Assembly: GCA_003389215.1 (NCBI GenBank)
Contig: QQVP01000011.1
Location: forward strand, 72,315-136,314
Reading direction: 5' to 3'
Length of the DNA stretch: 64,000 bases
Origin: Planctomycetota bacterium
GTDB taxonomy: Bacteria > Planctomycetota > Planctomycetia > Pirellulales > UBA7805
The notes beneath the pieces are model-generated. The model had not been told where the DNA came from. It did no database searches and saw only the letters and a program-made list of their open reading frames with translations. The translations under genes were made by a program, and so were the position numbers. Each line of letters begins with the position of its first letter. Within the stretch, counting starts at the first letter, position 1. This document shows, one piece after another, positions 1 through 64,000 of this stretch.

Positions 1-794
1 CTGGCGGCAACCGAACGTCGGCTACTGAACTCGACCGGCTTCCGGCAAGTCAGTGCAACCTTGAAGGCAGACGCTTCGGGAATCACGGTTTCGAGGACCA
101 TGTCGCCATACAGCCGTTGCAGACGCTGCTCATACGATCGATGCACAACCAGTCGGCGGTCATGGCGCGTCACCAGATGCCCGAGTCGACGCAAGCCGGG
201 ATTCAATTCGCGAACCTGCTGAATCGCCTGGTGAACAGCACGTAGTCCTTGAGTGCCAAAGTCCTCTGGAGGAACGGGAATCACAACCCAATCGGCTGCG
301 ATCATCGCCGTCCAACTGCAACGGTAAAGGTTGGGCGGGCAATCAATGAGGATCACATCGAAGTCCGTTTGCTCCTCGGTGAATTCTCGCAATACGTACT
401 GATCCATTCCCAGGGACGCCGGCAGTGGCGTGTTGAATTGTCCCAGGTGATGATTTGCCGGACAGACTGCAATACCGTCGAATTCGGTGCGGCGAATCAG
501 CCCATCGTAGTTCGTGGCATACTCGCCATCATCGAACAGTCGAGCGAGCGTGCGCTCCGCCGAAAGTTGTTCGATCAGAGTCGAGCCGAAGAACCCTTGG
601 CTCAACGAGCCTTGTGGGTCCATGTCCAAGAGCAGCACGCGCAGGCCGGCTTGGGCAAACGCTCCCGACAGGTGAAAGCACGTCGAACTTTTTCCGCAGC
701 CCCCTTTTTGATTGATGAGACAAATTGTGATCGCTGTCACGCTGGTCCACTCGCCAGAAATGCGAATTGCCCGTGGCAATTTCGCGTAAGTCAT
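1..794 (-). CDS. parA: ParA/Soj-family partition ATPase; C-terminus runs off the left window edge
   Basis: My own translation of the minus strand from ATG 794-792 gives MTYAKLPRAIRISGEWTSVTAITICLINQKGGCGKSSTCFHLSGAFAQAGLRVLLLDMDPQGSLSQGF...ILIDCPPNL... It shows a deviant Walker A (KGGCGKSS) plus DMDPQG and IDCPP motifs. The frame stays open to position 1, which is why it is absent from the ORF track. GTG (VTAITIC...) is an alternative start. Confidence 0.85.
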   Translation of the reverse strand, partial: MTYAKLPRAIRISGEWTSVTAITICLINQKGGCGKSSTCFHLSGAFAQAGLRVLLLDMDPQGSLSQGFFGSTLIEQLSAERTLARLFDDGEYATNYDGLIRRTEFDGIAVCPANHHLGQFNTPLPASLGMDQYVLREFTEEQTDFDVILIDCPPNLYRCSWTAMIAADWVVIPVPPEDFGTQGLRAVHQAIQQVRELNPGLRRLGHLVTRHDRRLVVHRSYEQRLQRLYGDMVLETVIPEASAFKVALTCRKPVEFSSRRSVAA

Positions 795-979
795 CGAATT
801 CTCTTCTCATACGGTGGCACAACTGTTTTGATCTCGTCAACAACTTTCGTCTCAAGCACATTGTGAACTTCCCGGAGCGTGACGTAGCGGCCGCAGGAGA
901 GAGGATCCTTTTGACGTGTGAGACACGGTCTGCCGTGCTATGACCATTCTCAAAAGGTTTAACTGGCTTAAAGGAAGGG

Positions 980-2305
980 ATGCGCAATTCGACACGAAAG
1001 AACCCGCTAAAATGCGGCGCAGGTCAACTCAGTCTCGTAGAGCATGCCCTCTGCCCACTTGATTCCCGATGTTCACTGGGAACTGACCTAATTCATAATT
1101 CGTCGTATCACTACTCCGACAAACAGCGACGACGAAAAACTGCCTCGGCGCGTGTGCTGTGTCCAATGGGGCTCTCCGCCAACGACGAGCTGATCCTCTG
1201 GGGCTGCCTGGCGTTGACGTTGGCCGACCCAAACTCGGCAGGGCAACTCTATGCAACGCGACACTATATTCTCCGGCAATTGGGACTCATTGACCAACGA
1301 CAGCGCCGGGGCGGTCGCCAGTACACGGAACTCCATGCGGCCTTAGAACGGCTATCGACTGTCCGCTATCTGAACGACGGATTCTACGACCCGGTTCGGG
1401 CAGAACATCGAAAAGTCGGTTTCGGCTTTTTCAGCTACAGCCTGCCGGTTGATCCAAATTCTTCTCGAGCCTGGCGAATCGCTTGGGACCCCATCTTCTT
1501 TGAATTCGCTCAGGCGGCCAATGGTGCCCTGCGTTTCGACCTGACCATCTATCGCAAGCTCGACCCAGCCAGTCGACGACTGTTCCTGTTCCTGACGAAA
1601 CTCTTCGCACGTCATGAAACGACTCATCCACTCGACTTGACAGCGCTTGCCGTGAACGTCATCGGATTCTCGGTAACCCTGCGGCCAGGAGATCACAAGG
1701 CGAAGGTCAATCGATGTCTCCGAAAACTGGTTGATCATGGCGTGATCCGCGATGACGTTGATCCGTTTCAAAAAGTTGGCGTCGGCCAGTATCGCCTGGT
1801 CTTAAACCGTGGACCGGCCTGTAACCGACGCCGGCACAAGGTCGAAGCGTTCGAATCGCCGCTGGTGGAACCACTCGCATCGATTGGGCTTGATGGCGGG
1901 GCGATCCAACGCCTGTTGCGGAAGTACTCACACCAACTACTGCGAGAATGGACGGACATTACGTTGGCAGCGCGAGAGCGATTCGGGCACCAGTTTTTCC
2001 GTCGCAGTCCGGCCGCCTACCTGGTCGACAATCTCAAGGCGGCTTCCCTGGGAATTCGGACACCACCGGACTGGTGGCTGGAGATTCGAAAGTCGGAAGA
2101 GCGTCGGCAAGCGAAACTCGCCCGGCACCGGCGCAGTCAATCTGGTGACGGGGCTCAGCGACTATCCCGTGCCATCGAGGCGGTCGATGAGGTCCAAGAG
2201 TCCGTCTTTCAGCAATTCCTGGCAGCGGGACAGCCTGAAACCGTTGCGAAGCAAAACGCGGCTCGGTTTGCAGCGCTCCACCGTCAGCGAGATCGAAAAT
2301 CCTGA
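980..2305 (+). CDS. Plasmid-type replication initiator (RepA / replication initiator protein A-like)
   Basis: 441-aa ORF. Segments LSLVEHALCPLD, RIAWDPIFFEF and FDLTIYRKLDPASRRLFLFLTKLF resemble the replication initiator protein A family by eye. It is divergent from parA across a 185-bp spacer holding an 8-bp inverted repeat (CCTTTTGA 907-914 / TCAAAAGG 950-957). GGAAGGG lies directly upstream of the ATG. Confidence 0.65.
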   Translation: MRNSTRKNPLKCGAGQLSLVEHALCPLDSRCSLGTDLIHNSSYHYSDKQRRRKTASARVLCPMGLSANDELILWGCLALTLADPNSAGQLYATRHYILRQLGLIDQRQRRGGRQYTELHAALERLSTVRYLNDGFYDPVRAEHRKVGFGFFSYSLPVDPNSSRAWRIAWDPIFFEFAQAANGALRFDLTIYRKLDPASRRLFLFLTKLFARHETTHPLDLTALAVNVIGFSVTLRPGDHKAKVNRCLRKLVDHGVIRDDVDPFQKVGVGQYRLVLNRGPACNRRRHKVEAFESPLVEPLASIGLDGGAIQRLLRKYSHQLLREWTDITLAARERFGHQFFRRSPAAYLVDNLKAASLGIRTPPDWWLEIRKSEERRQAKLARHRRSQSGDGAQRLSRAIEAVDEVQESVFQQFLAAGQPETVAKQNAARFAALHRQRDRKS

Positions 2306-2340
2306 ACCAGAAAGCAGCTTCTTTGATTCAGGTTGTACTT

Positions 2341-2358
2341 TGTACAAGTACTTGTACA
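2341..2358. repeat. Perfect 18-bp palindrome TGTACAAGTACTTGTACA, preceded by another TTGTAC half-site at 2333-2338
   Basis: Read directly; the reverse complement is identical. It lies 36 nt after the repA-like stop codon, in the gap between convergent repA-like and exonuclease genes. Confidence 0.9.
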
Positions 2359-2554
2359 CCATCCCGCGCTCGGTTGTAGTTCCCGAAACAAGCAATGAAT
2401 CCGAGACTTTGAGTGGACTGCAGACCAGAGAGTCGGATGGAAAGTGCGACGCAACCGACACGTCTTTCGCGAGATATGCGACGCAGGCGACACGTCTCAC
2501 CATGCGGATTATGCGACGCGTCCGACACGTGTGTCGGTCGATCGACACAAGCAG

Positions 2555-3199
2555 TTATCCACAGTTGTTCGCAACGTTGACGCGGAAGCGTCTGCGATTC
2601 GCTTCGTTCATTTCACGATATAGTGCGACCGTTGCACGCACGTCAATCAGTGCATCGTGGGCTTCGTGCGCGGGTAGAGGAATGCCGAAGTAGCGGCAGA
2701 GTGTCCCCAGCTTGTAATCCGGTGGGGGAGTCAACGCTTTGTCTTCATGGAACATCCACATGGCCCGTTGAATAGTACAGAAGACGCGCGGCGACGCGGG
2801 CAGAAACAGATGCATGCGATTGAACCAGGCGCGGAGAAAGCCGCCGTCGAAAGCTGCGTTGTGGGCCACGAGTTGCGACACTTGAAACAATTGACCTTGA
2901 AATGTCGGTTGATCGATGGTCGCGTGACGCATGAGGAATTGAGCAAACGCTTCAGCCACCACGCAGGCGGAGCGAGCTTCTCGAAGCCAACGTTCGCGCG
3001 AATATTGGTTCTTGCGGAGTGATCTTGGGTCGGCGACATTCTCATCAAATCGGAGCTTTGACTCGAACGATTCCAACTCACTCCCGTCGCTGGCAACCGA
3101 AATCGCAGCGATCTGAAGGATCGGTCGCCAGGTTTCAAGACCGCCCGTTTCGAGGTCCACAAAGACCAACCGTTCATCAGGAAGCGATTCATTTTCCAT
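2555..3199 (-). CDS. DEDDh 3'-5' exonuclease (DnaQ / DNA polymerase III epsilon-like)
   Basis: 214-aa ORF with Exo I FVDLETGG, Exo II VAHNAAFDGGFL and Exo III HEAHDALIDV motifs. Confidence 0.85.
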   Translation of the reverse strand: MENESLPDERLVFVDLETGGLETWRPILQIAAISVASDGSELESFESKLRFDENVADPRSLRKNQYSRERWLREARSACVVAEAFAQFLMRHATIDQPTFQGQLFQVSQLVAHNAAFDGGFLRAWFNRMHLFLPASPRVFCTIQRAMWMFHEDKALTPPPDYKLGTLCRYFGIPLPAHEAHDALIDVRATVALYREMNEANRRRFRVNVANNCG

Positions 3200-4862
3200 T
3201 CCTGAGTCGATACCACGGAAAACATTTTCCAGTCAAACCTCGCGACACCCGGACAGAATGCTCTCGAAACCATGACATTTTCAGCGGTACTGCTATGAAT
3301 CGTCTTGTAGGCGAGAACTCCACTCGCCGGTCGTCATGCTCATGCAAAACGCATTCGCTCGAAATCGGCGGCGATAGCCGTCGGACAAAGAGTGATTGAG
3401 CTGATGTCTCCTGACGGAGACGGCAGGTTCGGGAATCGTGGTCTCATCAGCCGCGGATAAGAACTGGAAGCCTTGCCAGCTTCCCGCGTCGTCAGACGCT
3501 GTGCCGGCTCTTAGCGCTGAGTACGTGGAGACGCGTTCGCTCAGAGCGATGGAGGCTCGTTGGAGTAATCTCGATAGAACTCACGCTTCCCTCGTATGGA
3601 AGACGGGTTCGATGATCGAAGTAATCCCAGCGTTCTATCCAATGCGGCATAGCCGCCTATTGCCCGTAGCGTAGAGTGAGTCGCGACGGGAAAGGGGAAG
3701 AAGGGCGATGCGGAAAGACCTCGTTCGCAACTGGTTTGCGAACGAGGCCGTGTCGGTGAAGTGATTGCTCACTTCTTGGCTGCGAGAATTGCAGCAAGCA
3801 AAGCGGGTGCAAATCCCGTCCGTGGGGTCCGGGCTTGCCTTTGGCGAGTTCGTTCAACGCAGCTGGCGTGGGGAGTTGTCTTTTGGCGACAAAAGGCACC
3901 GGGGCCTGACCGCCTCGGCGACCGGTTCAAACGACCGGCGGCGAAAAGCTCAACCATGAAAGGCGCAATCGAATACGTAAGAAAGCGCTTGCCAGTAAGA
4001 TTCTGAAGAGACGGTGCCGAACCGTGAATATCCGTGTGGGGTTGGTACCCCGAGCTTCTGGTTTCGTAGGTGGGAAATCGGCCATGCAATGCATGGCTGG
4101 AAAGTATGGCTCGCCGGAAGGCAGCACATACCCACGCGGACCGCGTCATCATTGGCGCTAGCAACGTGACTTCAGAGTCGAAGACCGACACTAACGCAGG
4201 AAGCACTGCGGCCTCCGAGTCTGGCAGCTCGGTGCATGGTCTGGTCGGCCATGTGAAAGTACGCGTGACTGTGTCACGCAAAACGCCGTAGTGTGGGAGC
4301 GTAGCCTGATTAGAACTCGCGGGGAACTGCGGGCGGTGTTTCGAGCGAAGGCTCGGACATGAATGCGCACATTCGAGTGCGTTCGATCATGCGCGGCAAG
4401 GCAGTCGCGACCCGTCTGCCGATTGGGAGTGATGTCCCGGTCAAACGGCAGGAACGAAAGGGCTGAGGAGCTTGAGGTTGCACTGTGCAATCGAAGACTC
4501 CGTCAGGTGATGTATGGCTGGCGCTCAATGGTGAGCGTCGACTTCCTTGGCTGGCAGCGATGCGGCTAGAGCTGGTTGTTCGGAAGAGCAGCCAGCTTTG
4601 GCGGCGGACTGACGACGCACACTCGACTTGTGTCTTGCGACCCGTCGATTGTGCGGCCGAGGTTCTTTTTTGTGGGCACTATGTATTGTGGCAGTGCACT
4701 GACGAAACCAGTGTAGATAAAGCGACAGTGCGTGATGCTCGCAGGCTTCTGTGGTGACGATGCTGGCCCTTGGCCGCGACTTCTGTCGTGTTGAGGTCAA
4801 GGCAACCCGTACCGCACCACGGTCGCTGATGCCAGGGATTTCTCTCAGGAGAAGACGGCATT

Positions 4863-4895
4863 GGGGTTGGCCGAAACAACCCCATCTTTATTTGC
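4863..4895 (+). terminator. Hairpin plus T-rich tail (intrinsic-terminator-like or regulatory hairpin)
   Basis: GGGGTTG (4863-4869), GCCGAAA loop, CAACCCC (4877-4883), then ATCTTTATTTGC. No convincing upstream + strand CDS for it to terminate, so its function is uncertain. Confidence 0.3.
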
Positions 4896-4918
4896 TTCGC
4901 AATTCGCTATGAGGAGCC

Positions 4919-5614
4919 ATGCGTTATCGATGTGTCGCGTCATCTCCGGAAGGGCTGGTCCAGCAGGTCGCAGTGAGCTACCTGCGTCACGGATACTGGT
5001 GGTACGTTGCCGGCCGGATTCCAGAACACAAGGATCCAGAAGAGGTCGATCGGAAGCTCATAGCGAAGTATGAGATTGACTTGACAGAAAGGCAACGTGC
5101 ATACCGCAAGCGTCGGGGCCTCGCGAACATGCAGTACATCCGTTATCGCAACTGGTTCCTGCTGCTCGTGACAGAGGGGCATCACCAATTCAAGCAGCAC
5201 GAACGCAATCGCATCCGTGACTGCCGCCGGCATCCAATCAAGTTTGAAGGCTATTCGATAAGCTACCGCCGCGCCGGCGTCACGCCGACAGGCGGAGGAC
5301 AAGCCAAGTGGCATGCCTGCGTTCGAATTGACATGGCGACATACCGGCAGCTCAAGGCTTACTTTCTGGATCGAGCGTGTCACCGATCATCGGAGAACTT
5401 GGCTACAGACTTTGCTCGTGTGCCTTTTGCTCGCTATGCACAGGTCCGCCGCCAACTATTGACGATCGCTCGGGCAACCAACAATGCGCGGGCGCGACGT
5501 GGATACAGCACACTGCCCTACACGGTCCTTTGCCTTCGTCGTCGCGTTGTACAGCCCTTCCAGCCACGATCATTGGATTCCGACGCCGGCCCGCTCAGGA
5601 TGCGGGAGGACTAA
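4919..5614 (+). CDS. Hypothetical basic protein; first gene of the co-directional train
   Basis: 231-aa ORF with GAGGAG just upstream of the ATG. It has a protein-like composition (…GYWWYVAGRIPEHKDPEEVDRKLIAKYEIDLTERQRAYRKRRGLANMQYIRY…). No family recognised. Confidence 0.5.
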   Translation: MRYRCVASSPEGLVQQVAVSYLRHGYWWYVAGRIPEHKDPEEVDRKLIAKYEIDLTERQRAYRKRRGLANMQYIRYRNWFLLLVTEGHHQFKQHERNRIRDCRRHPIKFEGYSISYRRAGVTPTGGGQAKWHACVRIDMATYRQLKAYFLDRACHRSSENLATDFARVPFARYAQVRRQLLTIARATNNARARRGYSTLPYTVLCLRRRVVQPFQPRSLDSDAGPLRMRED

Positions 5615-5676
5615 ATCTACGCTCGTATAGGCACACTTGATAACGCGTGGCGATCACGATCCAAGCAATCGGAATG

Positions 5677-5717
5677 CATTGTACAATGGTTCTTGTAATT
5701 CACAAGTTTTTTTGTAC
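5677..5717. promoter_or_regulatory. Cluster of TTGTA(C/A)-based palindromes 10-50 nt upstream of the activator gene (candidate operator)
   Basis: CATTGTACAATG is a perfect 12-bp palindrome (5677-5688). CTTGTAATTCACAAG has 5-bp arms (5692-5706). A TTGTAC half-site lies at 5712-5717. The core TGTACA is the same as in the 18-bp palindrome at 2341-2358. Confidence 0.4.
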
Positions 5718-5726
5718 GATTTTGGG

Positions 5727-7238
5727 ATGAACAGCAAAGCTCTTATCTCGTGGATTGGCAACACTGACCTGAAGGCGGCGACGGGCGAGTTGCGCAGCGG
5801 GGTCGGGCCGATTGCCAACGCCGTGACTAAGCGGGAGTTCGATGAAGTCCACCTGCTCTCGGACCACAAAACCGCAGACACCAAGTCATTTGCGGGCTGG
5901 CTGAAGGAACAGCTCGGCATCGATGCCGCCGTCTGGCCGGTGAAGCTCAGCGGACCCACGCGTTTCGACGAGATTTATGAGGCAGCGACCGAGGTTCTTC
6001 GCAATCTCGACTCGGACGGCACAGATCGTCATCGCACCTTTCACGTCAGTCCTGGAACGCCCGCGATGGGTGCGGTTTGGGTGTTGTTGGCAAAGACGAA
6101 GTTTCCGGCTGAGTTGATCGAGTCTTCGCCGGAAGAGGGTGTTCGAACCATCTCCCTCCCATTCGAGATAGCTGCTGATTACATCCCCAAGCGGGATATC
6201 GAAAGCGACGACGAGATTAGACGTCTGACCCAAGGCCTCCCTCCTGAAGTCCCGGAATTCTCCGCGATCATTCATCGCTGCCAGACGATGAAAACCGTGA
6301 TTGCTCAAGCCCGCCGCGTTGCGATTGAGGATGTGCCGCTGCTGATCCAAGGTGAGTCCGGGACGGGGAAGGAGCTATTCGCTCGTGCGATCCATGCCTC
6401 CAGCAGGCGTTCCCAGGGGTCATTCGTTGAAGTGAACTGCGGTGCGATTCCGGCTGAACTCGTCGAATCCGAGTTGTTCGGCCACAAGAAGGGAGCGTTC
6501 ACGGGGGCGACAGAACACAAAGTTGGATACCTGGAATCGGCTGACGGCGGAACGTTGTTTCTGGACGAGATTGGTGAGTTGCCGCTGCCGGCACAGGTCA
6601 AGCTGCTTCGCGCCCTGCAAGAAAAGAAGGTCACTCGTGTCGGTGAGACAAAACCCAAAGAAGTCGACTTTCGCATTATCGCAGCGACTAATCGAATTCT
6701 GCTAGACGAAGTCACCGAGGAGCGATTCCGGGAAGACCTTTTCCACCGTCTGGCGGTTGGCGTTCTCAACTTGCCTCCGCTCCGGGAACGACCCAACGAC
6801 TTGAACCTCCTGATTGATCATTTCCTCGATCGAATCAATGCAGATCGCAAATCAGCTCCAGGCTGGGAACACAAGAATCTTTCTCCTGGTGCAAGAAACC
6901 TTCTGAATCAACACCCCTGGCCAGGCAACATCCGAGAATTGTCGAACACGCTTTGCCGAGCCGCGATTTGGTCAGGTGGGAACACCATCGGCGTTGACCA
7001 GATTCGCCAGGCATTATTCCCGGTCAAGAAGCAATTACCCGGCCATGATGCAATCCTTAATCGCAGTCTGGGCAACGACTTGGACCTGCAAGAGTTGCTT
7101 GCAGAAGTGGCGCGACATTACCTCTCCAGGGCCTACGATGAAGCCGACGGAAACAAGTCGGCTGCATGCAAACTGGTGGGCCTTCCGAACTACCAGACCT
7201 TCACAAACTGGATGAAGAAATATGGAGTGAAATCGTAA
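5727..7238 (+). CDS. RtcR-like sigma54-dependent transcriptional activator (CARF-type N-domain, AAA+ sigma54-interaction domain, Fis-type HTH)
   Basis: The N-terminal ~170 aa resemble the RtcR sensor domain (…FHVSPGTPAMGAVWVLLAKTKFPAELIESSPEEGVRTISLPF…; compare E. coli RtcR HITTGTHVAQICWFLL…LIQSSP). AAA+ core: Walker A GESGTGKE, intact GAFTGA loop (6492-6509), Walker B LFLDEIGEL. C-terminal HTH: …AACKLVGLPNYQTFTNWMKKYG. I prefer ATG 5727 over the TTG 5637 start of the ORF track. Confidence 0.85.
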   Translation: MNSKALISWIGNTDLKAATGELRSGVGPIANAVTKREFDEVHLLSDHKTADTKSFAGWLKEQLGIDAAVWPVKLSGPTRFDEIYEAATEVLRNLDSDGTDRHRTFHVSPGTPAMGAVWVLLAKTKFPAELIESSPEEGVRTISLPFEIAADYIPKRDIESDDEIRRLTQGLPPEVPEFSAIIHRCQTMKTVIAQARRVAIEDVPLLIQGESGTGKELFARAIHASSRRSQGSFVEVNCGAIPAELVESELFGHKKGAFTGATEHKVGYLESADGGTLFLDEIGELPLPAQVKLLRALQEKKVTRVGETKPKEVDFRIIAATNRILLDEVTEERFREDLFHRLAVGVLNLPPLRERPNDLNLLIDHFLDRINADRKSAPGWEHKNLSPGARNLLNQHPWPGNIRELSNTLCRAAIWSGGNTIGVDQIRQALFPVKKQLPGHDAILNRSLGNDLDLQELLAEVARHYLSRAYDEADGNKSAACKLVGLPNYQTFTNWMKKYGVKS

Positions 7239-9007
7239 TGGCACACCCGTTGCTTTATGAGCGTTCGTCGCAACCAACTGTTTCGCTCGATCGCAACGCT
7301 GCCAGGAATCAAATCATGCACAACGCCACGCTCAATAACTCGAATACAAGTAATGGTCACCGCGTCGCGACTGAAGGCGACGAAACGCGTCTGCATAGTC
7401 GCATGAGTTTGAATCTTGTCGTCACTGATCCGGAGGTCTGTTCAGAACTTCGCACCTTTGATTCCGATGATGAAAGGAATCGCTACGCCCTTGCTGCGCT
7501 CAGAATCGGTGTCCACGCTATGCGTCAGGCAAGCGGCGTGATCGATGCCACGACTGTTCGAGACGAAGGCACCCGCATCGTGCAGTCGCTGCGCGATGTG
7601 TTGACGGATCACGCTAGCCGTTGCACGGGCGACATTGCCAATTCACTGAAGGGGTATTTTGATCCCGATTCGGGCCAGCTCACCCAGAGATTGAACTGTC
7701 TGGTCAAACGCGACGGTGAATTGGATGAGCTCCTGCATCGACACCTCGGGGACGATTCCTCGACGGTTGCCCAGACGCTGGCGACGCACGTTGGTGAGCA
7801 AAGCCCATTGTTCAAAATGCTCTCGCCAGAGCAGGCTGATGGCCTGATTGCATCCCTCCGTGAAGTCATTCAAGTCGCGTTGCGTTCGCAGCGCGACCAG
7901 ATCGTCCAAAACTTTTCGCTCGACGATAAATCCTCCGCACTGTCCCGCTTGCTCGCCGAAGTCACAGATGCCAATGGGGCACTGCGTAAAGGGCTTGCCG
8001 AGGATGTGGCCGAAGTACGCAATGAGTTTTCTCTCGACAATGAAGATGGTGCGCTCGCCCGGCTTGTCAAACGCGTCGAAGCAGCACAGACAGAAATCTC
8101 CGATCAGTTTTCACAGGACAACGAAGACTCTGCCATGTCGCGAATGGCACGTCTGCTTGAGACGGTCAATGGAACGGTTAAGGGTAGCCTGACGCTCGAC
8201 GATGAAAACTCGCCCCTGTCGCTGCTGCGACGCCAGTTGCTGGAAGTCATCGGGCAGATCGAGAAATCGAACACCCAATTCCATACCGAGATTCGCGAGA
8301 CAGTAGCGGCCCTGAAGGCTCGCAAACAGGAGAAGGCACGTTCGACCCGTCACGGCGACGACTTTCAGGACGCTGTAGGCGAATTCGTAGAGACTGATGC
8401 CAGAAACCGAGGCGACATTTGCGATAACACAACCTGCAAAGTCGGTCGGATTCCTCGATCAAAGACCGGGGATTTCGTGGTAACGATGGGGCCGGAATCG
8501 GCAGCAGCCGGGGGCTCGATCGTTATCGAGGCCAAACAGGAACAGGGTTACGACCTCAAGTCGATCTTGACTGAGATCGCGCAGGCCAGAACCAACCGCG
8601 ACGCAGCTGTTGGAATCTTCGTGCTGTCGTCGCTGGCAGCTCCAGAAGAGATGGAGCCGCTGGCCCGTTACGGCAACGACATTGTCATTGTCTGGGATGC
8701 AGAAGATCCACTGACGGACGTTGTACTGAATGCCGCCCTCTCGCTCGCTCGCGGACTTATCGCTGGTCAGTCGGTCGCATCCAAAGAGCGTGCTGCTGAT
8801 CTCAGCGAACTGGACAAGGCAATGCAGCGGATCGCCAAAGATGCAGGGAGCCTTGGAGACATCATCACCTGGTCGACGACCGTTGAAAACAACGGCAACA
8901 AGATCAGGACCAAAGCCGAGCGACTGAAACAGGATCTTGAAAACCAGGTTGAGCGAATAGACGAACACCTCGGGCGTCTTCGTGCCGAGTCAGCGATGAG
9001 CGCCTAA
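7238..9007 (+). CDS. Repeat-rich coiled-coil protein with C-terminal PD-(D/E)xK-like nuclease motif (RmuC/DUF2130-like architecture; family not identified)
   Basis: Frame of ORF 7166..9007. Candidate starts are ATG 7238 (TAATG overlap with the upstream stop), ATG 7316 (AGGA at 7303-7306; first in-frame ATG after the putative sigma54 start site) or ATG 7403. The C-terminus shows GDFVVTMGPES…GSIVIEAKQEQGY (D…EAK). Confidence 0.7.
   Translation: MAHPLLYERSSQPTVSLDRNAARNQIMHNATLNNSNTSNGHRVATEGDETRLHSRMSLNLVVTDPEVCSELRTFDSDDERNRYALAALRIGVHAMRQASGVIDATTVRDEGTRIVQSLRDVLTDHASRCTGDIANSLKGYFDPDSGQLTQRLNCLVKRDGELDELLHRHLGDDSSTVAQTLATHVGEQSPLFKMLSPEQADGLIASLREVIQVALRSQRDQIVQNFSLDDKSSALSRLLAEVTDANGALRKGLAEDVAEVRNEFSLDNEDGALARLVKRVEAAQTEISDQFSQDNEDSAMSRMARLLETVNGTVKGSLTLDDENSPLSLLRRQLLEVIGQIEKSNTQFHTEIRETVAALKARKQEKARSTRHGDDFQDAVGEFVETDARNRGDICDNTTCKVGRIPRSKTGDFVVTMGPESAAAGGSIVIEAKQEQGYDLKSILTEIAQARTNRDAAVGIFVLSSLAAPEEMEPLARYGNDIVIVWDAEDPLTDVVLNAALSLARGLIAGQSVASKERAADLSELDKAMQRIAKDAGSLGDIITWSTTVENNGNKIRTKAERLKQDLENQVERIDEHLGRLRAESAMSA
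7239..7254 (+). promoter_or_regulatory. Sigma54 (-24/-12) promoter consensus TGGCACacccgTTGCT
   Basis: Exact match to TGGCAC-N5-TTGC. It starts 1 nt after the last base of the activator stop codon (TAA 7236-7238). It is the only exact match I noticed in the window. Confidence 0.5.
7913..8227 (+). repeat. Four degenerate in-frame repeats encoding FSLDDKSSALSRL / FSLDNEDGALARL / FSQDNEDSAMSRM / LTLDDENSPLSLL
   Basis: Repeat starts are at 7913, 8027, 8108 and 8189 (spacing 114, 81 and 81 nt). Weaker upstream copies (YFDPDSGQLTQRL, LGDDSSTVAQTL) suggest the array begins near 7655. Confidence 0.8.
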
Positions 9008-9022
9008 AGGGGAACAGAGCGA

Positions 9023-11404
9023 ATGCCACTGAACGAAAAGGAAACCTGCAAGCAGCTGATTGAACCCGCGCTCGAATCATTGGGCTGGGATTTCGAAGGG
9101 CAACTGCGCATTGGTCCTGGCCGCGTAAATTTCAGCGGCGACAGCGCGGACTCAATGTATGATCCCACTCAGGCGATCATTGCAGATTATCTTTTGCGTT
9201 ACCGTGGCGTCCCCTTGGCGATTCTGGAAGCTAAGGGCGAATCGGAAGATGCCGAAGATGGCATGCAGCAGGCATCGCGATATGCCGATCGCCTGATGAT
9301 CCGGCACTCCATCGCATCCAATGGCCGCGAGTGGATTCTTACCGACAACAAGACCGGTGAATACGAGTCGCTTTCTGCTCCGCCATCCCCGCTGGACATC
9401 GTCAGCCGGATGGGCGTGACCATTGACTGGGATCGCTGGGAAGGTGCATTCACAGCCAACTTTCATGTCGACCAAGTGACTCGCAAGAGGACTCGCCCCT
9501 ATCAGGAAATGGCGATCGCGCAGACGCTCTGGGAATTCGCCCAGGGACGCGACCGCGCCCTGCTCCTGATGGCGACCGGAACTGGAAAAACCTTCACCGT
9601 ATTCCAGCTCATCTGGAAGCTGATGAATGGCGGTGCGCTCAGTCGGCAGCATGTTCTGTTCCTGACGGATCGCAACAGCCTGAAGGACCAGGCATACCGA
9701 GCATTCAACGCGTTTGATGCCAATGAGCGTGTGACCATCGACAAGGCGACAGTCGTCGACGGCAAGCACCAGGTCGGTAAGCTGTTCTTCGCCAATTACC
9801 AGAACCTCGACGAGGATCTGGACGGCAAGAAGGTCTACGAACACTACGATTCGGACTTCTTCGACCTTGTCGTTGTCGATGAGTGTCACCGTAGCGGCTT
9901 CGGTGACTGGTTCGGAGTGCTGGAACACTTCGGCGACGCATTGCAGCTTGGTCTCACCGCCACGCCTCGCGACCTGGAGGAGTCCAAGCGACCGCTGACT
10001 CCCGAGGAGCAGCGTCGCGATACGTATCACTATTTCGGCGAGCCGATCTTCACGTACAGCCTGCGTCGAGCGATCGACGACGGCTATCTCGTGCCGTACC
10101 TGCTCGAAGAGCGCGTCACCAACATTGACGAGGATGGGTACACGGCCGAAGACGGCAAACACTACGAAACGAAGAACTTCGAGCGTGACATCGTCATCCC
10201 CGATCGCACCAAAGCCATCGCCTCCGATTTGTGGGACGTCTTCGGCAAGTACGATCTGCGTGACGAGAAAACCATCATCTTCTGCGTAAATGACACACAC
10301 GCGTCGCTGATGGCGGCGGAACTGCGTCGGCTCTCCGGTGATACCAACTACGCGGCCCGCATCACGCGGTCAGAACGCAACAGCCACCAGTTGGAACGCA
10401 ACTTTGCGGTCGTTGGCAGCGGGAAACCGCGCGTTGCCTGCACGGTCGACCTATTGACCACCGGTTTCGATGCCCCGGACGTCAAAAACGTCGTCTTCGT
10501 GCGTCCGCTCAAGAGTGCCATCCTTTACAAGCAGATGAAAGGGCGTGGCACGCGGCTCTGCGAAGACGTCAACAAGCGTTACTTCACGATCTTCGACTAC
10601 TCCGGTGCCAGTGCCCTGGAAGATGCCGAGTTCGACGGTCATCCCGCGAACAAGCAGAAGGGCACGCTGTCCAAGTCCAAGCCGACGAAGAAGAAGGGCA
10701 AGGATGACGAGCCGGAAACACCGAAGCCGGTGGCGGAAAATGTCCACGTCGTCATGTCGACGACCAACCGCAGCATATCCTTCGGCGACGGACAATGGAT
10801 GCCGTTCGAGGAGTATGCGGCGAAATCAAAAGAGTTCATCCAGACGGTGTCGAGCAGGGACATAAGCCAGTTGCTGGCGATCTGGATCGACAAAAAGAGC
10901 CGCAAGGAACTGCGCGAGGAACTCGGCGATCAGGACATCTACACCTCAGCGTTCCGCCACTACCTGGAACTGCCAGATACGGACGATGTCGACATCCTCG
11001 CCAAGATCGGATTCGACCTGTTTCAGGTTCCGACGCGCAACGACCGGGTTGCGCGATTCTGGGATGAAGAGAACTCTTGGTACGAAACACAGTTCGGCCT
11101 GACGCTCCCGCGTCAGTCCGGTGGCATTCAAACTGGCAGCGAAGATTTCAGCATGGCCGCTGAAGACAGAGGTGCCTTCGAGATTGGCGATAACTGGAAG
11201 GTCGACTTCTGGCGGACTGCTCTTGACCACTACTCGCTGTTCGGCATCGACGATCTGGAGCAGGCACGGACCTACGCGGCTCCCCAGTTTGTCGACCAGT
11301 TTGGCAGCTTTCAGTCACTGACCACCCGCTACGGCGGAGCCCAACTTTTGAAATCAGATCTGGAGGAGGTCAAGGAGCACTTGTACGTGCCCATGGCCAA
11401 TTAG
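9023..11404 (+). CDS. hsdR: Type I restriction enzyme R subunit
   Basis: 793 aa. N-terminal nuclease motif ADYLLRYRGVPLAILEAKGE. SF2 motor motifs LLMATGTGKTFT (I), VVVDECHRS (II), GLTATP (III) and QMKGRGTR (VI). It lies 15 nt after the preceding gene and is followed by hsdM and hsdS. Confidence 0.9.
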   Translation: MPLNEKETCKQLIEPALESLGWDFEGQLRIGPGRVNFSGDSADSMYDPTQAIIADYLLRYRGVPLAILEAKGESEDAEDGMQQASRYADRLMIRHSIASNGREWILTDNKTGEYESLSAPPSPLDIVSRMGVTIDWDRWEGAFTANFHVDQVTRKRTRPYQEMAIAQTLWEFAQGRDRALLLMATGTGKTFTVFQLIWKLMNGGALSRQHVLFLTDRNSLKDQAYRAFNAFDANERVTIDKATVVDGKHQVGKLFFANYQNLDEDLDGKKVYEHYDSDFFDLVVVDECHRSGFGDWFGVLEHFGDALQLGLTATPRDLEESKRPLTPEEQRRDTYHYFGEPIFTYSLRRAIDDGYLVPYLLEERVTNIDEDGYTAEDGKHYETKNFERDIVIPDRTKAIASDLWDVFGKYDLRDEKTIIFCVNDTHASLMAAELRRLSGDTNYAARITRSERNSHQLERNFAVVGSGKPRVACTVDLLTTGFDAPDVKNVVFVRPLKSAILYKQMKGRGTRLCEDVNKRYFTIFDYSGASALEDAEFDGHPANKQKGTLSKSKPTKKKGKDDEPETPKPVAENVHVVMSTTNRSISFGDGQWMPFEEYAAKSKEFIQTVSSRDISQLLAIWIDKKSRKELREELGDQDIYTSAFRHYLELPDTDDVDILAKIGFDLFQVPTRNDRVARFWDEENSWYETQFGLTLPRQSGGIQTGSEDFSMAAEDRGAFEIGDNWKVDFWRTALDHYSLFGIDDLEQARTYAAPQFVDQFGSFQSLTTRYGGAQLLKSDLEEVKEHLYVPMAN

Positions 11405-11414
11405 AAAGACATCC

Positions 11415-12953
11415 ATGAGCAAAGCGAAAACCAAGAACGGAAACGGCTCGGTCGACAGTCGTCGGCAGGAGGTTCGGCAGATCGTCAAGAATGCTTGCGA
11501 TCAGCTGAACTCTGAAGGAGTCGATGCCCGCAACTACGTCGAACAGCTGGCCTGGCTGTTCTTCCTCAAGGCTTTTGACGAAGCCGAAACGCGGCGAGAA
11601 GAAGAAGCCGCATTTGATGACACTGGTTACGAACGCCGTCTGTCCGGCCAGTACGCCTGGTCATCGTGGGCGGCGAAGACGGACCATCCTGATGAGATGC
11701 TGGAGTTTGTCGACGGCAAGCTGTGGATCAAGCTGACCAGCCCCGATCCCAAGAAGGGCTTGGGGGACGATCCATTAGCTGAACGGTTTCGCCGCGTCTT
11801 CGACAACGTCCGCAACTACTGTCGTCGCGGTGCGTCATTCGCGAGAGTCGTAGCACAGGTCAACAAGCTGCATTTCAGCAGCGACACTGACGTGCATGTG
11901 CTGTCGGAGATTTACGAAGACCTGCTCAAACGGGTTGCAGCGGACAGCGCAGGCTATGCGGGTGAGTTCTATACCCAGCGGCACATCATTCGAGCGATGG
12001 TCGAAGTCGTTCATCCGCAGGTAGGCGACAAGGTCTACGACCCCTGTTTCGGTACGTGCGGTTTTCTGGGTGAAGCCGCCGATTACATGCGAGATCCAGA
12101 GCGGAACCCGAAGGCGAAGCAGCTGAGCGGTCGTGATCTGGAGAAATTGCAGTCGAAGACATTCTACGGCCTGGAGATCAAGCCGCTCACGTATCTGCTC
12201 GGCACGATGAACATGATCCTGCATGGGATCGAGTCAGCCAACCTGGAACTGGCCAACACGCTGGAAGTTCACAGCGACAACATCTCCGAGAAGGACCGGT
12301 ACGACGTGATCCTTTCCAATCCACCTTACGGTGGAAAGATGGCGCCTGAGTTGCAGACTAACTTTCGGGTTCGTTCAGCCGCCACCGAATGCCTGTTCCT
12401 GCAGCACATCATGCGGAACCTCGCCAGGGGTGGTCGAGCCGCCGTGATTATTCCTGAGGGCGTCCTGTTTCGTGGTGGCCCCGATCAGAAGGTGCGTCAG
12501 GAACTGCTCGAACATTTCAAAGTGCACACCATCCTGTCGCTTCCGGCTGGTTGCTTCCTGCCATACACCGGCGTGAAGACCAACGTGCTTTTCTTCGATC
12601 GCCCTGAAGCCGAGCCCAAGCCGGGCAAGTTGGCGACGAAGGACGTCTGGTATTACGAGCTGACCAACGACGGGTTCGAGTTGAAGCAAACGCGTCGCCC
12701 GATCGACGGCGATCAGCTTCCCGACTTCCTCACAAAGTGGAAGAAGCGGACCGAGGGGGACAACTCCTGGAGAGTGCCAGTCGCTGAGATCATCGAACGC
12801 GGCTACGACCTGTCTGCCAAGAATCCGAACCACAAAGATGACTACGAGCATCGACCCGCGCTCGAATTGGTTCAGTCGATCCGTGCCAAAGAAGAACGGA
12901 TCATGGATCTGCTTGGCGAGCTGGAAGCCATTTTGGAGGGTGACGATGCCTAA
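11415..12953 (+). CDS. hsdM: Type I R-M N6-adenine DNA methyltransferase subunit
   Basis: 512 aa with an HsdM_N-like N-terminus, the AdoMet motif VYDPCFGTCGFL and the catalytic motif ILSNPPYGG. Confidence 0.92.
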   Translation: MSKAKTKNGNGSVDSRRQEVRQIVKNACDQLNSEGVDARNYVEQLAWLFFLKAFDEAETRREEEAAFDDTGYERRLSGQYAWSSWAAKTDHPDEMLEFVDGKLWIKLTSPDPKKGLGDDPLAERFRRVFDNVRNYCRRGASFARVVAQVNKLHFSSDTDVHVLSEIYEDLLKRVAADSAGYAGEFYTQRHIIRAMVEVVHPQVGDKVYDPCFGTCGFLGEAADYMRDPERNPKAKQLSGRDLEKLQSKTFYGLEIKPLTYLLGTMNMILHGIESANLELANTLEVHSDNISEKDRYDVILSNPPYGGKMAPELQTNFRVRSAATECLFLQHIMRNLARGGRAAVIIPEGVLFRGGPDQKVRQELLEHFKVHTILSLPAGCFLPYTGVKTNVLFFDRPEAEPKPGKLATKDVWYYELTNDGFELKQTRRPIDGDQLPDFLTKWKKRTEGDNSWRVPVAEIIERGYDLSAKNPNHKDDYEHRPALELVQSIRAKEERIMDLLGELEAILEGDDA

Positions 12954-14124
12954 ATGGCCAACCAAGCCTCTCGGCGAACTTTGCCAGCTCATCAATGGCC
13001 GAGCGTTCAAGCCCAGCGATTGGGGCAAAGAAGGGTTGCGCATTGTTCGGATACAGAATCTCAATGATCACGCAAAACCTTTCAATCATTTTGCGGGCGA
13101 CTACAGCGAGAAGCACTACATCGACGACGGGGAAATCCTGCTTTCATGGTCGGGAACTCCCGGAACTTCCTTTGGCTGCTTTCGATGGCAGCGAGGACCA
13201 GGATTGCTCAACCAGCACATTTTCAGGGTGGAGGTTGCGGATTCGATCATCGACGGCGACTTCTTCATCTACGCCGTGAATAGCAAGCTCGACGAAATGA
13301 TTCGACAAGCGCATGGGGGCGTTGGCCTTCGTCACATTACGAAAGGGAAACTGGAAGCAATTACCCTTCCTGTGCCATCACTAGAGGAGCAGCGAAGAAC
13401 CGTAAACAAGATCAACGAATGCCTCACACGAGTGACCGAAATTGAGAGGCTTCGCCTTGAGTCGCTTACGGAAGCAGAGGTGTTGGCCCCGTCGCTCTAC
13501 GAGGCAATTGAAGGGGATGGTAAATGGCCGCGTCGGCCCGTTGGTGAAATCATCCGTCAATCTCGTAACGGACGATCCATCAAACAAGGGAATGGATCCA
13601 GTAATGGCCGTGTTCTCACTCTAACAGCGGTTCGCGAAGTGTCTCTCGACTTTGATGCCGGTAAGGCGGTTTCAATACCTGATGATGTTGCATCGCAGTT
13701 TTCGATCTCTGCTGGCGATGTATTTGTGTCGCGGTCGAATACGCGAGACCTTGTGGGCTTGTCATCCGTAGCAGAAGAGACTCCTAAAGAACGACTCATT
13801 TACCCGGATCTACTGATCAAATTGACCCCAAGTCTTGACGTCATTCGACCAAGGTTTCTGGCATATGCGCTGAGAGCATCGGATAGCCGCAGGCAAATCA
13901 AAGAGAGAGCCCTCGGTAGCAGCCAAACGATGGTCAAGATTTCTGGTGAGCGGCTGAAAGAGGTAGCGATTCCAGTACCGCCACTGGATCGCCAAGACGC
14001 GATTATCGGTCAGTTTGATCAACTGCACGACTTAGCGGCATCCATTCTTAGTGGCATGCGATCTGTCGAATTTCATCGAGTCCGAGAATCCGTACTTCGC
14101 AAAGCCTTTGCAGGGGAGCTGTAA
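12946..14124 (+). CDS. hsdS: Type I R-M specificity subunit with two target-recognition domains
   Basis: I prefer the ATG at 12946 (MPKWPTKPLGELCQLINGRAFKP…), which overlaps the hsdM stop by 8 nt, over the 12838 start of the ORF track. Two TRDs are each followed by a conserved helix (LPVPSLEEQRRTVNKI and IPVPPLDRQDAIIGQF). Confidence 0.88.
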   Translation: MPKWPTKPLGELCQLINGRAFKPSDWGKEGLRIVRIQNLNDHAKPFNHFAGDYSEKHYIDDGEILLSWSGTPGTSFGCFRWQRGPGLLNQHIFRVEVADSIIDGDFFIYAVNSKLDEMIRQAHGGVGLRHITKGKLEAITLPVPSLEEQRRTVNKINECLTRVTEIERLRLESLTEAEVLAPSLYEAIEGDGKWPRRPVGEIIRQSRNGRSIKQGNGSSNGRVLTLTAVREVSLDFDAGKAVSIPDDVASQFSISAGDVFVSRSNTRDLVGLSSVAEETPKERLIYPDLLIKLTPSLDVIRPRFLAYALRASDSRRQIKERALGSSQTMVKISGERLKEVAIPVPPLDRQDAIIGQFDQLHDLAASILSGMRSVEFHRVRESVLRKAFAGEL

Positions 14125-14129
14125 TCAAC

Positions 14130-17100
14130 GTGGCTGACGTGTCGTCCCACAATGCGATCTGGCAAATGCTCGACCGAGTACGTGCCAATTCCCCGATCTC
14201 CGGCAGCGAGTTCGGTGTGGCACTCGCTGCCCTGATCTTTCTTCGCTGGGCCGATTTCGAGGAAGCCGAACGGGAAGCTATCGCCGCCTTCGACGACGTT
14301 GACTACGAACCCGTGCTCCCCGCCAAATTCCACTGGCGATCGTGGTGCAATATCCACGATCCCCGTGAGCTCGAATACCCCTTTCGAGAACTCCCCTCGG
14401 CGCTCGATCGCTTCTCCAATTCCCGCCACGACGCGATGGCCACTCAACTCCACCGCGTCGCTCCCGCCGTCGAGAAGCTGACTCGTTTACCTGCCGACAC
14501 TCTCGCCCACCTCATCCACTGGCTGGCCGACCAGCCCTTTGAGACTCCCAAAGACCGGCGAGCACTCCGCGACGTGCTGGATTTCGTGTTGCAGAACACC
14601 TACGACAAGTTTGCGGGACAGTTCTTTACGCCGATACAGATCGCGGCCCTGATGGTCGAGCTGGCCAAGCCGAAGTCAGGCGAATCGGTCTACGATCCGT
14701 GCTTTGGTTCCGCCGGCTTACTCACCGCAGCCCTGGAGATTGCGGAACACCGCGACCATGTGCGGCTAGGCGGTTCGACCTATGCGCCTGGCAAACAGCC
14801 TTTGCATCTCGCCGGTGTCGAGATCAATCAAGATGCGTACGTCATCGGCATGACACGGCTCGTACTCTCCGGTGTCAATGATCCTCAGATTGAGCTGGGG
14901 AACAGCCTCGAACGGCTGCCATCCAATAATCCCAACTCCGATGGCTTCGACATCGTCCTGGCGAATCCTCCTTGGGGCATGAAGGTCGAGCTGTACGGCC
15001 TGGATCACTACCCGATTCCAATAAAAGATTCATCGTCACTGTTTCTGCAACATGCGATCTCGCAACTTCGGCCTGGTGGGCGGGGCGTGGTAGTTGTTCC
15101 ACCAAGCCTGTTGTTTCGCTCCGGTCGCGAACAGCAACTCCGCGAATGGCTGCTTCATGAGAACACCGTTGAGGCAGTCGTCTCGATCCCGCGAGGCGCA
15201 TTCTCTCCGCATACGTCGATCGAAACCTGCTTGCTGCTGTTTCGTCGCGGAGGTACGACAAGGTCGGTACGGATGGTCAGCGCCGAATCAATCTTTGAGA
15301 AAAGCGACAAGAGTCAGATCGCAGCAGCCCCTTTTGTTTTGGCTGCGCAATTGGGTCATCACGTTCGTTCGCCTGAGCCGGGCCGCGAATGGTGGGACGT
15401 TGATATCGAAGAGCTGGCCGAACTCGACTACGACCTCACTCCTAAACGCCGGGACCGTAGCGGCCTCGAACTCATCCTGGATTCGCTTCCCAAAGAGGCG
15501 GAAATCCGTCTGCTCAAAGACTGTTGCACGGTGACAACCGGTCGCAATATCCGATCAAGCGATTTGACCCAGTCTCCACCGAGATCGAACTACGAACCAT
15601 CGGGCCAGACATTGTTCCCCGATGTTGAACAATCAGAGATCAATCCGCAAAGACCCTTCGAGTTTGCCGATACTCCGATTCCCTACATTCGCATTCGCGA
15701 TGTGGAAAAGGGACACGCGACCCGGGGTTCGTCATGGCTGATGCCTGCCGTCGCATCCACGATCGAATCGAAATGGAAGCTCCGCGCTGGAGACATCCTG
15801 CTGTCCAAGTCGGGCACGATTGGCAAAGCAGGCCTCGTTCGTAACGGAGCGGTGGGAGCAATCGCGGCGAATGGCTTCTTCGTCATCAGAGTCAAAGAAG
15901 GGACGATTGATCCGCATTACCTGCTTGCCTACCTGCAAAGCACTGAGGCCAATGCCTGGCTGGAGGATCGCGCACGAGGAACAGCCGCGAAACACCTTTC
16001 GGTTGCCTCGATCAAAGAGCTTCCGATCGCACTGCCGCCGCTACAGATCCAGCAACGCACGGCAGATCAGCACCGAAAGTTTGGTGTCGACGCACTGACA
16101 TATTTGGCGGAGCTACTCACTGAAGATGAGTCTGATTCCCTTGCGGCTGAGCTCAATGACTGGGTATCTCAAAATCTCAAGCGAGTTGAAAGCTACGAGG
16201 GTGATCCCGCCAGTCAGAATGTGCTGGAATTGCTTGAGGAAGTCGCAGACTCCCGCTGTCCAATCAACACCTGCAAAGATTGTAAGCACCCCTATTACCT
16301 GGACTACTCGACAAACTACATCGAGCCTCCAACCGATTACGCAAAGGGCATCGAGTCCCATTGCCTCGAATGTTGGCTGGGGCTTGAACCCAGGGCAGAC
16401 CATGTCGACTGCTTTGAGGACGAGACGCCGATTGGACCATGGGCAGTTGAGTTCAGAGGAGTAACGAAGCCCCTCGCAGGCGTTTCGAGCATCCCAGACC
16501 CGACGGCTCTGGTCAGCGTGCTTCAGCGAGTTGCATCGCAACTACGCGACACGGCTGCGCTCATCGATGGGAACCTGCCAAATCAGGAGCGAGCGAGGCT
16601 CCTTACGGGGCGAGTTGCCAGCCTCATCAATCGCTATACCCAGGCTTTGCTCGAAGACGCCAAGCTGGCAGTCGATGTCATATCGGCGACCGAAGATCAC
16701 TTTGGTGGGATTGACATTCGTCTTGAGATCCAAAACCGGGGTCGAGTTCCCCTACGCGATGTTCGGTTTTCAATGTACCCACCAATGGACGAGGTCGAGC
16801 CACGCGCAGTCGCGTTCATGCAACCGGGGCACCGTTATGAAATCCAGTTCCAGGGACAGAGTCAACGTCTTTCTGACGAAATAAGTGTCGCTGAAATGTG
16901 GTCTGATCCAGCTTGGACCATCAGCTGGACTGCAAGAGATCTCGCCGGGGAGGCTGTTGAAGGAACGCGAGACCTGAGCATTAGCCTTGGTTCCGATGAA
17001 ACTTGCCTGGAGAATGAGCAAGAATCGGCCGGAAACCTGGACAGCAGCCCTTACGTCTGCGGCGATCCTGTTACCCGAGAACGACACGATGTGTTCTTTG

Positions 17101-18350
17101 GGAGGGACGATCTCCTCAATCAGATCAAACGCCAGGTGTCTCAAACCGGCAACGTTGTGTTGTTGGAAGGTAATCGCCGAGCCGGAAAATCATCGGTGCT
17201 TTGGCACCTAGAAGGCGCAAACGGGGTGCCCGGATGGTTGGGTGTCTATTGCAGTTTGCAAGGCACGGAGGGCGATAGCTCTGGCGGCATTCCGACCGCC
17301 GAGGTTTTTCGCGGCGTCGCATACGAGATCGTTCAAAGCATTCGCAAGCTGAACGGTTCCGCGGTATTGCCTGATGGCACTCTGCTTGACGGAGAGCGAC
17401 GGCTGGGGATTGCGAGATCGTTGCGTCAGGGAATCAGCGACGAAAGTCCGTTTCAGGACTTCCGTGAGTACCTCGAACTAATTCTTGAAACGCTTGCCGA
17501 ACGACAGCTCGGCCTGTTGTTGATGCTTGATGAGTTCGACAAATTGCAGGAGGGAATCGACAAAGGCATTACCTCGCCCCAGGTACCCGAGAACATCCGG
17601 TTCCTTGTGCAGTCCTACCCGAGATTCTCCGCCATTCTCACTGGCTCGCGCCGACTAAAGCGGATGAGAGAGGAGTACTGGTCTGCATTGTTCGGGCTGG
17701 GCACGCGACTCGGCGTATCCGCGTTGCCGTTTGAAGCAGCGTCGAGACTGGTCACGGAGCCTGTCGCTGGCCGCCTGTCGTTCTCAAAATCTGCTGTCAG
17801 CCGCGCCTACGAATTGACCGCCGGGCAACCGTACCTATTGCAGTGCCTGTGTAATCGCGTTTTCGACATTGCTGCTCGAACCGGAGTCCGCTCGATCACT
17901 GTTGATCACGTCAACGATGCCGCTGATGCATTGGTTGAGGACAACGAGCATTTCGCCAGCCTTTGGGATTACACCGAGTTTGATCGGCGTCGATTCCTGC
18001 TCTATCTGCTCCATCGTGAGGAGAACGGCCCTGATCCAATGCGGCTGGGTGTGATCGAGGCGAAGCTGGAAGAAGCCGGAGTGGAGCTCCGTGAAGAAAT
18101 AGTTATCGCCGACCTTGAGTACCTGAGGGAACTTGAGCTTGTCGATCTGCACGGTGAGTCGTCGGGCGCGTGGTATTCCCTGACGATTCCCATGATGGGG
18201 CAGTGGTTGGACTCGCAGCAGGATTACGAGGTTCTTCGCAGCCGCGCGCGAGCCGAGGCGGAAGATATCAGTGGCAAACTCGGTGAGATCGCAGGCCTAC
18301 GCGGCGAAATTGAAGAACTTGAAGACTCAATGGATTCTGAAGATGACTGA
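14130..18350 (+). CDS. Fusion protein: HsdM-like N6-adenine methyltransferase + single HsdS-like TRD + Cys-rich (Zn-ribbon-like) segment + beta-rich segment + STAND/AAA-type ATPase + winged-helix-like C-terminus
   Basis: 1,406 aa with a GTG start 5 nt after the hsdS stop.
- MTase: VYDPCFGSAGLL (about 14690) and VLANPPWG (NPPWG 14964-14978).
- TRD, about 15510-16060: GDILLSKSGTIGKAGLV…FFVIRVKEG…HLSVASIKELPIALPPLQIQQR.
- Cys cluster: CPINTCKDCKHPYY…HCLECW (about 16255-16380).
- ATPase: FFGRDDLLNQIKRQV…VVLLEGNRRAGKSSVLWHL (Walker A about 17167-17195), LLLMLDEFDKL (Walker B about 17512-17540), ELTAGQPYLLQ. Confidence 0.85.
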   Translation: MADVSSHNAIWQMLDRVRANSPISGSEFGVALAALIFLRWADFEEAEREAIAAFDDVDYEPVLPAKFHWRSWCNIHDPRELEYPFRELPSALDRFSNSRHDAMATQLHRVAPAVEKLTRLPADTLAHLIHWLADQPFETPKDRRALRDVLDFVLQNTYDKFAGQFFTPIQIAALMVELAKPKSGESVYDPCFGSAGLLTAALEIAEHRDHVRLGGSTYAPGKQPLHLAGVEINQDAYVIGMTRLVLSGVNDPQIELGNSLERLPSNNPNSDGFDIVLANPPWGMKVELYGLDHYPIPIKDSSSLFLQHAISQLRPGGRGVVVVPPSLLFRSGREQQLREWLLHENTVEAVVSIPRGAFSPHTSIETCLLLFRRGGTTRSVRMVSAESIFEKSDKSQIAAAPFVLAAQLGHHVRSPEPGREWWDVDIEELAELDYDLTPKRRDRSGLELILDSLPKEAEIRLLKDCCTVTTGRNIRSSDLTQSPPRSNYEPSGQTLFPDVEQSEINPQRPFEFADTPIPYIRIRDVEKGHATRGSSWLMPAVASTIESKWKLRAGDILLSKSGTIGKAGLVRNGAVGAIAANGFFVIRVKEGTIDPHYLLAYLQSTEANAWLEDRARGTAAKHLSVASIKELPIALPPLQIQQRTADQHRKFGVDALTYLAELLTEDESDSLAAELNDWVSQNLKRVESYEGDPASQNVLELLEEVADSRCPINTCKDCKHPYYLDYSTNYIEPPTDYAKGIESHCLECWLGLEPRADHVDCFEDETPIGPWAVEFRGVTKPLAGVSSIPDPTALVSVLQRVASQLRDTAALIDGNLPNQERARLLTGRVASLINRYTQALLEDAKLAVDVISATEDHFGGIDIRLEIQNRGRVPLRDVRFSMYPPMDEVEPRAVAFMQPGHRYEIQFQGQSQRLSDEISVAEMWSDPAWTISWTARDLAGEAVEGTRDLSISLGSDETCLENEQESAGNLDSSPYVCGDPVTRERHDVFFGRDDLLNQIKRQVSQTGNVVLLEGNRRAGKSSVLWHLEGANGVPGWLGVYCSLQGTEGDSSGGIPTAEVFRGVAYEIVQSIRKLNGSAVLPDGTLLDGERRLGIARSLRQGISDESPFQDFREYLELILETLAERQLGLLLMLDEFDKLQEGIDKGITSPQVPENIRFLVQSYPRFSAILTGSRRLKRMREEYWSALFGLGTRLGVSALPFEAASRLVTEPVAGRLSFSKSAVSRAYELTAGQPYLLQCLCNRVFDIAARTGVRSITVDHVNDAADALVEDNEHFASLWDYTEFDRRRFLLYLLHREENGPDPMRLGVIEAKLEEAGVELREEIVIADLEYLRELELVDLHGESSGAWYSLTIPMMGQWLDSQQDYEVLRSRARAEAEDISGKLGEIAGLRGEIEELEDSMDSEDD

Positions 18351-19992
18351 TACTATGTTTCCAATTCGTAGCACTGACCACGTGCCAATGATCGGGCGAC
18401 AAGCCTTGCTGGATTCGATATGGGGCAAGCTGACAAAAGCATCGCCGGACAATCTTTCGATTGTTGGTCCCAAAGACATTGGCAAGACCGTCTTGCTGAA
18501 TGCTCTTGTGGAACGTGCAAAGCAGGACGACTCACCGTATTCGCTCGTCATCTATTGGCAGCTCGGCTACGCGCCACCCCAATCTGATCATGAATTCATT
18601 CAGCAGTTAAGTGATTTACTATTTGCTGCGATGGGGACGGACACAAACACTTACGCAGAGGCGAGAAGTGAAATAGAGAAAGGGCGTGAAAGCGATGCGG
18701 GTGTGTCCTTCATGCTTCTCCGCGAGATCATGGAAGACATTCAGAACTACCTTGAGAAATCGGTTCTGATGATTTGGGATGGTTTTGACAAGCCGCTCAG
18801 TCAAGCGCTGCTAACCGGTCAACTTTTTGGGAATCTTCGTGATCTATTCTATGGAAAACGCCACCGTGTCGTGACTGCAACACGGAAGACCCAAACGGAA
18901 CTGGCGAGAAATAAACAGGTTGAGGACAGTCCATTCTGGAACATGTTCGACGTCAATCCGGTCCGTGTAGGCCCCTTTGATGAGAACGACATTGAGCACG
19001 CATTGAGCAGTGCCTTGCTGACAATCAATCAAGGGGGAAGAAAAGAGCTAGCGAATTGGACTGGTGGCCACCCGGTGCTCCTGCTTTCGCTCCTGAACAC
19101 CTTAATGGCCTCGGGTGACAGCGAACTGACCAACGAGCACGTCAATGTCGCGGCTGGAAAGGTCGCGTCTGAACTGTCCGACTTTCTGGATAAGCTGTGG
19201 ACAGAGTGCACCGCTTCTGCAAAGAACGCATTTCAGTTAATCGTCGAAAATGACAGCCTGGACAAGGATCGTATCGGGAAAGAAGAGACACGCTACTTGC
19301 TCGCTCGCGGCTTCGCCGTTCGCGACGGCGCAAAGATAAAGTCCTCGTGTCGATTGTTTGAGCAGCATGTTCGTGGGGCTAAGCCCGACACCGGCACGTT
19401 GGACCGCTTGTTTGGTTCGTGGGAGGCCTATCAAAATGAAATTCGCACGCTCCTTGAGCTGCGAATGAAGCAAATACGCATTATAAATGCTCGCCTCCAC
19501 AAGTTGGTAAGTCAGTGTCTTGGCGACATCCCGGATTACCCAGATGACTGTCTCAATAATCTCACTCGAATTGAGGAATTGGCGCTCGATCTCATTTGGC
19601 AGCATGAATTTGACGGGGCACAGGCGATTCCGAACGATCTTGTGGCGTACTGGACGCAACACCCTCGCGATTCTGACAAAGTGATCAAGAAACGCATGGA
19701 AGACAATGACTGGGATCTGCCACGCGACAGGCTCAAGCAACTCGTCATTCTTCAACGGCTGACCGGCAGTGCACCGGACTTCGAGGCAAAAGCCAAATCA
19801 GTGTCGAAAGACACATATGTGCTTCTAAATGCCATTCACCAGTTCCGCAACCGGACGGAACATGCCGACGGCCAACATATACACGTGGGCGTCGCAGTCT
19901 CCGGCGTTCTTCTCTGCATTGAGCTCTTGAGCTGCCTGGAAAGAGAGTTGGGCGGGACTGCAGGCCAGATCACAACCGGAGGTACAACGTAG
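18343..19992 (+). CDS. STAND/AAA-type ATPase with C-terminal HEPN-like domain (Rx4H motif)
   Basis: I prefer the ATG at 18343 (MTDTMFPIRS…), which overlaps the upstream stop as ATGACTGA. Motifs: Walker A IVGPKDIGKTVLL (18466-18489), Walker B-like VLMIWDGFDK, TGGHPVLL. Near the C-terminus, LNAIHQFRNRTEHADG carries RNRTEH at 19846-19863. Confidence 0.8.
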   Translation: MTDTMFPIRSTDHVPMIGRQALLDSIWGKLTKASPDNLSIVGPKDIGKTVLLNALVERAKQDDSPYSLVIYWQLGYAPPQSDHEFIQQLSDLLFAAMGTDTNTYAEARSEIEKGRESDAGVSFMLLREIMEDIQNYLEKSVLMIWDGFDKPLSQALLTGQLFGNLRDLFYGKRHRVVTATRKTQTELARNKQVEDSPFWNMFDVNPVRVGPFDENDIEHALSSALLTINQGGRKELANWTGGHPVLLLSLLNTLMASGDSELTNEHVNVAAGKVASELSDFLDKLWTECTASAKNAFQLIVENDSLDKDRIGKEETRYLLARGFAVRDGAKIKSSCRLFEQHVRGAKPDTGTLDRLFGSWEAYQNEIRTLLELRMKQIRIINARLHKLVSQCLGDIPDYPDDCLNNLTRIEELALDLIWQHEFDGAQAIPNDLVAYWTQHPRDSDKVIKKRMEDNDWDLPRDRLKQLVILQRLTGSAPDFEAKAKSVSKDTYVLLNAIHQFRNRTEHADGQHIHVGVAVSGVLLCIELLSCLERELGGTAGQITTGGTT

Positions 19993-22097
19993 TGAAAGCG
20001 TCCGAAGCCAAACTTCTGGAGTTCCTCAAAAAGTCTCCACAATTCATTATCCCGATTTATCAACGAACTTACTCGTGGACGGAGCGGGAATGCCTTCAGC
20101 TTTGGGAGGACATTCTTCGAACGGGGCGAAACGAGAAGGTGTCGGCTCACTTTGTCGGCTCCATCGTTTACATCGAGAAGGGGCTTTACCAGGTGTCCAG
20201 CCAGACGCCGCTGCTGGTCATCGACGGGCAGCAGCGACTTACGACGATTGCTCTCCTTCTGGAGGCTCTCGCCCGCCACCTAGGTGACGGCGAACCCGTC
20301 GATGGGTTCTCGGCCAAAAAAATCCGCAATTACTATCTGCTTAACCCACTAGAAGATGGCGAACGCGGCTTCAAGCTCCTGCTGACTCAAACGGACAAGG
20401 CAAGCCTACTGGCGATCGTCCAGCAAAAGAATCAGCCCACTGAAAAATCGCTGCGAGTGACTGAGAACTTTGCATTGTTCGAGGAGCAACTCCAATCGAT
20501 CGGTGACGACATCGTTGCGCTCTGCAACGGCTTGGCGAAACTGATCATCGTCGACGTCTCACTTAATCGTGATCAGGACAATCCGCAGCTGATCTTCGAG
20601 AGCATGAACTCAACAGGCCGGGAACTTAGCCAGGCGGACCTGATTCGCAACTACATTTTGATGGGCCTTGAGCCAGCACATCAAACAACGCTCTATGACG
20701 ACCACTGGCGGCCCATGGAAGTTGCCTTTGGCCAGGAAGCCTACGGGAGCCATTTCGACAAGTTCATGCGTCATTACCTGACGCTCAAGACTGGAGATAT
20801 TCCGAATGTCCGTGCGGTTTATGAGGCATTCAAATCACACGCTAGATCGCCAGAAGTTGTGACAATCGGCGTGGACGGCCTAGTTGCCGACATTCACACC
20901 TTCGCTCGGCACTACTGTGCGATGGCGCTTGGACAGGAGACGGACAAATCACTTGGCGCAGCCTTTCAGGACTTGCGTGAACTCAAGGTCGATGTTGCTT
21001 ATCCGCTTTTACTTGAACTGTATCACGACTATTCCACTGGGCTGCTGTCTGTTGAAGACTTCCATTCTGCAGTGCGACTGGTCGAGGCGTATGTTTTCCG
21101 ACGCGCTATCTGCTCAATTCCCACTAATTCGCTCAACAAGACCTTCGCGAATTTCGCTCGTGTCTTGAAGAAAGATCGGTATCTCGAGAGCATTCAAGCC
21201 AACCTCTTGTTGCTTCCATCATATCGACGATTTCCGAGTGATGATGAGTTCATGAGAGAAATCAAGGTTCGCGACCTTTACAGCTTCCCGCGGCGCAGCT
21301 ACTGGCTGCGACGAATGGAAAACCACGGACGCAAAGAACGCGTGATGGTTGATGAGTACACCATCGAACACATCATGCCGCAGAACCCAAGACTATCCGC
21401 GAAATGGCAGGAGTCGCTCGGTGCGGAGTGGCAGCGGGTCCACAAGGCCTGGCTGCATACCCTCGGGAACCTCACACTCACTGGATACAACTCCGAGTAC
21501 AGTGACCGCCCTTTCACCGAGAAACGTGATATGCAGGGCGGCTTCAAGGACAGCCCACTTAAGCTGAACGAGGGACTCGGTACCCTCGACGCCTGGGACG
21601 AGGCTGCTATTCAGCAGCGGGCCAGTAAGTTGGCGGGACGAGCCGTCCAAGTTTGGCAAGCTCCGAGTCTTGGCGAGGAGGCGTTGGAAGCCTATCGCCC
21701 AAAGTCAGAGAAGCAAGCCGGGTACACGATCGAAGACCACCCGCAACTAGCCGTCGATGCGTCGATGCGTTCTTTGTTCGAGGCGTTTCGAAAGGAAGTA
21801 CTGTTGCTTGACCCTTGCGTCACCGAGGAGTTTCTGAAGCTCTATGTCGCCTACAAGGCAGAAACAAACTTTGTCGACATTGTTCCTCAAAAGAGTCGCC
21901 TTCGACTTTCGATCAACATGGAATTTCACGAGATCAACGATCCGCGAAGCGAATGCAAGGATGTGACAAACCTTGGCAGGTGGGGTAACGGCGACGTGGA
22001 AGTCAGCCTGAGTAAACTCGAAGACCTCCCCTACATCATGGGTTTGGTCAGGCAGGCGTTTGAGAAGCAGATGGGCAATGGAGACGAGAATGGTTGA
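19992..22097 (+). CDS. GmrSD-family type IV (modification-dependent) restriction enzyme: DUF262 + DUF1524, with an extra C-terminal domain
   Basis: 701 aa. GTG start shares one base with the upstream TAG (TAGTG). DUF262 motifs: IPIYQRTYSW and LLVIDGQQRLTTI. The DUF1524 His-Me-finger-like region reads YTIEHIMPQN…WLHTLGNLTLTGYNSEYSDRPF. Confidence 0.85.
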   Translation: MKASEAKLLEFLKKSPQFIIPIYQRTYSWTERECLQLWEDILRTGRNEKVSAHFVGSIVYIEKGLYQVSSQTPLLVIDGQQRLTTIALLLEALARHLGDGEPVDGFSAKKIRNYYLLNPLEDGERGFKLLLTQTDKASLLAIVQQKNQPTEKSLRVTENFALFEEQLQSIGDDIVALCNGLAKLIIVDVSLNRDQDNPQLIFESMNSTGRELSQADLIRNYILMGLEPAHQTTLYDDHWRPMEVAFGQEAYGSHFDKFMRHYLTLKTGDIPNVRAVYEAFKSHARSPEVVTIGVDGLVADIHTFARHYCAMALGQETDKSLGAAFQDLRELKVDVAYPLLLELYHDYSTGLLSVEDFHSAVRLVEAYVFRRAICSIPTNSLNKTFANFARVLKKDRYLESIQANLLLLPSYRRFPSDDEFMREIKVRDLYSFPRRSYWLRRMENHGRKERVMVDEYTIEHIMPQNPRLSAKWQESLGAEWQRVHKAWLHTLGNLTLTGYNSEYSDRPFTEKRDMQGGFKDSPLKLNEGLGTLDAWDEAAIQQRASKLAGRAVQVWQAPSLGEEALEAYRPKSEKQAGYTIEDHPQLAVDASMRSLFEAFRKEVLLLDPCVTEEFLKLYVAYKAETNFVDIVPQKSRLRLSINMEFHEINDPRSECKDVTNLGRWGNGDVEVSLSKLEDLPYIMGLVRQAFEKQMGNGDENG

Positions 22098-22240
22098 GTT
22101 CAACCTGCCCCGCGGCGTTTCCTGGACTTCGATAGCGCGGTTGCGTAAGGCCGTCATCGAATCGACGGATTTGAGCCATGCAATCCGGGTGAGGCTCTCG
22201 TGTCGCAACCCGCTCGTGCGTTTTTGATTCAGGATCAATT

Positions 22241-23668
22241 ATGGAACAACAGAAGGAGATTGTCGACGTATTCCTCTGCCATAACGGTGCGGACAAGGAT
22301 TGGGTCCGGAGACTTGGGGAACAAATCGAATCGGAAACGTTTGATGGAAAGTCCACAGGAAGGTCGTTGCGGGTCTTCTTCGACGAATGGGATATCGACG
22401 TAGGTCAGAATGTTCCCCAGCGGTTGAACATGGCATTGAAGGCAAGCCGGTACGTCGCAGTTATCATTTCTCCGGAGATGCTCGCAGCTCCCTGGCCAAC
22501 CTTTGAGTGGACGCACCTCGTTGCCGATGATCCTACCAATCGCCGAGGCAGGATCATTCCTTTGTTTTTTCGGGACTACTCGTTCACAACTGACACTTAC
22601 GCTGAGTTGCCTGCACCATTCAAGGCGTTGAATTGGATCGATTTCCGGTCGCAAAATGATTTCAAACAAAGTTTCCAGAAGCTAATCCGCAAGGTACGGG
22701 ACCTGCCCCCTGCCCGAGGAAAGCGGCGTCGCCCTATTGCTTCGGAGAGTGGAAGCGTCCCGCAACCACTTCACAAACCGTCTGACGAGTCCGCAGCGGC
22801 CCCGGACAAAGTGTCGGATTTTGTTCTAAGCAACCTGCTCCCTGTTGAGGATTATCCCAAGACTATCTGGGTGGCTCCTACCGATGCAAGAATGCCGAAG
22901 CATGTAAGGGACCAAGCTGGTGACACGTCTGCATTCGTCCTGCAGGACAAGAAGCTCTTGACGTTCTCGGATCTCACGATTGAAGGCCAACCGCTGCGTG
23001 CGGTTGTCGACCAGTCGAAAATTGAATCGAAGCCGGTTGGGGAATGGCGTGATGATCAAGTCCGTTGGCGGTGGATCGTCACGCTCTTGAACAAGTGTCT
23101 TCGGTCACACTTTGGTGGATTACCTATCCGACGAGACGCAAAAGGGCGTTACTACTTTATGCCAAAGCATGGCGAAGCTCGCCTTTGGAAGAATGGACAC
23201 GACCCTGAACGAACTGTCGCGGATCAAAAAACGAATGCGAGGGGCGACGTTTTCTGGGTCCATCACTCTGCACGTCTTGCATTTCAGACACTCGGGGATG
23301 CTATCTATCTTTGCATTGAGCCATCGTACGTCTTTACGACCGACGGTAAACAGCCTCTCGAAGGTAAATCGGTGGGACCGCTTTCAATCAAATGGGGTGG
23401 CAAGGAGCGAAACGCTGCAATCCTAAGGCACGTCGTGTTTTGGGCACGCACTCTGTCGAAGGGGGGCACCAAGATTGAGATAGAGACTGGAGGACTACCA
23501 ATAACGCTCTCGGGCATACCGGCCTTTGCGAGAACTACCTTTGGAATTGAGTTTGACCACATTGGCATTGGAACTTTGATTCAGCAGGCAGAGGACGAAC
23601 TAGCTCTAGCGGCTGAAGCAGTGTCATCATCCACTGACCGAGGCGATGAGGCAGAGGATGAGGACTGA
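22241..23668 (+). CDS. TIR-APAZ protein (SPARTA effector subunit)
   Basis: 475 aa. N-terminal TIR: VFLCHNGADKDWV…RVFFDEWDIDVGQN…YVAVIISPEMLAAPWPTFEW. A ~300-aa C-terminal region follows. The gene sits 3 nt upstream of a short pAgo gene. Confidence 0.85.
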   Translation: MEQQKEIVDVFLCHNGADKDWVRRLGEQIESETFDGKSTGRSLRVFFDEWDIDVGQNVPQRLNMALKASRYVAVIISPEMLAAPWPTFEWTHLVADDPTNRRGRIIPLFFRDYSFTTDTYAELPAPFKALNWIDFRSQNDFKQSFQKLIRKVRDLPPARGKRRRPIASESGSVPQPLHKPSDESAAAPDKVSDFVLSNLLPVEDYPKTIWVAPTDARMPKHVRDQAGDTSAFVLQDKKLLTFSDLTIEGQPLRAVVDQSKIESKPVGEWRDDQVRWRWIVTLLNKCLRSHFGGLPIRRDAKGRYYFMPKHGEARLWKNGHDPERTVADQKTNARGDVFWVHHSARLAFQTLGDAIYLCIEPSYVFTTDGKQPLEGKSVGPLSIKWGGKERNAAILRHVVFWARTLSKGGTKIEIETGGLPITLSGIPAFARTTFGIEFDHIGIGTLIQQAEDELALAAEAVSSSTDRGDEAEDED

Positions 23669-23671
23669 CCA

Positions 23672-25282
23672 ATGAATGAGAAGCGAAGCCAACGAAGCCA
23701 AGGTCGATCACGTGCACAACGCTTGTCCGAATCCCTCTTGCGAGCGTCAGCCCCTTCATTTCACGCTCGGCATATTGCAGAGCCGAAACTCGTTTTCGCC
23801 AATCAGCACTTATGCGAAGACCCGAAGACAGGTTTATCCGAGTATGGCCCCGCTGCTCTCGACGGAACTCCCCGGACGGCTATTCGCGTTGGCGTGATCG
23901 GTAGTGGGGACTCGATTCAAAGACTAGGTAACTGGGTTGAATCGGCGCGTTCGCGAATCTATCCCGGACTGAACTCAAAAGGGAAACCGTTTGACCCGCT
24001 GTTTGCTCCGAGCTTTCCGGGATTCGGTTTGGATAGTCCGTACAGTTGTGAAGTCGAGTTCGATGATCGGCTCACTGTAACTCTCACCGAACGGGAGCTC
24101 ACCATGATAGTCGCTGCGGGTGAGTTTTCAGCGCGAGTGCAGGTCGCGGTCGAGTTGATCTCGGCAAAACTGAGTGTCCTTGCCGACCGGGAACCTGCCC
24201 CTGACGTTGTTGTGTTGGCAATGCCGAAGGATGTGGAGGACGCGATCGGACCAGAAGCCCGCGCAGGCCAAACTCGACCTATTCGGCTGACGCCTCTTCA
24301 AAAAAAGGAAAGAAAAAGACGGGAGGAGGACAAGCAGCGAGGACAGTTGCTACTTCGATTCGAGTCAGAGGATGTATCGGAGCCGGTGACTCCTTCAAAC
24401 CAATTCCGCGACTTTCACAACAGCATCAAAGCACACGCAATGAAAAGTGGTCTGGCAACGCAGCTTGTCTGGCACAGCACTCTCGCTCGTTCGCGCGGCA
24501 AAGAAGATCCCGCTACGACGGCTTGGAATTTCTTCACAGCACTTTACTACAAATCTGGAAACGTGCCGTGGCGTTTGAATTTTGGAGCAACTCGGACTTG
24601 CTATGTCGGAATCACGTTTTATCGAGAATCGTCAGATCCAGGCGCTCCCACGCGAACATGCCTCGCTCAAGCATTCTCAGAGAGTGGTGAAGGTCTTGTT
24701 CTGCGGGGGGAACGGGTCACGTGGGATAAGGAGCGCGACAGGAAGCCGCACCTCAACCGCGCTGACTCGGAAGCAGTTCTTCGGCGAGTCTTGGAGCTGT
24801 ATCGGGATCATTTCGACGAAAGGCCCCACCGTGTGGTTTTACACAAGACATCTAGATACTGGCCCGAGGAACTCCAAGGATTTAGAGCTGCGTTGGACGA
24901 CATCCATTCATACGACTTCCTTGCATTAGAACGAAGAGGGCTTCGTTTTTTGAGGCTAGGAAAAGAACCGCCGGTCCGAGGAACCATGATTGAACTTGGT
25001 GACCGCGACTACCTCGTGTTTACCCAAGGGTACGTGCCTTTCATCAGGCAGTACCCTGGCATGAGGATTCCGAATCCTCTTGAAGTTGTTGAACATCACG
25101 GAGACTCTTCTGGTGAACGCGTCTGTACCGAGATCCTGGCGCTCACAAAACTGAACTGGAATACTTGCAAGTTTGCCAGTGGCGACCCAATCACAACGTC
25201 TTTTTCGAGACAGGTGGCGACCATCATTAAAGAGCTGCCAGAAGGAGTGACGCCCGCAACCAAGTATCGCTTCTACATGTAA
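23672..25282 (+). CDS. Short prokaryotic Argonaute (MID-PIWI only; SPARTA sensor subunit)
   Basis: 536 aa, too short for the N/PAZ lobes. PIWI-type segments: ALYYKSGNVPWRL, CYVGITFY and RVVLHKTSRYWPEE. Paired with TIR-APAZ upstream. Confidence 0.85.
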   Translation: MNEKRSQRSQGRSRAQRLSESLLRASAPSFHARHIAEPKLVFANQHLCEDPKTGLSEYGPAALDGTPRTAIRVGVIGSGDSIQRLGNWVESARSRIYPGLNSKGKPFDPLFAPSFPGFGLDSPYSCEVEFDDRLTVTLTERELTMIVAAGEFSARVQVAVELISAKLSVLADREPAPDVVVLAMPKDVEDAIGPEARAGQTRPIRLTPLQKKERKRREEDKQRGQLLLRFESEDVSEPVTPSNQFRDFHNSIKAHAMKSGLATQLVWHSTLARSRGKEDPATTAWNFFTALYYKSGNVPWRLNFGATRTCYVGITFYRESSDPGAPTRTCLAQAFSESGEGLVLRGERVTWDKERDRKPHLNRADSEAVLRRVLELYRDHFDERPHRVVLHKTSRYWPEELQGFRAALDDIHSYDFLALERRGLRFLRLGKEPPVRGTMIELGDRDYLVFTQGYVPFIRQYPGMRIPNPLEVVEHHGDSSGERVCTEILALTKLNWNTCKFASGDPITTSFSRQVATIIKELPEGVTPATKYRFYM

Positions 25283-25311
25283 GTGCTATCGACCATAGGA
25301 TCAACACATCT

Positions 25312-28300
25312 ATGTCCCACAAGGGCTTTATCCCATCGGCGGCGACCTTCATTCGACAGATTCGCCAGAATCTGTCTGAGGGAAGGTACGCGATTGGCGA
25401 TACTGGCTTTCCAATCATCAAAGAGCTGGTCCAGAACGCAGACGACGCGACTGCGTCGACCCTACACATTGGTATCTCGCAACCGCCAACAGGCCTTGAG
25501 CACCCTCTGCTGCAGTCACCAGGGATGTTCGTCATCAATGACGGCAAGTTTGAGAAAAGCGACGCTGCGAACATTCGCCGTTTCGGCGAAAACACAAAAT
25601 CGATGGATGCCGCCAAAATCGGCAAGTTTGGCCTGGGGCTGAAAAGCATCTTTCACTTGTGTGAGGCGTTTTTCTTTTTCGGAAAAGTCAACGATGGCGC
25701 CTCGGAGAAGTTCATCGCTGACGTGCTCAATCCCTGGTCCGACCAGACCGATAGCTTTCATCCAGACTGGGATAGATTCTTAGAGTCCGACCAGAGAATC
25801 GTGCTGAAGAGTCTTCTGAAGCATTTCGGCAGTCGGGATTGCTTCTGCATCTGGATTCCATTGCGCCAGCAAGAGCAGCTAAACGGCAGTGAGCCCATTA
25901 TCAAGTTCTTTCCGGGAGACGATTTGCCCTCCTGGTTGGCTGCGAATGAGCTCTCGCCGGAAATCGCCAAACTCCTCCCCATGCTTGAGCACTTGAACTC
26001 AATCCATGGCTGGATGGGGCTCGGTGAAGACGCGGCAAAAGAATTTGAAGTGTCGCTGGGAAACGGCAGTAGTCGAAAGCACTCCTTCACGGAACTCAGT
26101 TTGAAGGAGGAAGCTTTATTTCACGGGAATGTGTCAGTAGCTCGGCGACGGGGCAACAGCGAGGTTGTTGTATTTTCCGGTTGTGAGCTGAACCCTGGTG
26201 ACGAGGCTCTGATTCGACTTGAGGAAGACAATCATTGGCCCAGCGATCTAGGTCGGGATCCAGAAACCGGCATTGCGACCAACGTGCGAGAAAAAGCCAG
26301 GCAGCATGCCGGCGTTTGTGCATCGTACAGAAGGTACCAAGCAGGTCACGGAAGACTCTCGATCAGCTGGGCAGTGTTCTTGCCGTTGGGTGAGCCCGAA
26401 ATTCTTCAAGTGCCAGAGGTTCCGCTGGATCTTTCTCTGTTCCTGCATGGCTATTTCTTTGTCGATGCTGGACGTAATCGACCAATCGGCCTGCATGACC
26501 GCAGGGTCGACGCTGACAATCTGCGTGATGACGAACAACTCCGCCACAGCTGGAACCAGCGGCTCGCTGATATTGGAACCCTTCCACTGATCCCACGTTG
26601 CCTGAGTTCATTGACTGACGGGGCTGATGCCAAGCTCAGCAATGAGGAACTCTATGCCGTGACGAAGGCGCTGCAGTGGTCCGACTTCTTCCGAGAGTTC
26701 AGGAACCAAATCTGCAGCAGAAACAACTGGGCCAATGTGTGGAACCCGGACCGTATCCGCAGCTGGCAATTGCTCGAGTCTCAGGCATCGCTCTTCGAGC
26801 TTCCTGGATGCTCGAGCAAGGATTTGCCGTTTGAACTTTTCTCAGCTCTTGAAGACGTAGTCGATGAGCACAAAGTAACGCAGGCTGGGTGTCCTCGGCT
26901 CTTGAACGATTCCGTCAAGTCGGCCTGGTCAGCCGATGTCGTGAAGTTGCTGCTGGAAAGCATTGACTCAGCGCAACTGATGACTTCCGTCGATCGCGCC
27001 AATTATCTCTGTGATTTCCTCGAGAGCATCACTGACTCGGTTCCTGGCAGTGTACGCGATCCGATTTGTCGGATCATTCGCCAGGGGTTGGCGCAGTGTG
27101 GATTCGTGAAACCGAAGCAACTCGGCGTGCCACTCGCCAGACTCATCTCCTTCATTCCTCCGGACAGTCGTTTGCCCTTGGACCTGCCGGAGGAATTCTC
27201 GGATGCACTGATCCGCCTGGTCAGTAGTCGGGAGCTGGATATTGTCGTCGTGCCTGCAGAACTCGATTCCACGAGCAACCCAGGACGGGCGAGGCTGCGA
27301 CCAGAGGACTTGGTCTTGGTGCTTGGCTGTTTAGCAGAACAGCAAAATCAGAGCTCGGATTCAGCAGAAAAGGAAGCAGTAGCCACTTTGGCGGCACAGC
27401 TGATCAATGCTGCAAATGCTCGCGAGGAGGCACTGGCCGCAGTAGCGGATTTGCCCCTTTTCATTGCGAAAGACTGCCGCAGCAGGCAGGACAAGCTGGT
27501 CTCATGGAACGACGTCGTACGACACCGTGACCAAAAGACACTGTTTGTTAACCCTTCACCGAATGCCTATTCACTTCAGAAGGCTTTTGACACCGAAACG
27601 GTGCTACTCATCTCTAAAGACTGTTTTGAAGCCATTTTTCCAGGTGAGCCCCCATCGCAGTGTACTCGGGCAATGGTCGTTGAGACTCTCGGCCGACGTG
27701 AAACGCCGGTTTTGGGAACACCCGCAAATCGCTTGGAGCTTTTGAAATTCATGATTGGCTCGAGAAGCGAGCCTGGGCAGAGTTCCGCTCATTATCGAGC
27801 TGTTCGCTATCTCTTTCACGGAGAGTCTGCTGAGTTCGAGTCTTCGAGTTCGCTGTTGATGACGACGGGAGCCCAATCAGACATCTGGCGACGTATCACC
27901 TCCTTTTCCCTCAGCACTCAGCAGGCGGAATGGCGACTTCTTGACCCAGTGTTCGCTCCCATCTTGTCTGGAGAAAATCAAGACAACTTCACAATCCGGC
28001 AAATTAGTGCTGAGAGCGCCATCCCACTGATTGTCGAGGTGGGCCCTGACGCGTTCAAAGATCTCCGGCCTTCGCCAACTGAGTACGCGACTCTTCTGAA
28101 AGAGATTGTGGATGACAACTTATGCAAGCGTCTTGCGATTCACCAGGATCTCGGAGGCGACTTCGTGTCGATCGGCGACGACTGCTACTGGGAAAGTGAC
28201 ATCTCGTTGCCCCCATCCCTGGAGCATGGCGTAACGATTCTGCGACGAAGTGAGGACGAGGGGATTTGGCGACGGCAAAGAGACCTCGTGCGTTGCCTTG

Positions 28301-31300
28301 ACTCCGCTGCTCTGATTGAGATCGTTCTTGATTCCGCCAATCCCGCGAACCATTGGCAGACCCTTGCTGATGCAATCGTTGAAGTTCCGTTCCTGCCCGA
28401 AGAAAGTCTACGGAAGCTTCGGACATTACAGTGGTTGCCGCTTCGCGACCAAGGCTACGCCTCTCCTGAGGACATCATTCACCTCCCGAGAATATCCGAC
28501 GAAGTTGCTCGGTTAACGGCTCAATTCCCTGGCATCTTCTACGAGCCCGGCATGTTGCGTGAGGAGATCCAGAATCATCCCAGCTGGGCCAAGATCTCAC
28601 AGCAGTTGATACCCGGACAGGAGTCCGCCCTGACGATGCTGGGAGTACTTTTACTTGAGGATCAGCAGAACCACGTTGGCTCACTTCGCGCCGCGGTATT
28701 TGACGATTGGCGAGAGGTGGCATCCGGAATATCGGATGACTTGCTCCCGTGCGGAGAGCTAATCGGGCACGCCTCGTCGCATTACCCGAGTTCCACACGT
28801 CGGATTTTCGAGCAGTTATCGAAGCCCGACATTAAGCCTGAGAGAATTCAGGTCTTTCTTGATCACTTTCAGCTGCGTCACCAGAAGGAAAAGGCTGCCC
28901 GCCGTAGAGGTTATCTTGTAGCCGTCTTCAATGACTATCTGCGATTGAAGGTGGAGACACGCGGATACGGTAGCGCTCTGACAGATCAACAGCTGCCCAA
29001 CAGCCTGGGCAGTTGGAAGCTGGCGTCCGAGCTGTGTTGCCAGAATGATGGAGTTGATCCGTCAAGCGTTGTTGATCAAACCACGGAGGAAGTCCTGTCG
29101 AGTTCGATGCCAAGTTCGCTGAAGTCGGCAGGATTGAATTCGTCTTTCGGCGGCCTCGACGATGGGCAGGAACCCGATTGGTCGACGATTCAGCCTGAGA
29201 TTGACGCAGCCGGACACCGGCTCAGAGACTATTTCGAGCCGTGGCGCGATATCGTACCGAATGAACAGATTGGTGGATTCCTGGCGCTGCTCGGAGACGA
29301 CCCTGAGATTCGTAAATGCGCGGAGGAGTATCTAGGTAAGAATCGGACGCTTGATGAGACTCGAATCAAATTTGGAATCCCGGATTGGAAGGACAAGACG
29401 GGGACACTCGTGGAAGATGCGCTGACGCTCATTTCAAAGCAGCGCGTCATCGTACAGGCTGTTGCCGACAAGAGCGTTGAGGTGTTAAGCCTCATGGGAG
29501 CTCCGATCTATGTGCCACGCAATGAATCGCCGAAGAGTGTTTTCGTCAGCTATGGGAAGCGTAATTATCCATTCCCTCACACGGTAATCGATGGCAAGAG
29601 AATTATCTGCTTTCGACTCAACGTAATCGATCCGCGGCGGCAAACAGAATCCGATCTTGTCCGACTTCTGCGGGACTCGGCAGTTCAATTTATCGTTCAC
29701 GCATACAACCATTACGAGTACCAGACTTCTTTCGGGGCAGCATGGGATGAACTCTCTGAGAGCGATCAGCTTGATATCAGCATCGCGCAGGAGCGGATCA
29801 TTGAACACGGCTTCCTGATTCTGGACCAGCTTGGCTTACGCGGTGATCCTCAAGTTGCGGCAATCCTTGATCGCTGGGATGCAGCCGACCGTCTTTTAGC
29901 TGAACAACGCTCAGGGGCTGAGCAAAGTTCGGCGAGCAGCCGCAGAAACCCTGACATCGAACTGCGAGCGGCAAAGACGGCGCTAAGGGAAGTCCTGGAG
30001 AATGACCGGTCCGTTCAAGTACGCATCCTGGCGGCGATAAAACAACGCGTTTCGGAACATTACCAATACACCCAAGCGGCGGTACCGTTTGAGATCTTTC
30101 AGAATGCAGACGACGCGTCACTCGAATTCGCGAAACACTGGGACTTAACGGATGCCGAACGCCAGGCATCACAAACATTTCATGTGGATGTGACAGAGAA
30201 CTGCCTGACTCTCGCGCATTTCGGACGTCGCATCAACCAATATCCTCTGGAACGTCGTGATGCCACGATGGGGTTCGATAATGACCTCTGGAAAATGCTC
30301 GTGCTGTCTTTGTCAAACAAGGTGCATTCGGAAGATGACGGGAGAGCTTCAGTTACCGGCAAATTCGGACTTGGATTCAAGAGTTCATACCTCATTTCGG
30401 ATCGTCCTCAACTTCTGAGTGGTCGACTCGCATTCGAGGTAACCGGGGCGATGTATCCGCGTCGGCTCATTGCTGACGAGCGGTTGAATCTGGACACATT
30501 CCGCAAGGATAAGCTTGGAGGAAACGCTCAGTCCACGATCATACAGCTGCCGCTGGCAACAGCCACGTCGTCGGAGATTCTGCGGGACTTCACTCGCCTT
30601 GCACATCTCGCGGTCGTGTTCGCACGTCAGATTCGGTGTTGCGTTCTTAACGCAGGGGAAGGAGAAGCAACATGGGACCCGAAACGTCTGGATCGAATCG
30701 AAGGAGGCAAGGTCGGCAAATTGTCGGCTCTTCAGTCAAATTCTAATCCACAGTCGACTCAGGGACTCCTGCTTGAGTCGGCTCACGGTTCCGTTTTGTT
30801 TGCAATTAATGCTCGCAGCATCGACTATTTCGATGATGATGTTCCATCGATTTGGGTGACCGCGCCCACTCGCGAGTTCCTTGGTCTCGGGTTCCTCATC
30901 AATGGTCCATTCGCACTGGATGTCGGGCGGGCACAGCTCGCTCGTGAATACGAGCAGAACAAAGAACTCGCAACTCAACTTGGAATCACGATTGGTGAAC
31001 AACTCTGTCAGTTGTTTCAGGCAGCGGATTCCCAGGAAGGCTGGAATTCCCTTCGCGAAGAGTTAAGGCTCGCAGAAGATGCCTCACCCTATGACTTTTG
31101 GGATTCCCTATTCAGCCTACTTGGTACTGGTATCGCGGGACGAGTCCAATGGGACACGCCAGCCGACAATCTGGTCCGGGAAGTGTTTTGGACGGACACC
31201 GATCGTGGTGCAGCAAGGCTTTACCGAAGTTGCCAAGCCGTCCCATCAAGAATGCGTGGGGCGTACCAACGGCTGATCTCCACATCGCAAATACGATATG

Positions 31301-33015
31301 CCGTCTCCGGCCTATTGTCAGACGAACCAGAGATCTTCTCAGCGATTTCGCAGTGGGAGGCGTTTCAGGAAAACGCAGGTCCGGGTGCTGTCGTGTCATT
31401 CGCACACGTCTTTGAACCCCTTAGGCAGCTCGCTTCAAGATCTGAATTGTCCGTGTCCCATGTCGGAACTCTCAGCATTCCAACGGTACTTGGCTGGGAA
31501 TTCAAATACGGCGAGTTCGCGACACCAGAAATCGCAGCCCGGATGGGCGAGGTGCTCACGAAAAAGGCGTTAGAACTTATGTCTGACACCGAGTATCGCG
31601 CCACTAGGGAAGTTCTGGATGCAGTGCAGTTCAAGGGGCGTGACAACCGGTTTCATCCAGGCAGAGAGCTGCTGATCGGTCACGAAACAGTACTTGAGAG
31701 AGACGATCGCAGGGACGACGAGCGATTTCGAGCTGAGTTCGCTCCCGATGCGCGCGTGCTAAGCGAAGAATACAGCGGTACTGGGATTGCGTTCTTTGAT
31801 GTTTGCCGCGATACGCTTGAGGCCCCGGCTCGAGTCATGGCAGAGTGGGTGATTCAAGCGAGTGAGATTTCGCAACAACGAGCGGCATTGGAATACTTAG
31901 CACGGGGACAACTCTCAGATGCTCTTTTAAATGAGTTGAAACGGCGGGGGTTTGAGGGTACGTGGCTGGCCGATCTGGCCAGCTCAGCCGCCTTCAGAGC
32001 ACTCGATGAGTCTACAAGAAACCGACTGTTCGATCTGCTGCCTCGGGATGCACGCCCCAGGACCGACTGGGATGCTTTCTTTGGTGAAGCATCGCCTCAG
32101 CATTTCAGCGATCCGGAGACGGTTCTGACTGGCCTCTATGATTGGTGGATTGAAAATCGAGACACGCCGCAGAAGCAATTCCATAGTCGGACGTATCTGG
32201 AGGAATACACACGACGAACTTATCCATCGGGAACCCCCAAATTTCTGCCTGCTGAATCTTTCAGCGATGACAAGCAACGCAGGACGGAATGGACGACGCT
32301 GTTTCTGTTAGCACTGATGCATACGATCGGGCGTGCCCGTCCGGGGCAACATCGTGAATTCATTTCCAAATGCAAAGATGAGGGGTGGCTGGAACTTTTC
32401 GCCTCTTCAGAAACGGATAGCGAACGATGGATGTCCTTTGTGGCAGATTATCTCGAAAGACAGATTGAAGAAGCTGAATACTTCCATTGGATGCGTCAGT
32501 TTGTCGGCATCTTTCAAATGTCGCGTTACCTGGACGATTATATCGAGCTATTCCTCGCGATCGACCGGATCGATCGTCCATTCCAATTGGTTGAAGTTCT
32601 CCATTCCCGTTCGAGCAGCCTGTTCCAAGGAGGCGGAGTCAGCGTGCCCCCGCTCTCTCGCGTCCTGGGACTTGGATCGTGTTTTGTCGTTCGAGAGTTG
32701 GTACGTTTGGGCGTCCTTGAGTCAGAACATGCGATCGATCACTGCTTTGTTCCGGTCAAACGCGTGCGCGACGTCTTCCAACGCATGGGCTGCGATGGAC
32801 TGGATCTTCAGGTCCAGCGATGGGCAATGTCTAGCTATCTTTACCGTTTCGTTGCAGATCACCTTGGGGCAGACCGTGCGACATTTATGAACGACTTCGA
32901 CATCCCTTTCCAGTTCGTCGCCGAGGACAATGACCTCTGCCACAGATTCTTCCACCGTGGTGCTCCGGATGATGAGTCGGAAGACGAAATGATTGACGAC
33001 GACCTTGTGTTTTGA
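25312..33015 (+). CDS. Giant (2,567-aa) protein with two sacsin-like GHKL (Hsp90-type) ATPase modules
   Basis: Module 1: IIKELVQNADDA (25423-25449) … IGKFGLGLKSIFH. Module 2: FEIFQNADDA (about 30097-30117) … TGKFGLGFKSSYL (about 30358-30385). A single uninterrupted ORF; no other domain recognised. Confidence 0.8.
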   Translation: MSHKGFIPSAATFIRQIRQNLSEGRYAIGDTGFPIIKELVQNADDATASTLHIGISQPPTGLEHPLLQSPGMFVINDGKFEKSDAANIRRFGENTKSMDAAKIGKFGLGLKSIFHLCEAFFFFGKVNDGASEKFIADVLNPWSDQTDSFHPDWDRFLESDQRIVLKSLLKHFGSRDCFCIWIPLRQQEQLNGSEPIIKFFPGDDLPSWLAANELSPEIAKLLPMLEHLNSIHGWMGLGEDAAKEFEVSLGNGSSRKHSFTELSLKEEALFHGNVSVARRRGNSEVVVFSGCELNPGDEALIRLEEDNHWPSDLGRDPETGIATNVREKARQHAGVCASYRRYQAGHGRLSISWAVFLPLGEPEILQVPEVPLDLSLFLHGYFFVDAGRNRPIGLHDRRVDADNLRDDEQLRHSWNQRLADIGTLPLIPRCLSSLTDGADAKLSNEELYAVTKALQWSDFFREFRNQICSRNNWANVWNPDRIRSWQLLESQASLFELPGCSSKDLPFELFSALEDVVDEHKVTQAGCPRLLNDSVKSAWSADVVKLLLESIDSAQLMTSVDRANYLCDFLESITDSVPGSVRDPICRIIRQGLAQCGFVKPKQLGVPLARLISFIPPDSRLPLDLPEEFSDALIRLVSSRELDIVVVPAELDSTSNPGRARLRPEDLVLVLGCLAEQQNQSSDSAEKEAVATLAAQLINAANAREEALAAVADLPLFIAKDCRSRQDKLVSWNDVVRHRDQKTLFVNPSPNAYSLQKAFDTETVLLISKDCFEAIFPGEPPSQCTRAMVVETLGRRETPVLGTPANRLELLKFMIGSRSEPGQSSAHYRAVRYLFHGESAEFESSSSLLMTTGAQSDIWRRITSFSLSTQQAEWRLLDPVFAPILSGENQDNFTIRQISAESAIPLIVEVGPDAFKDLRPSPTEYATLLKEIVDDNLCKRLAIHQDLGGDFVSIGDDCYWESDISLPPSLEHGVTILRRSEDEGIWRRQRDLVRCLDSAALIEIVLDSANPANHWQTLADAIVEVPFLPEESLRKLRTLQWLPLRDQGYASPEDIIHLPRISDEVARLTAQFPGIFYEPGMLREEIQNHPSWAKISQQLIPGQESALTMLGVLLLEDQQNHVGSLRAAVFDDWREVASGISDDLLPCGELIGHASSHYPSSTRRIFEQLSKPDIKPERIQVFLDHFQLRHQKEKAARRRGYLVAVFNDYLRLKVETRGYGSALTDQQLPNSLGSWKLASELCCQNDGVDPSSVVDQTTEEVLSSSMPSSLKSAGLNSSFGGLDDGQEPDWSTIQPEIDAAGHRLRDYFEPWRDIVPNEQIGGFLALLGDDPEIRKCAEEYLGKNRTLDETRIKFGIPDWKDKTGTLVEDALTLISKQRVIVQAVADKSVEVLSLMGAPIYVPRNESPKSVFVSYGKRNYPFPHTVIDGKRIICFRLNVIDPRRQTESDLVRLLRDSAVQFIVHAYNHYEYQTSFGAAWDELSESDQLDISIAQERIIEHGFLILDQLGLRGDPQVAAILDRWDAADRLLAEQRSGAEQSSASSRRNPDIELRAAKTALREVLENDRSVQVRILAAIKQRVSEHYQYTQAAVPFEIFQNADDASLEFAKHWDLTDAERQASQTFHVDVTENCLTLAHFGRRINQYPLERRDATMGFDNDLWKMLVLSLSNKVHSEDDGRASVTGKFGLGFKSSYLISDRPQLLSGRLAFEVTGAMYPRRLIADERLNLDTFRKDKLGGNAQSTIIQLPLATATSSEILRDFTRLAHLAVVFARQIRCCVLNAGEGEATWDPKRLDRIEGGKVGKLSALQSNSNPQSTQGLLLESAHGSVLFAINARSIDYFDDDVPSIWVTAPTREFLGLGFLINGPFALDVGRAQLAREYEQNKELATQLGITIGEQLCQLFQAADSQEGWNSLREELRLAEDASPYDFWDSLFSLLGTGIAGRVQWDTPADNLVREVFWTDTDRGAARLYRSCQAVPSRMRGAYQRLISTSQIRYAVSGLLSDEPEIFSAISQWEAFQENAGPGAVVSFAHVFEPLRQLASRSELSVSHVGTLSIPTVLGWEFKYGEFATPEIAARMGEVLTKKALELMSDTEYRATREVLDAVQFKGRDNRFHPGRELLIGHETVLERDDRRDDERFRAEFAPDARVLSEEYSGTGIAFFDVCRDTLEAPARVMAEWVIQASEISQQRAALEYLARGQLSDALLNELKRRGFEGTWLADLASSAAFRALDESTRNRLFDLLPRDARPRTDWDAFFGEASPQHFSDPETVLTGLYDWWIENRDTPQKQFHSRTYLEEYTRRTYPSGTPKFLPAESFSDDKQRRTEWTTLFLLALMHTIGRARPGQHREFISKCKDEGWLELFASSETDSERWMSFVADYLERQIEEAEYFHWMRQFVGIFQMSRYLDDYIELFLAIDRIDRPFQLVEVLHSRSSSLFQGGGVSVPPLSRVLGLGSCFVVRELVRLGVLESEHAIDHCFVPVKRVRDVFQRMGCDGLDLQVQRWAMSSYLYRFVADHLGADRATFMNDFDIPFQFVAEDNDLCHRFFHRGAPDDESEDEMIDDDLVF

Positions 33016-33042
33016 GCTGTATCCGAATAGGAATTCACTGAA

Positions 33043-35733
33043 ATGTTTCAACAGAACGATCATGTACGAAGCGATAAGTTCGGGATCGGCCACGTACTTG
33101 TTTGCGACGGCGAAACAGTAATCGTTCAGTTCGAGCACGGAATTGAGCGTTGTAAGCTAGATAACCTGGTCGAAGTGGACAGTCCGCGGAAGTCCCTGCG
33201 GAAAGAGATGTGGGATGTCCCGCTTGAGGTAGTCACTCGTCTTCAAGCAGAGGCGATTCGTTCAGTAAACGACACATGGGGAGTACTGTCGAAGTCTCGA
33301 ATTGCGCTGTTGCCCCACCAGCTCTGGGTTTGCCGTCGAGTACTTGAAGCTTGGCCAACTCGATGGTTGGTTGCCGACGATGTTGGATTGGGAAAGACGA
33401 TTGAAGCGGGTCTGATTCTGTGGCCTCTCTTGTCACGCGAGAACGTGAATCGTCTGCTGATCATCTGCCCTGCATCGCTTGTTGACCAGTGGCAGGCACG
33501 ACTCCGGGACATGTTCGACATTCGTGTTGCACTTTATGTTTCTGAAGCCGATACCTCGAAGTCTGATTTCTGGCATACCCATCCTCAGGTTGTCGCTTCT
33601 CTGCAAACCCTCAGAAAAGACAGTAACGAGCGCCACCAGCGGATGCTGGAGTGCCCGCCTTGGGACTTGATTCTCGTCGATGAAGCTCACCACTTAAACG
33701 CGGATGAACAGGGCGGTCCGACACTGGGATATCGTTTCCTGGAGAAGATCGTCGAATCCAACCAAGTGAAGTCCATGGTGTTCTTCACCGGGACGCCGCA
33801 TCGCGGAAAGAATTTTGGGTTCCTGTCTCTTGTCAAGCTGCTTCGTCCCGACCTGTTCGATCCACGCAAACCGCTTCACGAGCAGCTCCCCTTGCTCCGC
33901 CAGGTGATGATTCGGAATAACAAGCAGAATGTGACCGACCTCAAGGGCAACCGGCTCTTCTTTCCACCCAAGGTCACTTCGGACACCTATTCGTATTCGC
34001 AAGAGGAAAACCGGTTCTATGACATGCTGACTGAGTTCATTGCAACCGGTAAGGCATACGCTTCAACCCTGAGTTCAAATGACCAACGAACAGCGATTCT
34101 GGTGCTAATCGCCATGCAGAAATTGGCATCAAGCTCTGTTGCGGCGATCCGGAGGGCACTCAGGAATCGGTACAATCGAATCCAGTCCACGAGGGAGCAA
34201 TTGGCGAAGCTTCAGGCCCAGAGAGATTTGCTTTCGTCGTATGAAGAACTTGAAAGCAACAATGACCTCGACGACCTTAATCGCCTGGATGAACAGCTCG
34301 CAGAGACGGAAGTCAATCTCAGCCTTATGGAAGATGAAGAGCCAAGACTCGCAGAGCTGATTGAAGCAGCAGATGTCGTGGAGTCAGAAACGAAAATCGA
34401 CAAGATCCTATCGCTCTTGGAAGAAAGTTTTCCCGATCGCTCTGTGTTGTTTTTCACGGAGTACAAGGCAACCCAGTCGTTATTGATGTCGGCGCTCATA
34501 AGGGAATACGGAGATGGGTGCGTGGCGTTCATCAACGGGGACGGTGTCGCGGAAGGAGTTGTTCAAGCGGACGGGAACAGCAAGGCCATGAAAGAAGACC
34601 GCGCGAGTGCGGCTTCCAGGTTCAATGCAGGGAAAGTGCGATTCCTGGTCTCAACCGAAGCCGCTGGCGAAGGGATCGACCTCCAAGAAAAGTGCCATAC
34701 GCTGATCCATGTTGATTTGCCGTGGAACCCCATGCGGCTTCATCAACGTGTGGGGCGACTCAACCGCTATGGCCAGACCAAACAGGTCGAGGTAATGACA
34801 CTGCGAAATCCAAGCACAGTGGAGTCGCGAATCTGGGAAAAACTGAACGAAAAAATCGACAGCATTATGCAGTCGATGGAAAACGTCATGGACGAGCCAG
34901 AAGACCTGCTTGAGCTAGTGCTAGGCATGTCCTCTCCGTCGATGTTCCGCGAAGTGTTTGCTGGGGCGAGCGATGTTCCAGCGGGTTCTCTGTCAAAGTG
35001 GTTCGATGAAAAGACGGCCAGGTTTGGCGGCCAGGACGTTATCGATACGGTGCGGGACTTGATCGGACACTGCTCGCACTTCGATTTTCAGGCGATGTCA
35101 GAAAAAATCCCGAAGCTGGACCTACCGGCTCTTCGCCAGTTTTTCCTGGCAATGCTCAAGCTGAACAATCGGAACTACGAGGAGTCGGATGAAGGACTGA
35201 GTTTCAAGACGCCGGACCGCTGGCTGACCTCCCCCGCGATCCGAACAACCTACAGGAATGTTGTTTTTGATCGCGCTGCCGGAAAGTCGATTTCAAGTGA
35301 GCGCATCTTGGGGGTCGGGCATGCGATTGTTGACCAGGCGGTACGCCAAGCTAGAGAAAGCACTGCCAGCGTGACTTCAATCGCCAAGAGCGTGTTGCCG
35401 AATTCTGTCTTCGTTTACCGCGTTGTCGACAAGGTAACATCGAAGTCGTCCAACATCCGGGCGTTTGTTGTTGGGGTTGAGTTCCTGGAGTCCAGTGTTC
35501 AGATCTATCGAGACTGGGAGCTCTTACTAAAACTAAATGAGCTGCTAGCGAAGCGAACGCTGCGCCGAGACGAAGCAATGCCGCGCCCATCCGGCACAGA
35601 GTTGCTGGATAATCAAGTCAAACAAGGCATGGAACTCGTTGAGAATCACATGGCTGACTTTGATTTGCCATTTGAAGTTCCAGAGGTTCACTTTCTGGGC
35701 GTGTTATTGCCTGATAGCGAGGTAGGCGATTAG
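33043..35733 (+). CDS. SNF2-family ATPase, RapA/HepA-like
   Basis: 896 aa. The N-terminal small beta-barrel-like segment FQQNDHVRSDKFGIGHVLVCDGETVIVQFEHG resembles the RapA N-terminus. Motifs: LVADDVGLGKTIEAG (about 33375-33400), LVDEAHHL (about 33677-33694), STEAAGEGIDLQ, DLPWNPMRLHQRVGRLNRYGQ. Confidence 0.85.
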   Translation: MFQQNDHVRSDKFGIGHVLVCDGETVIVQFEHGIERCKLDNLVEVDSPRKSLRKEMWDVPLEVVTRLQAEAIRSVNDTWGVLSKSRIALLPHQLWVCRRVLEAWPTRWLVADDVGLGKTIEAGLILWPLLSRENVNRLLIICPASLVDQWQARLRDMFDIRVALYVSEADTSKSDFWHTHPQVVASLQTLRKDSNERHQRMLECPPWDLILVDEAHHLNADEQGGPTLGYRFLEKIVESNQVKSMVFFTGTPHRGKNFGFLSLVKLLRPDLFDPRKPLHEQLPLLRQVMIRNNKQNVTDLKGNRLFFPPKVTSDTYSYSQEENRFYDMLTEFIATGKAYASTLSSNDQRTAILVLIAMQKLASSSVAAIRRALRNRYNRIQSTREQLAKLQAQRDLLSSYEELESNNDLDDLNRLDEQLAETEVNLSLMEDEEPRLAELIEAADVVESETKIDKILSLLEESFPDRSVLFFTEYKATQSLLMSALIREYGDGCVAFINGDGVAEGVVQADGNSKAMKEDRASAASRFNAGKVRFLVSTEAAGEGIDLQEKCHTLIHVDLPWNPMRLHQRVGRLNRYGQTKQVEVMTLRNPSTVESRIWEKLNEKIDSIMQSMENVMDEPEDLLELVLGMSSPSMFREVFAGASDVPAGSLSKWFDEKTARFGGQDVIDTVRDLIGHCSHFDFQAMSEKIPKLDLPALRQFFLAMLKLNNRNYEESDEGLSFKTPDRWLTSPAIRTTYRNVVFDRAAGKSISSERILGVGHAIVDQAVRQARESTASVTSIAKSVLPNSVFVYRVVDKVTSKSSNIRAFVVGVEFLESSVQIYRDWELLLKLNELLAKRTLRRDEAMPRPSGTELLDNQVKQGMELVENHMADFDLPFEVPEVHFLGVLLPDSEVGD

Positions 35734-35774
35734 TTTGAAATACATTTCATAGGCCGACCACCTCCGTCGAGAAT

Positions 35775-38700
35775 GTGGCCGTTCGACGGACGGTTGACCA
35801 GTTCTGTCCGCTGTTCTGCGACGTAACGACTCGATGCCGCCAACGTGCACAAATCATTGAAATGCTGGAGGAATTGCAAGCGCGTATGCCCAAGCAAGAC
35901 ACTACGATCAACACACTGACTGTGCCGGCACTCTGGGCGCACCCGGTACGCACCAGCATCGGGCAGATCGTTCACCTGCTGAAGCCGGAACGGACGCTTG
36001 AAGTGCTCGACGTTGAAGAGGCGAAGGTCTCGCCACGTCGAACGGAGTCGTTGTACGTCGTGTCAACTGGTGAACGACTCGTGATGACGGAGCGTCGAAC
36101 GTGTCCGCTTCCCGTGGGGGCGGACGGCATCCTCATCCAAGCGGATAACGGAGCAATCGATTGGCTTCATAGCGCGGAGCGTGACGCCCATCGTGACAAG
36201 ACTAAGGGAAGCGGCCTTGCCGACCTGAAGCGGGAAATCGCCATCACATGGCGAGCGTCATTTCGCTACCGTGCTGAGCAGCAGGGTGGTGATGGCGTCC
36301 CCATCGAACCTGGCTTGCGCCCGCCGCAGATCGGAGCACTTCATGCCATCGGTTCGCATTGGAGCTTGTACCGTCACCCGGCCACGATCGTCATGCCCAC
36401 GGGGACCGGTAAGACCGAAACGATGTTGTCGGCGTTGGCCGCATTCGGGGTCGGCACAATGCTCGTTGTCGTGCCGACGAGACCGCTGAAGGATCAGACG
36501 ATTCGCAAATTCACGACGTTCGGTTTGCTCCGCGACCTCGGTGTTCTTCCGGATGACGTCGAGAATCCCATCGTTGGCATCATCTCAAAACGCCCGCGTA
36601 AGAAATCCGACTTGCGGCCCTACGCAGCTTGTCATGTCGTCGTCGCCACGATGTCGTCATTGGCTCAGGGAACCGCCGCCGGATTGCTCGATGACTTGGC
36701 CTTGCTCGTCGACACACTCGTGGTCGATGAAGCACATCACATCGCCGCGAAAACCTGGAGAGGATTCCGAGAGGCGTTTCAGTCCAGAAGGGTATTGCAG
36801 TTCACCGCCACGCCGTTTCGGCGAGACGGCGAACTGGTAGACGGCGACGTCATTTACTCGTACCCGCTGCGACGTGCTCAGACAGACGGCTATTTCAAGC
36901 CGATCACATTCTCGGCCGTCCACGAAATCGATCCGGAGGACGCCGATCAGGCCATTGCCGAACGTGCAATCGGGCACTTGAAAGACGATCTAACGGCAGG
37001 CTGGGACCACCTGCTGATGGCCAGATGCGACACGATCGAACGCGCAACGAGCACTCATGGGATCTACGAATCACTCGCCCCTGAGTACGAACCCATCCTG
37101 GTTCATTCCGAGTCGGCGGAATCGGTGCAAAACCTGGACAAGCTCCGGTCCGGAAAGAGCAAGATCGTCGTGTGCGTCGATATGCTCGGAGAGGGATTCG
37201 ACCTGCCCCAACTCAAGATCGCCGCCGTGCACGACACTCACAAGAGCCTCTCCGTGTTGCTTCAATTCACTGGACGATTCACGCGCACGTCAGGAAAGTC
37301 CGTCGGGGACGCAACCGTCGTCGCGAACATCGCGGACCTGAGAGTTTCGGATGCATTGGAGCGGCTCTACAGCGAAGACGCCGATTGGAATCACCTGCTG
37401 AGCGAGTTCAGTTCGCAAGCCGTCAAAGAGCATAAGGAACTGATCGACTTCCTGAACGCTTCTGAGCGTCTCGACGACGGTGACCTGCAGTCGACCCGTA
37501 TCTCGCATCATTTGTTGCGTCCGAAGTTCAGCGCGGTGGTGTACCACTGCAATGCGTTCAAGCCGAAAAAATTCCATGAAGCCCTGGGCAAGGAAGTGAC
37601 CGTGCACGCGGTCTGGCTCCATCACGATTCGAACACGCTGTACTTCGTGACCCGAAGCGACCCGCCGGTTCTCTGGACGAGATCGAAAGAGGTCCACGAT
37701 CGGCAATGGCATTTGTACGTGGTGCACTTCGATTCCGTACGAAAGCTCCTCTTCGTCAACTCAACGGACAAGAGTTCCGTTCACGAAGGGTTGGCGAACG
37801 CCGTCGGCGAGGGGGTGAAGATCATTCAAGGAGACACGGTCTTTCGGACATTGGGAAACATCAACCGCCTGATTTTTCAGAACATCGGGGTGAGAAAGGT
37901 CGGGCGGAGAAATCTGCGCTACGCGAAGTACACGGGGGCCGATGTGCGGCAGGCCCTGTCCATTACGCAAACGTCCGGCTCGGTGAAATCGGACTTGGCC
38001 GGGACGGGATTCGAGCTGGGCGGCCCCGTGACGATCGGCTGCTCGATCAAGGGGCGAATCTGGTCGAGGCGTAACGACACCGTTCGCCGATTCTTGGATT
38101 GGTGCCAAGGCGTCGGGGGGAAACTGATCGATGCGTCAATCGACACGTCCAAGATCATCGAAAACGTCCTGATCCCTGACGAAGTGACGGCGTTTCCCGA
38201 TGCGATGGTGCTGTGCATCGATTGGCCGCTGGAGATTCTTCGACAGTCCGAGGAAAAGGTCACCCTGTCGGTCGACGATGCGGAGTTCCCGATCACGTTA
38301 TTTGAGATTGAGGCTGACGATACTTCAGCCCAGGGCGACACGCTTCGATTTCGAGTTGCAAGCGAGAACCATTCGTGCCAATTGTCGCTGCGACTCGGAG
38401 TGCAGCGAGGCTTTGAGGTCGCCCATGTCTCCGGTAGCCGGTTCAAACTGAAGTGCGGAAAGCTGGAGACGAACCTCGAAACGTACTTGAGCGACTATCC
38501 GCCTCTCATCAAGTTTTCCGATATGTCCGAACTCGATGGAAACTTGCTGGTCAGGCCTCAGGATACGCGAGAGTTAGTCCTGCCACCGGAGCGGTTCGAG
38601 CCGTGGGACTGGAGCGGAGTCGACATCGCGGCGGAGTCGATTTGGAAGTCCGACAAGAGACGCTCCAGTTCGATTCAGGGGCATGTAGCTGAAAAGTACC

Positions 38701-39173
38701 AAGCCGGTGGATTCACCGTCGTGTTCGATGACGATGCGAAGGGTGAAGCGGCGGATCTCATCTGCCTCAAGGAGGAAGACGAGGTCATCCGTCTCGCCCT
38801 GGTGCACTGCAAGTTCAGCAAGGGAAAGGACGCCGGCGAGCGAGTCGGCGACGTGGTCGAGGTGTGCTCCCAAGCAGTGCGTTCTGCAAAGTGGAAGTGG
38901 CGATTTCGCGAGCTTGTTCGTCATGTACTTCTGCGAGAAAAACGCCTTCGAAAGTCGTACCGGAGCTCCCGATTCCTCAAAGGCGACGTAAAGGAACTCA
39001 ATCGATTCGTTCAACTGAGTCGATTTAAGAATCTTGAGGTTGAAATCCTGATTGCCCAGCCGGGCTTGTCGCGGGATGACTGCACGGCCGAACAAACGGC
39101 CGTCCTCGCCGCCGCCGACAGCTTCTTGCTGGAAACAGTCGGAGTCACGCTAGGGATTGTTTGTAGTGAATGA
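35775..39173 (+). CDS. SF2 (DEAH, type III Res-like) helicase with C-terminal Mrr-like PD-(D/E)xK-type motif
   Basis: 1,132 aa from GTG 35775 (alternative ATG 35862). Helicase motifs: IVMPTGTGKTE (about 36392-36418), VVDEAHHIA (about 36725-36740), QFTATPFRRDG, MLGEGFDLP, LQFTGRFTR. C-terminus: DDDAKGEAADLICLKEEDEVIRLALVHCKFSKG (38745-38825). Confidence 0.8.
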   Translation: MAVRRTVDQFCPLFCDVTTRCRQRAQIIEMLEELQARMPKQDTTINTLTVPALWAHPVRTSIGQIVHLLKPERTLEVLDVEEAKVSPRRTESLYVVSTGERLVMTERRTCPLPVGADGILIQADNGAIDWLHSAERDAHRDKTKGSGLADLKREIAITWRASFRYRAEQQGGDGVPIEPGLRPPQIGALHAIGSHWSLYRHPATIVMPTGTGKTETMLSALAAFGVGTMLVVVPTRPLKDQTIRKFTTFGLLRDLGVLPDDVENPIVGIISKRPRKKSDLRPYAACHVVVATMSSLAQGTAAGLLDDLALLVDTLVVDEAHHIAAKTWRGFREAFQSRRVLQFTATPFRRDGELVDGDVIYSYPLRRAQTDGYFKPITFSAVHEIDPEDADQAIAERAIGHLKDDLTAGWDHLLMARCDTIERATSTHGIYESLAPEYEPILVHSESAESVQNLDKLRSGKSKIVVCVDMLGEGFDLPQLKIAAVHDTHKSLSVLLQFTGRFTRTSGKSVGDATVVANIADLRVSDALERLYSEDADWNHLLSEFSSQAVKEHKELIDFLNASERLDDGDLQSTRISHHLLRPKFSAVVYHCNAFKPKKFHEALGKEVTVHAVWLHHDSNTLYFVTRSDPPVLWTRSKEVHDRQWHLYVVHFDSVRKLLFVNSTDKSSVHEGLANAVGEGVKIIQGDTVFRTLGNINRLIFQNIGVRKVGRRNLRYAKYTGADVRQALSITQTSGSVKSDLAGTGFELGGPVTIGCSIKGRIWSRRNDTVRRFLDWCQGVGGKLIDASIDTSKIIENVLIPDEVTAFPDAMVLCIDWPLEILRQSEEKVTLSVDDAEFPITLFEIEADDTSAQGDTLRFRVASENHSCQLSLRLGVQRGFEVAHVSGSRFKLKCGKLETNLETYLSDYPPLIKFSDMSELDGNLLVRPQDTRELVLPPERFEPWDWSGVDIAAESIWKSDKRRSSSIQGHVAEKYQAGGFTVVFDDDAKGEAADLICLKEEDEVIRLALVHCKFSKGKDAGERVGDVVEVCSQAVRSAKWKWRFRELVRHVLLREKRLRKSYRSSRFLKGDVKELNRFVQLSRFKNLEVEILIAQPGLSRDDCTAEQTAVLAAADSFLLETVGVTLGIVCSE

Positions 39174-39265
39174 TCTCTAGATGCATGTCAATGGTTTCCT
39201 TTTGAATGGAAGGGGACTCTAATCTAATCCAGCCGTTTTGATAAGGAATGGATATGGCGGGCAAC

Positions 39266-40285
39266 TCAAATAGAGATACGCTCAACGATGTTCCGGGTGA
39301 CTTGCCTATGTCGACGATCGTAGAGGCGTGTTGTGCGAGGGTCGGCGTGACCGGCGAGCATCTGGACATCTTCCAGCGGAACGCCTTGGCTCAGCAGGTC
39401 GGTGATGGCAGCTACGCGAAATGAGTGAGGAGAGAGACGCGACGGAAGCCCCGCCTGACGCATCCGGCGCTTGACCATTCTCGCCATGTCGCCAGCTGAC
39501 ATAGCGTTCTGCGTCATTCGCTTCGTCCGCCGAATTGTGGTGCGGAACAGCGGAGTCGATTTCTCTGAATACTCCAGCCGGGCTGCGTTCAGGTAAGCCG
39601 AAAGGAATCCGCAAAGGTCATGGCGGACCGGAATCTCGCGAGTCTTCGTTCCTTTTTCTGTGAACCGCAAGCAGTATTGTTCGCCGGCATCGTAGTAGTC
39701 ACCTCGTCGTAGTCGAGCCACCGCACCGACGCGAGCGGCGGTGTAAATCAGGATCGCAATAATTGCTTTGTCGCGGAGCCCGATTGCGTGTGACGTGTCG
39801 ATGCTGCCGAGCAAATGGCGGGCTTGCTTGACGGTGATCTCGGGGGTTCGTCCTTCAACGACTTGAAGCCGTTCCCCACGAACGGATGAAGCCGGGTTCA
39901 GAATCACAACGTGTCGGCTGACCAACTGATCGAAGAAGTGACGCAGCGCAGACAAGTGTAACTTTTTCGTCGCAGGTGCGAATTCCAGTTCGTCAAGATA
40001 TTGCCCTACGTCTCTTGGGGCGATCCTCGAAAGCTCAATCCCGCGATATTCACACCACGCCAGGAATCGGGCAACTGCGTGCGAGTAGTTGCGTCTGGTA
40101 TGCCGGTTTCGAAGCCGGCCGTATACAAACTCCTCCCACACGAAGACCGCTGCAGGCCCTGCGCTGGTAACGAGTTCTGGTACGTTCGCATTCGAAGAGT
40201 AGGTAGCCATCGCCAAAGCCTGCCTGGCTGCTGGAAGATTTGCGTTCGGGTTATCCATTTCATTGCCTAGCCAAACAGATGCCAC
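39266..40285 (-). CDS. Tyrosine recombinase / phage-type integrase
   Basis: 339 aa with an N-terminal SAM-like core-binding domain. Catalytic residues: ARVGAVARLRRGDY (Arg), HSFRVAAITDLL (HxxR), LAGHADPRTTRLYDRR (His…Tyr). Confidence 0.9.
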   Translation of the reverse strand: MASVWLGNEMDNPNANLPAARQALAMATYSSNANVPELVTSAGPAAVFVWEEFVYGRLRNRHTRRNYSHAVARFLAWCEYRGIELSRIAPRDVGQYLDELEFAPATKKLHLSALRHFFDQLVSRHVVILNPASSVRGERLQVVEGRTPEITVKQARHLLGSIDTSHAIGLRDKAIIAILIYTAARVGAVARLRRGDYYDAGEQYCLRFTEKGTKTREIPVRHDLCGFLSAYLNAARLEYSEKSTPLFRTTIRRTKRMTQNAMSAGDMARMVKRRMRQAGLPSRLSPHSFRVAAITDLLSQGVPLEDVQMLAGHADPRTTRLYDRRHRQVTRNIVERISI

Positions 40286-41094
40286 GTCATTCGATCAGAT
40301 CGATCGCATACCGAGGAAATCGCCATCGAACGAGCATTCTTTTGGCTCACGAAGTTTCTCAACAATCGTGCCCAGTGAGTTTTTGGTGAAGCGCGCGGTA
40401 ACGCCTCACAACGTCCTTTGTCAGGCACTATGCCTGACTTTCCAATCAGCGGCAACTGACGCTGGACTTCGTAATCAATTGCTCACGTGCACCGATTTCT
40501 GAGTGAATTGGTAAATGGAAGGACCGCCAAACGCTGGTGGGATCCGTGGAGCTTCGATGCTAGTTTCTCGACCGTTTGAGCGACCTGCTCCAATGGCGAA
40601 GAGACTCCGGGCAGATTCAATTTCCCATATCGCAGGAGACCGGAGGCGAGGCGAATTTGGAACAAGTGTCGGTCGGCACCGGATCGCAGTTCTTTTCGCA
40701 TCCGGCCGACGCGTTTCATCCCGTTCGTTAGATTCCAGTGGGTGAACGGCTCATACGGTCAGAAATGTCAGTAGTCCCACTATCCCCCGCCGATCGCACG
40801 GGCCTGCCTGTCTGAAGCGGGTGGCCGCAGGCAGTATGGTTCGAGCGATCCAACAAGACCTCAGAAAACCAAAAACATCGCAACGCCTCCTCGCAAATCA
40901 CATCAGCGGGCAAGCGTCTTCAGTTGATTTGACCCTACGCGAATTTCGTAGACCCACAACATGACCCCAAGTTTTGGTGACCGGCAGTCTCAAACAACGT
41001 CTGAAAACCACGGGCCACCCGGAACATGTAACACATACGTGCAACATGACCGTCTCGGGTTTCGAGTACTGCCCGGCGGTTCGACTTGGAACAA

Positions 41095-41397
41095 TCAGAA
41101 CGGAGTTTCTCCGTCGTGAACGTATTCATTTCCATCGCCGTTTCCACTGGAGGTGCCGCTTGAACTCTTAAAGATCCACGAATGCGCTTGATCGCAAACT
41201 TTGGCAACCAGCGGTAGGTCGTCGCGACCGAAGCTGGCAGAGTCTTTCCAGTGATCACCATCCTTGTATAGGCGGCTGACCGTTACGTTGTGCCGAGTTC
41301 CGTTCTGCGTCTCGTTCTCCCAGATCGCCGCGCGGATGCGCCCAAGTCGGATCTCGTGAACGGGCTTTGCCTTATCTTTCGATTTCTGCTGAGCCAT
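41095..41397 (-). CDS. Small hypothetical protein (possibly a PC4/ssDNA-binding-like fold)
   Basis: 100-aa ORF: …VHEIRLGRIRAAIWENETQNGTRHNVTVSRLYKDGDHWKDSASFGRDDLPLVAKV…, with an acidic/Gly-Ser tail. The fold suggestion is by-eye only. Confidence 0.45.
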   Translation of the reverse strand: MAQQKSKDKAKPVHEIRLGRIRAAIWENETQNGTRHNVTVSRLYKDGDHWKDSASFGRDDLPLVAKVCDQAHSWIFKSSSGTSSGNGDGNEYVHDGETPF

Positions 41398-41580
41398 GTG
41401 TAGCTCCTTTCAAGTAAAGAGTGGAAATGAGACGCGCCAACGCTGGAGCATCTCGAAAACGTGGAAGCTCCTCCGCGTCAAACCGTTAATGCGGACGTTG
41501 AAAGAACTGGGCGCTGGCAATTCAGATTTCATCAAGAAACCTGTTCGCCTAGAACTCTGCCGTGTTTCCATTCTGCGTGT

Positions 41581-41808
41581 TCAAGGAGCAGCTCCGGATT
41601 CGCCGCTGCCTTGCAGTATTCGCGCACAGACAGCGAGAGCGAAACGTCGATGCAGCGGATCCTCAGGCGGAAAGCGTGTTACGATCTGCGGCGGAAATCC
41701 GCCCCGACGCAGCCACTCCGCCAATGCCTCGGCCGCGTCATATGCAGCCGGCCAGTCGTCGTCGATCAGTGCTTGCAGCAGTTCGGTCCATGTGGCATTC
41801 GGGTCCAT
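41581..41808 (-). CDS. Small hypothetical acidic protein
   Basis: 75-aa ORF starting 2 nt after the DUF932-like stop codon. This tight coupling supports it being real. Confidence 0.45.
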   Translation of the reverse strand: MDPNATWTELLQALIDDDWPAAYDAAEALAEWLRRGGFPPQIVTRFPPEDPLHRRFALAVCARILQGSGESGAAP

Positions 41809-41810
41809 CT

Positions 41811-42839
41811 TCAGGCCGCCAGGGCAAGGTTCATAAGTCGACCGATTTTCACATCAAGCTCGGTCCGGTCACCAGCAAAGCAGACCTTCTGAGATAGCTT
41901 TGTCAGTGCGTCAACGATCGAGAAGATCGTGAAGCCACCCTGCTGATGGGCAACGTCCAATGCCTCATCAACCAATCTGGCCGGGAGTCCTTCCGCGACG
42001 AGAGACTTCGCTGCATCGTCCTTATCGTCACCAAGTCGTTCGGTCATCGCTTTACGCATGACGGCGGCAAATGAATCTCGCCGCTCGTCCCTTTTTGCGA
42101 CAAGCGAGTCGATGATCGCACGGATGTCGTTCAGGCCCTCGTGAACATTGGCTGTATGCTTACGGCTGTAGTCCACGACTTCCGTCGCATCCCAAACAAT
42201 GTGGTTCTGACAAATTCGCTGGAACCAGAATGTCTGAATACCCAGCGAGCGCCGACCGACCTCACTGTTCCAGACGAACATACCCGGTGCAAATGCCTCT
42301 CCCTTGATTTCGACCCATCCCGAAGGGTCAATCAGAAAGGCAAACATGTCCTGCTCTCCACAGTAGAGACCAGTGTTCTGACCACCCATGGCGCGCTGTG
42401 GTGGACGAAAATCGCCGGCGCATTCACGAACAACATCGAGCAGTTCGCGATTCCACAGCCGCGTGTATGCCACGCCGTGGACAGAACGAATGTCATCGCC
42501 TGTGGTCAACACCTGCAATGGCCGACCGGAACGTGGAAGCGTCTCTTCCAGCACCATAGACGCGGTCTTGGTCGAGAGCCGATTCACGGTGTCTTTTCGA
42601 ACCCCTGCCATTCGGCAGATCTGCGAAAACGACCAGTCATTCAGCCGCCGCTCCGTTCCTTCATTGCTGTCACAGACGGTGAGGTCGTGCGTCACAACGA
42701 CACGGTCTGGCGGCTCCCAGAGCACTTCCGATTCACGCAACCGCTTGTCACAGTGCTGGTAAAGATCGTCGAATGTCTCGAAGCACTCGTCGGGCGTTCG
42801 AGTAAAGAGTTCACGGTGAGCCTTCGTCAACGTAGCCAT
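41811..42839 (-). CDS. DUF932-family (phage/plasmid-associated) protein
   Basis: I prefer the ATG at 42839 (MATLTKAHRELF…) over the 42968 start of the track. Family-typical segments by eye: GLYCGEQDMFAFLIDPS and FVWNSEVGRRSLGIQTFWFQRICQNHIVWDA. Confidence 0.7.
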   Translation of the reverse strand: MATLTKAHRELFTRTPDECFETFDDLYQHCDKRLRESEVLWEPPDRVVVTHDLTVCDSNEGTERRLNDWSFSQICRMAGVRKDTVNRLSTKTASMVLEETLPRSGRPLQVLTTGDDIRSVHGVAYTRLWNRELLDVVRECAGDFRPPQRAMGGQNTGLYCGEQDMFAFLIDPSGWVEIKGEAFAPGMFVWNSEVGRRSLGIQTFWFQRICQNHIVWDATEVVDYSRKHTANVHEGLNDIRAIIDSLVAKRDERRDSFAAVMRKAMTERLGDDKDDAAKSLVAEGLPARLVDEALDVAHQQGGFTIFSIVDALTKLSQKVCFAGDRTELDVKIGRLMNLALAA

Positions 42840-43353
42840 CAATGGGTCTCCTGCAAAAGGAACATCGAAACGCGATGATCCAGCCAACACGGCCGGGCCA
42901 CCGACCTTCCCGCAAGAAGGTCGACAACCCGGCAGGCGTTGCCGAGGCCACTGAATGGCGAAAACCATGTGAGACTACCGGCCCATTGACTCGGCGCCAC
43001 GCTGAGTCAACAGGCCGAAGATCCTCTACCCATTTCAGACTTGAGAGACCTGCAATTCCATTTCCGTAGCATACTGATCGGAAAAAGTAATCGTCTCAAA
43101 AGGTAAAATACGGGCATGGCCCTACACGGGGCACAAAGAACTGGTTCACAACCCGCCTTCAGGAAAGCTGGAGCCGACGAACCTGCTCGCAACCGGGCTG
43201 TTGTTTGCGGTCGCATCTCTGCGTCGAGGCCGATGCGTTGATTCAACCCACCCGACGAAACGGTTAGAATGTTCTCTACTCCCGGAGAGGCCGAAGGCTG
43301 CAGTCCCAGCGCCGTTTGAGAATCACAACTTTATTCTGGAGTGAGCTGCACTG

Positions 43354-43953
43354 ATGAGCGAAAGCGATCGCATACAGTTTGTGATAATTGGCTGGTGCAT
43401 CGTAGCCGTCTATTTGCTTGTTGTGTTTCGGAGGCATGTGATCTTTTGGCTATTTCAGGCCATGACGCTTCTCATTTTATTTAGCGGCATGATGTTTTGC
43501 ATAAGCGGCCTGTTCTCATCACGGCCAGCGTGGCTAGCGGAGATCGACAATGTCTTGGTAGTGCTACTTGAACCGCTTCCAAGAGCGGCAGGAGTTTTAG
43601 TCTTTGCGATGCTCATGTTTGGTGGCATCCCGCTGGCATTGCTCTTTCGTACAGGATGTTTCTGGCTCTTTCCCTGGCTGAGGCTCTTCGGACTCTCGCC
43701 TGAAGAACGTGACGCCATGCTGGCCAGTGGAGTACGATTGTCACGCCGTGGTTTTGACCCATCAGGCAAACGATTCCTTGTCCCCCACGCAATCGGACTT
43801 GGGACCTCCATCGTCGTAATTCTTCCTCTGCTGGTGCTGAGCATCAATGGCAACGAAACAGCGACTCGATTTCTCAAGATGGCCAGTGCAATCGCCTTGC
43901 TGCTCTTTTTCCTTGCGATCAGCGAAATTACTGGAAGAGGCGGTGACCGATGA
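43354..43953 (+). CDS. Multi-pass membrane protein, unknown function
   Basis: 199-aa ORF with several long hydrophobic stretches. Its stop overlaps the next start (ATGA). Confidence 0.6.
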   Translation: MSESDRIQFVIIGWCIVAVYLLVVFRRHVIFWLFQAMTLLILFSGMMFCISGLFSSRPAWLAEIDNVLVVLLEPLPRAAGVLVFAMLMFGGIPLALLFRTGCFWLFPWLRLFGLSPEERDAMLASGVRLSRRGFDPSGKRFLVPHAIGLGTSIVVILPLLVLSINGNETATRFLKMASAIALLLFFLAISEITGRGGDR

Positions 43954-44948
43954 GATTGCCTCGACCGCGAGGCAGCGCACGAACCGTGCCAGAAAGTGTC
44001 GTAGGAGTTCAACCTGCAGCGGTCGCTTACGACCGCCTGATACCTCAGTACAATTGGAGAGCACACGTGGATAAAACAGCTACTTCAGGAGATGACGCGG
44101 CGTTACCATTCTCCAGCACTTTCGCGGCGGCGACGAAGGGTATCCTTGTGGCTATTCTCGTAATCGCCGCCTTGTTTCCGTTAGCTGTGATGACTGAAAC
44201 ACCGGAAGGGGCGGATCCACTGGCATTCGTTGCAACTCGGGTATCTACCGACATCGGCCCCTCGCTAGGAATTGGCTCGGTCATCGCCATCGTCTGTCTG
44301 TGTGCGGCAACGGTTGGACGCCCGAAGCTCCTTGTATGGTATACCATTCTTGCAATCGCTTACTACGTGCTGGCGTGCGCAGCATTGCATGTACTCCACC
44401 CGGAGAACAAGCCGATAGCGTGGCCAATGAGTACCTATACTCTCACGTCGAGTGCGACTCTGATGCAGACCACGTTTTTCGTAATGAGTGCGGGATTCTT
44501 GGCCGTCGGGCTTCGACTGCACATTGCTGTTCCATCGTGGTGGAGTTTCGTCATATTGTCCGGCTTCGTCATTCCTGCCGTGGGTATCTATCTCGCAGGA
44601 GTCTATCCGATGGATGAGAAATTCCCGCCAGTGAGTATGTCTGGCCGACTTCACGGAATCGGGGGTTTTATGACATTTGGGTTGCTGACGTTCATGCCCC
44701 TCGTTGCCACGGGAATCCTCGGTCGCCGTCGACTTGGTTCCACCACATTCAAATTGAGTGTCGCGATTGCAGCCATCGCAGCAATGACGTCAGTGCTCTT
44801 GCTGGCCTTTGTTGCATCAGGATACGGAGGGCTTTTACAGCGAGTGTTCTTCGTAGCGCTGTTCGCGTGGATGGCAATCGTAGTTCTGAGTGTGAATCCA
44901 TACCATGAGAAGAGTGTAGCTGACAACGCTACTGCAAATGCCGCTTAG
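43950..44948 (+). CDS. Multi-pass membrane protein (DUF998-like by eye)
   Basis: 332-aa ORF with about 7 hydrophobic segments. The start is supported by the ATGA overlap with the upstream gene. Confidence 0.6.
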   Translation: MRLPRPRGSARTVPESVVGVQPAAVAYDRLIPQYNWRAHVDKTATSGDDAALPFSSTFAAATKGILVAILVIAALFPLAVMTETPEGADPLAFVATRVSTDIGPSLGIGSVIAIVCLCAATVGRPKLLVWYTILAIAYYVLACAALHVLHPENKPIAWPMSTYTLTSSATLMQTTFFVMSAGFLAVGLRLHIAVPSWWSFVILSGFVIPAVGIYLAGVYPMDEKFPPVSMSGRLHGIGGFMTFGLLTFMPLVATGILGRRRLGSTTFKLSVAIAAIAAMTSVLLLAFVASGYGGLLQRVFFVALFAWMAIVVLSVNPYHEKSVADNATANAA

Positions 44949-45831
44949 CTGCAAAGTAATTCAACGTCTGACTGGCGTGCAGACGATGAACCGTGGTGCC
45001 CTGTAGGTAGCCCGCAGTGCCAGCCTTTAACAAGACAAGAAGGATCTATCTGTGACAGCGGGCAAACCTGAACTGGAAGAAAGCTCTTTGCCAAATCCCG
45101 AACCAGTCGACGTCCCAGCAAATGCAGAACGGTCGTGGGTGGCACGACTTCGGAAGTGGGGGTGGGAGCGGCGATGGCCTTGCTACTATTGCTGTTTACG
45201 GGTCTTACCTAGGACCCGGTTGCGACGCGCGACCTTTTGCGAATCTATTCGCCACAAGGCGAAATGTTCCACGTTGATGGCATCAAGTTGTATGCAGTGA
45301 TTCGCAGCGAGAGAGAAGCAAACCAACCGCTGAAGGGTCGCCCATTGGAGCCTCAGGTGGCACGAAGACCAGGAGTGTCTTCGAGGGTTGTCACCGAACT
45401 CAAGAAAAATCGATACTGGTCGACATCATCAACTTCACCTCCGAAAGCCAGATCTGATTGTCAACGAGATCAAAGCGATGCTCGATCATTGACTAATTGC
45501 GACGCGCCTCATGCAAGTTGACTTGCTCGTTTCGGATCTGCGCATACTCCACCGCTTTTTTCATTTTCGCATCAATCGACTCCTGCCATGCCGACAACAG
45601 CGATTACAACAACCGACTGTGCCAAAAATCACAGAATCGGCAATGCGGTACTCAGCGCCGTGCTCGCTGTTTCCATCATTGTTGTGACGGTATGCTTGGC
45701 CATCATGACGGTGCTGCATTCGCTGTAAAAAACGCGGGCAACGAGCGGTGATGATGTGAGGCTGTCGGGCGACATGTAATGCTTGTGTCCATCTGCCACC
45801 CCCAAAAGCAGTCTGAGGCTCTGAACCTCTT

Positions 45832-48198
45832 CTACCTGATCTTTATTATCACCTTTTCGAGTTTTCCCTCGAACTTGAAGGGTGTCTGGTAGTCGTACGT
45901 AACCGGTGTGCCAGTATCGGTTCCGATGTCCTGGTTCTCGGACAGGGAGAACTTCATCGGTGTGGTCCGTTCAACCTTACCGTTGCCGACCTGCTTGCCG
46001 TCAACGGAAAGCATGATGGTACCGCCCTTGCCGACTTCACCTTGGCCGCCCTCGTAGGTGAACACCATCGTCAATTCATGATCGCCGGCCGTGACAACGT
46101 CGTCACTGACAGCAGTATAGCGCGCGATATCGAGATAATTGTGGGTCGCGGCCAACTTGCCATTGAGAAGATAGAACCCCCAACCGCCGGTATTGCCGCC
46201 CTGGGTGAGGATCATGCCATTGGCGCCGTCTTTCACTTTGACCTTGGCGGTGATGGAGAACGATTTGTTCTTGAGATCCGGCGCGGAAGCCTCGGGGAGT
46301 CCGACCAGCGGCACGGGATAAACATATTCCGAGCGTCCAGCAGCGAGGTTGGGCTTGCCCATCAGTTCGGAGCTGAATCGTTCGGAACCGCGCCAGTCGA
46401 GCGGTAACACCTGCTCTTTGGCCGCCGTCGCCCACCAAAGTTTCACCAGCTCATCCAGTTTTTCAGGATGTTCGTTGGCCAGGTTATTCGCCTGTGAGAA
46501 GTCCTCATCCAGGTTGTAGAGTTCCCATTCCGCTTTCAGCGGATCGAATTCGTTGCGAATCGGGTTCCACGGGTCGAACGACCGTGATCCGGCCCACCAA
46601 CCGTCCTTGTAGATGCCTCGGTTGACGAACATCTCAAAGTACTGACTAGTGCGGATTTCTTCGGCGTCCGCATCTTCCAAAACGCTCAAGAAGCTGCGGC
46701 CTTCGATCGGTTTCTGAGCCGTTCCATTGACGCTACGCGGCTCTTCGATGCCGGCGGCATCCAGGATTGTCGCAGCCACGTCGATTACGTGGGTGAACTG
46801 CGTGCGGACTTCGCCGCCTTGATCGTATTTCTCCGGCCAACTGACAATCATCGCGTTGCGTGTCCCACCCAGATGGCTAGCGACCTGTTTGACCCATTGA
46901 AAGGGCGTGTCCATCGCATGCGCCCAGGGGGCGGGGAAATGGTTGAAGTGTTTGCCGGTTCCGATTTCGTCAATGAACGGCATCATATCTTCGGTCTGCA
47001 TCTGAACGCCGTTGAAGAACGCGTTCTCGTTCAACGTGCCCGGGATGCCGCCTTCTGACGAAGATCCGTTGTCGCCGATGATGTAAACAATCATGGTGTT
47101 ATCGGCGTCGGGCAGCGTCTTCACGTAGTCCAGAACTCGACCGACCTGCTGATCAACATGCTCGCCGTAGGCAGCGAACACTTCCATCATACGCGCAGCC
47201 AATTTCTTTTCATTCGCGTTCAAGCTATCCCAGGCGGGTAGGTTGTCGTGACGTTTGGTCAGTTGCGCGTTTTCGGGAATCACGCCCATCTCTTTCTGAC
47301 GCGCGAAGGTTTCCTGACGGTATTTGTCCCAGCCACCGTCAAACCGCCCCTTATGCTTCTCGATCAGCTCTCTGGGAGCCTGGTGTGGCGAGTGCGTTGC
47401 AGCGGGCGCAAGGTACATCATCCAGGGTTTGTCGGGTTGAATAGCTTCGGATTGTTGCAGCCACTCGATCGACTTGTCGGCCAAGTCAACGCTCAAGTAG
47501 TAATCGTCACCGGTCTTTTGTCCCACCGGCGTCTGATTCTCGTACAGCCAAGGTCGGATTTGGTTGGTGTCGCCGGCCATAAAGCCGTAGAAGTAATCAA
47601 AGCCCAAATTGTTTGGCCAATGATCAAAGGGCCCCATCTCGCTGGTCTCGTAGGTTGGCGTGTTGTGGTTCTTGCCGATCCACGAGGTGATGTAGCCGTT
47701 CAAACGCATGATCTCAGCGAACGTTGCGGTGTCTTTGGGGATGATGCCGGTATAGCCGTCGTAGCCGGTGGCGACTTCGGTGATGTTGCCGCTGCCGGCG
47801 ATATGGTGGTTGCGTCCGGTCAACAACGCCGCCCTCGTGGAGGTGCATACGGCGGTGGTGTGGAAGCGAGTAAACAGGAATCCCTTCTTGGCCAGTTCTT
47901 CCATCTTAGGAGCAGGCACGCCGCCGCCTGATACCGAGAATTGTCCGAAGCCGACATCATCCAGCAGGACGACCAGGACGTTGGGAGCACCCTTGGGGGC
48001 GGCGACTTGTTTGGGAAACTGGGCGGGATCCGAATTCAGATAGGTCGTGCCCACATTTCCCCGGTATTTCTGTTCCGCGTACGGTAGTGAAACCTGTGGG
48101 GCAGTCACTCCGGGCCGTTCTTCCTGGGCGGAAGCGACTGCGCAGAATGTACTCAGAAGAAACGCCATTGCGGTAAACGTCCGTCGTATTGAATTCAT
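45832..48198 (-). CDS. Arylsulfatase (S1 formylglycine-dependent family), paralogue 1; atypical C-T-S-T-R active-site motif
   Basis: 788 aa. Signal peptide MNSIRRTFTAMAFLLSTFCAVASA. Motifs [29 protein letters not shown] and GKNHNTP, plus a C-terminal beta-rich domain. Confidence 0.9.
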   Translation of the reverse strand: MNSIRRTFTAMAFLLSTFCAVASAQEERPGVTAPQVSLPYAEQKYRGNVGTTYLNSDPAQFPKQVAAPKGAPNVLVVLLDDVGFGQFSVSGGGVPAPKMEELAKKGFLFTRFHTTAVCTSTRAALLTGRNHHIAGSGNITEVATGYDGYTGIIPKDTATFAEIMRLNGYITSWIGKNHNTPTYETSEMGPFDHWPNNLGFDYFYGFMAGDTNQIRPWLYENQTPVGQKTGDDYYLSVDLADKSIEWLQQSEAIQPDKPWMMYLAPAATHSPHQAPRELIEKHKGRFDGGWDKYRQETFARQKEMGVIPENAQLTKRHDNLPAWDSLNANEKKLAARMMEVFAAYGEHVDQQVGRVLDYVKTLPDADNTMIVYIIGDNGSSSEGGIPGTLNENAFFNGVQMQTEDMMPFIDEIGTGKHFNHFPAPWAHAMDTPFQWVKQVASHLGGTRNAMIVSWPEKYDQGGEVRTQFTHVIDVAATILDAAGIEEPRSVNGTAQKPIEGRSFLSVLEDADAEEIRTSQYFEMFVNRGIYKDGWWAGSRSFDPWNPIRNEFDPLKAEWELYNLDEDFSQANNLANEHPEKLDELVKLWWATAAKEQVLPLDWRGSERFSSELMGKPNLAAGRSEYVYPVPLVGLPEASAPDLKNKSFSITAKVKVKDGANGMILTQGGNTGGWGFYLLNGKLAATHNYLDIARYTAVSDDVVTAGDHELTMVFTYEGGQGEVGKGGTIMLSVDGKQVGNGKVERTTPMKFSLSENQDIGTDTGTPVTYDYQTPFKFEGKLEKVIIKIR

Positions 48199-48271
48199 CT
48201 CTTTTTATCTCCAGTGTTCTAGGGTAGCGCCTGAGTTCCGTTGACTCGTAGCTTGGTCGACGATTGATTTG

Positions 48272-50701
48272 TTATTTTTTTACAGGCTGAGTGGGAGCGA
48301 TGTTGAAGCGGACGTTATCAATCTCACCGGTGAATGCGAAGGGAGCCTGGTGGCGGTAGTCGTCACCGACCGGCGACCCGAGGTCCATGCCGACGTCCAT
48401 GGTTTCCGTAGCGGAGAAACGGCCGGGCACTGAATTCGCGACCGCTCCCTTGGCCACGGACTCGCCATTGATGAAGAGTTCCGCGTGGCCGCCGGTGGAC
48501 TCCACGAGAGGTTTGAATGGCAATTGCTGATAGTGCATTGCAACCTCCAACTCGCCTTGTGGCAGTGCGTCTTTGGATTCGAGGTGGTAGGCCTGCTTGC
48601 CGAAAAAGCGGTAGGTGTAGCGTAGTTTTCCATCTTTCACATAGAGTGAATAACCGCCACCGGCTCCGCCACAAGCCACGATGACGCCTTCGGTATCCGG
48701 TCCCGTGATGTTGATCTTGGCGGTGATTTTGTGCGAACGCTGATAGGTGGGCGGTGCACTTCCCTCTGGAACCCGCTTGGTGCCTCCGGAGTAATTGATC
48801 TCGGTGCGCCCTGCCACGACCGAGGGTCGGGGAATGATGCCTCGCTCTACAAAGCGATCGTCCAGCGGATAGACCTGGTATTTCTTGGCCTCGGTGTCAA
48901 AGAGAGCGACCAGCTCCTGGAGTTTTTCGGGGTGCGCTGCGGCCAGGTCGTTGGCTTGGGAGAAATCCTCTTCGACATTGTACAGTTCCCAGGTGTTGAA
49001 TTCTGGATCCGTGAAGCCGACCGAACCGGTGAGCTGCCACGGAGCGCCGTGAAAGTTCGCCGCCACCCAACCGTCGTGATAGATGGCACGGTGGCCTCCG
49101 GTCTCGAAGTATTGAGTGTTGTGCACTTCGGCGGCCTCCGTGGAAACGAAGGTCGACGCCAAATCGACGCCCGCCATTGGGATCTGCTCGATGCCGTCGA
49201 CGTGGGTCGGGGCGGGAACTCCCGCCGCATTCAGTATGGTGGGAACCACATCCACGACATGGCTGAATTGGTCGCGGATGCCTCCTTTGTCCGTGATGAC
49301 TTTGGGCCATGAAATCACCATGCCATTGCGAGTCCCGCCAAAATGGGAAGGCACGCGTTTCATCCACTGGAAGGGAGAGGAACCGGCCCATGCCCAGCCG
49401 ATGGAATAATGGTTTTCATGGAGCGGGCCTCCGAGTTCGTCGACCTTTGCCAACTGGGCCTCGACACTGTCCGGGATCCCGTTTTGGGTCATGATTTCGT
49501 TCAGAGTGCCCGTTGGGGTTCCTTCTGGGCTGGCACCGTTATCACCAGCGATGTAGATGATGAGGGTGTTGTCCGCATCCGGCAGCCCCTGCACGGCTTG
49601 GACGAATCGACCGAGTTCGTGGTCGGTGTGGGCGACAAAGCCGGCAAAGACTTCCATCTGTCGCGCATAGAGCCGCTTTTGGTCGTCGCTCAGGCTGTCC
49701 CAGGCTTCGATTTCTTTCGGGCGGGGCGTCAATTCGGTGTCTTGGGGCACGACGCCCAACTTCTTCTGCCGCTCGAGAGTTTCCTCGCGCAGCTTGTCCC
49801 AGCCCTGATCGAACTGTCCTTTGAACCTGTCGATCCACTCCTGGGGCGCGTGATGTGGTGCATGCATGGCGCCGGTCGCGAGATAAAGAAAATAGGGTTT
49901 GTCGGGCGCCACGGATTCATGCACCTCGACCCAGTCGATGGCGCGATCGACCAGATCGGTCGTCAGGTGATAACCTTCTTCAGGAGTCTTCTCGGGTTCC
50001 ACTGCGCTGTGGTTGTGATAGAGTTGCGGCTCCCATTGGCTGGTTGCCGCACCATTGAATCCGTAATAGTGCTCAAAGCCCCAGCCAGTTGGCCAGTGCT
50101 TGAAGGGGCCCACGGGATTGCTTTCCCAGTCAGGCGTGTTGTGGTTCTTTCCGAACATGGCCGTGCTGTAGCCATTTTCGCGCAGCGTGTGCGCGACGGT
50201 CACGGCGTTCTCCGGCAGCAAGCTGTTGTAACCGGGAAAGCCGGTGGACAGTTCAACGATCGTGCCGAAGCCCACCGAGTGGTGATTGCGGCCGGTGAGC
50301 AGAGCTGCCCGCGTTGGAGAGCACACCCCGACCGTGTGAAAGCGATTGTAGCGCAGACCGTCCTCGGCCAGACGATCAAGTCCTGGCGTTGGAGTGGGGC
50401 CGCCGAACGTGCCCGGTTGTCCGAACCCAAGATCATCAATCAGGATCAGGACAACATTGGGGGCGTCCTTGGGAGTTTGGATCCCCAGCGGAAAATCGGG
50501 AGTCGATTCCTTGTAGGTCTTGGCAATCGTGCCTTTGAATTCCGGGTCAGGCAGCGGAAGAGCCATCCGTTGTTCGGAGGTGCGGCGTTGCGTGGTGTCC
50601 TGAGAAGACTGGCCGTAGCACAGCGCGGTACCAAACAGAGCGAGCGGCAGTAGCATGTTCCGAGCTGTGATTGTGTGGCAAACGAGGAAAATTGTTTTCA
50701 T
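48272..50701 (-). CDS. Arylsulfatase, paralogue 2
   Basis: 809 aa with an N-terminal signal-like segment. Motifs [25 protein letters not shown] and [10 protein letters not shown]. Confidence 0.9.
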   Translation of the reverse strand: MKTIFLVCHTITARNMLLPLALFGTALCYGQSSQDTTQRRTSEQRMALPLPDPEFKGTIAKTYKESTPDFPLGIQTPKDAPNVVLILIDDLGFGQPGTFGGPTPTPGLDRLAEDGLRYNRFHTVGVCSPTRAALLTGRNHHSVGFGTIVELSTGFPGYNSLLPENAVTVAHTLRENGYSTAMFGKNHNTPDWESNPVGPFKHWPTGWGFEHYYGFNGAATSQWEPQLYHNHSAVEPEKTPEEGYHLTTDLVDRAIDWVEVHESVAPDKPYFLYLATGAMHAPHHAPQEWIDRFKGQFDQGWDKLREETLERQKKLGVVPQDTELTPRPKEIEAWDSLSDDQKRLYARQMEVFAGFVAHTDHELGRFVQAVQGLPDADNTLIIYIAGDNGASPEGTPTGTLNEIMTQNGIPDSVEAQLAKVDELGGPLHENHYSIGWAWAGSSPFQWMKRVPSHFGGTRNGMVISWPKVITDKGGIRDQFSHVVDVVPTILNAAGVPAPTHVDGIEQIPMAGVDLASTFVSTEAAEVHNTQYFETGGHRAIYHDGWVAANFHGAPWQLTGSVGFTDPEFNTWELYNVEEDFSQANDLAAAHPEKLQELVALFDTEAKKYQVYPLDDRFVERGIIPRPSVVAGRTEINYSGGTKRVPEGSAPPTYQRSHKITAKINITGPDTEGVIVACGGAGGGYSLYVKDGKLRYTYRFFGKQAYHLESKDALPQGELEVAMHYQQLPFKPLVESTGGHAELFINGESVAKGAVANSVPGRFSATETMDVGMDLGSPVGDDYRHQAPFAFTGEIDNVRFNIAPTQPVKK

Positions 50702-50843
50702 ATTGAATTCTTCAATTGGATGCTGGAGGTAGTACGCAATCGATCCGGCGATTGCAAAAAAGCGGCCCGAACGTATTCAATGCGAAAGGATGTTTGTGAG
50801 GAATGGTGCCGATCGAGTTGATAAACTCCGTCAAAGGTCCCAG

Positions 50844-53204
50844 TTACTTCAACGACACCATCACCTCCTGAATCTTACCGGTGAATGCAAACGGATACTG
50901 GCCTCGATAAGCAGGTGACGCGGGGCTGCCGAGATCGAGCCCGATGTCCAATGTCTCGGTCGGCGCAAATCGAACCGGGATCACCTTCTCGATCTCGCCC
51001 TTGCCAACGCTCTTGCCGTTGATGAACAATTCGGCTGGGCCACCGGTATGTTCGACCAGCGGTTTGAACGGTCGTTGTTCGTAGTGCATGGCAACCACGA
51101 CTTCGCCGCTGGGAATATCCGTTGTCGATTCAACGCGGTACGTTTCTTCGCCGACAAAGTTGTAGTCATAGTGAAGCTTTCCATCCCTGACATATAGGGA
51201 ATAGCCGCCGGTGATCCCACCGCGAGCAATGATCACGCCTTCGGCCCCCGTCTCGGGGATCGTCAGCTTGGCAGTGATTTTGTGTGACCGCTGGTGGATC
51301 GGAGGTGCACTCCCTTCGGGGATCCTCCTGGTCGTGGCGGAGTAACGAAACTCGGTGCGTCCTTCGACAACCGAAGGTCGCTGGGCCATACCGCGTTCGA
51401 CAAAGCGGTCATCGAGAGGAAAGACTCCGTATTTCTCAGCTTCCCGATCAAACAACGCCTTGAGTTGCTCCAATTTCTCCGGATGCTGCTCGGCCAAGTC
51501 AGTCGCCTGAGAAAAGTCTTCGTCGATGTTGTACAGTTCCCAAGTGTTGTATTTGGGGTCAGTGAATCCGACCGAACCGGTGAGCACCCAAGGGGCACCG
51601 TGGAACGTCGCAGCGACCCAACCGTCGTGATAGATCGCTCGGTGTCCGCCCGTTTCGAAATACTGTGTCTGGCGGTATTCCGGTGCGTCGGCCGAAGCGA
51701 ACGTGCCGCTCATATCCTTGCCCGCCATCGGAATCTGTTCGATCCCATCGACGGTCCTCGGTGCAGGGACATTCGCCGCGGCCAGAATCGTAGGCGCGAT
51801 GTCGACGACGTGACCGAATTGATCGCGCAAACCGCCACGTTCCTTGATGACCTTAGGCCAGACAACGACCATGCCATTGCGGGTGCCGCCAAAGTGGGAA
51901 GGGACTCGCTTCATCCACTGGAACGGTGAACAACCGGCCCAGGACCAGGGTACGGCGTAGTGGTTCATTGCAAGCGGGGTGCCGATCTGGTCGATATGGT
52001 TCAACTGTCTCTCGACCGAGTCGGGGATACCGTTTTGAGATCGAATGTTATTGAGCGTGCCGGTAACGCTGCCCTCGGCACTGGCACCGTTATCGCCAAC
52101 GATGTAAATAATCATCGTGTTCTCTGCATCCGGCCCCTCTTGCACCGCTTCGATCAAGCGGTTGACGTGATGATCGGTATGAGCCAGGAACCCGGCGAAC
52201 ACCTCCATCTGTCGCGCGAACAGGCGCTGCGAGTCCGCGTCCAGCGAATCCCAGGCTGCGAGTTCTTCGGGGCGCGGTGTGAGCCGAGTGTTTTGCGGTA
52301 CAATCCCGAGTTCTTTTTGACGGACCAACACCGCCGAGCGCATCTCGTCCCAACCGCCATCGAATTGCCCCTTGAATTTGTCGATCCACTCTTGGGGCGC
52401 ATGGTGCGGAGCATGCATGGCCCCGGTCGCAAAGTAGAGGAAATACGGTTTGTCGGGATCGACCGATTCATGTGTCGAGATCCAAGCAATCGCCCGGTCG
52501 GCGAGATCGGCCGTCAGGTGGTACCCATCCTCGGGGCGTTTTTCCGGTTCGACCGCATTGGTATTGTGGTAAAGCTGGGGTTCCCACTGACTGGTCTCGC
52601 CACCATTGAAACCATAGAAATGCTCGAATCCCCAGCCGGTGGGCCAGTTGTCAAACGGACCAACAGGATTGCTCTCCCAGTCCGGTGTGTTGTGGTTTTT
52701 TCCGAACATCGCGGTGCTGTAGCCGTTCTCTTTCAAGATGCGTGCGATGTTCGCGCATTTTTTGGGGAACACACTGTCGTAACCGGGATAGCCTGTGGAG
52801 AGTTCCGTGATGGTGCCGAATCCAACGGTGTGATGGTTATGTCCGGTCAGCAACGCGGCTCGCGTGGGCGAACACACACCGACGGTATGAAATCGGTTGT
52901 AGCGCAGGCCCTGCGCCGCAAGTTGATCGATCCCCGGTGTCGGTATGGGGCCGCCAAACGTTCCAGCTTGGCCGAAACCGACATCATCCAGCATGATCAC
53001 CACGATGTTAGGCGCGTCGTTTGGCGCTTTGACATTGCGTGGAAAGTCAGGAGTCGAATCCTCAAACGTCCTGCCGATCTCCCCGTGGAAATCCGGATCA
53101 GGAATCGGCAGGTGATCGCGATCCGGAACACTTTGAGCAACCGCCGTAACCGCGCTGAAGATCAACACCAAATTAAAGGCGAGTTGTTGGCGGATGAGTT
53201 TCAT
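50844..53204 (-). CDS. Arylsulfatase, paralogue 3 (closest to paralogue 2)
   Basis: 786 aa with a signal peptide. Motifs [25 protein letters not shown] and [10 protein letters not shown]. Confidence 0.9.
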   Translation of the reverse strand: MKLIRQQLAFNLVLIFSAVTAVAQSVPDRDHLPIPDPDFHGEIGRTFEDSTPDFPRNVKAPNDAPNIVVIMLDDVGFGQAGTFGGPIPTPGIDQLAAQGLRYNRFHTVGVCSPTRAALLTGHNHHTVGFGTITELSTGYPGYDSVFPKKCANIARILKENGYSTAMFGKNHNTPDWESNPVGPFDNWPTGWGFEHFYGFNGGETSQWEPQLYHNTNAVEPEKRPEDGYHLTADLADRAIAWISTHESVDPDKPYFLYFATGAMHAPHHAPQEWIDKFKGQFDGGWDEMRSAVLVRQKELGIVPQNTRLTPRPEELAAWDSLDADSQRLFARQMEVFAGFLAHTDHHVNRLIEAVQEGPDAENTMIIYIVGDNGASAEGSVTGTLNNIRSQNGIPDSVERQLNHIDQIGTPLAMNHYAVPWSWAGCSPFQWMKRVPSHFGGTRNGMVVVWPKVIKERGGLRDQFGHVVDIAPTILAAANVPAPRTVDGIEQIPMAGKDMSGTFASADAPEYRQTQYFETGGHRAIYHDGWVAATFHGAPWVLTGSVGFTDPKYNTWELYNIDEDFSQATDLAEQHPEKLEQLKALFDREAEKYGVFPLDDRFVERGMAQRPSVVEGRTEFRYSATTRRIPEGSAPPIHQRSHKITAKLTIPETGAEGVIIARGGITGGYSLYVRDGKLHYDYNFVGEETYRVESTTDIPSGEVVVAMHYEQRPFKPLVEHTGGPAELFINGKSVGKGEIEKVIPVRFAPTETLDIGLDLGSPASPAYRGQYPFAFTGKIQEVMVSLK

Positions 53205-53271
53205 GACAAGTGGTACTCTCGCGTCGAATCAATACGTTGGCCGCGACACGCTGCCGCTGGGCATCCCGGAT

Positions 53272-55683
<2,412 letters not shown>

Positions 55684-55727
55684 GATTACTCCGACCCTTC
55701 AGTCTTAGTGTCAGCGACGAGTCCAAC

Positions 55728-58076
55728 CTATTGAGTTTGGATTGTTAACTTCTGGATCTTGCCAGTGAACGCGAACGGAGGCTTGTAAGAAACGCTGACG
55801 GGTTGACCGGTGTCTTCGCCGATGCCGAAAGTGTCCACGCCGAAACGAGCGGGGACCGTGGCGTCCATGCTGGCTTGGGCGATCGCTTTACCGTCCACCG
55901 CCAGCGTGATGTCGGCGCCTTTGCCGGCTTCACCCGGCGCGCCTTTGTATTGAAAATCAACCGTGACGGTTGCCTCACCCGAGGGCAATGGCTTTGTGCC
56001 TTTGAGCACGGTGCGGTCTTCAAAAAAGTTGTATTCGAAGACCGGGATGCCGTCTTCGACAAACAAGGTGATCCCGGCGGACACGCCGCCAAACCCCATG
56101 ATGACGCCGTTGGTGTCTGTCCCCGTGGTGTTGACGTTGGCAGTGAGTGTCCACGATCGGTTCTTCACCGGTGGAGCAGCGGGTTCAGGGATTCGGACCG
56201 CGCCCTCGTAGTAGGTAAAGACCTTGGTGTCGGTCTTGGCACCTGGCGGCGCGGGTTTGGGAACGATCAGTCGGGCCGAGCCGCGATCGTCCAATGGCAA
56301 GACGTCAAACTCCTTGGCTGCCGCCTCGAACTTCTGCTTCATCTCGGCGAGCTTTCCCGGATTTTCCTCGGCCAGGTCATTGGCCTCCGAAAAGTCTTCC
56401 GGCAAGTAATAAAGTTCCCATTTGTCCTTGTCCCAATTGCCTGGCGCGATGTCCATCCGCCAAGGCCGAGTGTGTTGCGCGTTGGCTTTCCAACCGTCGG
56501 CGTACATCGAGCGGTTGCTGAGGACTTCAAAGTATTGCTCGTCACGGCCCTCAAACTCTGGATCGGCAAAGCTTGCCAGAAAGCTCTTCCCTTCCAGCGG
56601 CTTCTGCTTGATACCATTGACCGTCTCGGGCATCGGCAAACCGGCGGCCTCCAAAATCGTGGGCATCACGTCAATTACGTGTAAGAAGGCGTCACGAGGT
56701 TTGTCATCCGGTTTGATCCGGGCGGGCCACGTGATGACCATCGGATTCCGAGATCCGCCCAGGTGCGATGCGACTTGCTTGACCCATTGAAACGGCGTGT
56801 TGCCCGCCCAGGCCCAGCCGACGGGATAATGCGGCTCCGATTGCGGACCGCCCAACTTATCCAGATGCGGCAGGATGTCTTCGATGGGTGTTTGCAAACC
56901 GTTCAAAGACCGCAGTTCATTCAGAGTCCCGTCCGGTCCGCCTTCGGAGGACGCGCCATTGTCTCCGACGATGTAGATCACCATCGTGTTGTCCGCATCG
57001 GGCAGTTCATTGACCGCATCAAGCAAACGTCCGATCTCATTGTCGGTGAACGCGAAGTAGCCCGCATAGTTTTCAAACAGCGCGGTGTAGAGTTCTTTCT
57101 GCTGGTTATTCAAACTGTCCCAGGCGGGAACCCAATCGGGACGTGGTGTGAGCTTGGTATCCGGCGGGATGATTCCCCGTTCTAGTTGGTTCCGGTAGAC
57201 AACCTCGCGGTACTTTTCCCACCCCATATCAAACTTGCCTTTGAACTTGTCACGCCACTGTTGCGTGACGTGATGGGGCGCGTGCATCGCGCCGGGTGCA
57301 AAGTACATGAAGAACGGTTTGTCGGGTGCCACTGATTTAGAAAACTGCATCCGCGAGATGGCCCGATCGGTCATGTCGCTGACCATGTGGTAGCCTTCTT
57401 CGGGCGATTTATTCGGCTCGATAGGCTCAGTGTTCTCGAACAGAACCGGATAATACTGGTGTGTCTCGCCAGCGTTGAAGCCAAAGAAATACTCAAACCC
57501 TAGTCCGGTCGGCCAACGGTCAAAGGGACCCGCAATGGTCGTTTCCCAATCGGGCGTGTTGTGGTTTTTCCCATACCACCAAGTGGCGTAGCCGTTGTGT
57601 TTCAGAACTTCGGCGACCGTGGCCGTCTCCTTGGGAATCATAGTGGAGTAGCTGGGGAATCCGGTGGCCCATTCCATCAGAAACCCATTGCCCGCACGGT
57701 GGTGATTCCGCCCGGTCAATAGTGCGGCTCGTGTCGGGCCGCAGATGGCCGTGGTATGAAACCGATTGAAACGCAGGCCCCGCGAGGCGAGTTTGTCCAG
57801 ATTCGGTGTAGGGATCAGACCGCCAAAGGTTGACGTTTGCCCAAATCCTACATCATCCAGCATGATCAGGACGACGTTGGGTGCGTCCTCTGGAGCGGCG
57901 ACCGGTCGTGGCCAATCCTGTTTCGACTCCTTGTAGGTCGGGCCAATCTCGCCTTTGAAAGGCGAAAGCGGCTGGGGAAGCTTCGAGCGATCGGGCCATT
58001 CCTGCGCGGAAGCGGCGGCGGTGAGTAAGGTTAGGCCAAGCGAAAAGGTAAGAAGTCGATACAGGCTCATCGTCAA
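55728..58076 (-). CDS. Arylsulfatase, paralogue 5
   Basis: 782 aa. Signal peptide [24 protein letters not shown]. Motifs [25 protein letters not shown] and [10 protein letters not shown]. Confidence 0.9.
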
Positions 58077-58132
58077 AGCTCATTCTGCCAGTCTAGGAAA
58101 ATACGTGTGTCGATTGATTCAGAACCTTGCGA

Positions 58133-59590
58133 CTAAGGGATCTTGTTGATCTTCGGCGGTGTCCACGATCCTTCAAGAATTCCCGACTGGCCCCAGTAAG
58201 CACGAATGTAGAGTGAAAAATCACCCCTCGGCGCCGGCAGCCAGTTGGTCTCCTTGTCTTCTCCGGGCGACGTAGCGCCGACATAGATCGTAAGCGACCC
58301 GTCGGGGTTCTTCTTGAGGTCCTTGTTCTTCGTGCCGAGCGAGAAGCGATTCAACTCGTTGGGAGCGAAGAAATGGTCCTTGTCGTAGAGGGTAAGCGAC
58401 CAAAAACCATCCACTGGCGGCTCCTCGCCAGCTGCGAAAGTGACTTCGTACTCGCTGCCGCCGCTGAGTTGTCCGCCGTTGGAATCATGGTCGGTGTAGT
58501 AGTACCGCGTCTCGTCGATCTTGTTGTCGTAGATGTTCGAGCGAGCCGTGCCGGTGCGGTCAAAGTAATCGACGCCCCAAGCGGCATTGTTGGTCGAGCG
58601 ATTCCAGCCGTTTCCGGCCGGCGTGCCGTTGTGTTTCCACCGCAGGAACTTGGCGATCACCTGTGCGTCGGTCTCCACCGCTGTCTCGACGAGCGCCCGC
58701 TTGACCTCCGGGTCTCGTTCGGCAATGGCCAGCAGTTGGCGGAACTGGGCGTACATGGCCTCCTCGCCCGGGAGTGGCGGCACGTCGTCGAGAATTTCCG
58801 CCAGGACGTCGAAGAACTGCTCCGGGACAACCCACTTTGTTTCTCCCCCGGAGCCGCCACCGCCCATGTCGAGGCTCGACAGCTTGCTCCAGTCTTTCGT
58901 CTTCATCGTTCCGTCGAATTCGTCGACTGGGTACATCATGACCTGATTGATAAACGGCTGGATCGCCTTGCGATCCTTTGGCGTGTCGTCCTGGAACACA
59001 CGCGGGACGACCATGCCGAACTCGGTCGACGAGCGAACGACCGCGGTGATCCCGTCGGGCGTCTCGGCATCCCAATTCGGACCGACCACCAGGTAGAAGC
59101 CGGGCTCGGACCCATAAGGTTTACCGATCTTGGAGAATTGGTCGGTGCGGGCGTCGTACATCGCATAGACCCAGAAGCGGTCGCCGAAGTCAGGAACCTG
59201 AACGACGACTGGACTTTGATCCAGATACATATAGCCGAGACCGTACACCACGTCTTGGTTTGGGCAGGCGACAAAGCGCTGCTCAGGCTTGATGTAGTCG
59301 TGGAGCATCGCCAAGCGACCCGCAGGCGCGACGGGGATCGTGCCGTTCATGAGCGCCGGCTCGGGTGCCTGCGTGATCTTGGCGCGTCGGTTGTGTTGGT
59401 TCACGAGCGGCCAGCCCCAGACGTAGGCCGACGCGGCCACCGTCTTGGCGTATTCGACGGGCATGGTGACTGCATCACTGGGCTGCGCCAGGTCCGCAGG
59501 CGTTTGAGGGAGAGGTACCTGTTGCCCAAGAAGCCGTGTCGCAGCCAGCACACCGTACAGCAAGACCATGCACACCTTCGTGTAATCCAT
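58133..59590 (-). CDS. Secreted DUF1254/DUF1214-domain protein
   Basis: 485 aa with a signal peptide. [14 protein letters not shown] is DUF1254-type. FWSLTLYD…[19 protein letters not shown] is DUF1214-type. It is the first gene of the minus-strand sulfatase train. Confidence 0.8.
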
Positions 59591-59863
59591 AAGAATAACT
59601 CCACTCGTACTAAGCGTTCATTCGGAGAAAAGGACGGTCGCCGAATGTGAATGTCACGTTTGCATCTCTATCAATGGCTCAGGGATGGGGACTCAGGAAC
59701 GCAACTTCAGCACCCTCGCCGATAGACTCGTAATCGTATCCAATCTGGATGTGGGTATCGTGAAGGAGTGCCTTAGTGATGGTACCAGGGTGCGATTGCC
59801 TTTAAAATCAATTCCGTGCGCTCATTTCGGGCCAATTTGCACGCTCGGTCCCTCGGAACTCAC

Positions 59864-60874
59864 ATGGACATCCACCTCTTTGACGCCCGCATGTTGGCTC
59901 CGCTCGTTCTCTTCCTGGAAGAGGCGGGGAGTCGGAGTCAACGATTCCTCGATCGCGCGAGAATTCCGGGCGAACTGGTCGAGTCAGGCGGATGGATCGG
60001 GAAGAAGCAGGCCTATGACTTCACGTACGAGGTCGTCCATGGCTTGGGTTGCCAGGAAACGGTTTTCACCGCTTATCTCAAGTTTCAAATGAATCACCTG
60101 GGACCGATTGCTGACGCAATGCGATCGTGCAAGACCGTCAAGGAAGCTCTTGAAGTGGGAGCGAGACTCGGGAGCACAGCCTACGAGGGCAACGAATACT
60201 TCTTGTCGATTGAGGGAGACACGACCTGGTTCTGCTATCGAGAGCCGACGATCTTGTCCGCGGGACAGACCTTCATTAACGACATGACGCTTGCGGTTTA
60301 TTGCCAGCTGATTCGCGCGACAGTGGATACGAACTGGCACCCCCGCCAATTCCGAACGAAAGGCTCGACAATTGATCGCCATCGCGGCGTGGAAGTATTC
60401 GCAGACTGCCAGGCCATCGCCCACTCGGACTCGACCGGCCTGGCATTTCCGACGGAGTTTCTCAGCCGGCGTTTGCCTGGTCCGGAGACCATGTCTGGCT
60501 CAACTCCGTCACATGATTGGGAGTTTGGTCCGCAGGAAAGCGAACCGATTGTGGAGAGATTATGTCGCTTGCTCGCATCACGGTTTTCGTATGGGAAACT
60601 GCCGACATTAGACGTTGTCGGTTCGATGGTTGATGTGAGCCCACGAACACTGAAGCGGCAGCTTAAGGCAGCGGGCACAAGCTACAGCGGCATTCTCGAT
60701 CGGCTGCGCTTCGATGTTGCCTGCGAGATGCTGGCGATTCCACAAATGACCATTCGCGAAGTTTCACTCGAACTCGGCTATTCGGGGACAAACAATTTTG
60801 TTCGAAGCTTTCGGCGAATGACGGGACTCACTCCCAGGGAATACCGGCACCGACTGATTGACGAAATGGTTTAG
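59864..60874 (+). CDS. AraC-family transcriptional regulator, divergent from the sulfatase train
   Basis: The C-terminal double HTH ends …[32 protein letters not shown] prefer ATG 59864 ([11 protein letters not shown]…) over the upstream start at 59816. Confidence 0.85.
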
Positions 60875-61564
60875 CAATGAACGTCCCCGAGGGGGCCGTT
60901 TGAAGCAGCGAACGGCGGATGGTGCTTCACACCGAGGCGAAGGAGAGAATTCTCTTGATGACCCCGGTCACTTTCGCTTTGCGGCCCGCTAAGCAGGCAT
61001 GCGACATCATGCCGACGTCGCCGCAAACTCTTCGGTAGCAAGGAGTATCGAAGAAGGTAGCGAACGCACGCTTCGAGCAAAAAGTTCTATTGGCGTCCTG
61101 TCGCCCCGACTGACCGGGGTCATTATGGATGCGATCTTAATGTCCATAAGACCAATCACTGAAATGACTTGTGGCATTTAACGCTAAAGAGGTGTCATCG
61201 ACCCCGGTCAACTGCGCCGCCAAAGACGCATTTGGAGGATCACGTGACTCAGCGCCCCAGGACGTCCCTCCATCTCGGCTGTTCTCGTCGGTTCCAGATG
61301 TCTTGGTTCTGGGAGGGACCGACACCGACGTCAGCTTGGGAGTTTGCCCCCGAATCGTTGCGGTGATTCCGACCGCAACGTCTGTCGTCCGCGCTCAGGA
61401 CACGCCCACCTGTGCGCGCTAGCATAAGAGGCTTTTGCCCTCTCGTGGGGCCTATTTGACCCACATAAGCCCCCACATGCCATAACCGGGCAGTCATGGG
61501 TTTGAATTCGGTTCCGTCCACTTGTTTTGACGGTAGCGAAATCCTGCTACCGTTGGGTTACGAG

Positions 61565-61595
61565 AAAGGCCGGCGTCGCGAGACGTCGGCCTTTT
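61565..61595. terminator. Strong GC-rich hairpin (13-bp stem, GCGA loop) with flanking T run
   Basis: AAAGGCCGGCGTC-GCGA-GACGTCGGCCTTT, with one G:T pair, followed by T. The strand it serves is unclear. Confidence 0.4.
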
Positions 61596-62029
61596 CGCGT
61601 TCTATCGCCAATTGTGGCAACCACTTGCTACGCTGGCGGAAGTCTCAAAGTCTCACTCTCTGCCCGCCGCGCGCGACCTCACTCCCACCACGACGTCGCA
61701 CCGCCGACGCAATCTCGGCCCAAACTCTCGGTTGTCTCTCCCTCTCGCGCCGCCTGGGTTAACGGCTGTTGCTTCCGCCCGCACCGCTCACAACCCCCTG
61801 GGGTTGCTTTCGGATAGTTCGCAGTACGCCGCTCGCCCGTTCGGGTTAAGAGGCGTTTCGGCCCGGTAGGCGAGACGAACACTGGATGAATGGGGGCGGC
61901 ACAGCAAGCTCCGGCAGCCCCCAAAACTCTCGGCGGTGTCGGTGTCTCGCGCGGCGTGGGTTATTGAAGTTTGCAAGCGCTCTTTTGCGCGCAACTGGGA
62001 CATGCCAGCTAAAGTCGCCGCACCTGCAA

Positions 62030-62249
62030 TCAGGGGATCGCGACCTCGCCACCGGCCCGCGTGGCCAGGGCCCGCCAAATCTGCAGTTCGTGCGTTTCGG
62101 AAATGGCCTATACCTAGCCGTCGATCGTCGCCACACCAGGCCAGGGTGATAGCTGCGGGATGTGATGATCGCGCACATCGGCTGCCCAAAAACGTAGTCC
62201 GTCAAGGCCGTCGGGATTCTAGCGCGCAAGTAAAACCGGTCGACATACG
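62030..62249 (-). pseudogene. Decayed C-terminal fragment of a DUF1559-family (planctomycete H-X9-DG) gene
   Basis: Minus-strand reading gives …CAIITSRSYHPG, then a 2-nt frameshift, then GVATIDG*V*AISETHELQIWRALATRAGGEVAIP*. Compare the family consensus HPGG-V…DGSVRFISE…W.AL.TR.GGEV. In-frame stops lie at 62108-62110 and 62114-62116. The N-terminal part is missing. Confidence 0.6.
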
Positions 62250-62873
62250 TCATCGAGATAAGATGCCGTGAAACAGGATGTCGAGCACTTCTTGGCACTG
62301 CTCGTCGATGGACTTGGATGTCCCGTTGAAATGGTTGGTGAACATCGCTCCGTAAAGCACTTCGGAAATCACATCGGTAATACTGCCTACGGGAATTGGC
62401 CGTACAATGCCGTCGGCGATGAGAGCACGATACAAATCGTTCCACCTCGCAATGCTTTGATCACGATGATGAAAATACGTCGACTGCTCTCTGTCGCGAA
62501 AGTGCGCGCGCTCCTGAATGAGTAATTCGACGACTTCAGGATGGTGTCGGAAGTAGGCCAGGTACGCCCGAATACCAGCGGCAATCTGGTCGAGAGGAGT
62601 ACTTGCATGTTCGGCGGCCTGGTCGACTTCGTGCCGCAACCGCAACACGGCGGCGTCAACGACCGCCAGGAATAGCGATTCCTTGTTTGAGAAATAGCGA
62701 TAGACCGTTCCCTTGCCGATGCCGAGATCATCGGCAATCTGCTGCACGTCGGAAGCAGCAAAACCGTGTTCCGCAAACACGTCGGTTGCCGATTCCAGAA
62801 TCGCTTGTCGGCGACGAGAACGCGCTGTCTTGTCGACCGGGCGGCCTGGCTTTCGTGAAGTCTTCGTCTTCAT
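62250..62873 (-). CDS. TetR-family transcriptional regulator
   Basis: HTH region: ILESATDVFAEHGFAASDVQQIADDLGIGKGTVYRYFSNKESLF. I prefer ATG 62873 (MKTKTSRKPG…) because the longer 62945 start would overlap the upstream gene. Confidence 0.85.
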   Translation of the reverse strand: MKTKTSRKPGRPVDKTARSRRRQAILESATDVFAEHGFAASDVQQIADDLGIGKGTVYRYFSNKESLFLAVVDAAVLRLRHEVDQAAEHASTPLDQIAAGIRAYLAYFRHHPEVVELLIQERAHFRDREQSTYFHHRDQSIARWNDLYRALIADGIVRPIPVGSITDVISEVLYGAMFTNHFNGTSKSIDEQCQEVLDILFHGILSR

Positions 62874-62928
62874 GAGGTGATTCAACCGGACGCTCGTTTT
62901 TGTCGCAGTCGATTGGAGTTTGGAAACG

Positions 62929-63360
62929 CTAATCCGCTTTTCCAATGTCTATTGAACCGCGAGGCCAGGAATAAAGATAGGATTGAACACACTTATACCA
63001 CGCCCTATTGAAATGACGACAAGGCGACGGATGTGGTTTGGGGCGGTAATCGTCCGGGCAGCAGCACTTTGTCGGGCACGGCAAAGCCAGGCAAGGCTTG
63101 GGGCAGTACGTGTCCGGACAGCAACTTGAGACTGCGCAGACGCAGGGGGCGGGTTTGCAGACGTAATCATCCGGGCAGCACAAGGCCGGTTGGCTGGAGC
63201 CGCATGCGGGCTTGCTGGAGGGAACGTAGTGGTCGCAGAGGTCATCGTCGGCAGACGTGATGAAAGGCTGCATAGCTAACAGGACGAATCCCATCAGGCT
63301 TGCCAAGTATGTCGAGACAACGGTTCGCCACCAATCGTTTGTCTTCGCCGTAGTCTTCAT
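62929..63360 (-). CDS. Secreted/anchored cysteine-rich repeat protein (CCPDDY-x-KP repeats)
   Basis: 143 aa. Signal/anchor segment WWRTVVSTYLASLMGFVLLAMQPFITSA. 17 Cys by my count. Repeats: CCPDDYVCKPAPC / CCPDTYCPKPC / CCCPDDYRPKPHPSPC. The start overlaps the OMF stop (ATGA). Confidence 0.6.
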   Translation of the reverse strand: MKTTAKTNDWWRTVVSTYLASLMGFVLLAMQPFITSADDDLCDHYVPSSKPACGSSQPALCCPDDYVCKPAPCVCAVSSCCPDTYCPKPCLALPCPTKCCCPDDYRPKPHPSPCRHFNRAWYKCVQSYLYSWPRGSIDIGKAD

Positions 63361-64000
63361 TCTTCGTCCCTATCCACTTCGGGTTCTGGTGGTGGCAGTG
63401 GTAATGCTTCCGCGGCGGGCGGTAGTGGCGGGCCTGCGGGCAGTTCATGCGAGCTGCCCGCTGCAGCCGAGGGGTCAAGACGAATTTCCCAGCCGCCACC
63501 TAAAGCACGGTAAAGATCGACCAGACTTTGTGCGGCATTACCGCGGGCGATCGCCAACAGTTCTTGCTGACTGAGAAGTAATTGCTGGACGGTGAACAGA
63601 CGGTTGAAGTCGATTTCGCCTTCCCGGTATTTGACCTGGGCCACACGCTCGGCTTCGCGCGCTTGTCGGGCGCTCTCTTCCCGCACGCGCACCTGGTCCG
63701 TGAAATGCAGATACGCCACGATGGCATTCTCTGCTTCCTCGTTCGCCAGTAGCACAGTCTGTTGATAATTGGCGACCAGTTGCTGGAACCTGGCATCTTG
63801 AACGCGAATGTTATTGAGCAGCCGGCCGTAGTTGAGCACGTTCCAGCGCAGCGACGGCCCGATCGTGCCTCCGAAGGCGCTGCTTTTGAACACATCACTA
63901 AAGCGTTCGGCTTCCCACGACATCATCCCGTTAATCGAGATATGGGGATACAGCTCTGACTCAGCGATTCCGATTTCCGCGCTTTGCGCCGCGACAAGCC
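63357..64000 (-). CDS. Outer-membrane efflux protein (TolC/NodT family), C-terminal part; N-terminus beyond the window
   Basis: The frame is open to position 64000 (…AEIGIAESELYPHISINGMMSWEAERF…). Typical OMF repeats: …QQLVANYQQTVLLANEEAENA… and …QELLAIARGNAAQSLVDLYRALGGGW. Confidence 0.8.
   Translation of the reverse strand, partial: LVAAQSAEIGIAESELYPHISINGMMSWEAERFSDVFKSSAFGGTIGPSLRWNVLNYGRLLNNIRVQDARFQQLVANYQQTVLLANEEAENAIVAYLHFTDQVRVREESARQAREAERVAQVKYREGEIDFNRLFTVQQLLLSQQELLAIARGNAAQSLVDLYRALGGGWEIRLDPSAAAGSSHELPAGPPLPPAAEALPLPPPEPEVDRDEE

Follow-up and report, generated by a model that had tools for sequence, protein, structure and literature searches.

A planctomycete genome encodes a 1,406-amino-acid protein that fuses an HsdM-like DNA methyltransferase and a single target recognition domain (TRD) to an ORC/STAND-type ATPase. 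Together with the adjacent gene for a second STAND protein, which we will call STAND2, it forms a widespread two-gene module that does not have a name. The module looks like an undescribed phage-defence system. The explanation that we favour, tentatively, is that the two STAND proteins form a conserved pair in which the fusion is the sensor, and that the pair is an inducible second layer of defence beside Type I restriction. The features of the fusion gene are as follows (positions are within the 64-kb stretch of DNA that we analysed, or "the window"):

14130..18350, + strand: the MTase–TRD–ATPase fusion (GTG start, 1,406 amino acids, an open reading frame without interruption)
14571..15464, + strand: N6-adenine methyltransferase catalytic domain (amino acids 148-445), with motif I, YDPCFG, at 188-193 and motif IV, NPPWG, at 279-283
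15642..16079, + strand: single HsdS-type TRD and conserved helix (amino acids 505-650; Pfam Methylase_S, PADLOC Specificity_I)
16254..16379, + strand: CxxC...CxxC insertion (amino acids ~709-750), with CxxC at 715-718 and 745-748
16665..16973, + strand: beta-sandwich domain (amino acids 846-948), modelled by AlphaFold2 with eight strands (pLDDT about 90)
17052..18341, + strand: ORC/Cdc6-STAND-type NTPase core, lid, winged helix, and C-terminal helix (amino acids 975-1404)

The original prediction was that one uninterrupted reading frame encodes all of these parts. We confirmed the reading frame, and the Pfam and PADLOC matches and the structural model agree on the domain order: HsdM-like methyltransferase, single HsdS-like TRD, helical linker, beta-sandwich, ORC/STAND-type ATPase, winged helix, and terminal helix. 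The catalytic domain matches Pfam's N6_Mtase (amino acids 148-440, E = 2.8e-46). The predicted HsdM_N-like start has a weak match in Pfam (E = 0.004), and it is borne out by a profile of the fusion family, which aligns to the structure of a Type I HsdM (5ybb_A) from residue 5 onwards (E = 1.3e-73). Just one TRD is present, as claimed (Methylase_S, amino acids 547-646, E = 7e-11). The AdoMet motif (VYDPCFGSAG, 187-196), the catalytic motif (NPPWG, 279-283), Walker A (GNRRAGKS, 1014-1021), and Walker B (DEFDK at 1134-1138, within LLMLDEFDK at 1130-1138) are all there as the original prediction gave them. For the proposed STAND-type P-loop NTPase, the matches to AAA_16, ATPase_2, and nSTAND1 (amino acids 978-1238) all score below Pfam's gathering thresholds; a model of high confidence (pLDDT 87.6) backs the fold, and its top matches in the PDB, using Foldseek, are ORC1/Cdc6 proteins (7jgr_A, 2v1u_A, and 2qby_A), followed by CED-4, Apaf-1, an NLR, and TnsC. 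The beta-rich segment and the winged-helix-like tail are both present in the model, as the beta-sandwich and as a winged helix at amino acids 1322-1363, which is followed by a long helix at the end. The cysteine cluster is present in the window's copy, where it forms a small beta-hairpin in the predicted structure and is probably a small zinc ribbon, but it is not a domain of the family: it is lineage-restricted, being found in 7 of 69 orthologues from genomes and missing from all 14 relatives in a separate comparison.

The fusion gene begins 5 nt past the stop codon of hsdS (14124), after a complete hsdRMS set, again as predicted. This set has its own separate hsdM, so the fusion, with its one TRD and its fused ATPase, is a second and architecturally different HsdM-type methyltransferase. 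The fusion's methyltransferase domain and the product of the neighbouring hsdM share about 30% identity.

Searches for the same fusion in other genomes identified collinear full-length relatives in at least 111 species from about 15 phyla, with STAND2 and, in most loci, a σ54-dependent activator and hsdRMS as neighbours. A set of 5.8 billion proteins contains more than 380 homologues, and 311 representatives of 50%-identity clusters match at E ≤ 1e-30. The relatives are annotated merely as "N-6 DNA methylase". We did not find a name for the family in Pfam, NCBIfam, the PADLOC models, or the literature, nor did we find a model or paper for R-M, BREX, DISARM, MADS, or Hma systems that covers the fusion, in agreement with the original remark that the arrangement is not known from described R-M, BREX, or DISARM components. 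Genome assemblies contain 69 orthologues that are intact, collinear, and full-length, which rules out an artefactual join of two genes by a frameshift or misassembly.

The best-conserved part of the fusion is the ATPase, with a median pairwise identity of 60.5%, compared to 49% for the TRD, 42% for the methyltransferase domain, and 28% for the beta-sandwich. Walker A and Walker B are invariant in all 69 relatives. The TRD does not diversify, unlike hypervariable HsdS: across 35 six-gene loci from many phyla, the median pairwise identity of HsdS is just 25%, versus 75% for HsdM and 72% for HsdR. Within the methyltransferase domain, 65-68 of 69 relatives retain motif I, and 68 of 69 retain P280 and P281, the two prolines of motif IV. 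The residue before them, at 279, is N, D, or S in 38 of the 69 relatives, and the catalytic N/D has been lost in the other 31. This site has undergone at least four transitions and 16 residue changes while YDPCFG, the two prolines, and the aromatic residue were retained. The catalytic N/D is thus dispensable across the family. Given this loss and the conserved TRD, the methylase head is more likely to be a sensor than an obligate writer. So, of the "reader/writer" wired to an ATPase that had been suggested, the reader or sensor is the better-supported half, and writing is dispensable family-wide. In the window's copy and its clade, NPPWG is intact, and a role as a writer is plausible for this copy.

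The partner gene lies directly 3' of the fusion:

18343..19992, + strand: STAND2 (549 amino acids), with a STAND NTPase, a winged helix, and a C-terminal helical domain
19474..19965, + strand: candidate HEPN-like effector domain of STAND2 (amino acids 378-541), with E422 and R502-N-R-T-E-H507

The start codon (ATG) of STAND2 and the stop codon of the fusion share an 8-nt overlap (ATGACTGA). In 76 of 77 loci, STAND2 (about 530 amino acids across the family) is the next gene after the fusion; most often, its start codon overlaps the fusion's stop codon, and no other gene is conserved beyond it in the loci that we compared. The original prediction missed this two-gene unit, as well as its usual setting in a σ54-dependent operon. 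The NTPases of the two proteins are paralogous (hhalign probability 96.3%, E = 1.6e-9), and Walker A and Walker B are invariant in STAND2 as well. The model of STAND2 (pLDDT 89.6) is most similar to 2qen, 2fna, Cdc6/ORC, NLRs, and Avs3.

STAND2 is the sole consistent candidate for the effector of the module. In the model, its C-terminal helical domain would fit the topology of a HEPN RNase, with a candidate R-N-x-x-x-H motif in the window's copy. The predicted helices agree with the description of HEPN domains (PMC3710099), and there are sub-threshold matches to three HEPN-clan families in Pfam; neither sequence profiles nor fold comparison gave a significant match to HEPN. Across 73 orthologues, E422 and H507 are invariant and N/D503 is present in 72. 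The canonical HEPN arginine is missing from its position in the motif in 45 of 73 orthologues. However, every orthologue has an arginine at either 502 or 408, and never at both. No other columns among the 549 divide the family like this, and there have been about four independent switches. The original statement that no nuclease motif is visible holds for the fusion's reading frame, but STAND2 has this candidate RNase domain.

Upstream of the fusion, all on the same strand, are:

5637..7238, + strand: RtcR-like σ54 enhancer-binding activator (533 amino acids), with a divergent CARF/RtcR-type N-terminal domain, a Sigma54_activat AAA+ domain, a lid, and an HTH domain
7239..7254, + strand: σ54 -24/-12 promoter element TGGCACACCCGTTGCT, 1 nt past the activator's stop codon
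7316..9007, + strand: "X613", an extra, lineage-specific gene between the promoter and hsdR (the listed reading frame runs from 7166; the start is likely the ATG at 7316, which is 3' of the promoter)
9023..11404, + strand: hsdR, Type I restriction subunit (793 amino acids; PADLOC REase_I, E = 1.3e-94)
11415..12953, + strand: hsdM, canonical Type I methyltransferase subunit (512 amino acids; PADLOC MTase_I, E = 4e-141)
12946..14124, + strand: hsdS, specificity subunit with two TRDs (PADLOC Specificity_I, two stretches); its ATG (12946) overlaps the stop of hsdM by 8 nt

The activator is a member of the σ54-dependent class (Pfam Sigma54_activat, E = 9.8e-69). It matches NCBIfam's RtcR model with 362 bits over amino acids 68-521, which is under that model's cutoff, and its N-terminal domain has weak matches to RtcR (E = 1.9e-4) and Csm6_CARF. 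The element at 7239..7254 is the sole perfect match to TGGCAC-N5-TTGCW in the window. The promoter is conserved: in 40 of 43 loci, a -24/-12 element with at most one mismatch lies 4-160 nt 3' of the activator gene, against a background of about 2 such elements per 24-kb locus, counting both strands. At least 39 of 61 loci have the activator on the upstream side of the module, and in at least 38 of 61, the module is tightly tied to one conserved family of Type I R-M; usually, a very conserved hsdR and hsdM and a hypervariable hsdS lie between the promoter and the module. In 14 of the 61 loci, neither the activator nor hsdRM is within reach, so neither is essential. In plasmids of Acinetobacter ursingii, the order is HsdR, fusion, partner, without a separate hsdM or hsdS, and HsdR overlaps the fusion by 8 nt; motif IV of this fusion is H-P-P-V. 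In another locus (L008), an HsdR-like gene is directly upstream of the fusion. X613 has only weak matches, to Cmr2_N and Cas10b, and none in a sequence search against the PDB; it is at the same position only in the window and in loci L004 and L006, and nearby in L074, L082, and L025. The module also lies in a dense defence island, with GmrSD, TIR-APAZ with a short pAgo, and a Tiamat-like protein. We did not recognize a CoCoNuT system in the window.

We propose that a danger signal would be sensed by the activator via its CARF-type N-terminal domain. The activator would then fire the -24/-12 promoter 3' of its own gene, so that hsdRMS, the fusion, and STAND2 are expressed as one transcription unit. 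The fusion probably dimerizes via its single TRD and helix to form a Type I-like M2S core. The HsdM/HsdS-like head would read a fixed DNA site, with the target adenine flipped into the retained SAM/P-P-W pocket; the planctomycete copy, with its intact NPPWG, may methylate that site as well. Engagement of the head would switch the fused ATPase, which would co-assemble with its paralogous and translationally coupled partner, STAND2. This would activate the HEPN-like domain of STAND2, which would cleave RNA and arrest the infected cell. The cleavage products could act back on the activator. As a back-up to Type I restriction, the pair would be comparable to PrrC and Ronin. Our proposal draws on the near-constant pairing of two paralogous NTPases with ORC/Cdc6-STAND folds, the RtcR-like activator and its promoter, the conserved TRD, the loss of the catalytic N/D, the conserved residues and predicted topology of the HEPN-like domain, the surrounding defence island, and the known NTPase-HEPN proteins of Type I R-M loci. 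Against it stand the lack of a significant match to HEPN, the arginine that is missing from the motif in 45 of 73 orthologues, and the 14 of 61 loci with neither the activator nor hsdRM. Furthermore, if an inducible system reads unmethylated DNA, then there is no obvious way for the host to be spared in the clade with a degenerate motif IV. Also, going by the Acinetobacter plasmid variant, the fusion may cooperate with HsdR, and our proposal has no need of this.

We also considered that the head might be bait that mimics the core of a Type I methyltransferase, instead of a reader of DNA. The bait would be bound by anti-restriction proteins of phages, either DNA mimics (Ocr or ArdA, for example) or Stp-like peptides, and this would switch the ATPase and free the STAND2 effector. 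The result would be anti-anti-restriction abortive infection in the manner of Ronin or PrrC, with a pair of STAND proteins as its basis. In Ronin, HsdM/HsdS is the bait for Ocr, ArdA, and Aop1, and motif IV is not needed (bioRxiv 10.1101/2023.04.06.535777). A decoy would account for the loss of the catalytic N/D in 31 of 69 relatives, for a TRD that is conserved instead of diversified, and for the tight tie to one Type I R-M family (at least 38 of 61 loci). Direct sensing of phage proteins is common in STAND proteins, and Avs3 is among the fold matches of STAND2. However, the near-invariance of YDPCFG and of P-P-aromatic goes beyond what pure bait would need; the fusion's ATPase, with its winged helix, is closest to DNA-bound ORC/Cdc6; the HsdM that is supposedly guarded is only about 30% identical to the fusion's methyltransferase domain; and R-M is missing from the surroundings of 14 of 61 loci. 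We consider a decoy possible, but rather unlikely.

We think it is less likely still that the fusion is a restriction core, that is, an alternative M+S module with an ATPase switch that marks a fixed host motif and either docks HsdR to restrict unmarked DNA or excludes it, as BREX does, with STAND2 as a regulator or loader and not an RNase. The lone HsdR in the A. ursingii plasmids and the HsdR-like gene in L008 seem consistent with this, as do the NPPWG kept by the window's clade, the family profile's matches to BrxX/PglX structures, and the fact that BREX combines a TRD-bearing methyltransferase with ORC/STAND-like ATPases (PMC12839542). But given H-P-P-V in the plasmid copy itself and the 31 of 69 relatives without N/D, general self-marking is impossible. 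HsdR is missing from at least 23 of 61 loci, and the PglZ, BrxC/DUF499, and Hma models have no match. This explanation also leaves the invariant E422 and H507 and the mobile arginine of STAND2 unexplained. The last alternative takes the annotation of "N-6 DNA methylase" at face value: given the strong score for the methyltransferase domain and the intact catalytic motifs in the window's copy, the fusion could be a Type I-family methylase, either an orphan or a second one, that serves epigenetic regulation or adds protection, and its ATPase tail and the ATPase next door could have housekeeping or regulatory functions outside of defence. This is very unlikely, as the ATPase is the best-conserved part of the fusion while the catalytic N/D is often lost, the pairing with a second STAND is obligate, and the setting is consistently in defence islands and in σ54- or WYL-regulated contexts.

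Compared to the core of Type I R-M systems (HsdM2-HsdS1, as in EcoKI, EcoR124I, and T. tengcongensis 5ybb), the N-terminal 650 amino acids of the fusion are similar, with an HsdM-type gamma-class N6-adenine methyltransferase, an HsdM_N-like helical start, and an HsdS-type TRD and helix, and the gene shares an operon with hsdR. But the fusion joins M and S, has only one TRD, and adds about 750 residues (linker, beta-sandwich, ORC/STAND ATPase, and winged helix); its TRD is static, its N/D is often lost, and its STAND partner is obligatory. PrrC, RloC, and paraMORC-Ymh, which combine an NTPase with a C-terminal HEPN domain inside hsdRMS loci, act as a back-up once restriction has been neutralised (PMC3710099). 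STAND2 similarly has an NTPase and a C-terminal HEPN-like domain and is 3' of hsdRMS. However, its NTPase is of the STAND/ORC type instead of ABC or GHKL, its HEPN domain is only a candidate, a methyltransferase-TRD-ATPase sensor protein is interposed, and the pair is also found without R-M. In Ronin, an HsdM/HsdS decoy is combined with RonA (Silas et al. 2023 preprint, bioRxiv 10.1101/2023.04.06.535777). Ronin shares the turning of a Type I M/S module to sensing, the lack of reliance on motif IV, and the link to other restriction systems, but it has separate HsdM and HsdS proteins, a 61-amino-acid membrane effector, and no ATPases, whereas our module joins M/S to a STAND ATPase in one protein and adds a STAND-HEPN-like partner. 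Near the module, no small transmembrane gene is conserved.

BREX and the BREX-related BR and Hma systems also combine a TRD-bearing N6-adenine methyltransferase with ORC/STAND-type ATPases (BrxC, BrxB, or DUF499), and the DUF499 ATPase frequently carries a fused HEPN domain (PMC12839542). But our module lacks PglZ, BrxA, BrxL, and a conserved helicase, and has no match to the DUF499, BrxC, or Hma models. Furthermore, its methyltransferase belongs to the HsdM type, with an HsdS-type TRD on its C-terminal side, and not to the PglX or nested-TRD types (it scores 28.6 bits against NCBIfam's PglX, with a cutoff of 500), and is in a single polypeptide with the ATPase. The fusion's methyltransferase and TRD weakly match the MAD2 and MAD5 models from MADS, but far below the cutoffs (72 bits versus 720 and 51 versus 400), and the eight-gene context is missing; STAND2 matches "mad8" across the P-loop only (E = 0.003). 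Avs proteins have a STAND NTPase switch too, and the best fold matches include Avs3, NLRs, Apaf-1, and CED-4. The module resembles the sensor/helper pairs of plant NLRs, as it has two paralogous STANDs, one with an integrated non-STAND domain and the other with a candidate effector. However, TPR, LRR, and WD40 sensor repeats are missing from both proteins, an Avs system is a single gene with its effector at the N-terminus, and the domain that is integrated in our module, a DNA methyltransferase with a TRD, is one for which we found no precedent in the literature on STAND proteins. Finally, RtcR-like activators are known to head superoperons of R-M and other defence genes (Makarova et al. 2014, PMC4012209; Bell et al. 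2024, PMC11090510), and these share the CARF/σ54 activator at the 5' end and the long co-directional array with Type I R-M. A member of the fusion family from Desulfococcus oleovorans Hxd3 is in a supplementary table of the 2014 paper, without comment. The fusion and STAND2 are not described in those papers, and the conserved σ54 promoter that follows the activator's stop codon is documented here.

The conserved unit is a pair of genes, the fusion and its partner, which is a STAND NTPase with a C-terminal helical domain. In the window, there are 5 nt between the hsdS stop codon and the start of the fusion:

14130-18350, + strand: fusion, GTG start, 1,406 amino acids, uninterrupted
18343-19992, + strand: partner, with an ATG that overlaps the fusion's stop codon by 8 nt

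The original prediction had proposed a search for the same fusion and its neighbors in other genomes. By scanning one genome per species, we found relatives of the fusion in at least 111 species from about 15 phyla, and a partner of about 530 amino acids is the next gene in 76 of the 77 loci with downstream sequence. The 8-nt overlap recurs in other loci. No third gene is conserved beyond the partner across the loci.

With the C-terminal half of the fusion as the query, we retrieved over 380 proteins; most are around 1,290 amino acids long, with the same arrangement of methyltransferase, TRD, and ATPase, and carry generic names only. An exhaustive HMMER scan found 311 representatives of 50%-identity clusters (E ≤ 1e-30). 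The closest relatives are from Planctomycetota (Gimesia, 90% identity; Planctopirus, 87%), and others are from Desulfobacterota, Pseudomonadota, Cyanobacteria, Acidobacteriota, Gemmatimonadota, Spirochaetota, and Verrucomicrobiota. These 87–90% identical relatives and 69 intact collinear orthologues rule out a frameshift or an assembly error that joined two genes, which the original prediction had listed as a risk. The fusion is also found on three plasmids of Acinetobacter ursingii, one of which is an IMP-4 resistance plasmid, and in none of 50,697 phage records. In Novipirellula herctigrandis (L007, locus 10001-15463), the orthologue has 1,844 amino acids and a second tandem ATPase module at its C-terminus, and the partner lies about 1.2 kb farther downstream than usual.

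The domain order proposed for the fusion is correct according to Pfam, a family profile, and an AlphaFold2 model; the reading frame is unbroken, as had been claimed, and every quoted motif is present. Pfam finds N6_Mtase (amino acids 148–440, E = 2.8e-46), Methylase_S (547–646, E = 7e-11), and a weak match to HsdM_N, while AAA_16, ATPase_2, and nSTAND1 match 978–1238 below their gathering scores. Motif I (YDPCFG) is at 188–193, and the catalytic motif IV (NPPWG) is at 279–283. The family profile matches structures of Type I HsdM from residue 5 onwards (5ybb_A, E = 1.3e-73) and structures of HsdS across the TRD, with zero matches to PDB sequences for the C-terminal half. The AlphaFold2 model of residues 661–1406 is confident (pLDDT 87.6, pTM 0.79) and has, in order, a helical linker, an eight-strand beta-sandwich (846–948), a P-loop core, a lid, a winged helix (1322–1363), and a long terminal helix. 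The closest folds are DNA-bound ORC1/Cdc6, followed by CED-4, Apaf-1, NLRs, and TnsC. The Cys cluster (CxxC at 715–718 and at 745–748) was also correctly read in the window's protein, but as an insertion that just 7 of 69 orthologues have, it does not count as a domain of the family.

The partner's NTPase is paralogous to that of the fusion (hhalign probability 96.3%, E = 1.6e-9). In Pfam, AAA_35 scores above its cutoff, and NACHT and NB-ARC match weakly (NACHT below its gathering score). The top folds for the partner's model (pLDDT 89.6) are archaeal ATPases of the PF01637 type (2qen, 2fna), Cdc6/ORC, plant NLRs, Avs3, and CED-4. Both modeled proteins have the Walker A and B motifs, helical lid, and winged helix of STAND or ORC/Cdc6-type AAA+ ATPases, and in each protein both Walker motifs are invariant across relatives.

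The rest of the partner (residues 352–541) is all-helical in the model, and we consider it a likely candidate HEPN domain. The published description of HEPN domains includes an acidic residue in helix 2 and a variable insert between helices 2 and 3 (PMC3710099). In the window's protein, one helix (407–422) ends at E422 and is followed by an insert (431–473), another helix (489–501), the residues R502-N-R-T-E-H507, and a long final helix (515–541). This fits the published description; against it, 45 of the 73 genome-derived orthologues have glycine at 502 and arginine at 408. E422 and H507 are invariant in all 73, and residue 503 is asparagine or aspartate in 72. Residue 502 is arginine in the other 28, and the arginine is swapped: every protein with G502 has R408, and no protein with R502 does. 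No other columns among the 549 divide the family like this, and on a quick tree, the switch seems to have happened independently about four times. Because arginine at 408 and arginine at 502 are mutually exclusive, it appears that an arginine is required and can be supplied from either position, as in an active site.

Profile searches gave little for this domain. Three families of the HEPN clan in Pfam had one sub-threshold match each (Hypoth_Ymh, E = 0.012; DUF4145, E = 0.12; HEPN_Swt1, E = 0.16), among roughly two dozen noise-level matches. There was no significant HEPN match to the isolated domain in Pfam, or in NCBIfam, PADLOC, or sequence profiles from PDB; the scans against Pfam, NCBIfam, and PADLOC were also run member by member. 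A profile search of a large database returned only fragments of the partner's own family. Whole-chain Foldseek against PDB and BFVD gave no significant HEPN match, and the NTPase dominates those results.

To compare the fusion's head with the canonical R-M genes, we used the 35 complete six-gene loci (activator-hsdR-hsdM-hsdS-fusion-partner).

Median pairwise amino acid identity across the 35 complete six-gene loci
HsdR: 72%
HsdM: 75%
HsdS: 25%
TRD of the fusion: 49%
Methyltransferase domain of the fusion: 42%
ATPase of the fusion: 60.5%

The canonical HsdS shuffles its specificity as usual, while the fusion's TRD does not diversify. We also noticed that hsdR and hsdM of these loci (a subset of L001–L073; 9023-12953 in the window) are unusually conserved between phyla, with pairwise identities never below 60%. 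In the same loci, the fusion and the partner are far more divergent (37–60%). This difference suggests either recent horizontal spread of the R-M part or strong constraint on it.

Motif I, as well as P280, P281, and the aromatic residue of motif IV, are nearly invariant among the fusion's relatives. The catalytic position, which opens motif IV, holds N, D, or S in 38 of 69 proteins; the remaining 31 have A, V, H, Q, or T there. For instance, NPPWG is intact in the window's protein, while a plasmid copy has HPPV. Motifs without N, D, or S occur in all of the architecture classes, with at least 4 transitions and 16 residue changes at the site. Since the catalytic residue was lost in 31 of 69 proteins, methyl transfer must be dispensable for the family as a whole. 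The retention of the SAM/adenine pocket, the TRD, and the ATPase even so fits a sensing head. There is an experimental precedent in Ronin, whose HsdM and HsdS detect anti-restriction proteins without any need for motif IV (bioRxiv 10.1101/2023.04.06.535777).

The pair appears to be under the control of a sigma-54 activator. The activator has 533 amino acids, with an RtcR/CARF-like N-terminal domain (the match to the RtcR N-domain is weak), a Sigma54_activat AAA+ domain, and an HTH. Together with a predicted -24/-12 element upstream of the putative controlled genes, these domains point to an operon of the RtcR type:

5637-7238, + strand: activator
7239-7254, + strand: predicted sigma-54 promoter, 1 nt past the activator's stop codon; the sole perfect TGGCAC-N5-TTGCW in the 64-kb window
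7316-9007, + strand: X613, an extra gene between the predicted promoter and hsdR, with weak Cmr2_N and Cas10b-like matches (E about 1e-3)

In 40 of 43 loci, the activator gene has an equivalent predicted element behind it, which precedes hsdR in six-gene loci and directly precedes the fusion in three-gene loci. Scans of the operon for terminators and sigma-70 promoters gave results that were indistinguishable from shuffled sequence. Only Gimesia (L004) and Planctopirus (L006) share X613 with the window at this position. Its relatives are on the opposite strand near the activator in two other loci (L074, L082) and downstream in another (L025), and it has no match among PDB sequences. X613 might conceivably produce a ligand that the CARF-like domain of the activator binds.

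Layouts of the 61 loci whose upstream sequence is sufficient
Activator, hsdRM(S), and pair: 30 of 61
hsdRM(S) and pair, activator not detected: 8 of 61
Activator and pair, without hsdRM: 9 of 61
Pair with neither activator nor hsdRM within reach: 14 of 61

Loci that lack both the activator and R-M have no universal upstream partner. HsdR is directly upstream of the fusion on the Acinetobacter plasmids and in locus L008. On the clinical IMP-4 plasmid of A. ursingii (L084; NZ_MH220285.1, 194747-202512), the order is HsdR-fusion-partner, with 8-nt overlaps and without a separate hsdM or hsdS. This is the copy with HPPV at motif IV, and a WYL-domain gene lies upstream where the sigma-54 activator otherwise stands. 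Two sister plasmids carry the same module, apparently disrupted (3–4 tblastn pieces).

A link between RtcR-like activators and R-M was noted in 2014, with one member of the fusion family listed without comment (PMC4012209), and defense superoperons headed by RtcR were described in 2024 (PMC11090510); neither paper describes the fusion or the partner. Supplementary File 4 of Makarova 2014 (PMC4012209) shows the activator-hsdR-hsdM-hsdS chassis with other fifth genes (in Desulfobacterium autotrophicum HRM2, Geobacter uraniireducens Rf4, and others), such as an ABC-type ATPase (AAA_23, AAA_21, DUF3696), and some hsdR genes bear an N-terminal DUF4145 (HEPN) domain. The varied genes at the fifth position and the DUF4145 domains suggest one chassis with interchangeable second-line modules.

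In the window, the pair belongs to a run of tightly packed genes, all in one direction, over about 34 kb (4919-39173, + strand). The order is an unknown ORF of 231 amino acids, the activator, X613, hsdRMS, the fusion, the partner, GmrSD, TIR-APAZ, short pAgo, a 2,567-amino-acid protein, and two helicases. The features around the pair include:

4862-4884: terminator-like hairpin, just before the run
19992-22097, + strand: GmrSD-type Type IV restriction protein (GmrSD_N and GmrSD_C, C-terminal DUF5655; PADLOC "Orf5", E = 1e-199), whose start overlaps the partner's stop codon by 1 nt
22241-23668, + strand: TIR-APAZ protein, first of a SPARTA-like pair (22241-25282)
23672-25282, + strand: short prokaryotic Argonaute, second of that pair (PADLOC pAgo_I, E = 1e-150)
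25312-39173, + strand: the 2,567-amino-acid protein, an SNF2-family helicase (896 amino acids), and a DEAD/ResIII helicase (1,132 amino acids), in order
39266-40285, - strand: tyrosine integrase, just after the run
45832-58076, - strand: tandem array of five genes, each for about 790 amino acids; the three scanned encode sulfatases that have an SGSH_C domain
58133-59590: DUF1254/DUF1214 protein, after the sulfatase array

The run looks like an RtcR-headed defense "superoperon" on a possibly mobile island; there are no tRNA genes at the island's border or elsewhere in the window. The 2,567-amino-acid protein has an N-terminal sacsin/HATPase domain and matches PADLOC's TmtA models, which we take to be Tiamat, and with the two helicases it may form a larger Tiamat-like system. 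Sulfatase arrays such as that at 45832-58076 are typical of planctomycetes, and this one has no relation to the fusion.

We propose that the fusion and the partner are an inducible sensor/executor pair of STAND proteins that backs up Type I restriction, as PrrC and RloC do; we favor this proposal, at slightly less than an even chance. The head of methyltransferase and TRD would read a fixed DNA feature, and in the window's clade it may also write. The fused ATPase would act as the switch and co-assemble with the paralogous partner, whose HEPN-like domain would then act on RNA. For the pair, we infer complex formation, a trigger, RNase activity, and a defense phenotype. The main rival, which we consider rather improbable, is that the head is a decoy, or bait for anti-restriction proteins; in its favor are the loss of the catalytic residue, the TRD that does not diversify, and the precedent of Ronin. 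Alternatively, the pair might use HsdR in a DNA-level mechanism like Type I or BREX. HsdR does adjoin the fusion in some loci, but this mechanism is less consistent with the data, including the layouts without hsdRM, and we consider it quite unlikely. That the fusion is a plain accessory methylase would suit the intact NPPWG of the window, but this is less consistent with the data from the family, including the altered motif IV and the constant partner, and seems very unlikely.

A bolder reading, which we consider less likely than not, is that the two genes are a bacterial sensor/helper pair like those of NLRs. The sensor's integrated domain would be the core of a Type I methyltransferase, re-purposed as a receptor for nucleic acids or anti-restriction proteins. 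In the [A/V]-P-P-W clade, whose adenine pocket lacks the hydrogen-bonding N/D, it may read N6-methyladenine rather than write it. The helper would bear a HEPN-type RNase, in which the catalytic arginine has switched several times between two sites. An RNA-damage-sensing sigma-54 activator would switch the pair on, with positive feedback via the RNase's 2',3'-cyclic-phosphate products. If so, then this would be a new and phylogenetically broad defense system, and the first STAND known with a DNA methyltransferase as its sensor.

If our model holds, then an unnamed defense module is present in the 111 or more species of about 15 phyla and on a clinical Acinetobacter IMP-4 plasmid. It would bring together three lines of work that were separate until now: R-M enzymes as sensors, STAND or NLR-like sensor/executor pairs, and the induction of immunity by RtcR-like sigma-54 activators. 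The NPPW and [A/V]PPW clades, with the same architecture, are a natural experiment on a methyltransferase fold with dispensable catalysis. With a short defined promoter and a two-gene effector pair, the idea of "echeloned defense" of the RtcR type becomes testable. Annotation pipelines in current use call the fusion "N-6 DNA methylase" and the partner "ATP-binding protein"; with such generic annotations, censuses of defense systems and interpretations of methylomes will miss or misread the module.

The original prediction allowed that the fusion might belong to a system that already has a name, but the pair is without the hallmarks of BREX, BREX-related/Hma, Avs, PrrC, and Ronin. We also considered the MADS, BREX, BREX-related/Hma, Avs, DISARM, and PADLOC v2 families for the fusion's C-terminal half and for the partner, and no match supported any of them. 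In PADLOC-DB (2023 version), the pair matches only the generic MTase_I and Specificity_I, and it fails the curated cutoffs for HsdM, PglX, MAD2, and MAD5. The head does have the features of a Type I HsdM: it is a gamma-class N6-adenine methyltransferase with motifs I and IV and the helical HsdM_N domain. But a Type I HsdM is a separate polypeptide of about 500 amino acids that works with a two-TRD HsdS, while the fusion has 1,406 amino acids, one TRD in cis, and a 750-amino-acid extension that bears the ATPase; it scores 61 bits with TIGR00497 (hsdM), whose cutoff is 243.

BREX combines a PglX-type methyltransferase, the ATPase BrxC/PglY, and the phosphatase PglZ. The fusion is far below the PglX cutoffs of NCBIfam (BREX_1_MTaseX, 28.6 bits versus 500; BREX_6, 20.5 versus 900) and does not match BrxC, the partner matches BrxC over the P-loop alone (E = 0.01), and none of the scanned ORFs in the window matches PglZ. 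BREX-related/Hma systems have a DUF499-type ATPase, a TRD nested in the methyltransferase, and a conserved helicase partner (PMC12839542). In contrast, the fusion's TRD is C-terminal and of the HsdS type, neither protein matches a DUF499 or Hma model, and no helicase is conserved beside the pair except for the optional HsdR. MADS is a cluster of eight genes (mad1-8), which is unlike the context in the window, and the fusion scores 71.9 bits with MAD2 (cutoff 720) and 51.3 bits with MAD5 (cutoff 400).

In Avs, a single polypeptide combines an effector at the N-terminus, the STAND core, and a TPR-like sensor at the C-terminus, while here there are two genes; neither model has a repeat sensor domain, and PADLOC's Avs models do not match. 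Ronin has separate hsdM and hsdS genes and a membrane effector of 61 amino acids (RonA), usually without hsdR, whereas here an ATPase is joined to the M and S parts in one protein, and no small gene is conserved next to the pair among ORFs of at least 90 amino acids (RonA itself has 61). PrrC and RloC have a C-terminal HEPN domain behind an ABC ATPase (Rad50/SbcC-like), while the partner's N-terminal domain is of the STAND type. However, PrrC and RloC are found within Type I R-M loci, as is the pair in at least 38 of the 61 loci. Across the 8.3 million papers that we searched (which did not include subscription-only ones), there were accounts of the regulatory chassis, of Ronin, and of BREX-related systems, and none of the fusion or the partner. 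Each ingredient is known (the Type I M/S module, STAND switches, HEPN-like effectors, and RtcR-type control), and it is their combination that appears to be undescribed there.

Follow-up and report, generated by a model that had tools for sequence, protein, structure and literature searches.

The window considered here is a stretch of 64,000 nucleotides from a Planctomycetota bacterium, and it is an island of co-directional defence genes. Two of them, here called P1 and P2, lie on the plus strand at 14130-18350 (GTG start, 1406 aa) and 18343-19992 (ATG start, 549 aa), respectively. The stop codon of hsdS (TAA, 14122-14124) is followed 5 nt later by the GTG of P1 at 14130, and P1 and P2 share an overlap of 8 nt, ATGACTGA, at 18343-18350. 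The tight coupling claimed by a sequence-only reading of this locus, i.e., the gap upstream of P1 and the P1/P2 overlap, can be read directly in the window.

P1 and P2 are coupled in translation, and different phyla have inherited them together. Homologues of P2 were collected from 64 GTDB loci, of which 55 are informative with at least 1.3 kb of upstream sequence and 43 with at least 4.3 kb. A P1-type ATPase directly adjoins P2 in 49 of the 55, and the full fusion of methyltransferase (MTase), TRD and ATPase is present in 37 of the 43, so that the two genes, suggested from the window to form one unit, do co-occur. The pair spans about a dozen phyla, often with the same 8-nt overlap, and reverse look-ups from P1 homologues bring back the same cassette. 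Other copies are located beside Zorya, beside CBASS or within conjugative elements. Pairs without an adjacent hsdR exist, and some have no helicase-nuclease nearby at all.

The ATPase half of P1 and the whole of P2 are not modelled by PADLOC v2, NCBIfam or Pfam, and neither gave a defence-model match in PADLOC v2 or NCBIfam. This is in agreement with the earlier suggestion of an undescribed system. For the proteins of the window, no PADLOC v2 model of PrrC/RloC, Hma, Gao_RL/MANTIS, BREX or Avs matched at E <= 0.001; the best sub-threshold scores for P1/P2 were BrxC (E = 0.011) and PDC-S01 (E = 0.024). MADS was considered and rejected, with 71.9 bits against a cut-off of 720 for NCBIfam MAD2 and 51.3 against 400 for MAD5; PADLOC mad8 (E = 0.0026 to 3e-5) matches the P-loop region alone.

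The regulated Type I cassette

P1 and P2 usually form the 3' end of a cassette made up of an RtcR-like sigma-54 activator, a sigma-54 promoter, hsdR-hsdM-hsdS, P1 and P2. In the window, the activator is encoded at 5637-7238 (plus strand), with a Met near 5727 as the likely true start. It exhibits a CARF-like N-terminal domain, an AAA+ module with GAFTGA (residue 286) and a C-terminal HTH, which together with the -24/-12 promoter characterize an RtcR-type activator. Sigma54_activat matches with 230.8 bits. The matches to RtcR itself stay sub-threshold in the window (PF06956, E = 8.6e-4; NCBIfam RtcR, 361.9 bits, under its cut-off); the orthologue in locus L066 hits PF06956 confidently. In at least 17 loci, the cassette begins with an orthologue of this activator (51-62% identity). 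The promoter element, TGGCACACCCGTTGCT (7239-7254, plus strand), begins 1 nt past the activator stop codon, and such an element, with at least 9 of 11 matches, lies no more than 45 nt from the activator end in 15 of 17 loci, compared to a background of 2.5% per 125 nt.

Between promoter and hsdR lies u613 (7316-9007, plus strand), a lineage-specific gene that, outside the window, is conserved in L001 and L004 alone, the closest relatives, and is without significant family match in Pfam, PADLOC and NCBIfam or any match in the PDB. We assign its start to the first in-frame ATG after the promoter; the longest ORF opens at 7166, ahead of it. The Type I genes follow on the same strand. The restriction subunit HsdR (9023-11404) carries a PD..ExK nuclease motif (ILEAK), an SF2 motor and EcoEI_R_C (Pfam ResIII 133.9 bits, HSDR_N and EcoEI_R_C; PADLOC REase_I E = 1e-94). 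HsdM (11415-12953) is a canonical Type I methyltransferase (N6_Mtase 222.7 bits, HsdM_N 53 bits), and hsdS (12838-14124) encodes a specificity subunit with two TRDs, matched by Methylase_S in two stretches. Its real start is placed near 12950, because homology begins at residue 38. Downstream of P2, a GmrSD-type Type IV nuclease with DUF5655 (19992-22097, plus strand) overlaps the P2 stop by 1 nt (Pfam GmrSD_N, GmrSD_C and DUF5655; PADLOC Orf5 E = 1e-199 and HEC-06). At all other loci this gene is absent downstream of P2; as a neighbour peculiar to this window, the nuclease does not belong to the conserved module.

Among the 34 loci with enough flank, 23 have an hsdR orthologue (69-92% identity) upstream of P1, and in 23 of the 34 the same-family hsdR-hsdM-hsdS precedes P1-P2 in one operon. 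Two loci, one from Novipirellula rosea and the other carried by a plasmid of Acinetobacter ursingii, have the order hsdR-P1-P2 with overlaps of 4 to 8 nt and no other M or S gene. The sequence-only reading had proposed a two-gene system in which restriction is replaced by an RNase. This part finds no support: since the pair usually ends an hsdRMS cassette and some loci read hsdR-P1-P2, restriction is not replaced. Internal promoters were sought in the sigma-54 cassette and none was detected. If there are no internal promoters, it is difficult to see how a sigma-54-inducible Type I R-M system could protect its own DNA at all times, and this counts against the inducible sensor-switch-effector reading proposed below.

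Domain architecture of P1 and P2

P1 consists of an HsdM-like methyltransferase and one TRD, both carried on an ORC/Cdc6-STAND-type ATPase. From the N-terminus, we distinguish the HsdM paralogue (residues 1-450), the single TRD (about 505-650), a helical spacer with a Cys-rich insert of ~45 aa (about 715-760), a beta-sandwich (about 845-950), the ATPase with a winged helix (about 980-1365) and a long acidic C-terminal helix. MTase and TRD, as had been read from the sequence, are recovered by Pfam: N6_Mtase with 158.7 bits (residues 148-440) and the Methylase_S TRD with 43 bits (residues 547-646, one copy only), besides a weak HsdM_N match and a P-loop of AAA_16 / nSTAND1 / ATPase_2 type from residue 978. 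Direct reading gives MTase motifs I (DPCFGSAG) and IV (NPPW), Walker A (GNRRAGKS) and Walker B (LMLDEFD). The neighbouring HsdM aligns with 33% identity (E = 3e-50), and the head has the motifs I and IV of an HsdM-type N6-adenine MTase. An AF2 model (pLDDT 82) retrieves ORC1/Cdc6 on top in Foldseek, then NLR and Apaf-1. Homologues of P1 fall into more than 460 clusters, nearly all of about 1300 aa and with the same fusion. Annotation pipelines label such proteins merely N-6 DNA methylase.

P2 combines an ATPase homologous to that of P1, also with a winged helix (residues about 15-345), with a C-terminal all-alpha domain (about 352-536) that is almost confined to the P2 family. In Pfam, AAA_35 scores 33.8 bits (cut-off 27), and NACHT and AAA_16 also match; the motifs are GPKDIGKT (Walker A) and MIWDGFD (Walker B). 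The AF2 model (pLDDT 88) retrieves 2qen/2fna, ORC/Cdc6, NLR, CED-4 and Avs3.

The shared ATPase type postulated for the two proteins holds in profile-profile comparison (hhalign probability 95.9%, E = 6e-9, 265 columns). In both families the Walker A and B motifs and the sensor motifs hardly vary, and the GxP helical domains align mutually (TGGHP and TAGQP). Both ATPases exhibit the STAND layout, i.e., a P-loop with Walker A and B, the GxP domain and a winged helix, the latter visible in both AF2 models. Scores for NACHT, NB-ARC and nSTAND1 remain under their cut-offs. In the structural searches, ORC1/Cdc6 and the archaeal ATPases 2qen/2fna rank first, followed closely by NLR, Apaf-1, CED-4 and Avs3. 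A C-terminal repeat sensor domain was sought in P1 and P2 and is absent. Likewise, Pfam, PADLOC and NCBIfam detect no nuclease family in either protein, in line with the claim that both lack a DNA nuclease motif.

Variation in the C-domain and the methyltransferase head

The C-terminus of P2 carries FRNRTEH, an Rx4H motif, on which the earlier prediction of an RNase was based. In the clade of the window, R502-N-R-x-x-H507 is invariant in all 26 aligned members, and in the AF2 model, where residues 360-536 are all-helical, RNRTEH lies between the helices H489-501 and H515-536. H507 is invariant across the whole P2 family. The Arg is lost in roughly half of it, where G[DN][FYL]GQH, including G[DN]FGQH, is found instead, and at least 16 P1-P2 operons have no Rx4H in either protein. 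Rx4H is a clade-specific motif within the family. Eight C-domains gave no HEPN family match against Pfam at E up to 10, a C-domain profile search of PDB sequences returned no HEPN protein, and Foldseek on the whole P2 model gave ATPase matches only. These results do not support the RNase call for the family. Judged from its motif RNRxEH, the C-domain of the window's clade is a probable HEPN-like RNase; an RNase cannot be the universal output, because about half of the family has lost the Rx4H Arg and many operons have no Rx4H in either protein.

Searched against 1.84 billion representatives, a profile of the C-domain recovers 337 clusters; the P2 architecture is seen in almost all of the best 150 of these 337. 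Two fusions without ATPase, N6_Mtase + C-domain (P0255) and FHA + N6_Mtase + TRD + C-domain (P0364), link the MTase head directly to the P2 C-domain.

Over 25 operons, mean pairwise identity in P1 is higher for the TRD (54%) than for the MTase domain (47%); a diversifying specificity domain would show the reverse. In these operons, mean identity is 29% for HsdS, which is thus normally hypervariable, and 79% for HsdM. P1 thus has a single, conserved TRD instead of the hypervariable paired TRDs of HsdS, and this conservation points to a conserved target and not to strain-specific sites. About 16 loci retain the ATPase motifs of P1 although its motif IV is degenerate (QPPV, APPW, HPPV, NPPI/V); these include all full-length-P1 pairs without a same-family hsdM, except L041. 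One of the two hsdR-P1-P2 loci reads HPPV. In the clade of the window, each P2 with RNRxxH is paired with a P1 whose motifs I and IV are canonical (~20 of 20 loci).

P1 had been supposed to mark self DNA and to read its target sequence. Across the family this is not supported. In the clade of the window, the MTase-TRD head looks catalytically intact, and because its motifs are intact, P1 probably also methylates DNA. The intact motifs across the RNRxxH clade argue that methylation matters there. In other lineages, with motif IV degenerate, methylation by P1 appears dispensable, and the conserved TRD speaks against a diversifying reader of target sites.

Interpretation and known systems

As a tentative explanation, which we consider quite possible, P1 and P2 make up the conserved centre of a widespread candidate anti-phage module that has no name yet and that goes back to Type I R-M; most likely, it joins a sensing part, a switch formed by the ATPases and an effector. 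The RtcR-like CARF activator would turn the operon on upon infection-associated RNA damage, its signal being, by analogy with RtcR, presumably 2',3'-cyclic-phosphate RNA ends. Inducible regulation is suggested because the RtcR-like orthologues and the sigma-54 element sit at a fixed position. For the pair itself, we infer ligand, assembly and output as follows. The HsdM-TRD head of P1 would bind a conserved ligand, since its TRD is conserved and the ATPase motifs persist where motif IV degenerates; this ligand could be a DNA feature, a methylation state or a DNA-mimic anti-restriction protein directed against Type I enzymes. Binding would lead to nucleotide-dependent co-assembly of both ATPases, and the assembly would activate the P2 C-domain, a probable HEPN-like RNase in the window's clade. 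Where HsdR is present, assembly may license it or back it up; this link is drawn because hsdR-P1-P2 operons have no other M or S gene.

Two other immune mechanisms have to be weighed against this. The mechanism of the sequence-only reading, in which P1 methylates self and unmethylated foreign sites trigger P1/P2 assembly, HEPN RNase activity and abortive infection with no DNA nuclease, is unlikely. The intact MTase motifs of the RNRxxH clade fit it as well as they fit the sensor-switch-effector model, and the Rx4H invariant in that clade, the homology of the two ATPases and the pairs without adjacent hsdR are in its favour. It conflicts with the degenerate motif IV of pairs without same-family hsdM and with the loss of Rx4H from the same pairs (L041, flanked by a divergent hsdR, is the exception to both), with a TRD that is conserved instead of diversifying, with a C-domain without detectable HEPN family membership, and with HsdR, which shares the operon at most loci and is the sole partner at two. 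These two hsdR-P1-P2 operons, with their short overlaps and without hsdM or hsdS, would rather suit a BREX- or MANTIS-like mechanism, where the ATPases load or regulate the MTase-TRD of P1 on DNA and the complex recruits or licenses HsdR against unmodified DNA. On this view, P1-P2 would serve the Type I motor as an alternative means of recognition gated by ATP, with the C-domain as co-regulator and not as RNase. The ATPases appear closest to the ORC/Cdc6 clade, and in MANTIS an AAA+ of this clade and a co-regulator load the methyltransferase while a helicase-nuclease restricts (bioRxiv 10.64898/2026.09.23.753747); an ATPase(-HEPN) likewise occurs together with a methyltransferase and a helicase-nuclease in Hma / BR type-1 systems (PMC12839542). 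This mechanism also seems improbable to us: HPPV in one of the two operons makes self-protection by methylation doubtful, most operons already have a complete hsdM and hsdS, some pairs lack a helicase-nuclease nearby, and the PADLOC models of Hma, Gao_RL and BrxC do not match, BrxC coming closest.

We regard it as very unlikely that the pair is not an immune effector but an ATP-regulated epigenetic or regulatory MTase module, or a decaying hsdM/hsdS duplicate, that travels with mobile Type I R-M genes. P1 is indeed derived from the neighbouring HsdM family, its catalytic motifs decay in some lineages, and the name given by annotation pipelines is just that of a methylase. Against this stand strong purifying selection on the ATPase motifs and the C-domain His in about a dozen phyla, the preserved P1/P2 gene overlap, the consistent location in defence islands and mobile elements, and the proteins in which an MTase head is fused straight to the C-domain.

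Among known systems, PrrC/EcoprrI is an anticodon nuclease encoded within the operon of a Type Ic R-M system, where it presumably serves as a back-up once restriction has been countered; PrrC is one protein with an ABC-type ATPase that is silenced by the R-M complex. Like PrrC/EcoprrI and RloC, the module places an NTPase with an additional C-terminal domain (a HEPN-type RNase there, a candidate one in P2) in a Type I R-M operon. Unlike PrrC, it has two ORC/Cdc6-STAND-type ATPases, one fused to its own HsdM-TRD head, no match to the PADLOC PrrC model, and an Rx4H that is not conserved across the P2 family. With Avs and bacterial NLR-like STAND proteins it shares the P-loop switch, the GxP helical domain, the winged helix and a predicted ligand-induced oligomerisation. 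It differs from them as a heteromeric pair without a repeat-type sensor, in which the methyltransferase-TRD would sense, and in that its top structural hits are ORC/Cdc6 and not STAND. Hma/DUF499-centred BREX-related systems and MANTIS (Gao_RL), all based on methylation, similarly bring together an AAA+ ATPase of ORC/Cdc6-like type, to which HEPN is often fused, an N6-adenine MTase that has a TRD of its own and a helicase-nuclease. They use DUF499/BrxC ATPases, nested-TRD methyltransferases and PLD or PD-(D/E)xK helicase-nucleases, whereas in the present module an HsdM paralogue serves as MTase and is joined covalently, together with a Type I TRD, to the ATPase, and a canonical HsdR takes the place of motor and nuclease.

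In Ronin, an HsdS-HsdM decoy and the RonA toxin are triggered by anti-restriction DNA mimics; HsdM and HsdS are separate, the toxin is a membrane protein of 61 aa, and there are no ATPases (bioRxiv 10.1101/2023.04.06.535777). Both systems would couple a Type I M/S-like sensor, in which methyltransferase catalysis is dispensable, to a cell-killing effector, as proposed here for P1-P2. Unlike in Ronin, bait and ATPase switch would be parts of one protein, and Ocr/ArdA are hypothetical triggers only. The regulated arrangement resembles the superoperons in which an RtcR homologue at the 5' end is followed by co-directional defence genes including HsdR/M/S and HEPN-bearing components (Bell et al., eLife 2024, PMC11090510); P1-P2-like genes are not among the components given in the available part of that account. 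These superoperons end in CoCoNuT (McrBC-type), whereas the conserved 3' partner of the cassette described here is P1-P2.

Architecture of the P1-P2 gene pair

P1 (14130-18350, + strand) is an ORF of 1406 aa with a GTG start, and P2 (18343-19992, + strand) an ORF of 549 aa with an ATG start. The P1 start at 14130 follows the hsdS stop codon (14122-14124) after a 5-nt gap, P1 and P2 overlap by 8 nt (ATGACTGA at 18343-18350), and the next gene starts at 19992 with a 1-nt overlap with the P2 stop. P1 carries an HsdM-type N6-adenine MTase (N6_Mtase, 158.7 bits; motif I DPCFGSAG, motif IV NPPW), a single Type I TRD at residues 547-646 (Methylase_S, 43 bits) and, from residue 978, a P-loop ATPase with matches to AAA_16, nSTAND1 and ATPase_2 (Walker A GNRRAGKS, Walker B LMLDEFD). 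P2 begins at once with a P-loop ATPase (AAA_35, 33.8 bits and thus above the cut-off; also NACHT and AAA_16; motifs GPKDIGKT and MIWDGFD) and ends in a C-terminal domain of about 190 aa that contains FRNRTEH. Pfam, PADLOC and NCBIfam detected no nuclease family in either protein. The observations of the sequence-only reading on ORFs, gap, overlap and domains are thus correct in all checkable details, including the MTase and TRD in P1 and the claimed lack of a DNA nuclease motif in both proteins.

That reading had also assigned both ATPases to one type. This is in line with a profile-profile alignment of the two over 265 columns (probability 95.9%, E = 6e-9), which includes a common GxP-type motif (P2, TGGHP; P1, TAGQP) and thus supports paralogy. 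AlphaFold models built from homologue alignments (pLDDT 88 for P2, 82 for P1 residues 651-1406) predict a helical lid and a winged helix after the ATPase in both proteins. Among solved structures, ORC1/Cdc6 and the archaeal proteins 2qen and 2fna come nearest to both ATPases, with STAND proteins (plant NLR resistosomes, Apaf-1, CED-4, Avs3) in second rank.

The MTase of P1 and the HsdM encoded directly upstream share 33% identity (E = 3e-50) and an unusual N-terminal AAFDD motif; judged from sequence, the P1 MTase probably arose by duplication within the family of this HsdM. A common specificity of the P1 and HsdS TRDs was rejected, since the P1 TRD has only 22-24% identity to either neighbouring TRD, confined to the framework. 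Between TRD and ATPase, P1 comprises a helical spacer, a beta-sandwich and, in the window's lineage, a Cys-rich insert of about 45 aa. This insert (CPxNxCxxC...CLxCW; 16270-16410, residues about 715-760) is probably a zinc ribbon and is limited to the closest planctomycete relatives (P0121, P0124, P0125). A further variant was seen in Novipirellula herctigrandis (L020, 4504-10008), where the P1 orthologue of 1834 aa has an HTH_17 domain inserted ahead of the TRD and carries the ATPase module in two tandem copies 5' of P2.

Distribution and operon context

Homologues of P2 form at least 172 clusters at 90% identity (scored among 8,000 candidates), almost all of about 530 aa, and are annotated only as "ATP-binding protein", "AAA-like" or "NACHT domain protein". 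With one genome scanned for each GTDB species, 64 P2 loci were obtained in about a dozen phyla, among them Planctomycetota, Desulfobacterota, Spirochaetota, Verrucomicrobiota, Gamma- and Betaproteobacteria, Cyanobacteria, Acidobacteriota, Chloroflexota and Armatimonadota; the closest relatives of the window locus are found in Gimesia and Planctopirus. No match was obtained among INPHARED phages or IMG/VR contigs. The two families co-occur across genomes: a P1-type ATPase lies immediately 5' of P2 in 49 of the 55 loci with enough upstream DNA, and the whole MTase-TRD-ATPase fusion is present in 37 of 43; the ORFs with this fusion measure 1255-1440 aa, and many show the same 8-nt overlap with P2. 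From the P1 side, the search returned more than 460 clusters, which are annotated as "N-6 DNA methylase" and nearly all of which carry this fusion at a length of about 1300 aa. Three reverse look-ups from P1 homologues led back to this gene neighbourhood, which was fragmented in one case.

A profile of the P2 C-domain matched 337 clusters (50% identity) among 1.84 billion representatives, and nearly all of the best 150 have the P2 architecture. Exceptions are an N6_Mtase fused to the C-domain (P0255) and an FHA-N6_Mtase-TRD-C-domain protein (P0364), which argue that head and C-domain are functionally tied even without the ATPases. Free-standing C-domain ORFs of about 200 aa with RNRxQH occur at L046 10073-10675, behind a different Type I R-M system and an AAA_15/DUF3696 ATPase, and at L058 5780-6436. 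As their starts fall within the P2 linker region, these ORFs may be leftovers of truncation and not genes in their own right.

The sequence-only reading had proposed a two-gene system in which restriction is replaced. The pair itself is conserved, but in 23 of the 34 loci whose upstream flank covers 9 kb or more it is directly preceded by hsdR-hsdM-hsdS of one specific family, whose HsdM has 72-92% identity to that of the window. At the head of the cassette, at least 17 loci, including some without hsdRMS, carry an orthologue of the window gene 5637-7238. It encodes a sigma-54 enhancer-binding protein with GAFTGA and an RtcR/CARF-like N-terminal domain; the assignment of this domain is confident in the L066 orthologue but stays below threshold in the window's protein. 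A sigma-54 -24/-12 element, TGGCAC-N5-TTGCT, is located at 7239-7254, 1 nt past the activator stop codon, and 15 of 17 loci have such an element within 45 nt of the same position, versus a background of 2.5%. Within the operon, predicted sigma-70 promoters and intrinsic terminators are not more frequent than in shuffled controls, an uninformative result. On the 3' side of P2, no gene recurs in more than three loci. From this conservation on the 5' side and its absence on the 3' side, we delimit the unit as RtcR-like activator, sigma-54 promoter, optional hsdR-hsdM-hsdS, P1 and P2. Isolates with the cassette include Planctopirus hydrillae JC280, Variovorax paradoxus NBRC 15149, Pseudomonas sp. 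KNUC1026 and Alteromonas gracilis J4.

Reduced forms exist as well. Novipirellula rosea and an Acinetobacter ursingii plasmid have hsdR-P1-P2 only, while P1-P2 stands alone in Marinomonas, inside a conjugative element, and in Microbulbifer, between a dynamin-like pair and Zorya. Sigma-54-like -24/-12 elements were also observed 50-115 nt 5' of P1 at L042 6052, L048 6039, L049 6035 and L061 5906. The elements are thus present even where no activator gene is adjacent, which suggests sigma-54 dependence as a general property of the P1-P2 module.

In the window, all genes from 5637 to 39173 are on the + strand, forming about 34 kb of tightly spaced defence genes behind the activator. Between the sigma-54 promoter and hsdR lies u613 (7316-9007, + strand), an insertion found only in the window's lineage (also in L001 and L004); it has a faint Cmr2_N/Cas10 match (E = 0.005) and no PDB relative. 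Distant u613 homologues are located 3' of P2 at L003 3494-4948 and L005 11654-12991, each behind a second sigma-54-like element (3592 and 11634, respectively). After u613, hsdRMS, P1 and P2, the island continues with a GmrSD-type Type IV nuclease with C-terminal DUF5655 (19992-22097, + strand; PADLOC Orf5, E = 1e-199, also HEC-06) and a SPARTA-like pair of TIR-APAZ and short prokaryotic Argonaute (22241-25282, + strand; PADLOC pAgo_I, E = 1e-150). Neither qualifies as a part of the module: GmrSD is absent 3' of P2 in all other loci despite its overlap with P2 in the window, and pAgo (about 29% identity) recurs there only as a neighbour, in L001, L002 and L004. A 2567-aa protein with Sacsin/HATPase-like N-terminal modules, a DrmD-related SNF2 helicase and a second SF2 helicase follow (25312-39173, + strand). 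An SNF2 helicase and a Sacsin-like pair are also found 3' of P2 in Novipirellula rosea (L041, 11563-17961), and the set may represent a further defence module that recurs. Among the proteins of the island that were scanned, none was recognised as McrBC-type. Sulfatase arrays are typical of planctomycetes. Five tandem paralogous ORFs of 782-809 aa at 45832-58076 (- strand) are of this kind, and the single ORF compared with PDB is an arylsulfatase (4cxk/1hdh, E = 3e-62). Together with the relatives of the locus in Gimesia and Planctopirus, this array points to a planctomycete genome.

Methylation motifs, target recognition and the C-terminal domain

The proposed methylation guard holds in part. 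All loci with RNRxxH in P2, i.e., those of the window's clade, have a canonical P1 motif IV (NPPW or NPPF), but in the other clade about 16 loci have a degenerate one (QPPV, APPW, TPPW, VPPF, HPPV or NPPI/V). The degenerate group comprises every pair without an adjacent hsdR plus the Acinetobacter hsdR-P1-P2 operon. The ATPase motifs are nearly invariant throughout the family.

Within the same 25 operons, mean pairwise identity is 79% for HsdM and 29% for HsdS, as is usual for Type I systems, in which the MTase is conserved and the specificity subunit diversifies. The corresponding values for P1 are 47% (MTase domain), 54% (TRD) and 61% (ATPase). P1 was suggested to read its target sequence; as a diversifying specificity this does not agree with a TRD at 54% versus 29% for HsdS. 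Being non-diversifying, the P1 TRD rather points to one conserved target, as far as sequence comparison can tell.

As to the RNase claim, an Rx4H motif is indeed present in the window's clade, but the Arg is retained only there; the other half of the family has G[DN][FYL]GQH, and the sole invariant residue is the His. Assignment of the C-domain to a described HEPN family was rejected, since eight C-domains searched against Pfam up to E = 10 gave no HEPN match, and a profile search of PDB sequences returned no HEPN protein and nothing relevant. The C-domain model is all-helical with the motif ahead of the last long helix, which is compatible with HEPN, though the predicted fold is not a test of it. 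Many P1 orthologues carry RNxxAH 3' of the TRD, at the position of the Cys-rich insert in the window. A second HEPN in P1 was dismissed on sub-threshold matches only (HEPN_Swt1, E = 0.057; HEPN_RiboL-PSP, E = 0.015), and hhalign of this region with the P2 C-domain aligned the 17-residue motif alone (probability 0.8%), which does not establish homology. Complementarity, in which one Rx4H would always come from P1 or P2, fails in at least 16 operons with neither.

Possible mechanism and relation to known systems

The conserved parts, namely the HsdM-TRD head with its conserved recognition domain, two ATPases and a C-domain that is private to the family and has one invariant His, lead us to read the pair as sensor, switch and effector; in this general form the reading is tentative, quite possible though short of probable. 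Upon infection-linked RNA damage, the RtcR-like activator would turn on the operon via the sigma-54 promoter. The P1 head would bind a conserved ligand, P1 and P2 would co-assemble via their ATPases, and the P2 C-domain would be activated, in the window's clade probably as a HEPN-like RNase. HsdR would act as partner or as guarded enzyme. With regard to the ligand, a head serving as decoy for DNA-mimic anti-restriction proteins fits, because the TRD is conserved and catalysis appears dispensable. We take Ronin as precedent, whose likeness lies in the dispensable HsdM catalysis (bioRxiv 10.1101/2023.04.06.535777), and PrrC/EcoprrI as a second one for an R-M-linked back-up.

An ATP-gated recognition module for HsdR fits equally well as the decoy. 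This MANTIS-like model draws on the hsdR-P1-P2 operons and the ORC/Cdc6-like ATPases, by analogy with MANTIS and BREX-related systems, and we consider it rather improbable. In the sequence-only reading, P1 marks self DNA, and unmethylated foreign sites trigger ATPase assembly with P2 and RNase release. The intact MTase motifs of the window's clade speak for it, whereas the missing HEPN family match of the C-domain and a conserved TRD, suggestive of one target, do not; it seems doubtful to a similar degree. A role outside defence is very unlikely. The sensor-switch-effector reading can be extended to a bacterial guard of Type I restriction that resembles NLRs. The bait for a conserved phage determinant, e.g., a DNA-mimic anti-restriction protein, would be a duplicated HsdM-TRD head, its catalysis now dispensable; fused to a STAND/ORC-type ATPase, this head would, together with the paralogous ATPase, switch on a previously undescribed all-alpha effector domain; and the operon, guarded Type I enzyme included, would be induced via the RtcR-like RNA-damage sensor and sigma-54. 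That all these parts hold jointly is unlikely.

If functional, P1-P2 would be a widespread addition to R-M-linked back-up defences (337 clusters, about a dozen phyla), now hidden behind the annotations "N-6 DNA methylase" (P1) and "ATP-binding protein" (P2). It is unusual that an MTase-TRD and an NLR/ORC-like ATPase switch are joined covalently, that a recognition domain is conserved instead of diversifying, and that a Type I restriction operon stands under sigma-54 and RtcR-like control, which implies inducibility. The pair would thus offer a test case for ATPase gating of methylation-based immunity, a question for BREX, MANTIS and MADS, for decoy guarding of Type I enzymes by bacteria, and for RNA damage signalling that induces DNA restriction.

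P1-P2 is outside any named family. PADLOC v2 (PADLOC-DB from 2023) recognises the P1 head only (MTase_I, Specificity_I, mad2 or mad5), has no model for the P1 ATPase half or P2 and gives nothing better than P-loop-level noise on them; the models for PrrC, Hma, Gao_RL, BrxC and Avs do not match P1 or P2, and NCBIfam has no family for P2. MADS membership, hinted at by mad2, mad5 and mad8, was rejected, since scores against the MADS models of NCBIfam fall well short of the cut-offs. We found no published description of the pair in the searchable, non-subscription literature. By kind, it would belong to R-M-linked NTPase-effector back-up modules and to ATPase-gated methylation-based defence, the nearest concepts being PrrC, Ronin, Hma / BR type-1, MANTIS, Avs and RtcR-led superoperons. 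RtcR-led defence superoperons with HsdRMS are already described by Bell et al. (PMC11090510), and the pattern is reported for CoCoNuT loci; the activator-led, co-directional defence genes of the window match the pattern outlined there.

Follow-up and report, generated by a model that had tools for sequence, protein, structure and literature searches.

Class 1 DISARM is built around drmA (a helicase with DUF1998), drmB (DUF1998) and drmC (PLD), and Hma is a DUF499-centred, BREX-related system composed of the DUF499 AAA+ ATPase HmaC, the methylase HmaB and the helicase HmaA. RapA is an RNA-polymerase-associated SNF2 ATPase that acts as an RNA-polymerase recycling factor. Operons combining MORC-type GHKL ATPases with SWI2/SNF2 ATPases were predicted in restriction-modification-like contexts, and MORC-type GHKL genes were described in operons where a Rad25-like helicase is fused to a DNase of the RE fold (Iyer, Abhiman & Aravind 2008; PMC2292703). 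In the GHKL-nuclease VcSduA the GHKL glutamate is required for defence (PMC12137116), and a report of the eukaryotic GHKL protein sacsin as a chaperone is cited in PMC3710099.

The window (the whole 64,000-nt stretch of DNA that was analysed) carries three large neighbouring genes, termed G1, G2 and G3, which a preliminary description had proposed to form one system, located in a defence island between SPARTA and an integrase. The following features were annotated:

14130-18350, large methyltransferase fusion, matching type I MTase and S models (PADLOC), not DrmMI
22241..25282, + strand, SPARTA (TIR-APAZ and short pAgo; PADLOC), a variable slot, given as context only
25302..35702, + strand, DNA block 90.5% identical to the Gimesia maris locus L084 (blastn of the window)
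25312..33015, + strand, G1, 2,567 aa, two sacsin/Hsp90-like GHKL modules (ORF list)
25345..25686, + strand, GHKL module 1 of G1, ATP-binding N-lobe, residues ~12-125
30019..32097, + strand, GHKL module 2 of G1, predicted Hsp90-like N and middle domain, residues ~1570-2262
32098..33012, + strand, all-helical C-terminal domain (CTD) of G1, residues ~2263-2567 (~300 aa), helical in the AF2 model
33043..35733, + strand, G2, 896-aa SNF2-family ATPase, RapA/DrmD-like (ORF and Pfam)
35886..39173 (probable), + strand, G3, helicase; the ORF can be extended to a GTG at 35775 (1,132 aa)
39266..40285, - strand, XerC/D-like tyrosine recombinase (NCBIfam) at the island edge, given as context only

The three co-directional ORFs (2,567, 896 and 1,132 aa) were recovered at exactly the coordinates of the preliminary description, with all the motifs quoted there in the genes named, and its setting in a defence island was confirmed with PADLOC and NCBIfam by the flanking genes: upstream the TIR-APAZ gene (22241-23668) and the short pAgo (23672-25282), which ends 29 nt before G1, and downstream the tyrosine recombinase. 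For each of G1, G2 and G3, full-length homologues number in the hundreds to thousands, so that neither the ORFs nor their motifs can be chance. The gaps of 27 nt (G1-G2) and 41 nt (G2-G3) hold for the ORFs as listed, with G3 counted from 35775; database gene calls and family alignments place the G3 start at the ATG at 35886, 37 codons downstream, and the G2-G3 gap is therefore probably 152 nt. In PADLOC v2 and the searchable literature no named system with the composition G1-G2, with or without G3, and no paper on the pair was found; the preliminary description likewise named no experimentally defined defence system composed of the three genes.

Architecture of G1 and G2

G1 was matched in two stretches by Pfam SACS (PF25794; 95.1 bits, cut-off 32.8) and likewise in two stretches by NCBIfam P_loop_sacsin (NF047352; 103 bits, cut-off 50), and a length of ~2,550 aa is kept among its 884 homologues. 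LVQNADDA and GKFGLGLKS are located at residues 39 and 104, FQNADDA and GKFGLGFKS at residues 1596 and 1683. In module 1, motifs I (E38-x3-N42-x2-D45), II (N76-[D/N]77-G78) and III (G104-K-F-G-L-G-x-K-S) were invariant in 56 orthologues, and comparison with solved structures returned sacsin SRR1 (5v44, E 1e-18) and MORC2 (E 2e-4, N-lobe only). Alignment of the N-terminal with the C-terminal half of G1 by HHalign gave a probability of 95.7, covering the N-lobe only. In module 2, conservation across the 56 orthologues was found for motif I (E1594/N1598/D1601) and motif III (T1682-G-K-F-G-L-G-F-K-S); motif II is altered (H1636-W-G-R-x-I-N1642) and its canonical adenine-binding Asp is missing, so that module 2 is possibly unable to hydrolyse ATP. 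Both Hsp90/sacsin-type GHKL modules keep the catalytic Glu, Asn and Gly-loop residues. The AF2 model of module 2 (pLDDT 83.4) gave full-length Hsp90, HtpG, TRAP1 and GRP94 as best Foldseek matches (E 2e-8, 550-780 aligned columns), with neither MORC nor MutL among the 50 listed matches; the modelled fold is that of an Hsp90-like N and middle domain. Residues ~420-1570 of G1 (~1,150 aa) fall outside recognised domains.

G1 and eukaryotic sacsin share the same N-terminal ATP-binding family, repeated within one giant polypeptide, and Hsp90-like modules (for module 2, in the model). G1 differs in being bacterial, in having two modules where sacsin has three, in being paired with an SNF2 gene and in having a CTD without known relative; the sacsin domains UBL, DnaJ and HEPN were not detectable in G1 by profile or PDB searches. 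A GRxxPxQHR stretch is present in the G1 consensus, but its R and H vary among the 56 orthologues, and HEPN was found neither in Pfam nor in PDB. Profile and PDB searches likewise detected no nuclease or other toxic effector in G1 or G2. The MORC/paraMORC operons and VcSduA resemble the pair in that they genetically link a GHKL ATPase, proposed to gate an effector, with a nuclease or an SF2 helicase (SWI2/SNF2 or another) and are found in conflict contexts. Their GHKL component is a single-module MutL/MORC-type GHKL+S5 of ordinary size, whereas G1 is a sacsin/Hsp90-type double module and the G1-G2 pair is without a nuclease. TmtA profiles matched both GHKL N-lobes of G1 (E 1e-22), over ~90 residues of each out of 1,300-1,650 profile positions; Tiamat, a single-gene system in PADLOC/DefenseFinder, was rejected, G1 being different in architecture, size and partner gene.

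G2 contains Pfam SNF2-rel_dom and Helicase_C and the motifs GLGKT (115), DEAH (213), TGTP (249) and QRVGRLNR (568), which identify it as an intact SNF2 motor of the same kind as DrmD of class 1 DISARM, BrxH, HmaA and DpdE. Its best solved relative is RapA (E 3e-32), and the NCBIfam RapA model aligned with residues 37-774, most of the length of G2, at 167 bits (cut-off 576). Together with the Pfam, NCBIfam and structure matches of G1, this bears out the earlier assignment of G1 as a double sacsin-like GHKL giant and of G2 as a RapA-like SNF2 ATPase. RapA itself is a housekeeping gene that stands alone and is inherited vertically; G2, by contrast, is coupled to G1 and horizontally patchy. PADLOC HmaA matched G2 partially (226 bits); Hma was rejected because this match is only partial, G1 is a GHKL and not a DUF499 protein, and HmaC gave no match. 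G2 is unusually conserved for an arms-race gene.

Synteny of the pair and the position of G3

The non-redundant loci numbered 65 and spanned more than 15 phyla; in 63 of them G2 directly follows G1 on the same strand, and the median gap is -4 nt, the usual 4-nt start/stop overlap. Reciprocally, in metagenome loci seeded with G2, G1 was found upstream wherever room allowed, apart from IS-element-disrupted copies and one locus (L099) in which G1 was not detected upstream. The two proteins have diverged together (Mantel r=0.75; none of 2000 permutations reached this r), and no other recurrent gene family was present in more than 7 pair loci, the 117 flanking proteins falling into 127 Pfam families. 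In the closest relative, G. maris, G1 is 92% identical and the pair is followed directly by an integrase, with no G3; this integrase (456 aa) has the position of the tyrosine recombinase of the window and is not homologous to it. By blastn, the homology between the window and the G. maris locus covers G1 and G2 only and stops ~30 nt before the G2 stop, with none at 19992-25300 or beyond 35702; the block at 25302-35702 thereby sets the boundaries of a cassette and defines G1-G2 as a discrete unit. G1 relatives were found in 403 species-representative genomes (~0.2% of species representatives), patchily distributed over more than 15 phyla. By synteny and distribution, G1 and G2 form a conserved, horizontally spread two-gene cassette.

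G3 contains Pfam ResIII, DEAD and Helicase_C, carries GTGKT (210), DEAH (318), TATP (344), QFTGRFTR (497), AADLICL (992) and LVHCKFSKG (1009), and is XPB/Rad25-like. Its tail has invariant E954, D957…H974-C975-K976…Q996 (P0121 numbering) and a predicted α-β-β-β-α topology; the D…HxK motif has H in place of the acidic residue of PD-(D/E)xK, and no significant Pfam, PDB-sequence or Foldseek match was obtained. Of the earlier description as a helicase with a nuclease-like tail, the helicase part is supported by the Pfam domains, and the tail amounts to a conserved motif without profile or fold match. That all three genes act as one system, with G3 as helicase-nuclease effector, would accord with their direction and close spacing in the window, with a distant G3 homologue (32% identical) after the pair in a Hydrogenedentota locus (L009), and with the Rad25-like helicase/RE-fold DNase fusions beside GHKL ATPases described by Iyer et al. 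2008. This locus is, however, the only one of the 65 with a G3 homologue after the pair; the other 64 lack it, as does the G. maris cassette with its 92% identity, DNA homology ends before G3, and the probable intergenic gap is 152 nt. The G3 family (>5,300 matches, ~55% identity, across phyla) otherwise occurs as single genes among housekeeping genes or beside serine recombinases. A three-gene unit is thus very unlikely: of the neighbours expected to be conserved beside G1, the SNF2 gene was (63/65) and the helicase gene was not (1/65), the trio is not syntenic elsewhere, and an effector role of G3 is unsupported, since the conserved unit is the G1-G2 pair; a nuclease fold of its tail was not confirmed. 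By these comparisons G3 is an independent stand-alone neighbour outside the conserved cassette.

Mobility and defence surroundings

The pair was found on 5 plasmids, one of them conjugative, and adjoins integrases in the window and in G. maris. Recurrent neighbours are SPARTA or SIR2-pAgo, PDC-S68, DruE-like helicases, DrmMI/DrmD and a complete DISARM system; DrmMI-like genes are near the pair in only ~7 of 65 loci. The slot beside the pair exchanges defence cargo between close relatives (SPARTA in the window, SIR2-APAZ-pAgo and PDC-S68 in G. maris), and many loci (e.g. L004) have ordinary or unannotated genes right beside the pair, some pairs lying among housekeeping genes. It is highly improbable that in planctomycetes the pair serves the short-pAgo system beside it (SPARTA or SIR2-pAgo) as an accessory. 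The distance from the end of the short pAgo to G1 is indeed 29 nt in the window and ~20 nt in Aporhodopirellula (L001), and the SIR2-APAZ-pAgo of G. maris is one gene away from the pair; the pAgo modules of G. maris and the window are, however, non-homologous cargo of a variable slot next to a constant G1-G2, and pAgo was not detected in any other fetched locus from other phyla.

The PADLOC label 'DrmD' on G2 had gone unremarked in the preliminary description. It stems from PDLC02634, which matches G2 end to end (1126 bits), and the pair has DrmMI-like methyltransferases or DISARM genes nearby in several loci, as would be expected if the locus were an incomplete or degenerate class 1 DISARM with G2 as its DrmD and G1 as an add-on. 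This reading is already largely refuted and scarcely credible. NCBIfam DISARM_DrmD (cut-off 610) scored 299 and DrmD_b (cut-off 950) scored 162, so G2 was rejected as a DrmD equivalog; DISARM genes adjacent to the pair on a T. variabilis plasmid and in two further loci (L036, L057) include a canonical DrmD of their own, and on that plasmid the pair is convergent to DISARM. DISARM membership was likewise rejected for the window, where no ORF had DUF1998/MZB or PLD, PADLOC gave no DrmA, DrmB or DrmC match above noise, and no cognate DrmMI methyltransferase was present, the fusion at 14130-18350 being of type I MTase/S kind. Most other pair loci also lack drmA, drmB and drmC; DrmA, DrmB, DrmC and DrmMI all lie outside the G1-G2 unit.

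The C-terminal domain and possible function of the pair

The CTD had no Pfam match and no PDB sequence match. It was present in 860 clusters (50% identity), always at the extreme C-terminus, and its occurrence tracks G2: a 1,206-aa single-GHKL protein with a tail 48% identical to the CTD also precedes a G2 orthologue, and G1 variants with NOV_C at their end (PF13020, which plant NO VEIN has as its C-terminal domain) and no G2 also lack the CTD. From this co-occurrence we infer that the CTD is a docking or coupling domain for G2. In Poribacteria, the same chromosomal site carries a fused NOV_C/DUF3883 nuclease-like tail instead of the CTD and G2. This natural swap, and the pairing of the shorter single-GHKL protein having the same CTD with G2, suggest that G1 is a GHKL scaffold, acting as sensor or clamp, whose DNA-directed output arms can be exchanged.

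We favour, with a probability of about 0.6, the reading that G1 and G2 are a self-contained, horizontally spreading cassette which, judged from its context, is most likely a nucleic-acid-directed defence or anti-mobile-element module, with G3 a separate single-gene helicase between cassette and integrase. G1 would act as a sensor or clamp gated by ATP, with two GHKL modules that perhaps close on each other like the GHKL dimers of Hsp90, MutL and MORC; the CTD would recruit or control G2, and G2 would be the DNA-translocating output arm of a pair working without a dedicated nuclease, able to strip, stall or expose foreign DNA or nucleoprotein complexes. Alternatively, an Hsp90-like G1 and a RapA-like G2 could form a non-immune accessory chaperone-remodeller for the rescue or recycling of transcription, replication or repair complexes that have stalled. 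RapA as the best solved relative of G2 (aligned at 37-774), the Hsp90-like modelled structure of module 2, the report of sacsin as a chaperone cited in PMC3710099, the high conservation of G2, the failure to find an effector domain and the loci among housekeeping genes would all fit. We nevertheless consider it unlikely, given the rare and patchy distribution (~0.2% of species representatives) over many phyla, the plasmids and integrase-flanked islands, the repeated co-location with DISARM, pAgo, PDC-S68 and DruE-like genes, an output arm replaceable by the restriction-endonuclease-like NOV_C and a RapA score far under its cut-off.

A bolder and rather unlikely version of the defence cassette would be a nuclease-free immune or silencing machine, in which foreign DNA or nucleoprotein, or else a client protein from a phage, is sensed by the double Hsp90-like clamp, which via the CTD unleashes the SNF2 translocase to evict or stall replication and transcription on the invader. 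It would be a prokaryotic counterpart of eukaryotic GHKL+SNF2 silencing (MORC/SMCHD1 with DDM1/LSH-type remodellers), and the family would be the bacterial source of the sacsin/NO VEIN architectures, NOV_C and the CTD with G2 being interchangeable.

For annotation, the 'DrmD' label on G2 can yield false partial-DISARM calls. The swap of the CTD and G2 for NOV_C provides a ready hypothesis on which part of the system is sensor and which is output. Should the pair prove to be a defence module, it would be very large and widespread, of unexplored mechanism and without recognisable nuclease, combining an Hsp90/sacsin-type ATPase with a chromatin-remodeller-type motor in ~400 species representatives of more than 15 phyla. 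Through it, a connection of bacterial conflict systems with the GHKL+SNF2 silencing pairs of eukaryotes becomes testable, and it would be a tractable bacterial model of the sacsin repeat, the biochemical function of which in the human ataxia protein is poorly understood.

Distribution and coupling of the cassette

The preliminary description had proposed an undescribed three-gene defence system, comprising a giant double sacsin/Hsp90-like GHKL protein (G1), a SNF2 ATPase (G2) and an SF2 helicase with a nuclease-like tail (G3, ending at 39173). The three open reading frames, their spacing, the upstream SPARTA pair (TIR-APAZ and short pAgo) and the downstream recombinase were all recovered in the window, and every motif named was found in the gene to which it had been assigned. 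The observation holds, but not its reading as a three-gene unit: what remains is a robust, widespread, undescribed two-gene cassette (G1 and G2) with an independent neighbour (G3). G1 (2,567 aa, 25312-33015, plus strand) contains two sacsin-type ATP-binding domains scoring above curated cut-offs, and G2 (896 aa, 33043-35733, plus strand) encodes a complete SNF2 ATPase. Gimesia maris, with a G1 92% identical to that of the window, is close to the planctomycete host; the G1 family gave 884 matches of conserved length (~2,550 aa), with relatives in 403 species-representative genomes of Planctomycetota, Chloroflexota, Poribacteria, Hydrogenedentota, Desulfobacterota, Proteobacteria, Cyanobacteriota, Verrucomicrobiota, Acidobacteriota, Deinococcota, Bacillota, Nitrospirota and other phyla. 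Adjacency was counted in 65 non-redundant loci having 2.5 kb or more of downstream sequence; a G2 orthologue (800-1,600 bits) lay directly 3' of G1 on the same strand in 63 of these, three apparent exceptions were ORF-filter artefacts, and the median gap was -4 nt (ATGA-type overlap). With G2 as seed, G1 was found upstream wherever room allowed, except at L094, where the G1 copy is truncated by an IS element, and L099, where no G1 was detected upstream of G2. The G1 and G2 similarity matrices were correlated (Mantel r = 0.75, reached by 0 of 2000 permutations). No further gene family recurred in more than seven loci, and the 117 nearest flanking proteins were assigned to 127 Pfam families, none in more than four. 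Between the window and G. maris, DNA identity was 90.5% across 25302-35702, the homology block starting 10 nt 5' of the G1 ATG and ending ~30 nt before the G2 stop.

This homology did not extend over G3 or the integrase; in G. maris an integrase directly follows G2, and a G3 homologue was found behind the pair in just one other locus (L009, 32% identity). The intergenic distances first reported hold for the longest ORFs; family alignments and database gene calls favour the ATG at 35886 as the G3 start, which probably widens the G2-G3 gap from 41 to ~152 nt. Scans for promoters and terminators between G1, G2 and G3 performed no better than on shuffled sequence. G3, an XPB/RadD-type SF2 helicase, comes from a family with more than 5,300 matches (~1,095-1,100 aa, ~55% identity across phyla), whose members occur without G1 or G2, either singly among housekeeping genes or beside serine recombinases at mobile-element borders. 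It is not part of the conserved unit. At its C-terminus, a predicted α-β-β-β-α unit with invariant E…D…H-C-K…Q is compatible with a PD-(D/E)xK core; a nuclease fold found no support in Pfam or PDB-sequence searches, Foldseek of the tail model gave no significant match, and the label 'nuclease-like' is unconfirmed. Pfam and PDB profile searches returned nothing for the N- and C-terminal regions of G3.

Architecture of G1 and exchange of its C-terminal region

Across 56 orthologues, module 1 of G1 keeps E38, N42, D45, N76-[D/N]-G78 and G104-K-F-G-L-G-x-K-S, and module 2 keeps E1594, N1598, D1601 and T-G-K-F-G-L-G-F-K-S, with an invariant H-W-G-R-x-I-N in place of the Asp-Gly of motif II; module 2 is thus constrained, yet may bind or hydrolyse nucleotide differently. 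A second motif common to both modules, ~280-340 residues past motif I (HGYFFxDAGR in module 1, NGxFxLDVGR in module 2), may provide the arginine that Hsp90-type ATPases use from their middle domain. Modelled with AF2 (pLDDT 83.4), residues 1570-2567 matched full-length Hsp90, HtpG, TRAP1 and GRP94 over 550-780 columns, which suggests that the G1 repeat is an Hsp90-like N plus middle unit, as has likewise been proposed for the sacsin repeat. Duplication of a whole half-protein was rejected, the GHKL N-lobe alone being detectably duplicated between the halves. The last ~300 aa of the model (CTD, ~2263-2567) fold as an all-helical domain. An HEPN RNase at this end, considered by analogy with sacsin, was rejected on an Rx5H-like string not conserved in the 56 orthologues and on the absence of profile matches. 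Pfam and PDB profile searches returned nothing for G1 residues 125-1590 and 1720-2567 or for the G2 termini, and no CTD relatives outside the G1 family; no domain was assigned to G1 residues ~420-1570.

In all 860 protein clusters that carry it, the CTD forms the extreme C-terminus. Two metagenome loci (L103, at 5376-8996, and L106) encode a 1,206-aa protein in which one weak GHKL domain is combined with a CTD 48% identical to that of G1, followed by a G2 orthologue; this arrangement resembles a pared-down form of the system. In a sister architecture, P0106 (2,336 aa), NOV_C/DUF3883 takes the place of the CTD at the C-terminus, and no G2 adjoins it. Two poribacterial loci, L019 and L044, are collinear, with 77-85% nucleotide identity on both flanks and over G1 residues 1 to ~2213, and the 3.9-kb segment encoding CTD and G2 in L019 corresponds to ~0.95 kb encoding a NOV_C tail in L044; as read from this alignment, the two loci are a clean natural swap. 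The L044 giant is apparently split or frameshifted at about residue 540. NOV_C/DUF3883-ended double-sacsin giants lacking an SNF2 partner were also seen in L069 (Poribacteria) and as P0104, P0111 and P0115. DUF3883 has been described as a novel restriction-endonuclease-fold domain (PMC3710099). From the co-occurrence of CTD and G2, the NOV_C swap and this fold we infer a double-GHKL scaffold common to the variants, on which alternative, DNA-directed output arms would be interchangeable; the CTD would then be the coupling domain for G2.

Island surroundings and named systems

Selected genes surrounding the cassette in the window
9023-11404, HsdR of a complete type I restriction-modification system
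11415-12953, HsdM of the same system
12838-14124, HsdS of the same system
41811-42968, minus strand, DUF932-family gene just past the recombinase
45832-58076 region, minus strand, five tandem paralogous sulfatase genes (Sulfatase and SGSH_C, ~780-810 aa each, ~2.45 kb spacing)

At 14130-19992, an N6-adenine methyltransferase, a type I specificity domain and AAA_16 are fused in a 1,406-aa protein, whose gene shares ~80 nt with that of a 573-aa AAA_35/NACHT-like STAND ATPase. G. maris has counterparts of both, at 79% and 69% nucleotide identity. The two genes form the left flank of a variable cargo slot and are possibly an uncharacterised two-gene system; NCBIfam MAD2/MAD5 matches were far below cut-off. 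The fusion was considered as a third component of the cassette and rejected: it is conserved with G. maris, but methyltransferase-like genes lie near the pair in few other loci. Between conserved flanks, the slot (19992-25282 in the window, 3031-9939 in the G. maris locus L083/L084) holds a GmrSD-like HEC-06/Orf5 protein with a PDC-S18-like C-terminal extension and SPARTA in the former, and a SIR2-APAZ-pAgo fusion and PDC-S68 in the latter; it is, judged by this comparison, a hotspot of defence-cargo exchange. In three unrelated genomes (L001, L015, L016) a ~2,200-aa DruE-like helicase (DEAD/Helicase_C/MZB) followed by a ~690-aa UvrD-like helicase adjoins G1-G2, and this duo may be a system of its own. 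The DUF932-family gene near the recombinase is consistent with integrative-element remnants; the window contained no tRNA genes and no att-like direct repeats flanking the island, only repeats between sulfatase paralogues. The sulfatase array and, after it, a DUF1254/DUF1214 gene and an AraC-type regulator (minus strand) are housekeeping sequence and mark the island end; tandem sulfatase genes are typical of planctomycetes close to G. maris.

No named system of this composition was found on screening the window with PADLOC v2, in which G1 gave only N-lobe matches, to Tiamat TmtA, and G2 a full-length match to one 'DrmD' model (PDLC02634, 1126 bits). In effect a G2-family model, PDLC02634 will assign SNF2 genes paired with G1 to DISARM also in the absence of any DISARM system. 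DISARM was rejected: G2 falls below the NCBIfam DrmD equivalog cut-off, and the window has no DrmA, DrmB or DrmC. On plasmid C of Trichormus variabilis ATCC 29413 (L188/L189, 252.6-285.1 kb) an annotated class 1 DISARM, complete and including a drmD of its own, adjoins a convergent G2-G1 pair, and L036 and L057 encode a canonical DrmD besides G2. The plasmid C DISARM contains a DUF4435 gene and an embedded gene for an ATP-binding protein, the annotation splits G1 there into two ORFs (828 and 1,853 aa), and genes for a helicase-related protein of 1,223 aa and a protein of 1,012 aa lie further along. Hma, suggested by HEC-06 and HmaA matches, was rejected, since HmaC belongs to the DUF499 AAA+ proteins and G1 to the GHKL proteins. 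Full-text searches (sacsin, GHKL, SNF2 and DrmD with phage or defence) returned no published description of the pair.

Proposed function of the pair

A defence function is suggested by the patchy multi-phylum distribution of the pair, its carriage by plasmids (one of them conjugative), its presence in integrase-flanked islands, the slot beside it that swaps cargo between close relatives and its repeated proximity to DISARM genes, PDC-S68, DruE-like and UvrD-like helicases and short pAgos. G1 gave no match in 50,697 phage genomes; G3 has a single full-length relative in IMG/VR. Against defence stand the ordinary neighbours at many loci, the lack of an effector domain in G1-G2 and the strong conservation of G2; the main rival is an accessory chaperone-remodeller, in which G2 would act in a RapA-like and G1 in an Hsp90-like manner. 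The nearest prior idea dates from 2008, when operons were predicted that combine MORC-type GHKL genes with SWI2/SNF2 or Rad25-REase helicases (PMC2292703), and the nearest validated precedent for a GHKL protein gating a defence effector is VcSduA (PMC12137116). The pair is placed among the GHKL ATPase plus SF2/SNF2 conflict modules, where it is notable for its size, its distribution, its lack of a nuclease, its connection with sacsin and a modular logic that is clear and testable.
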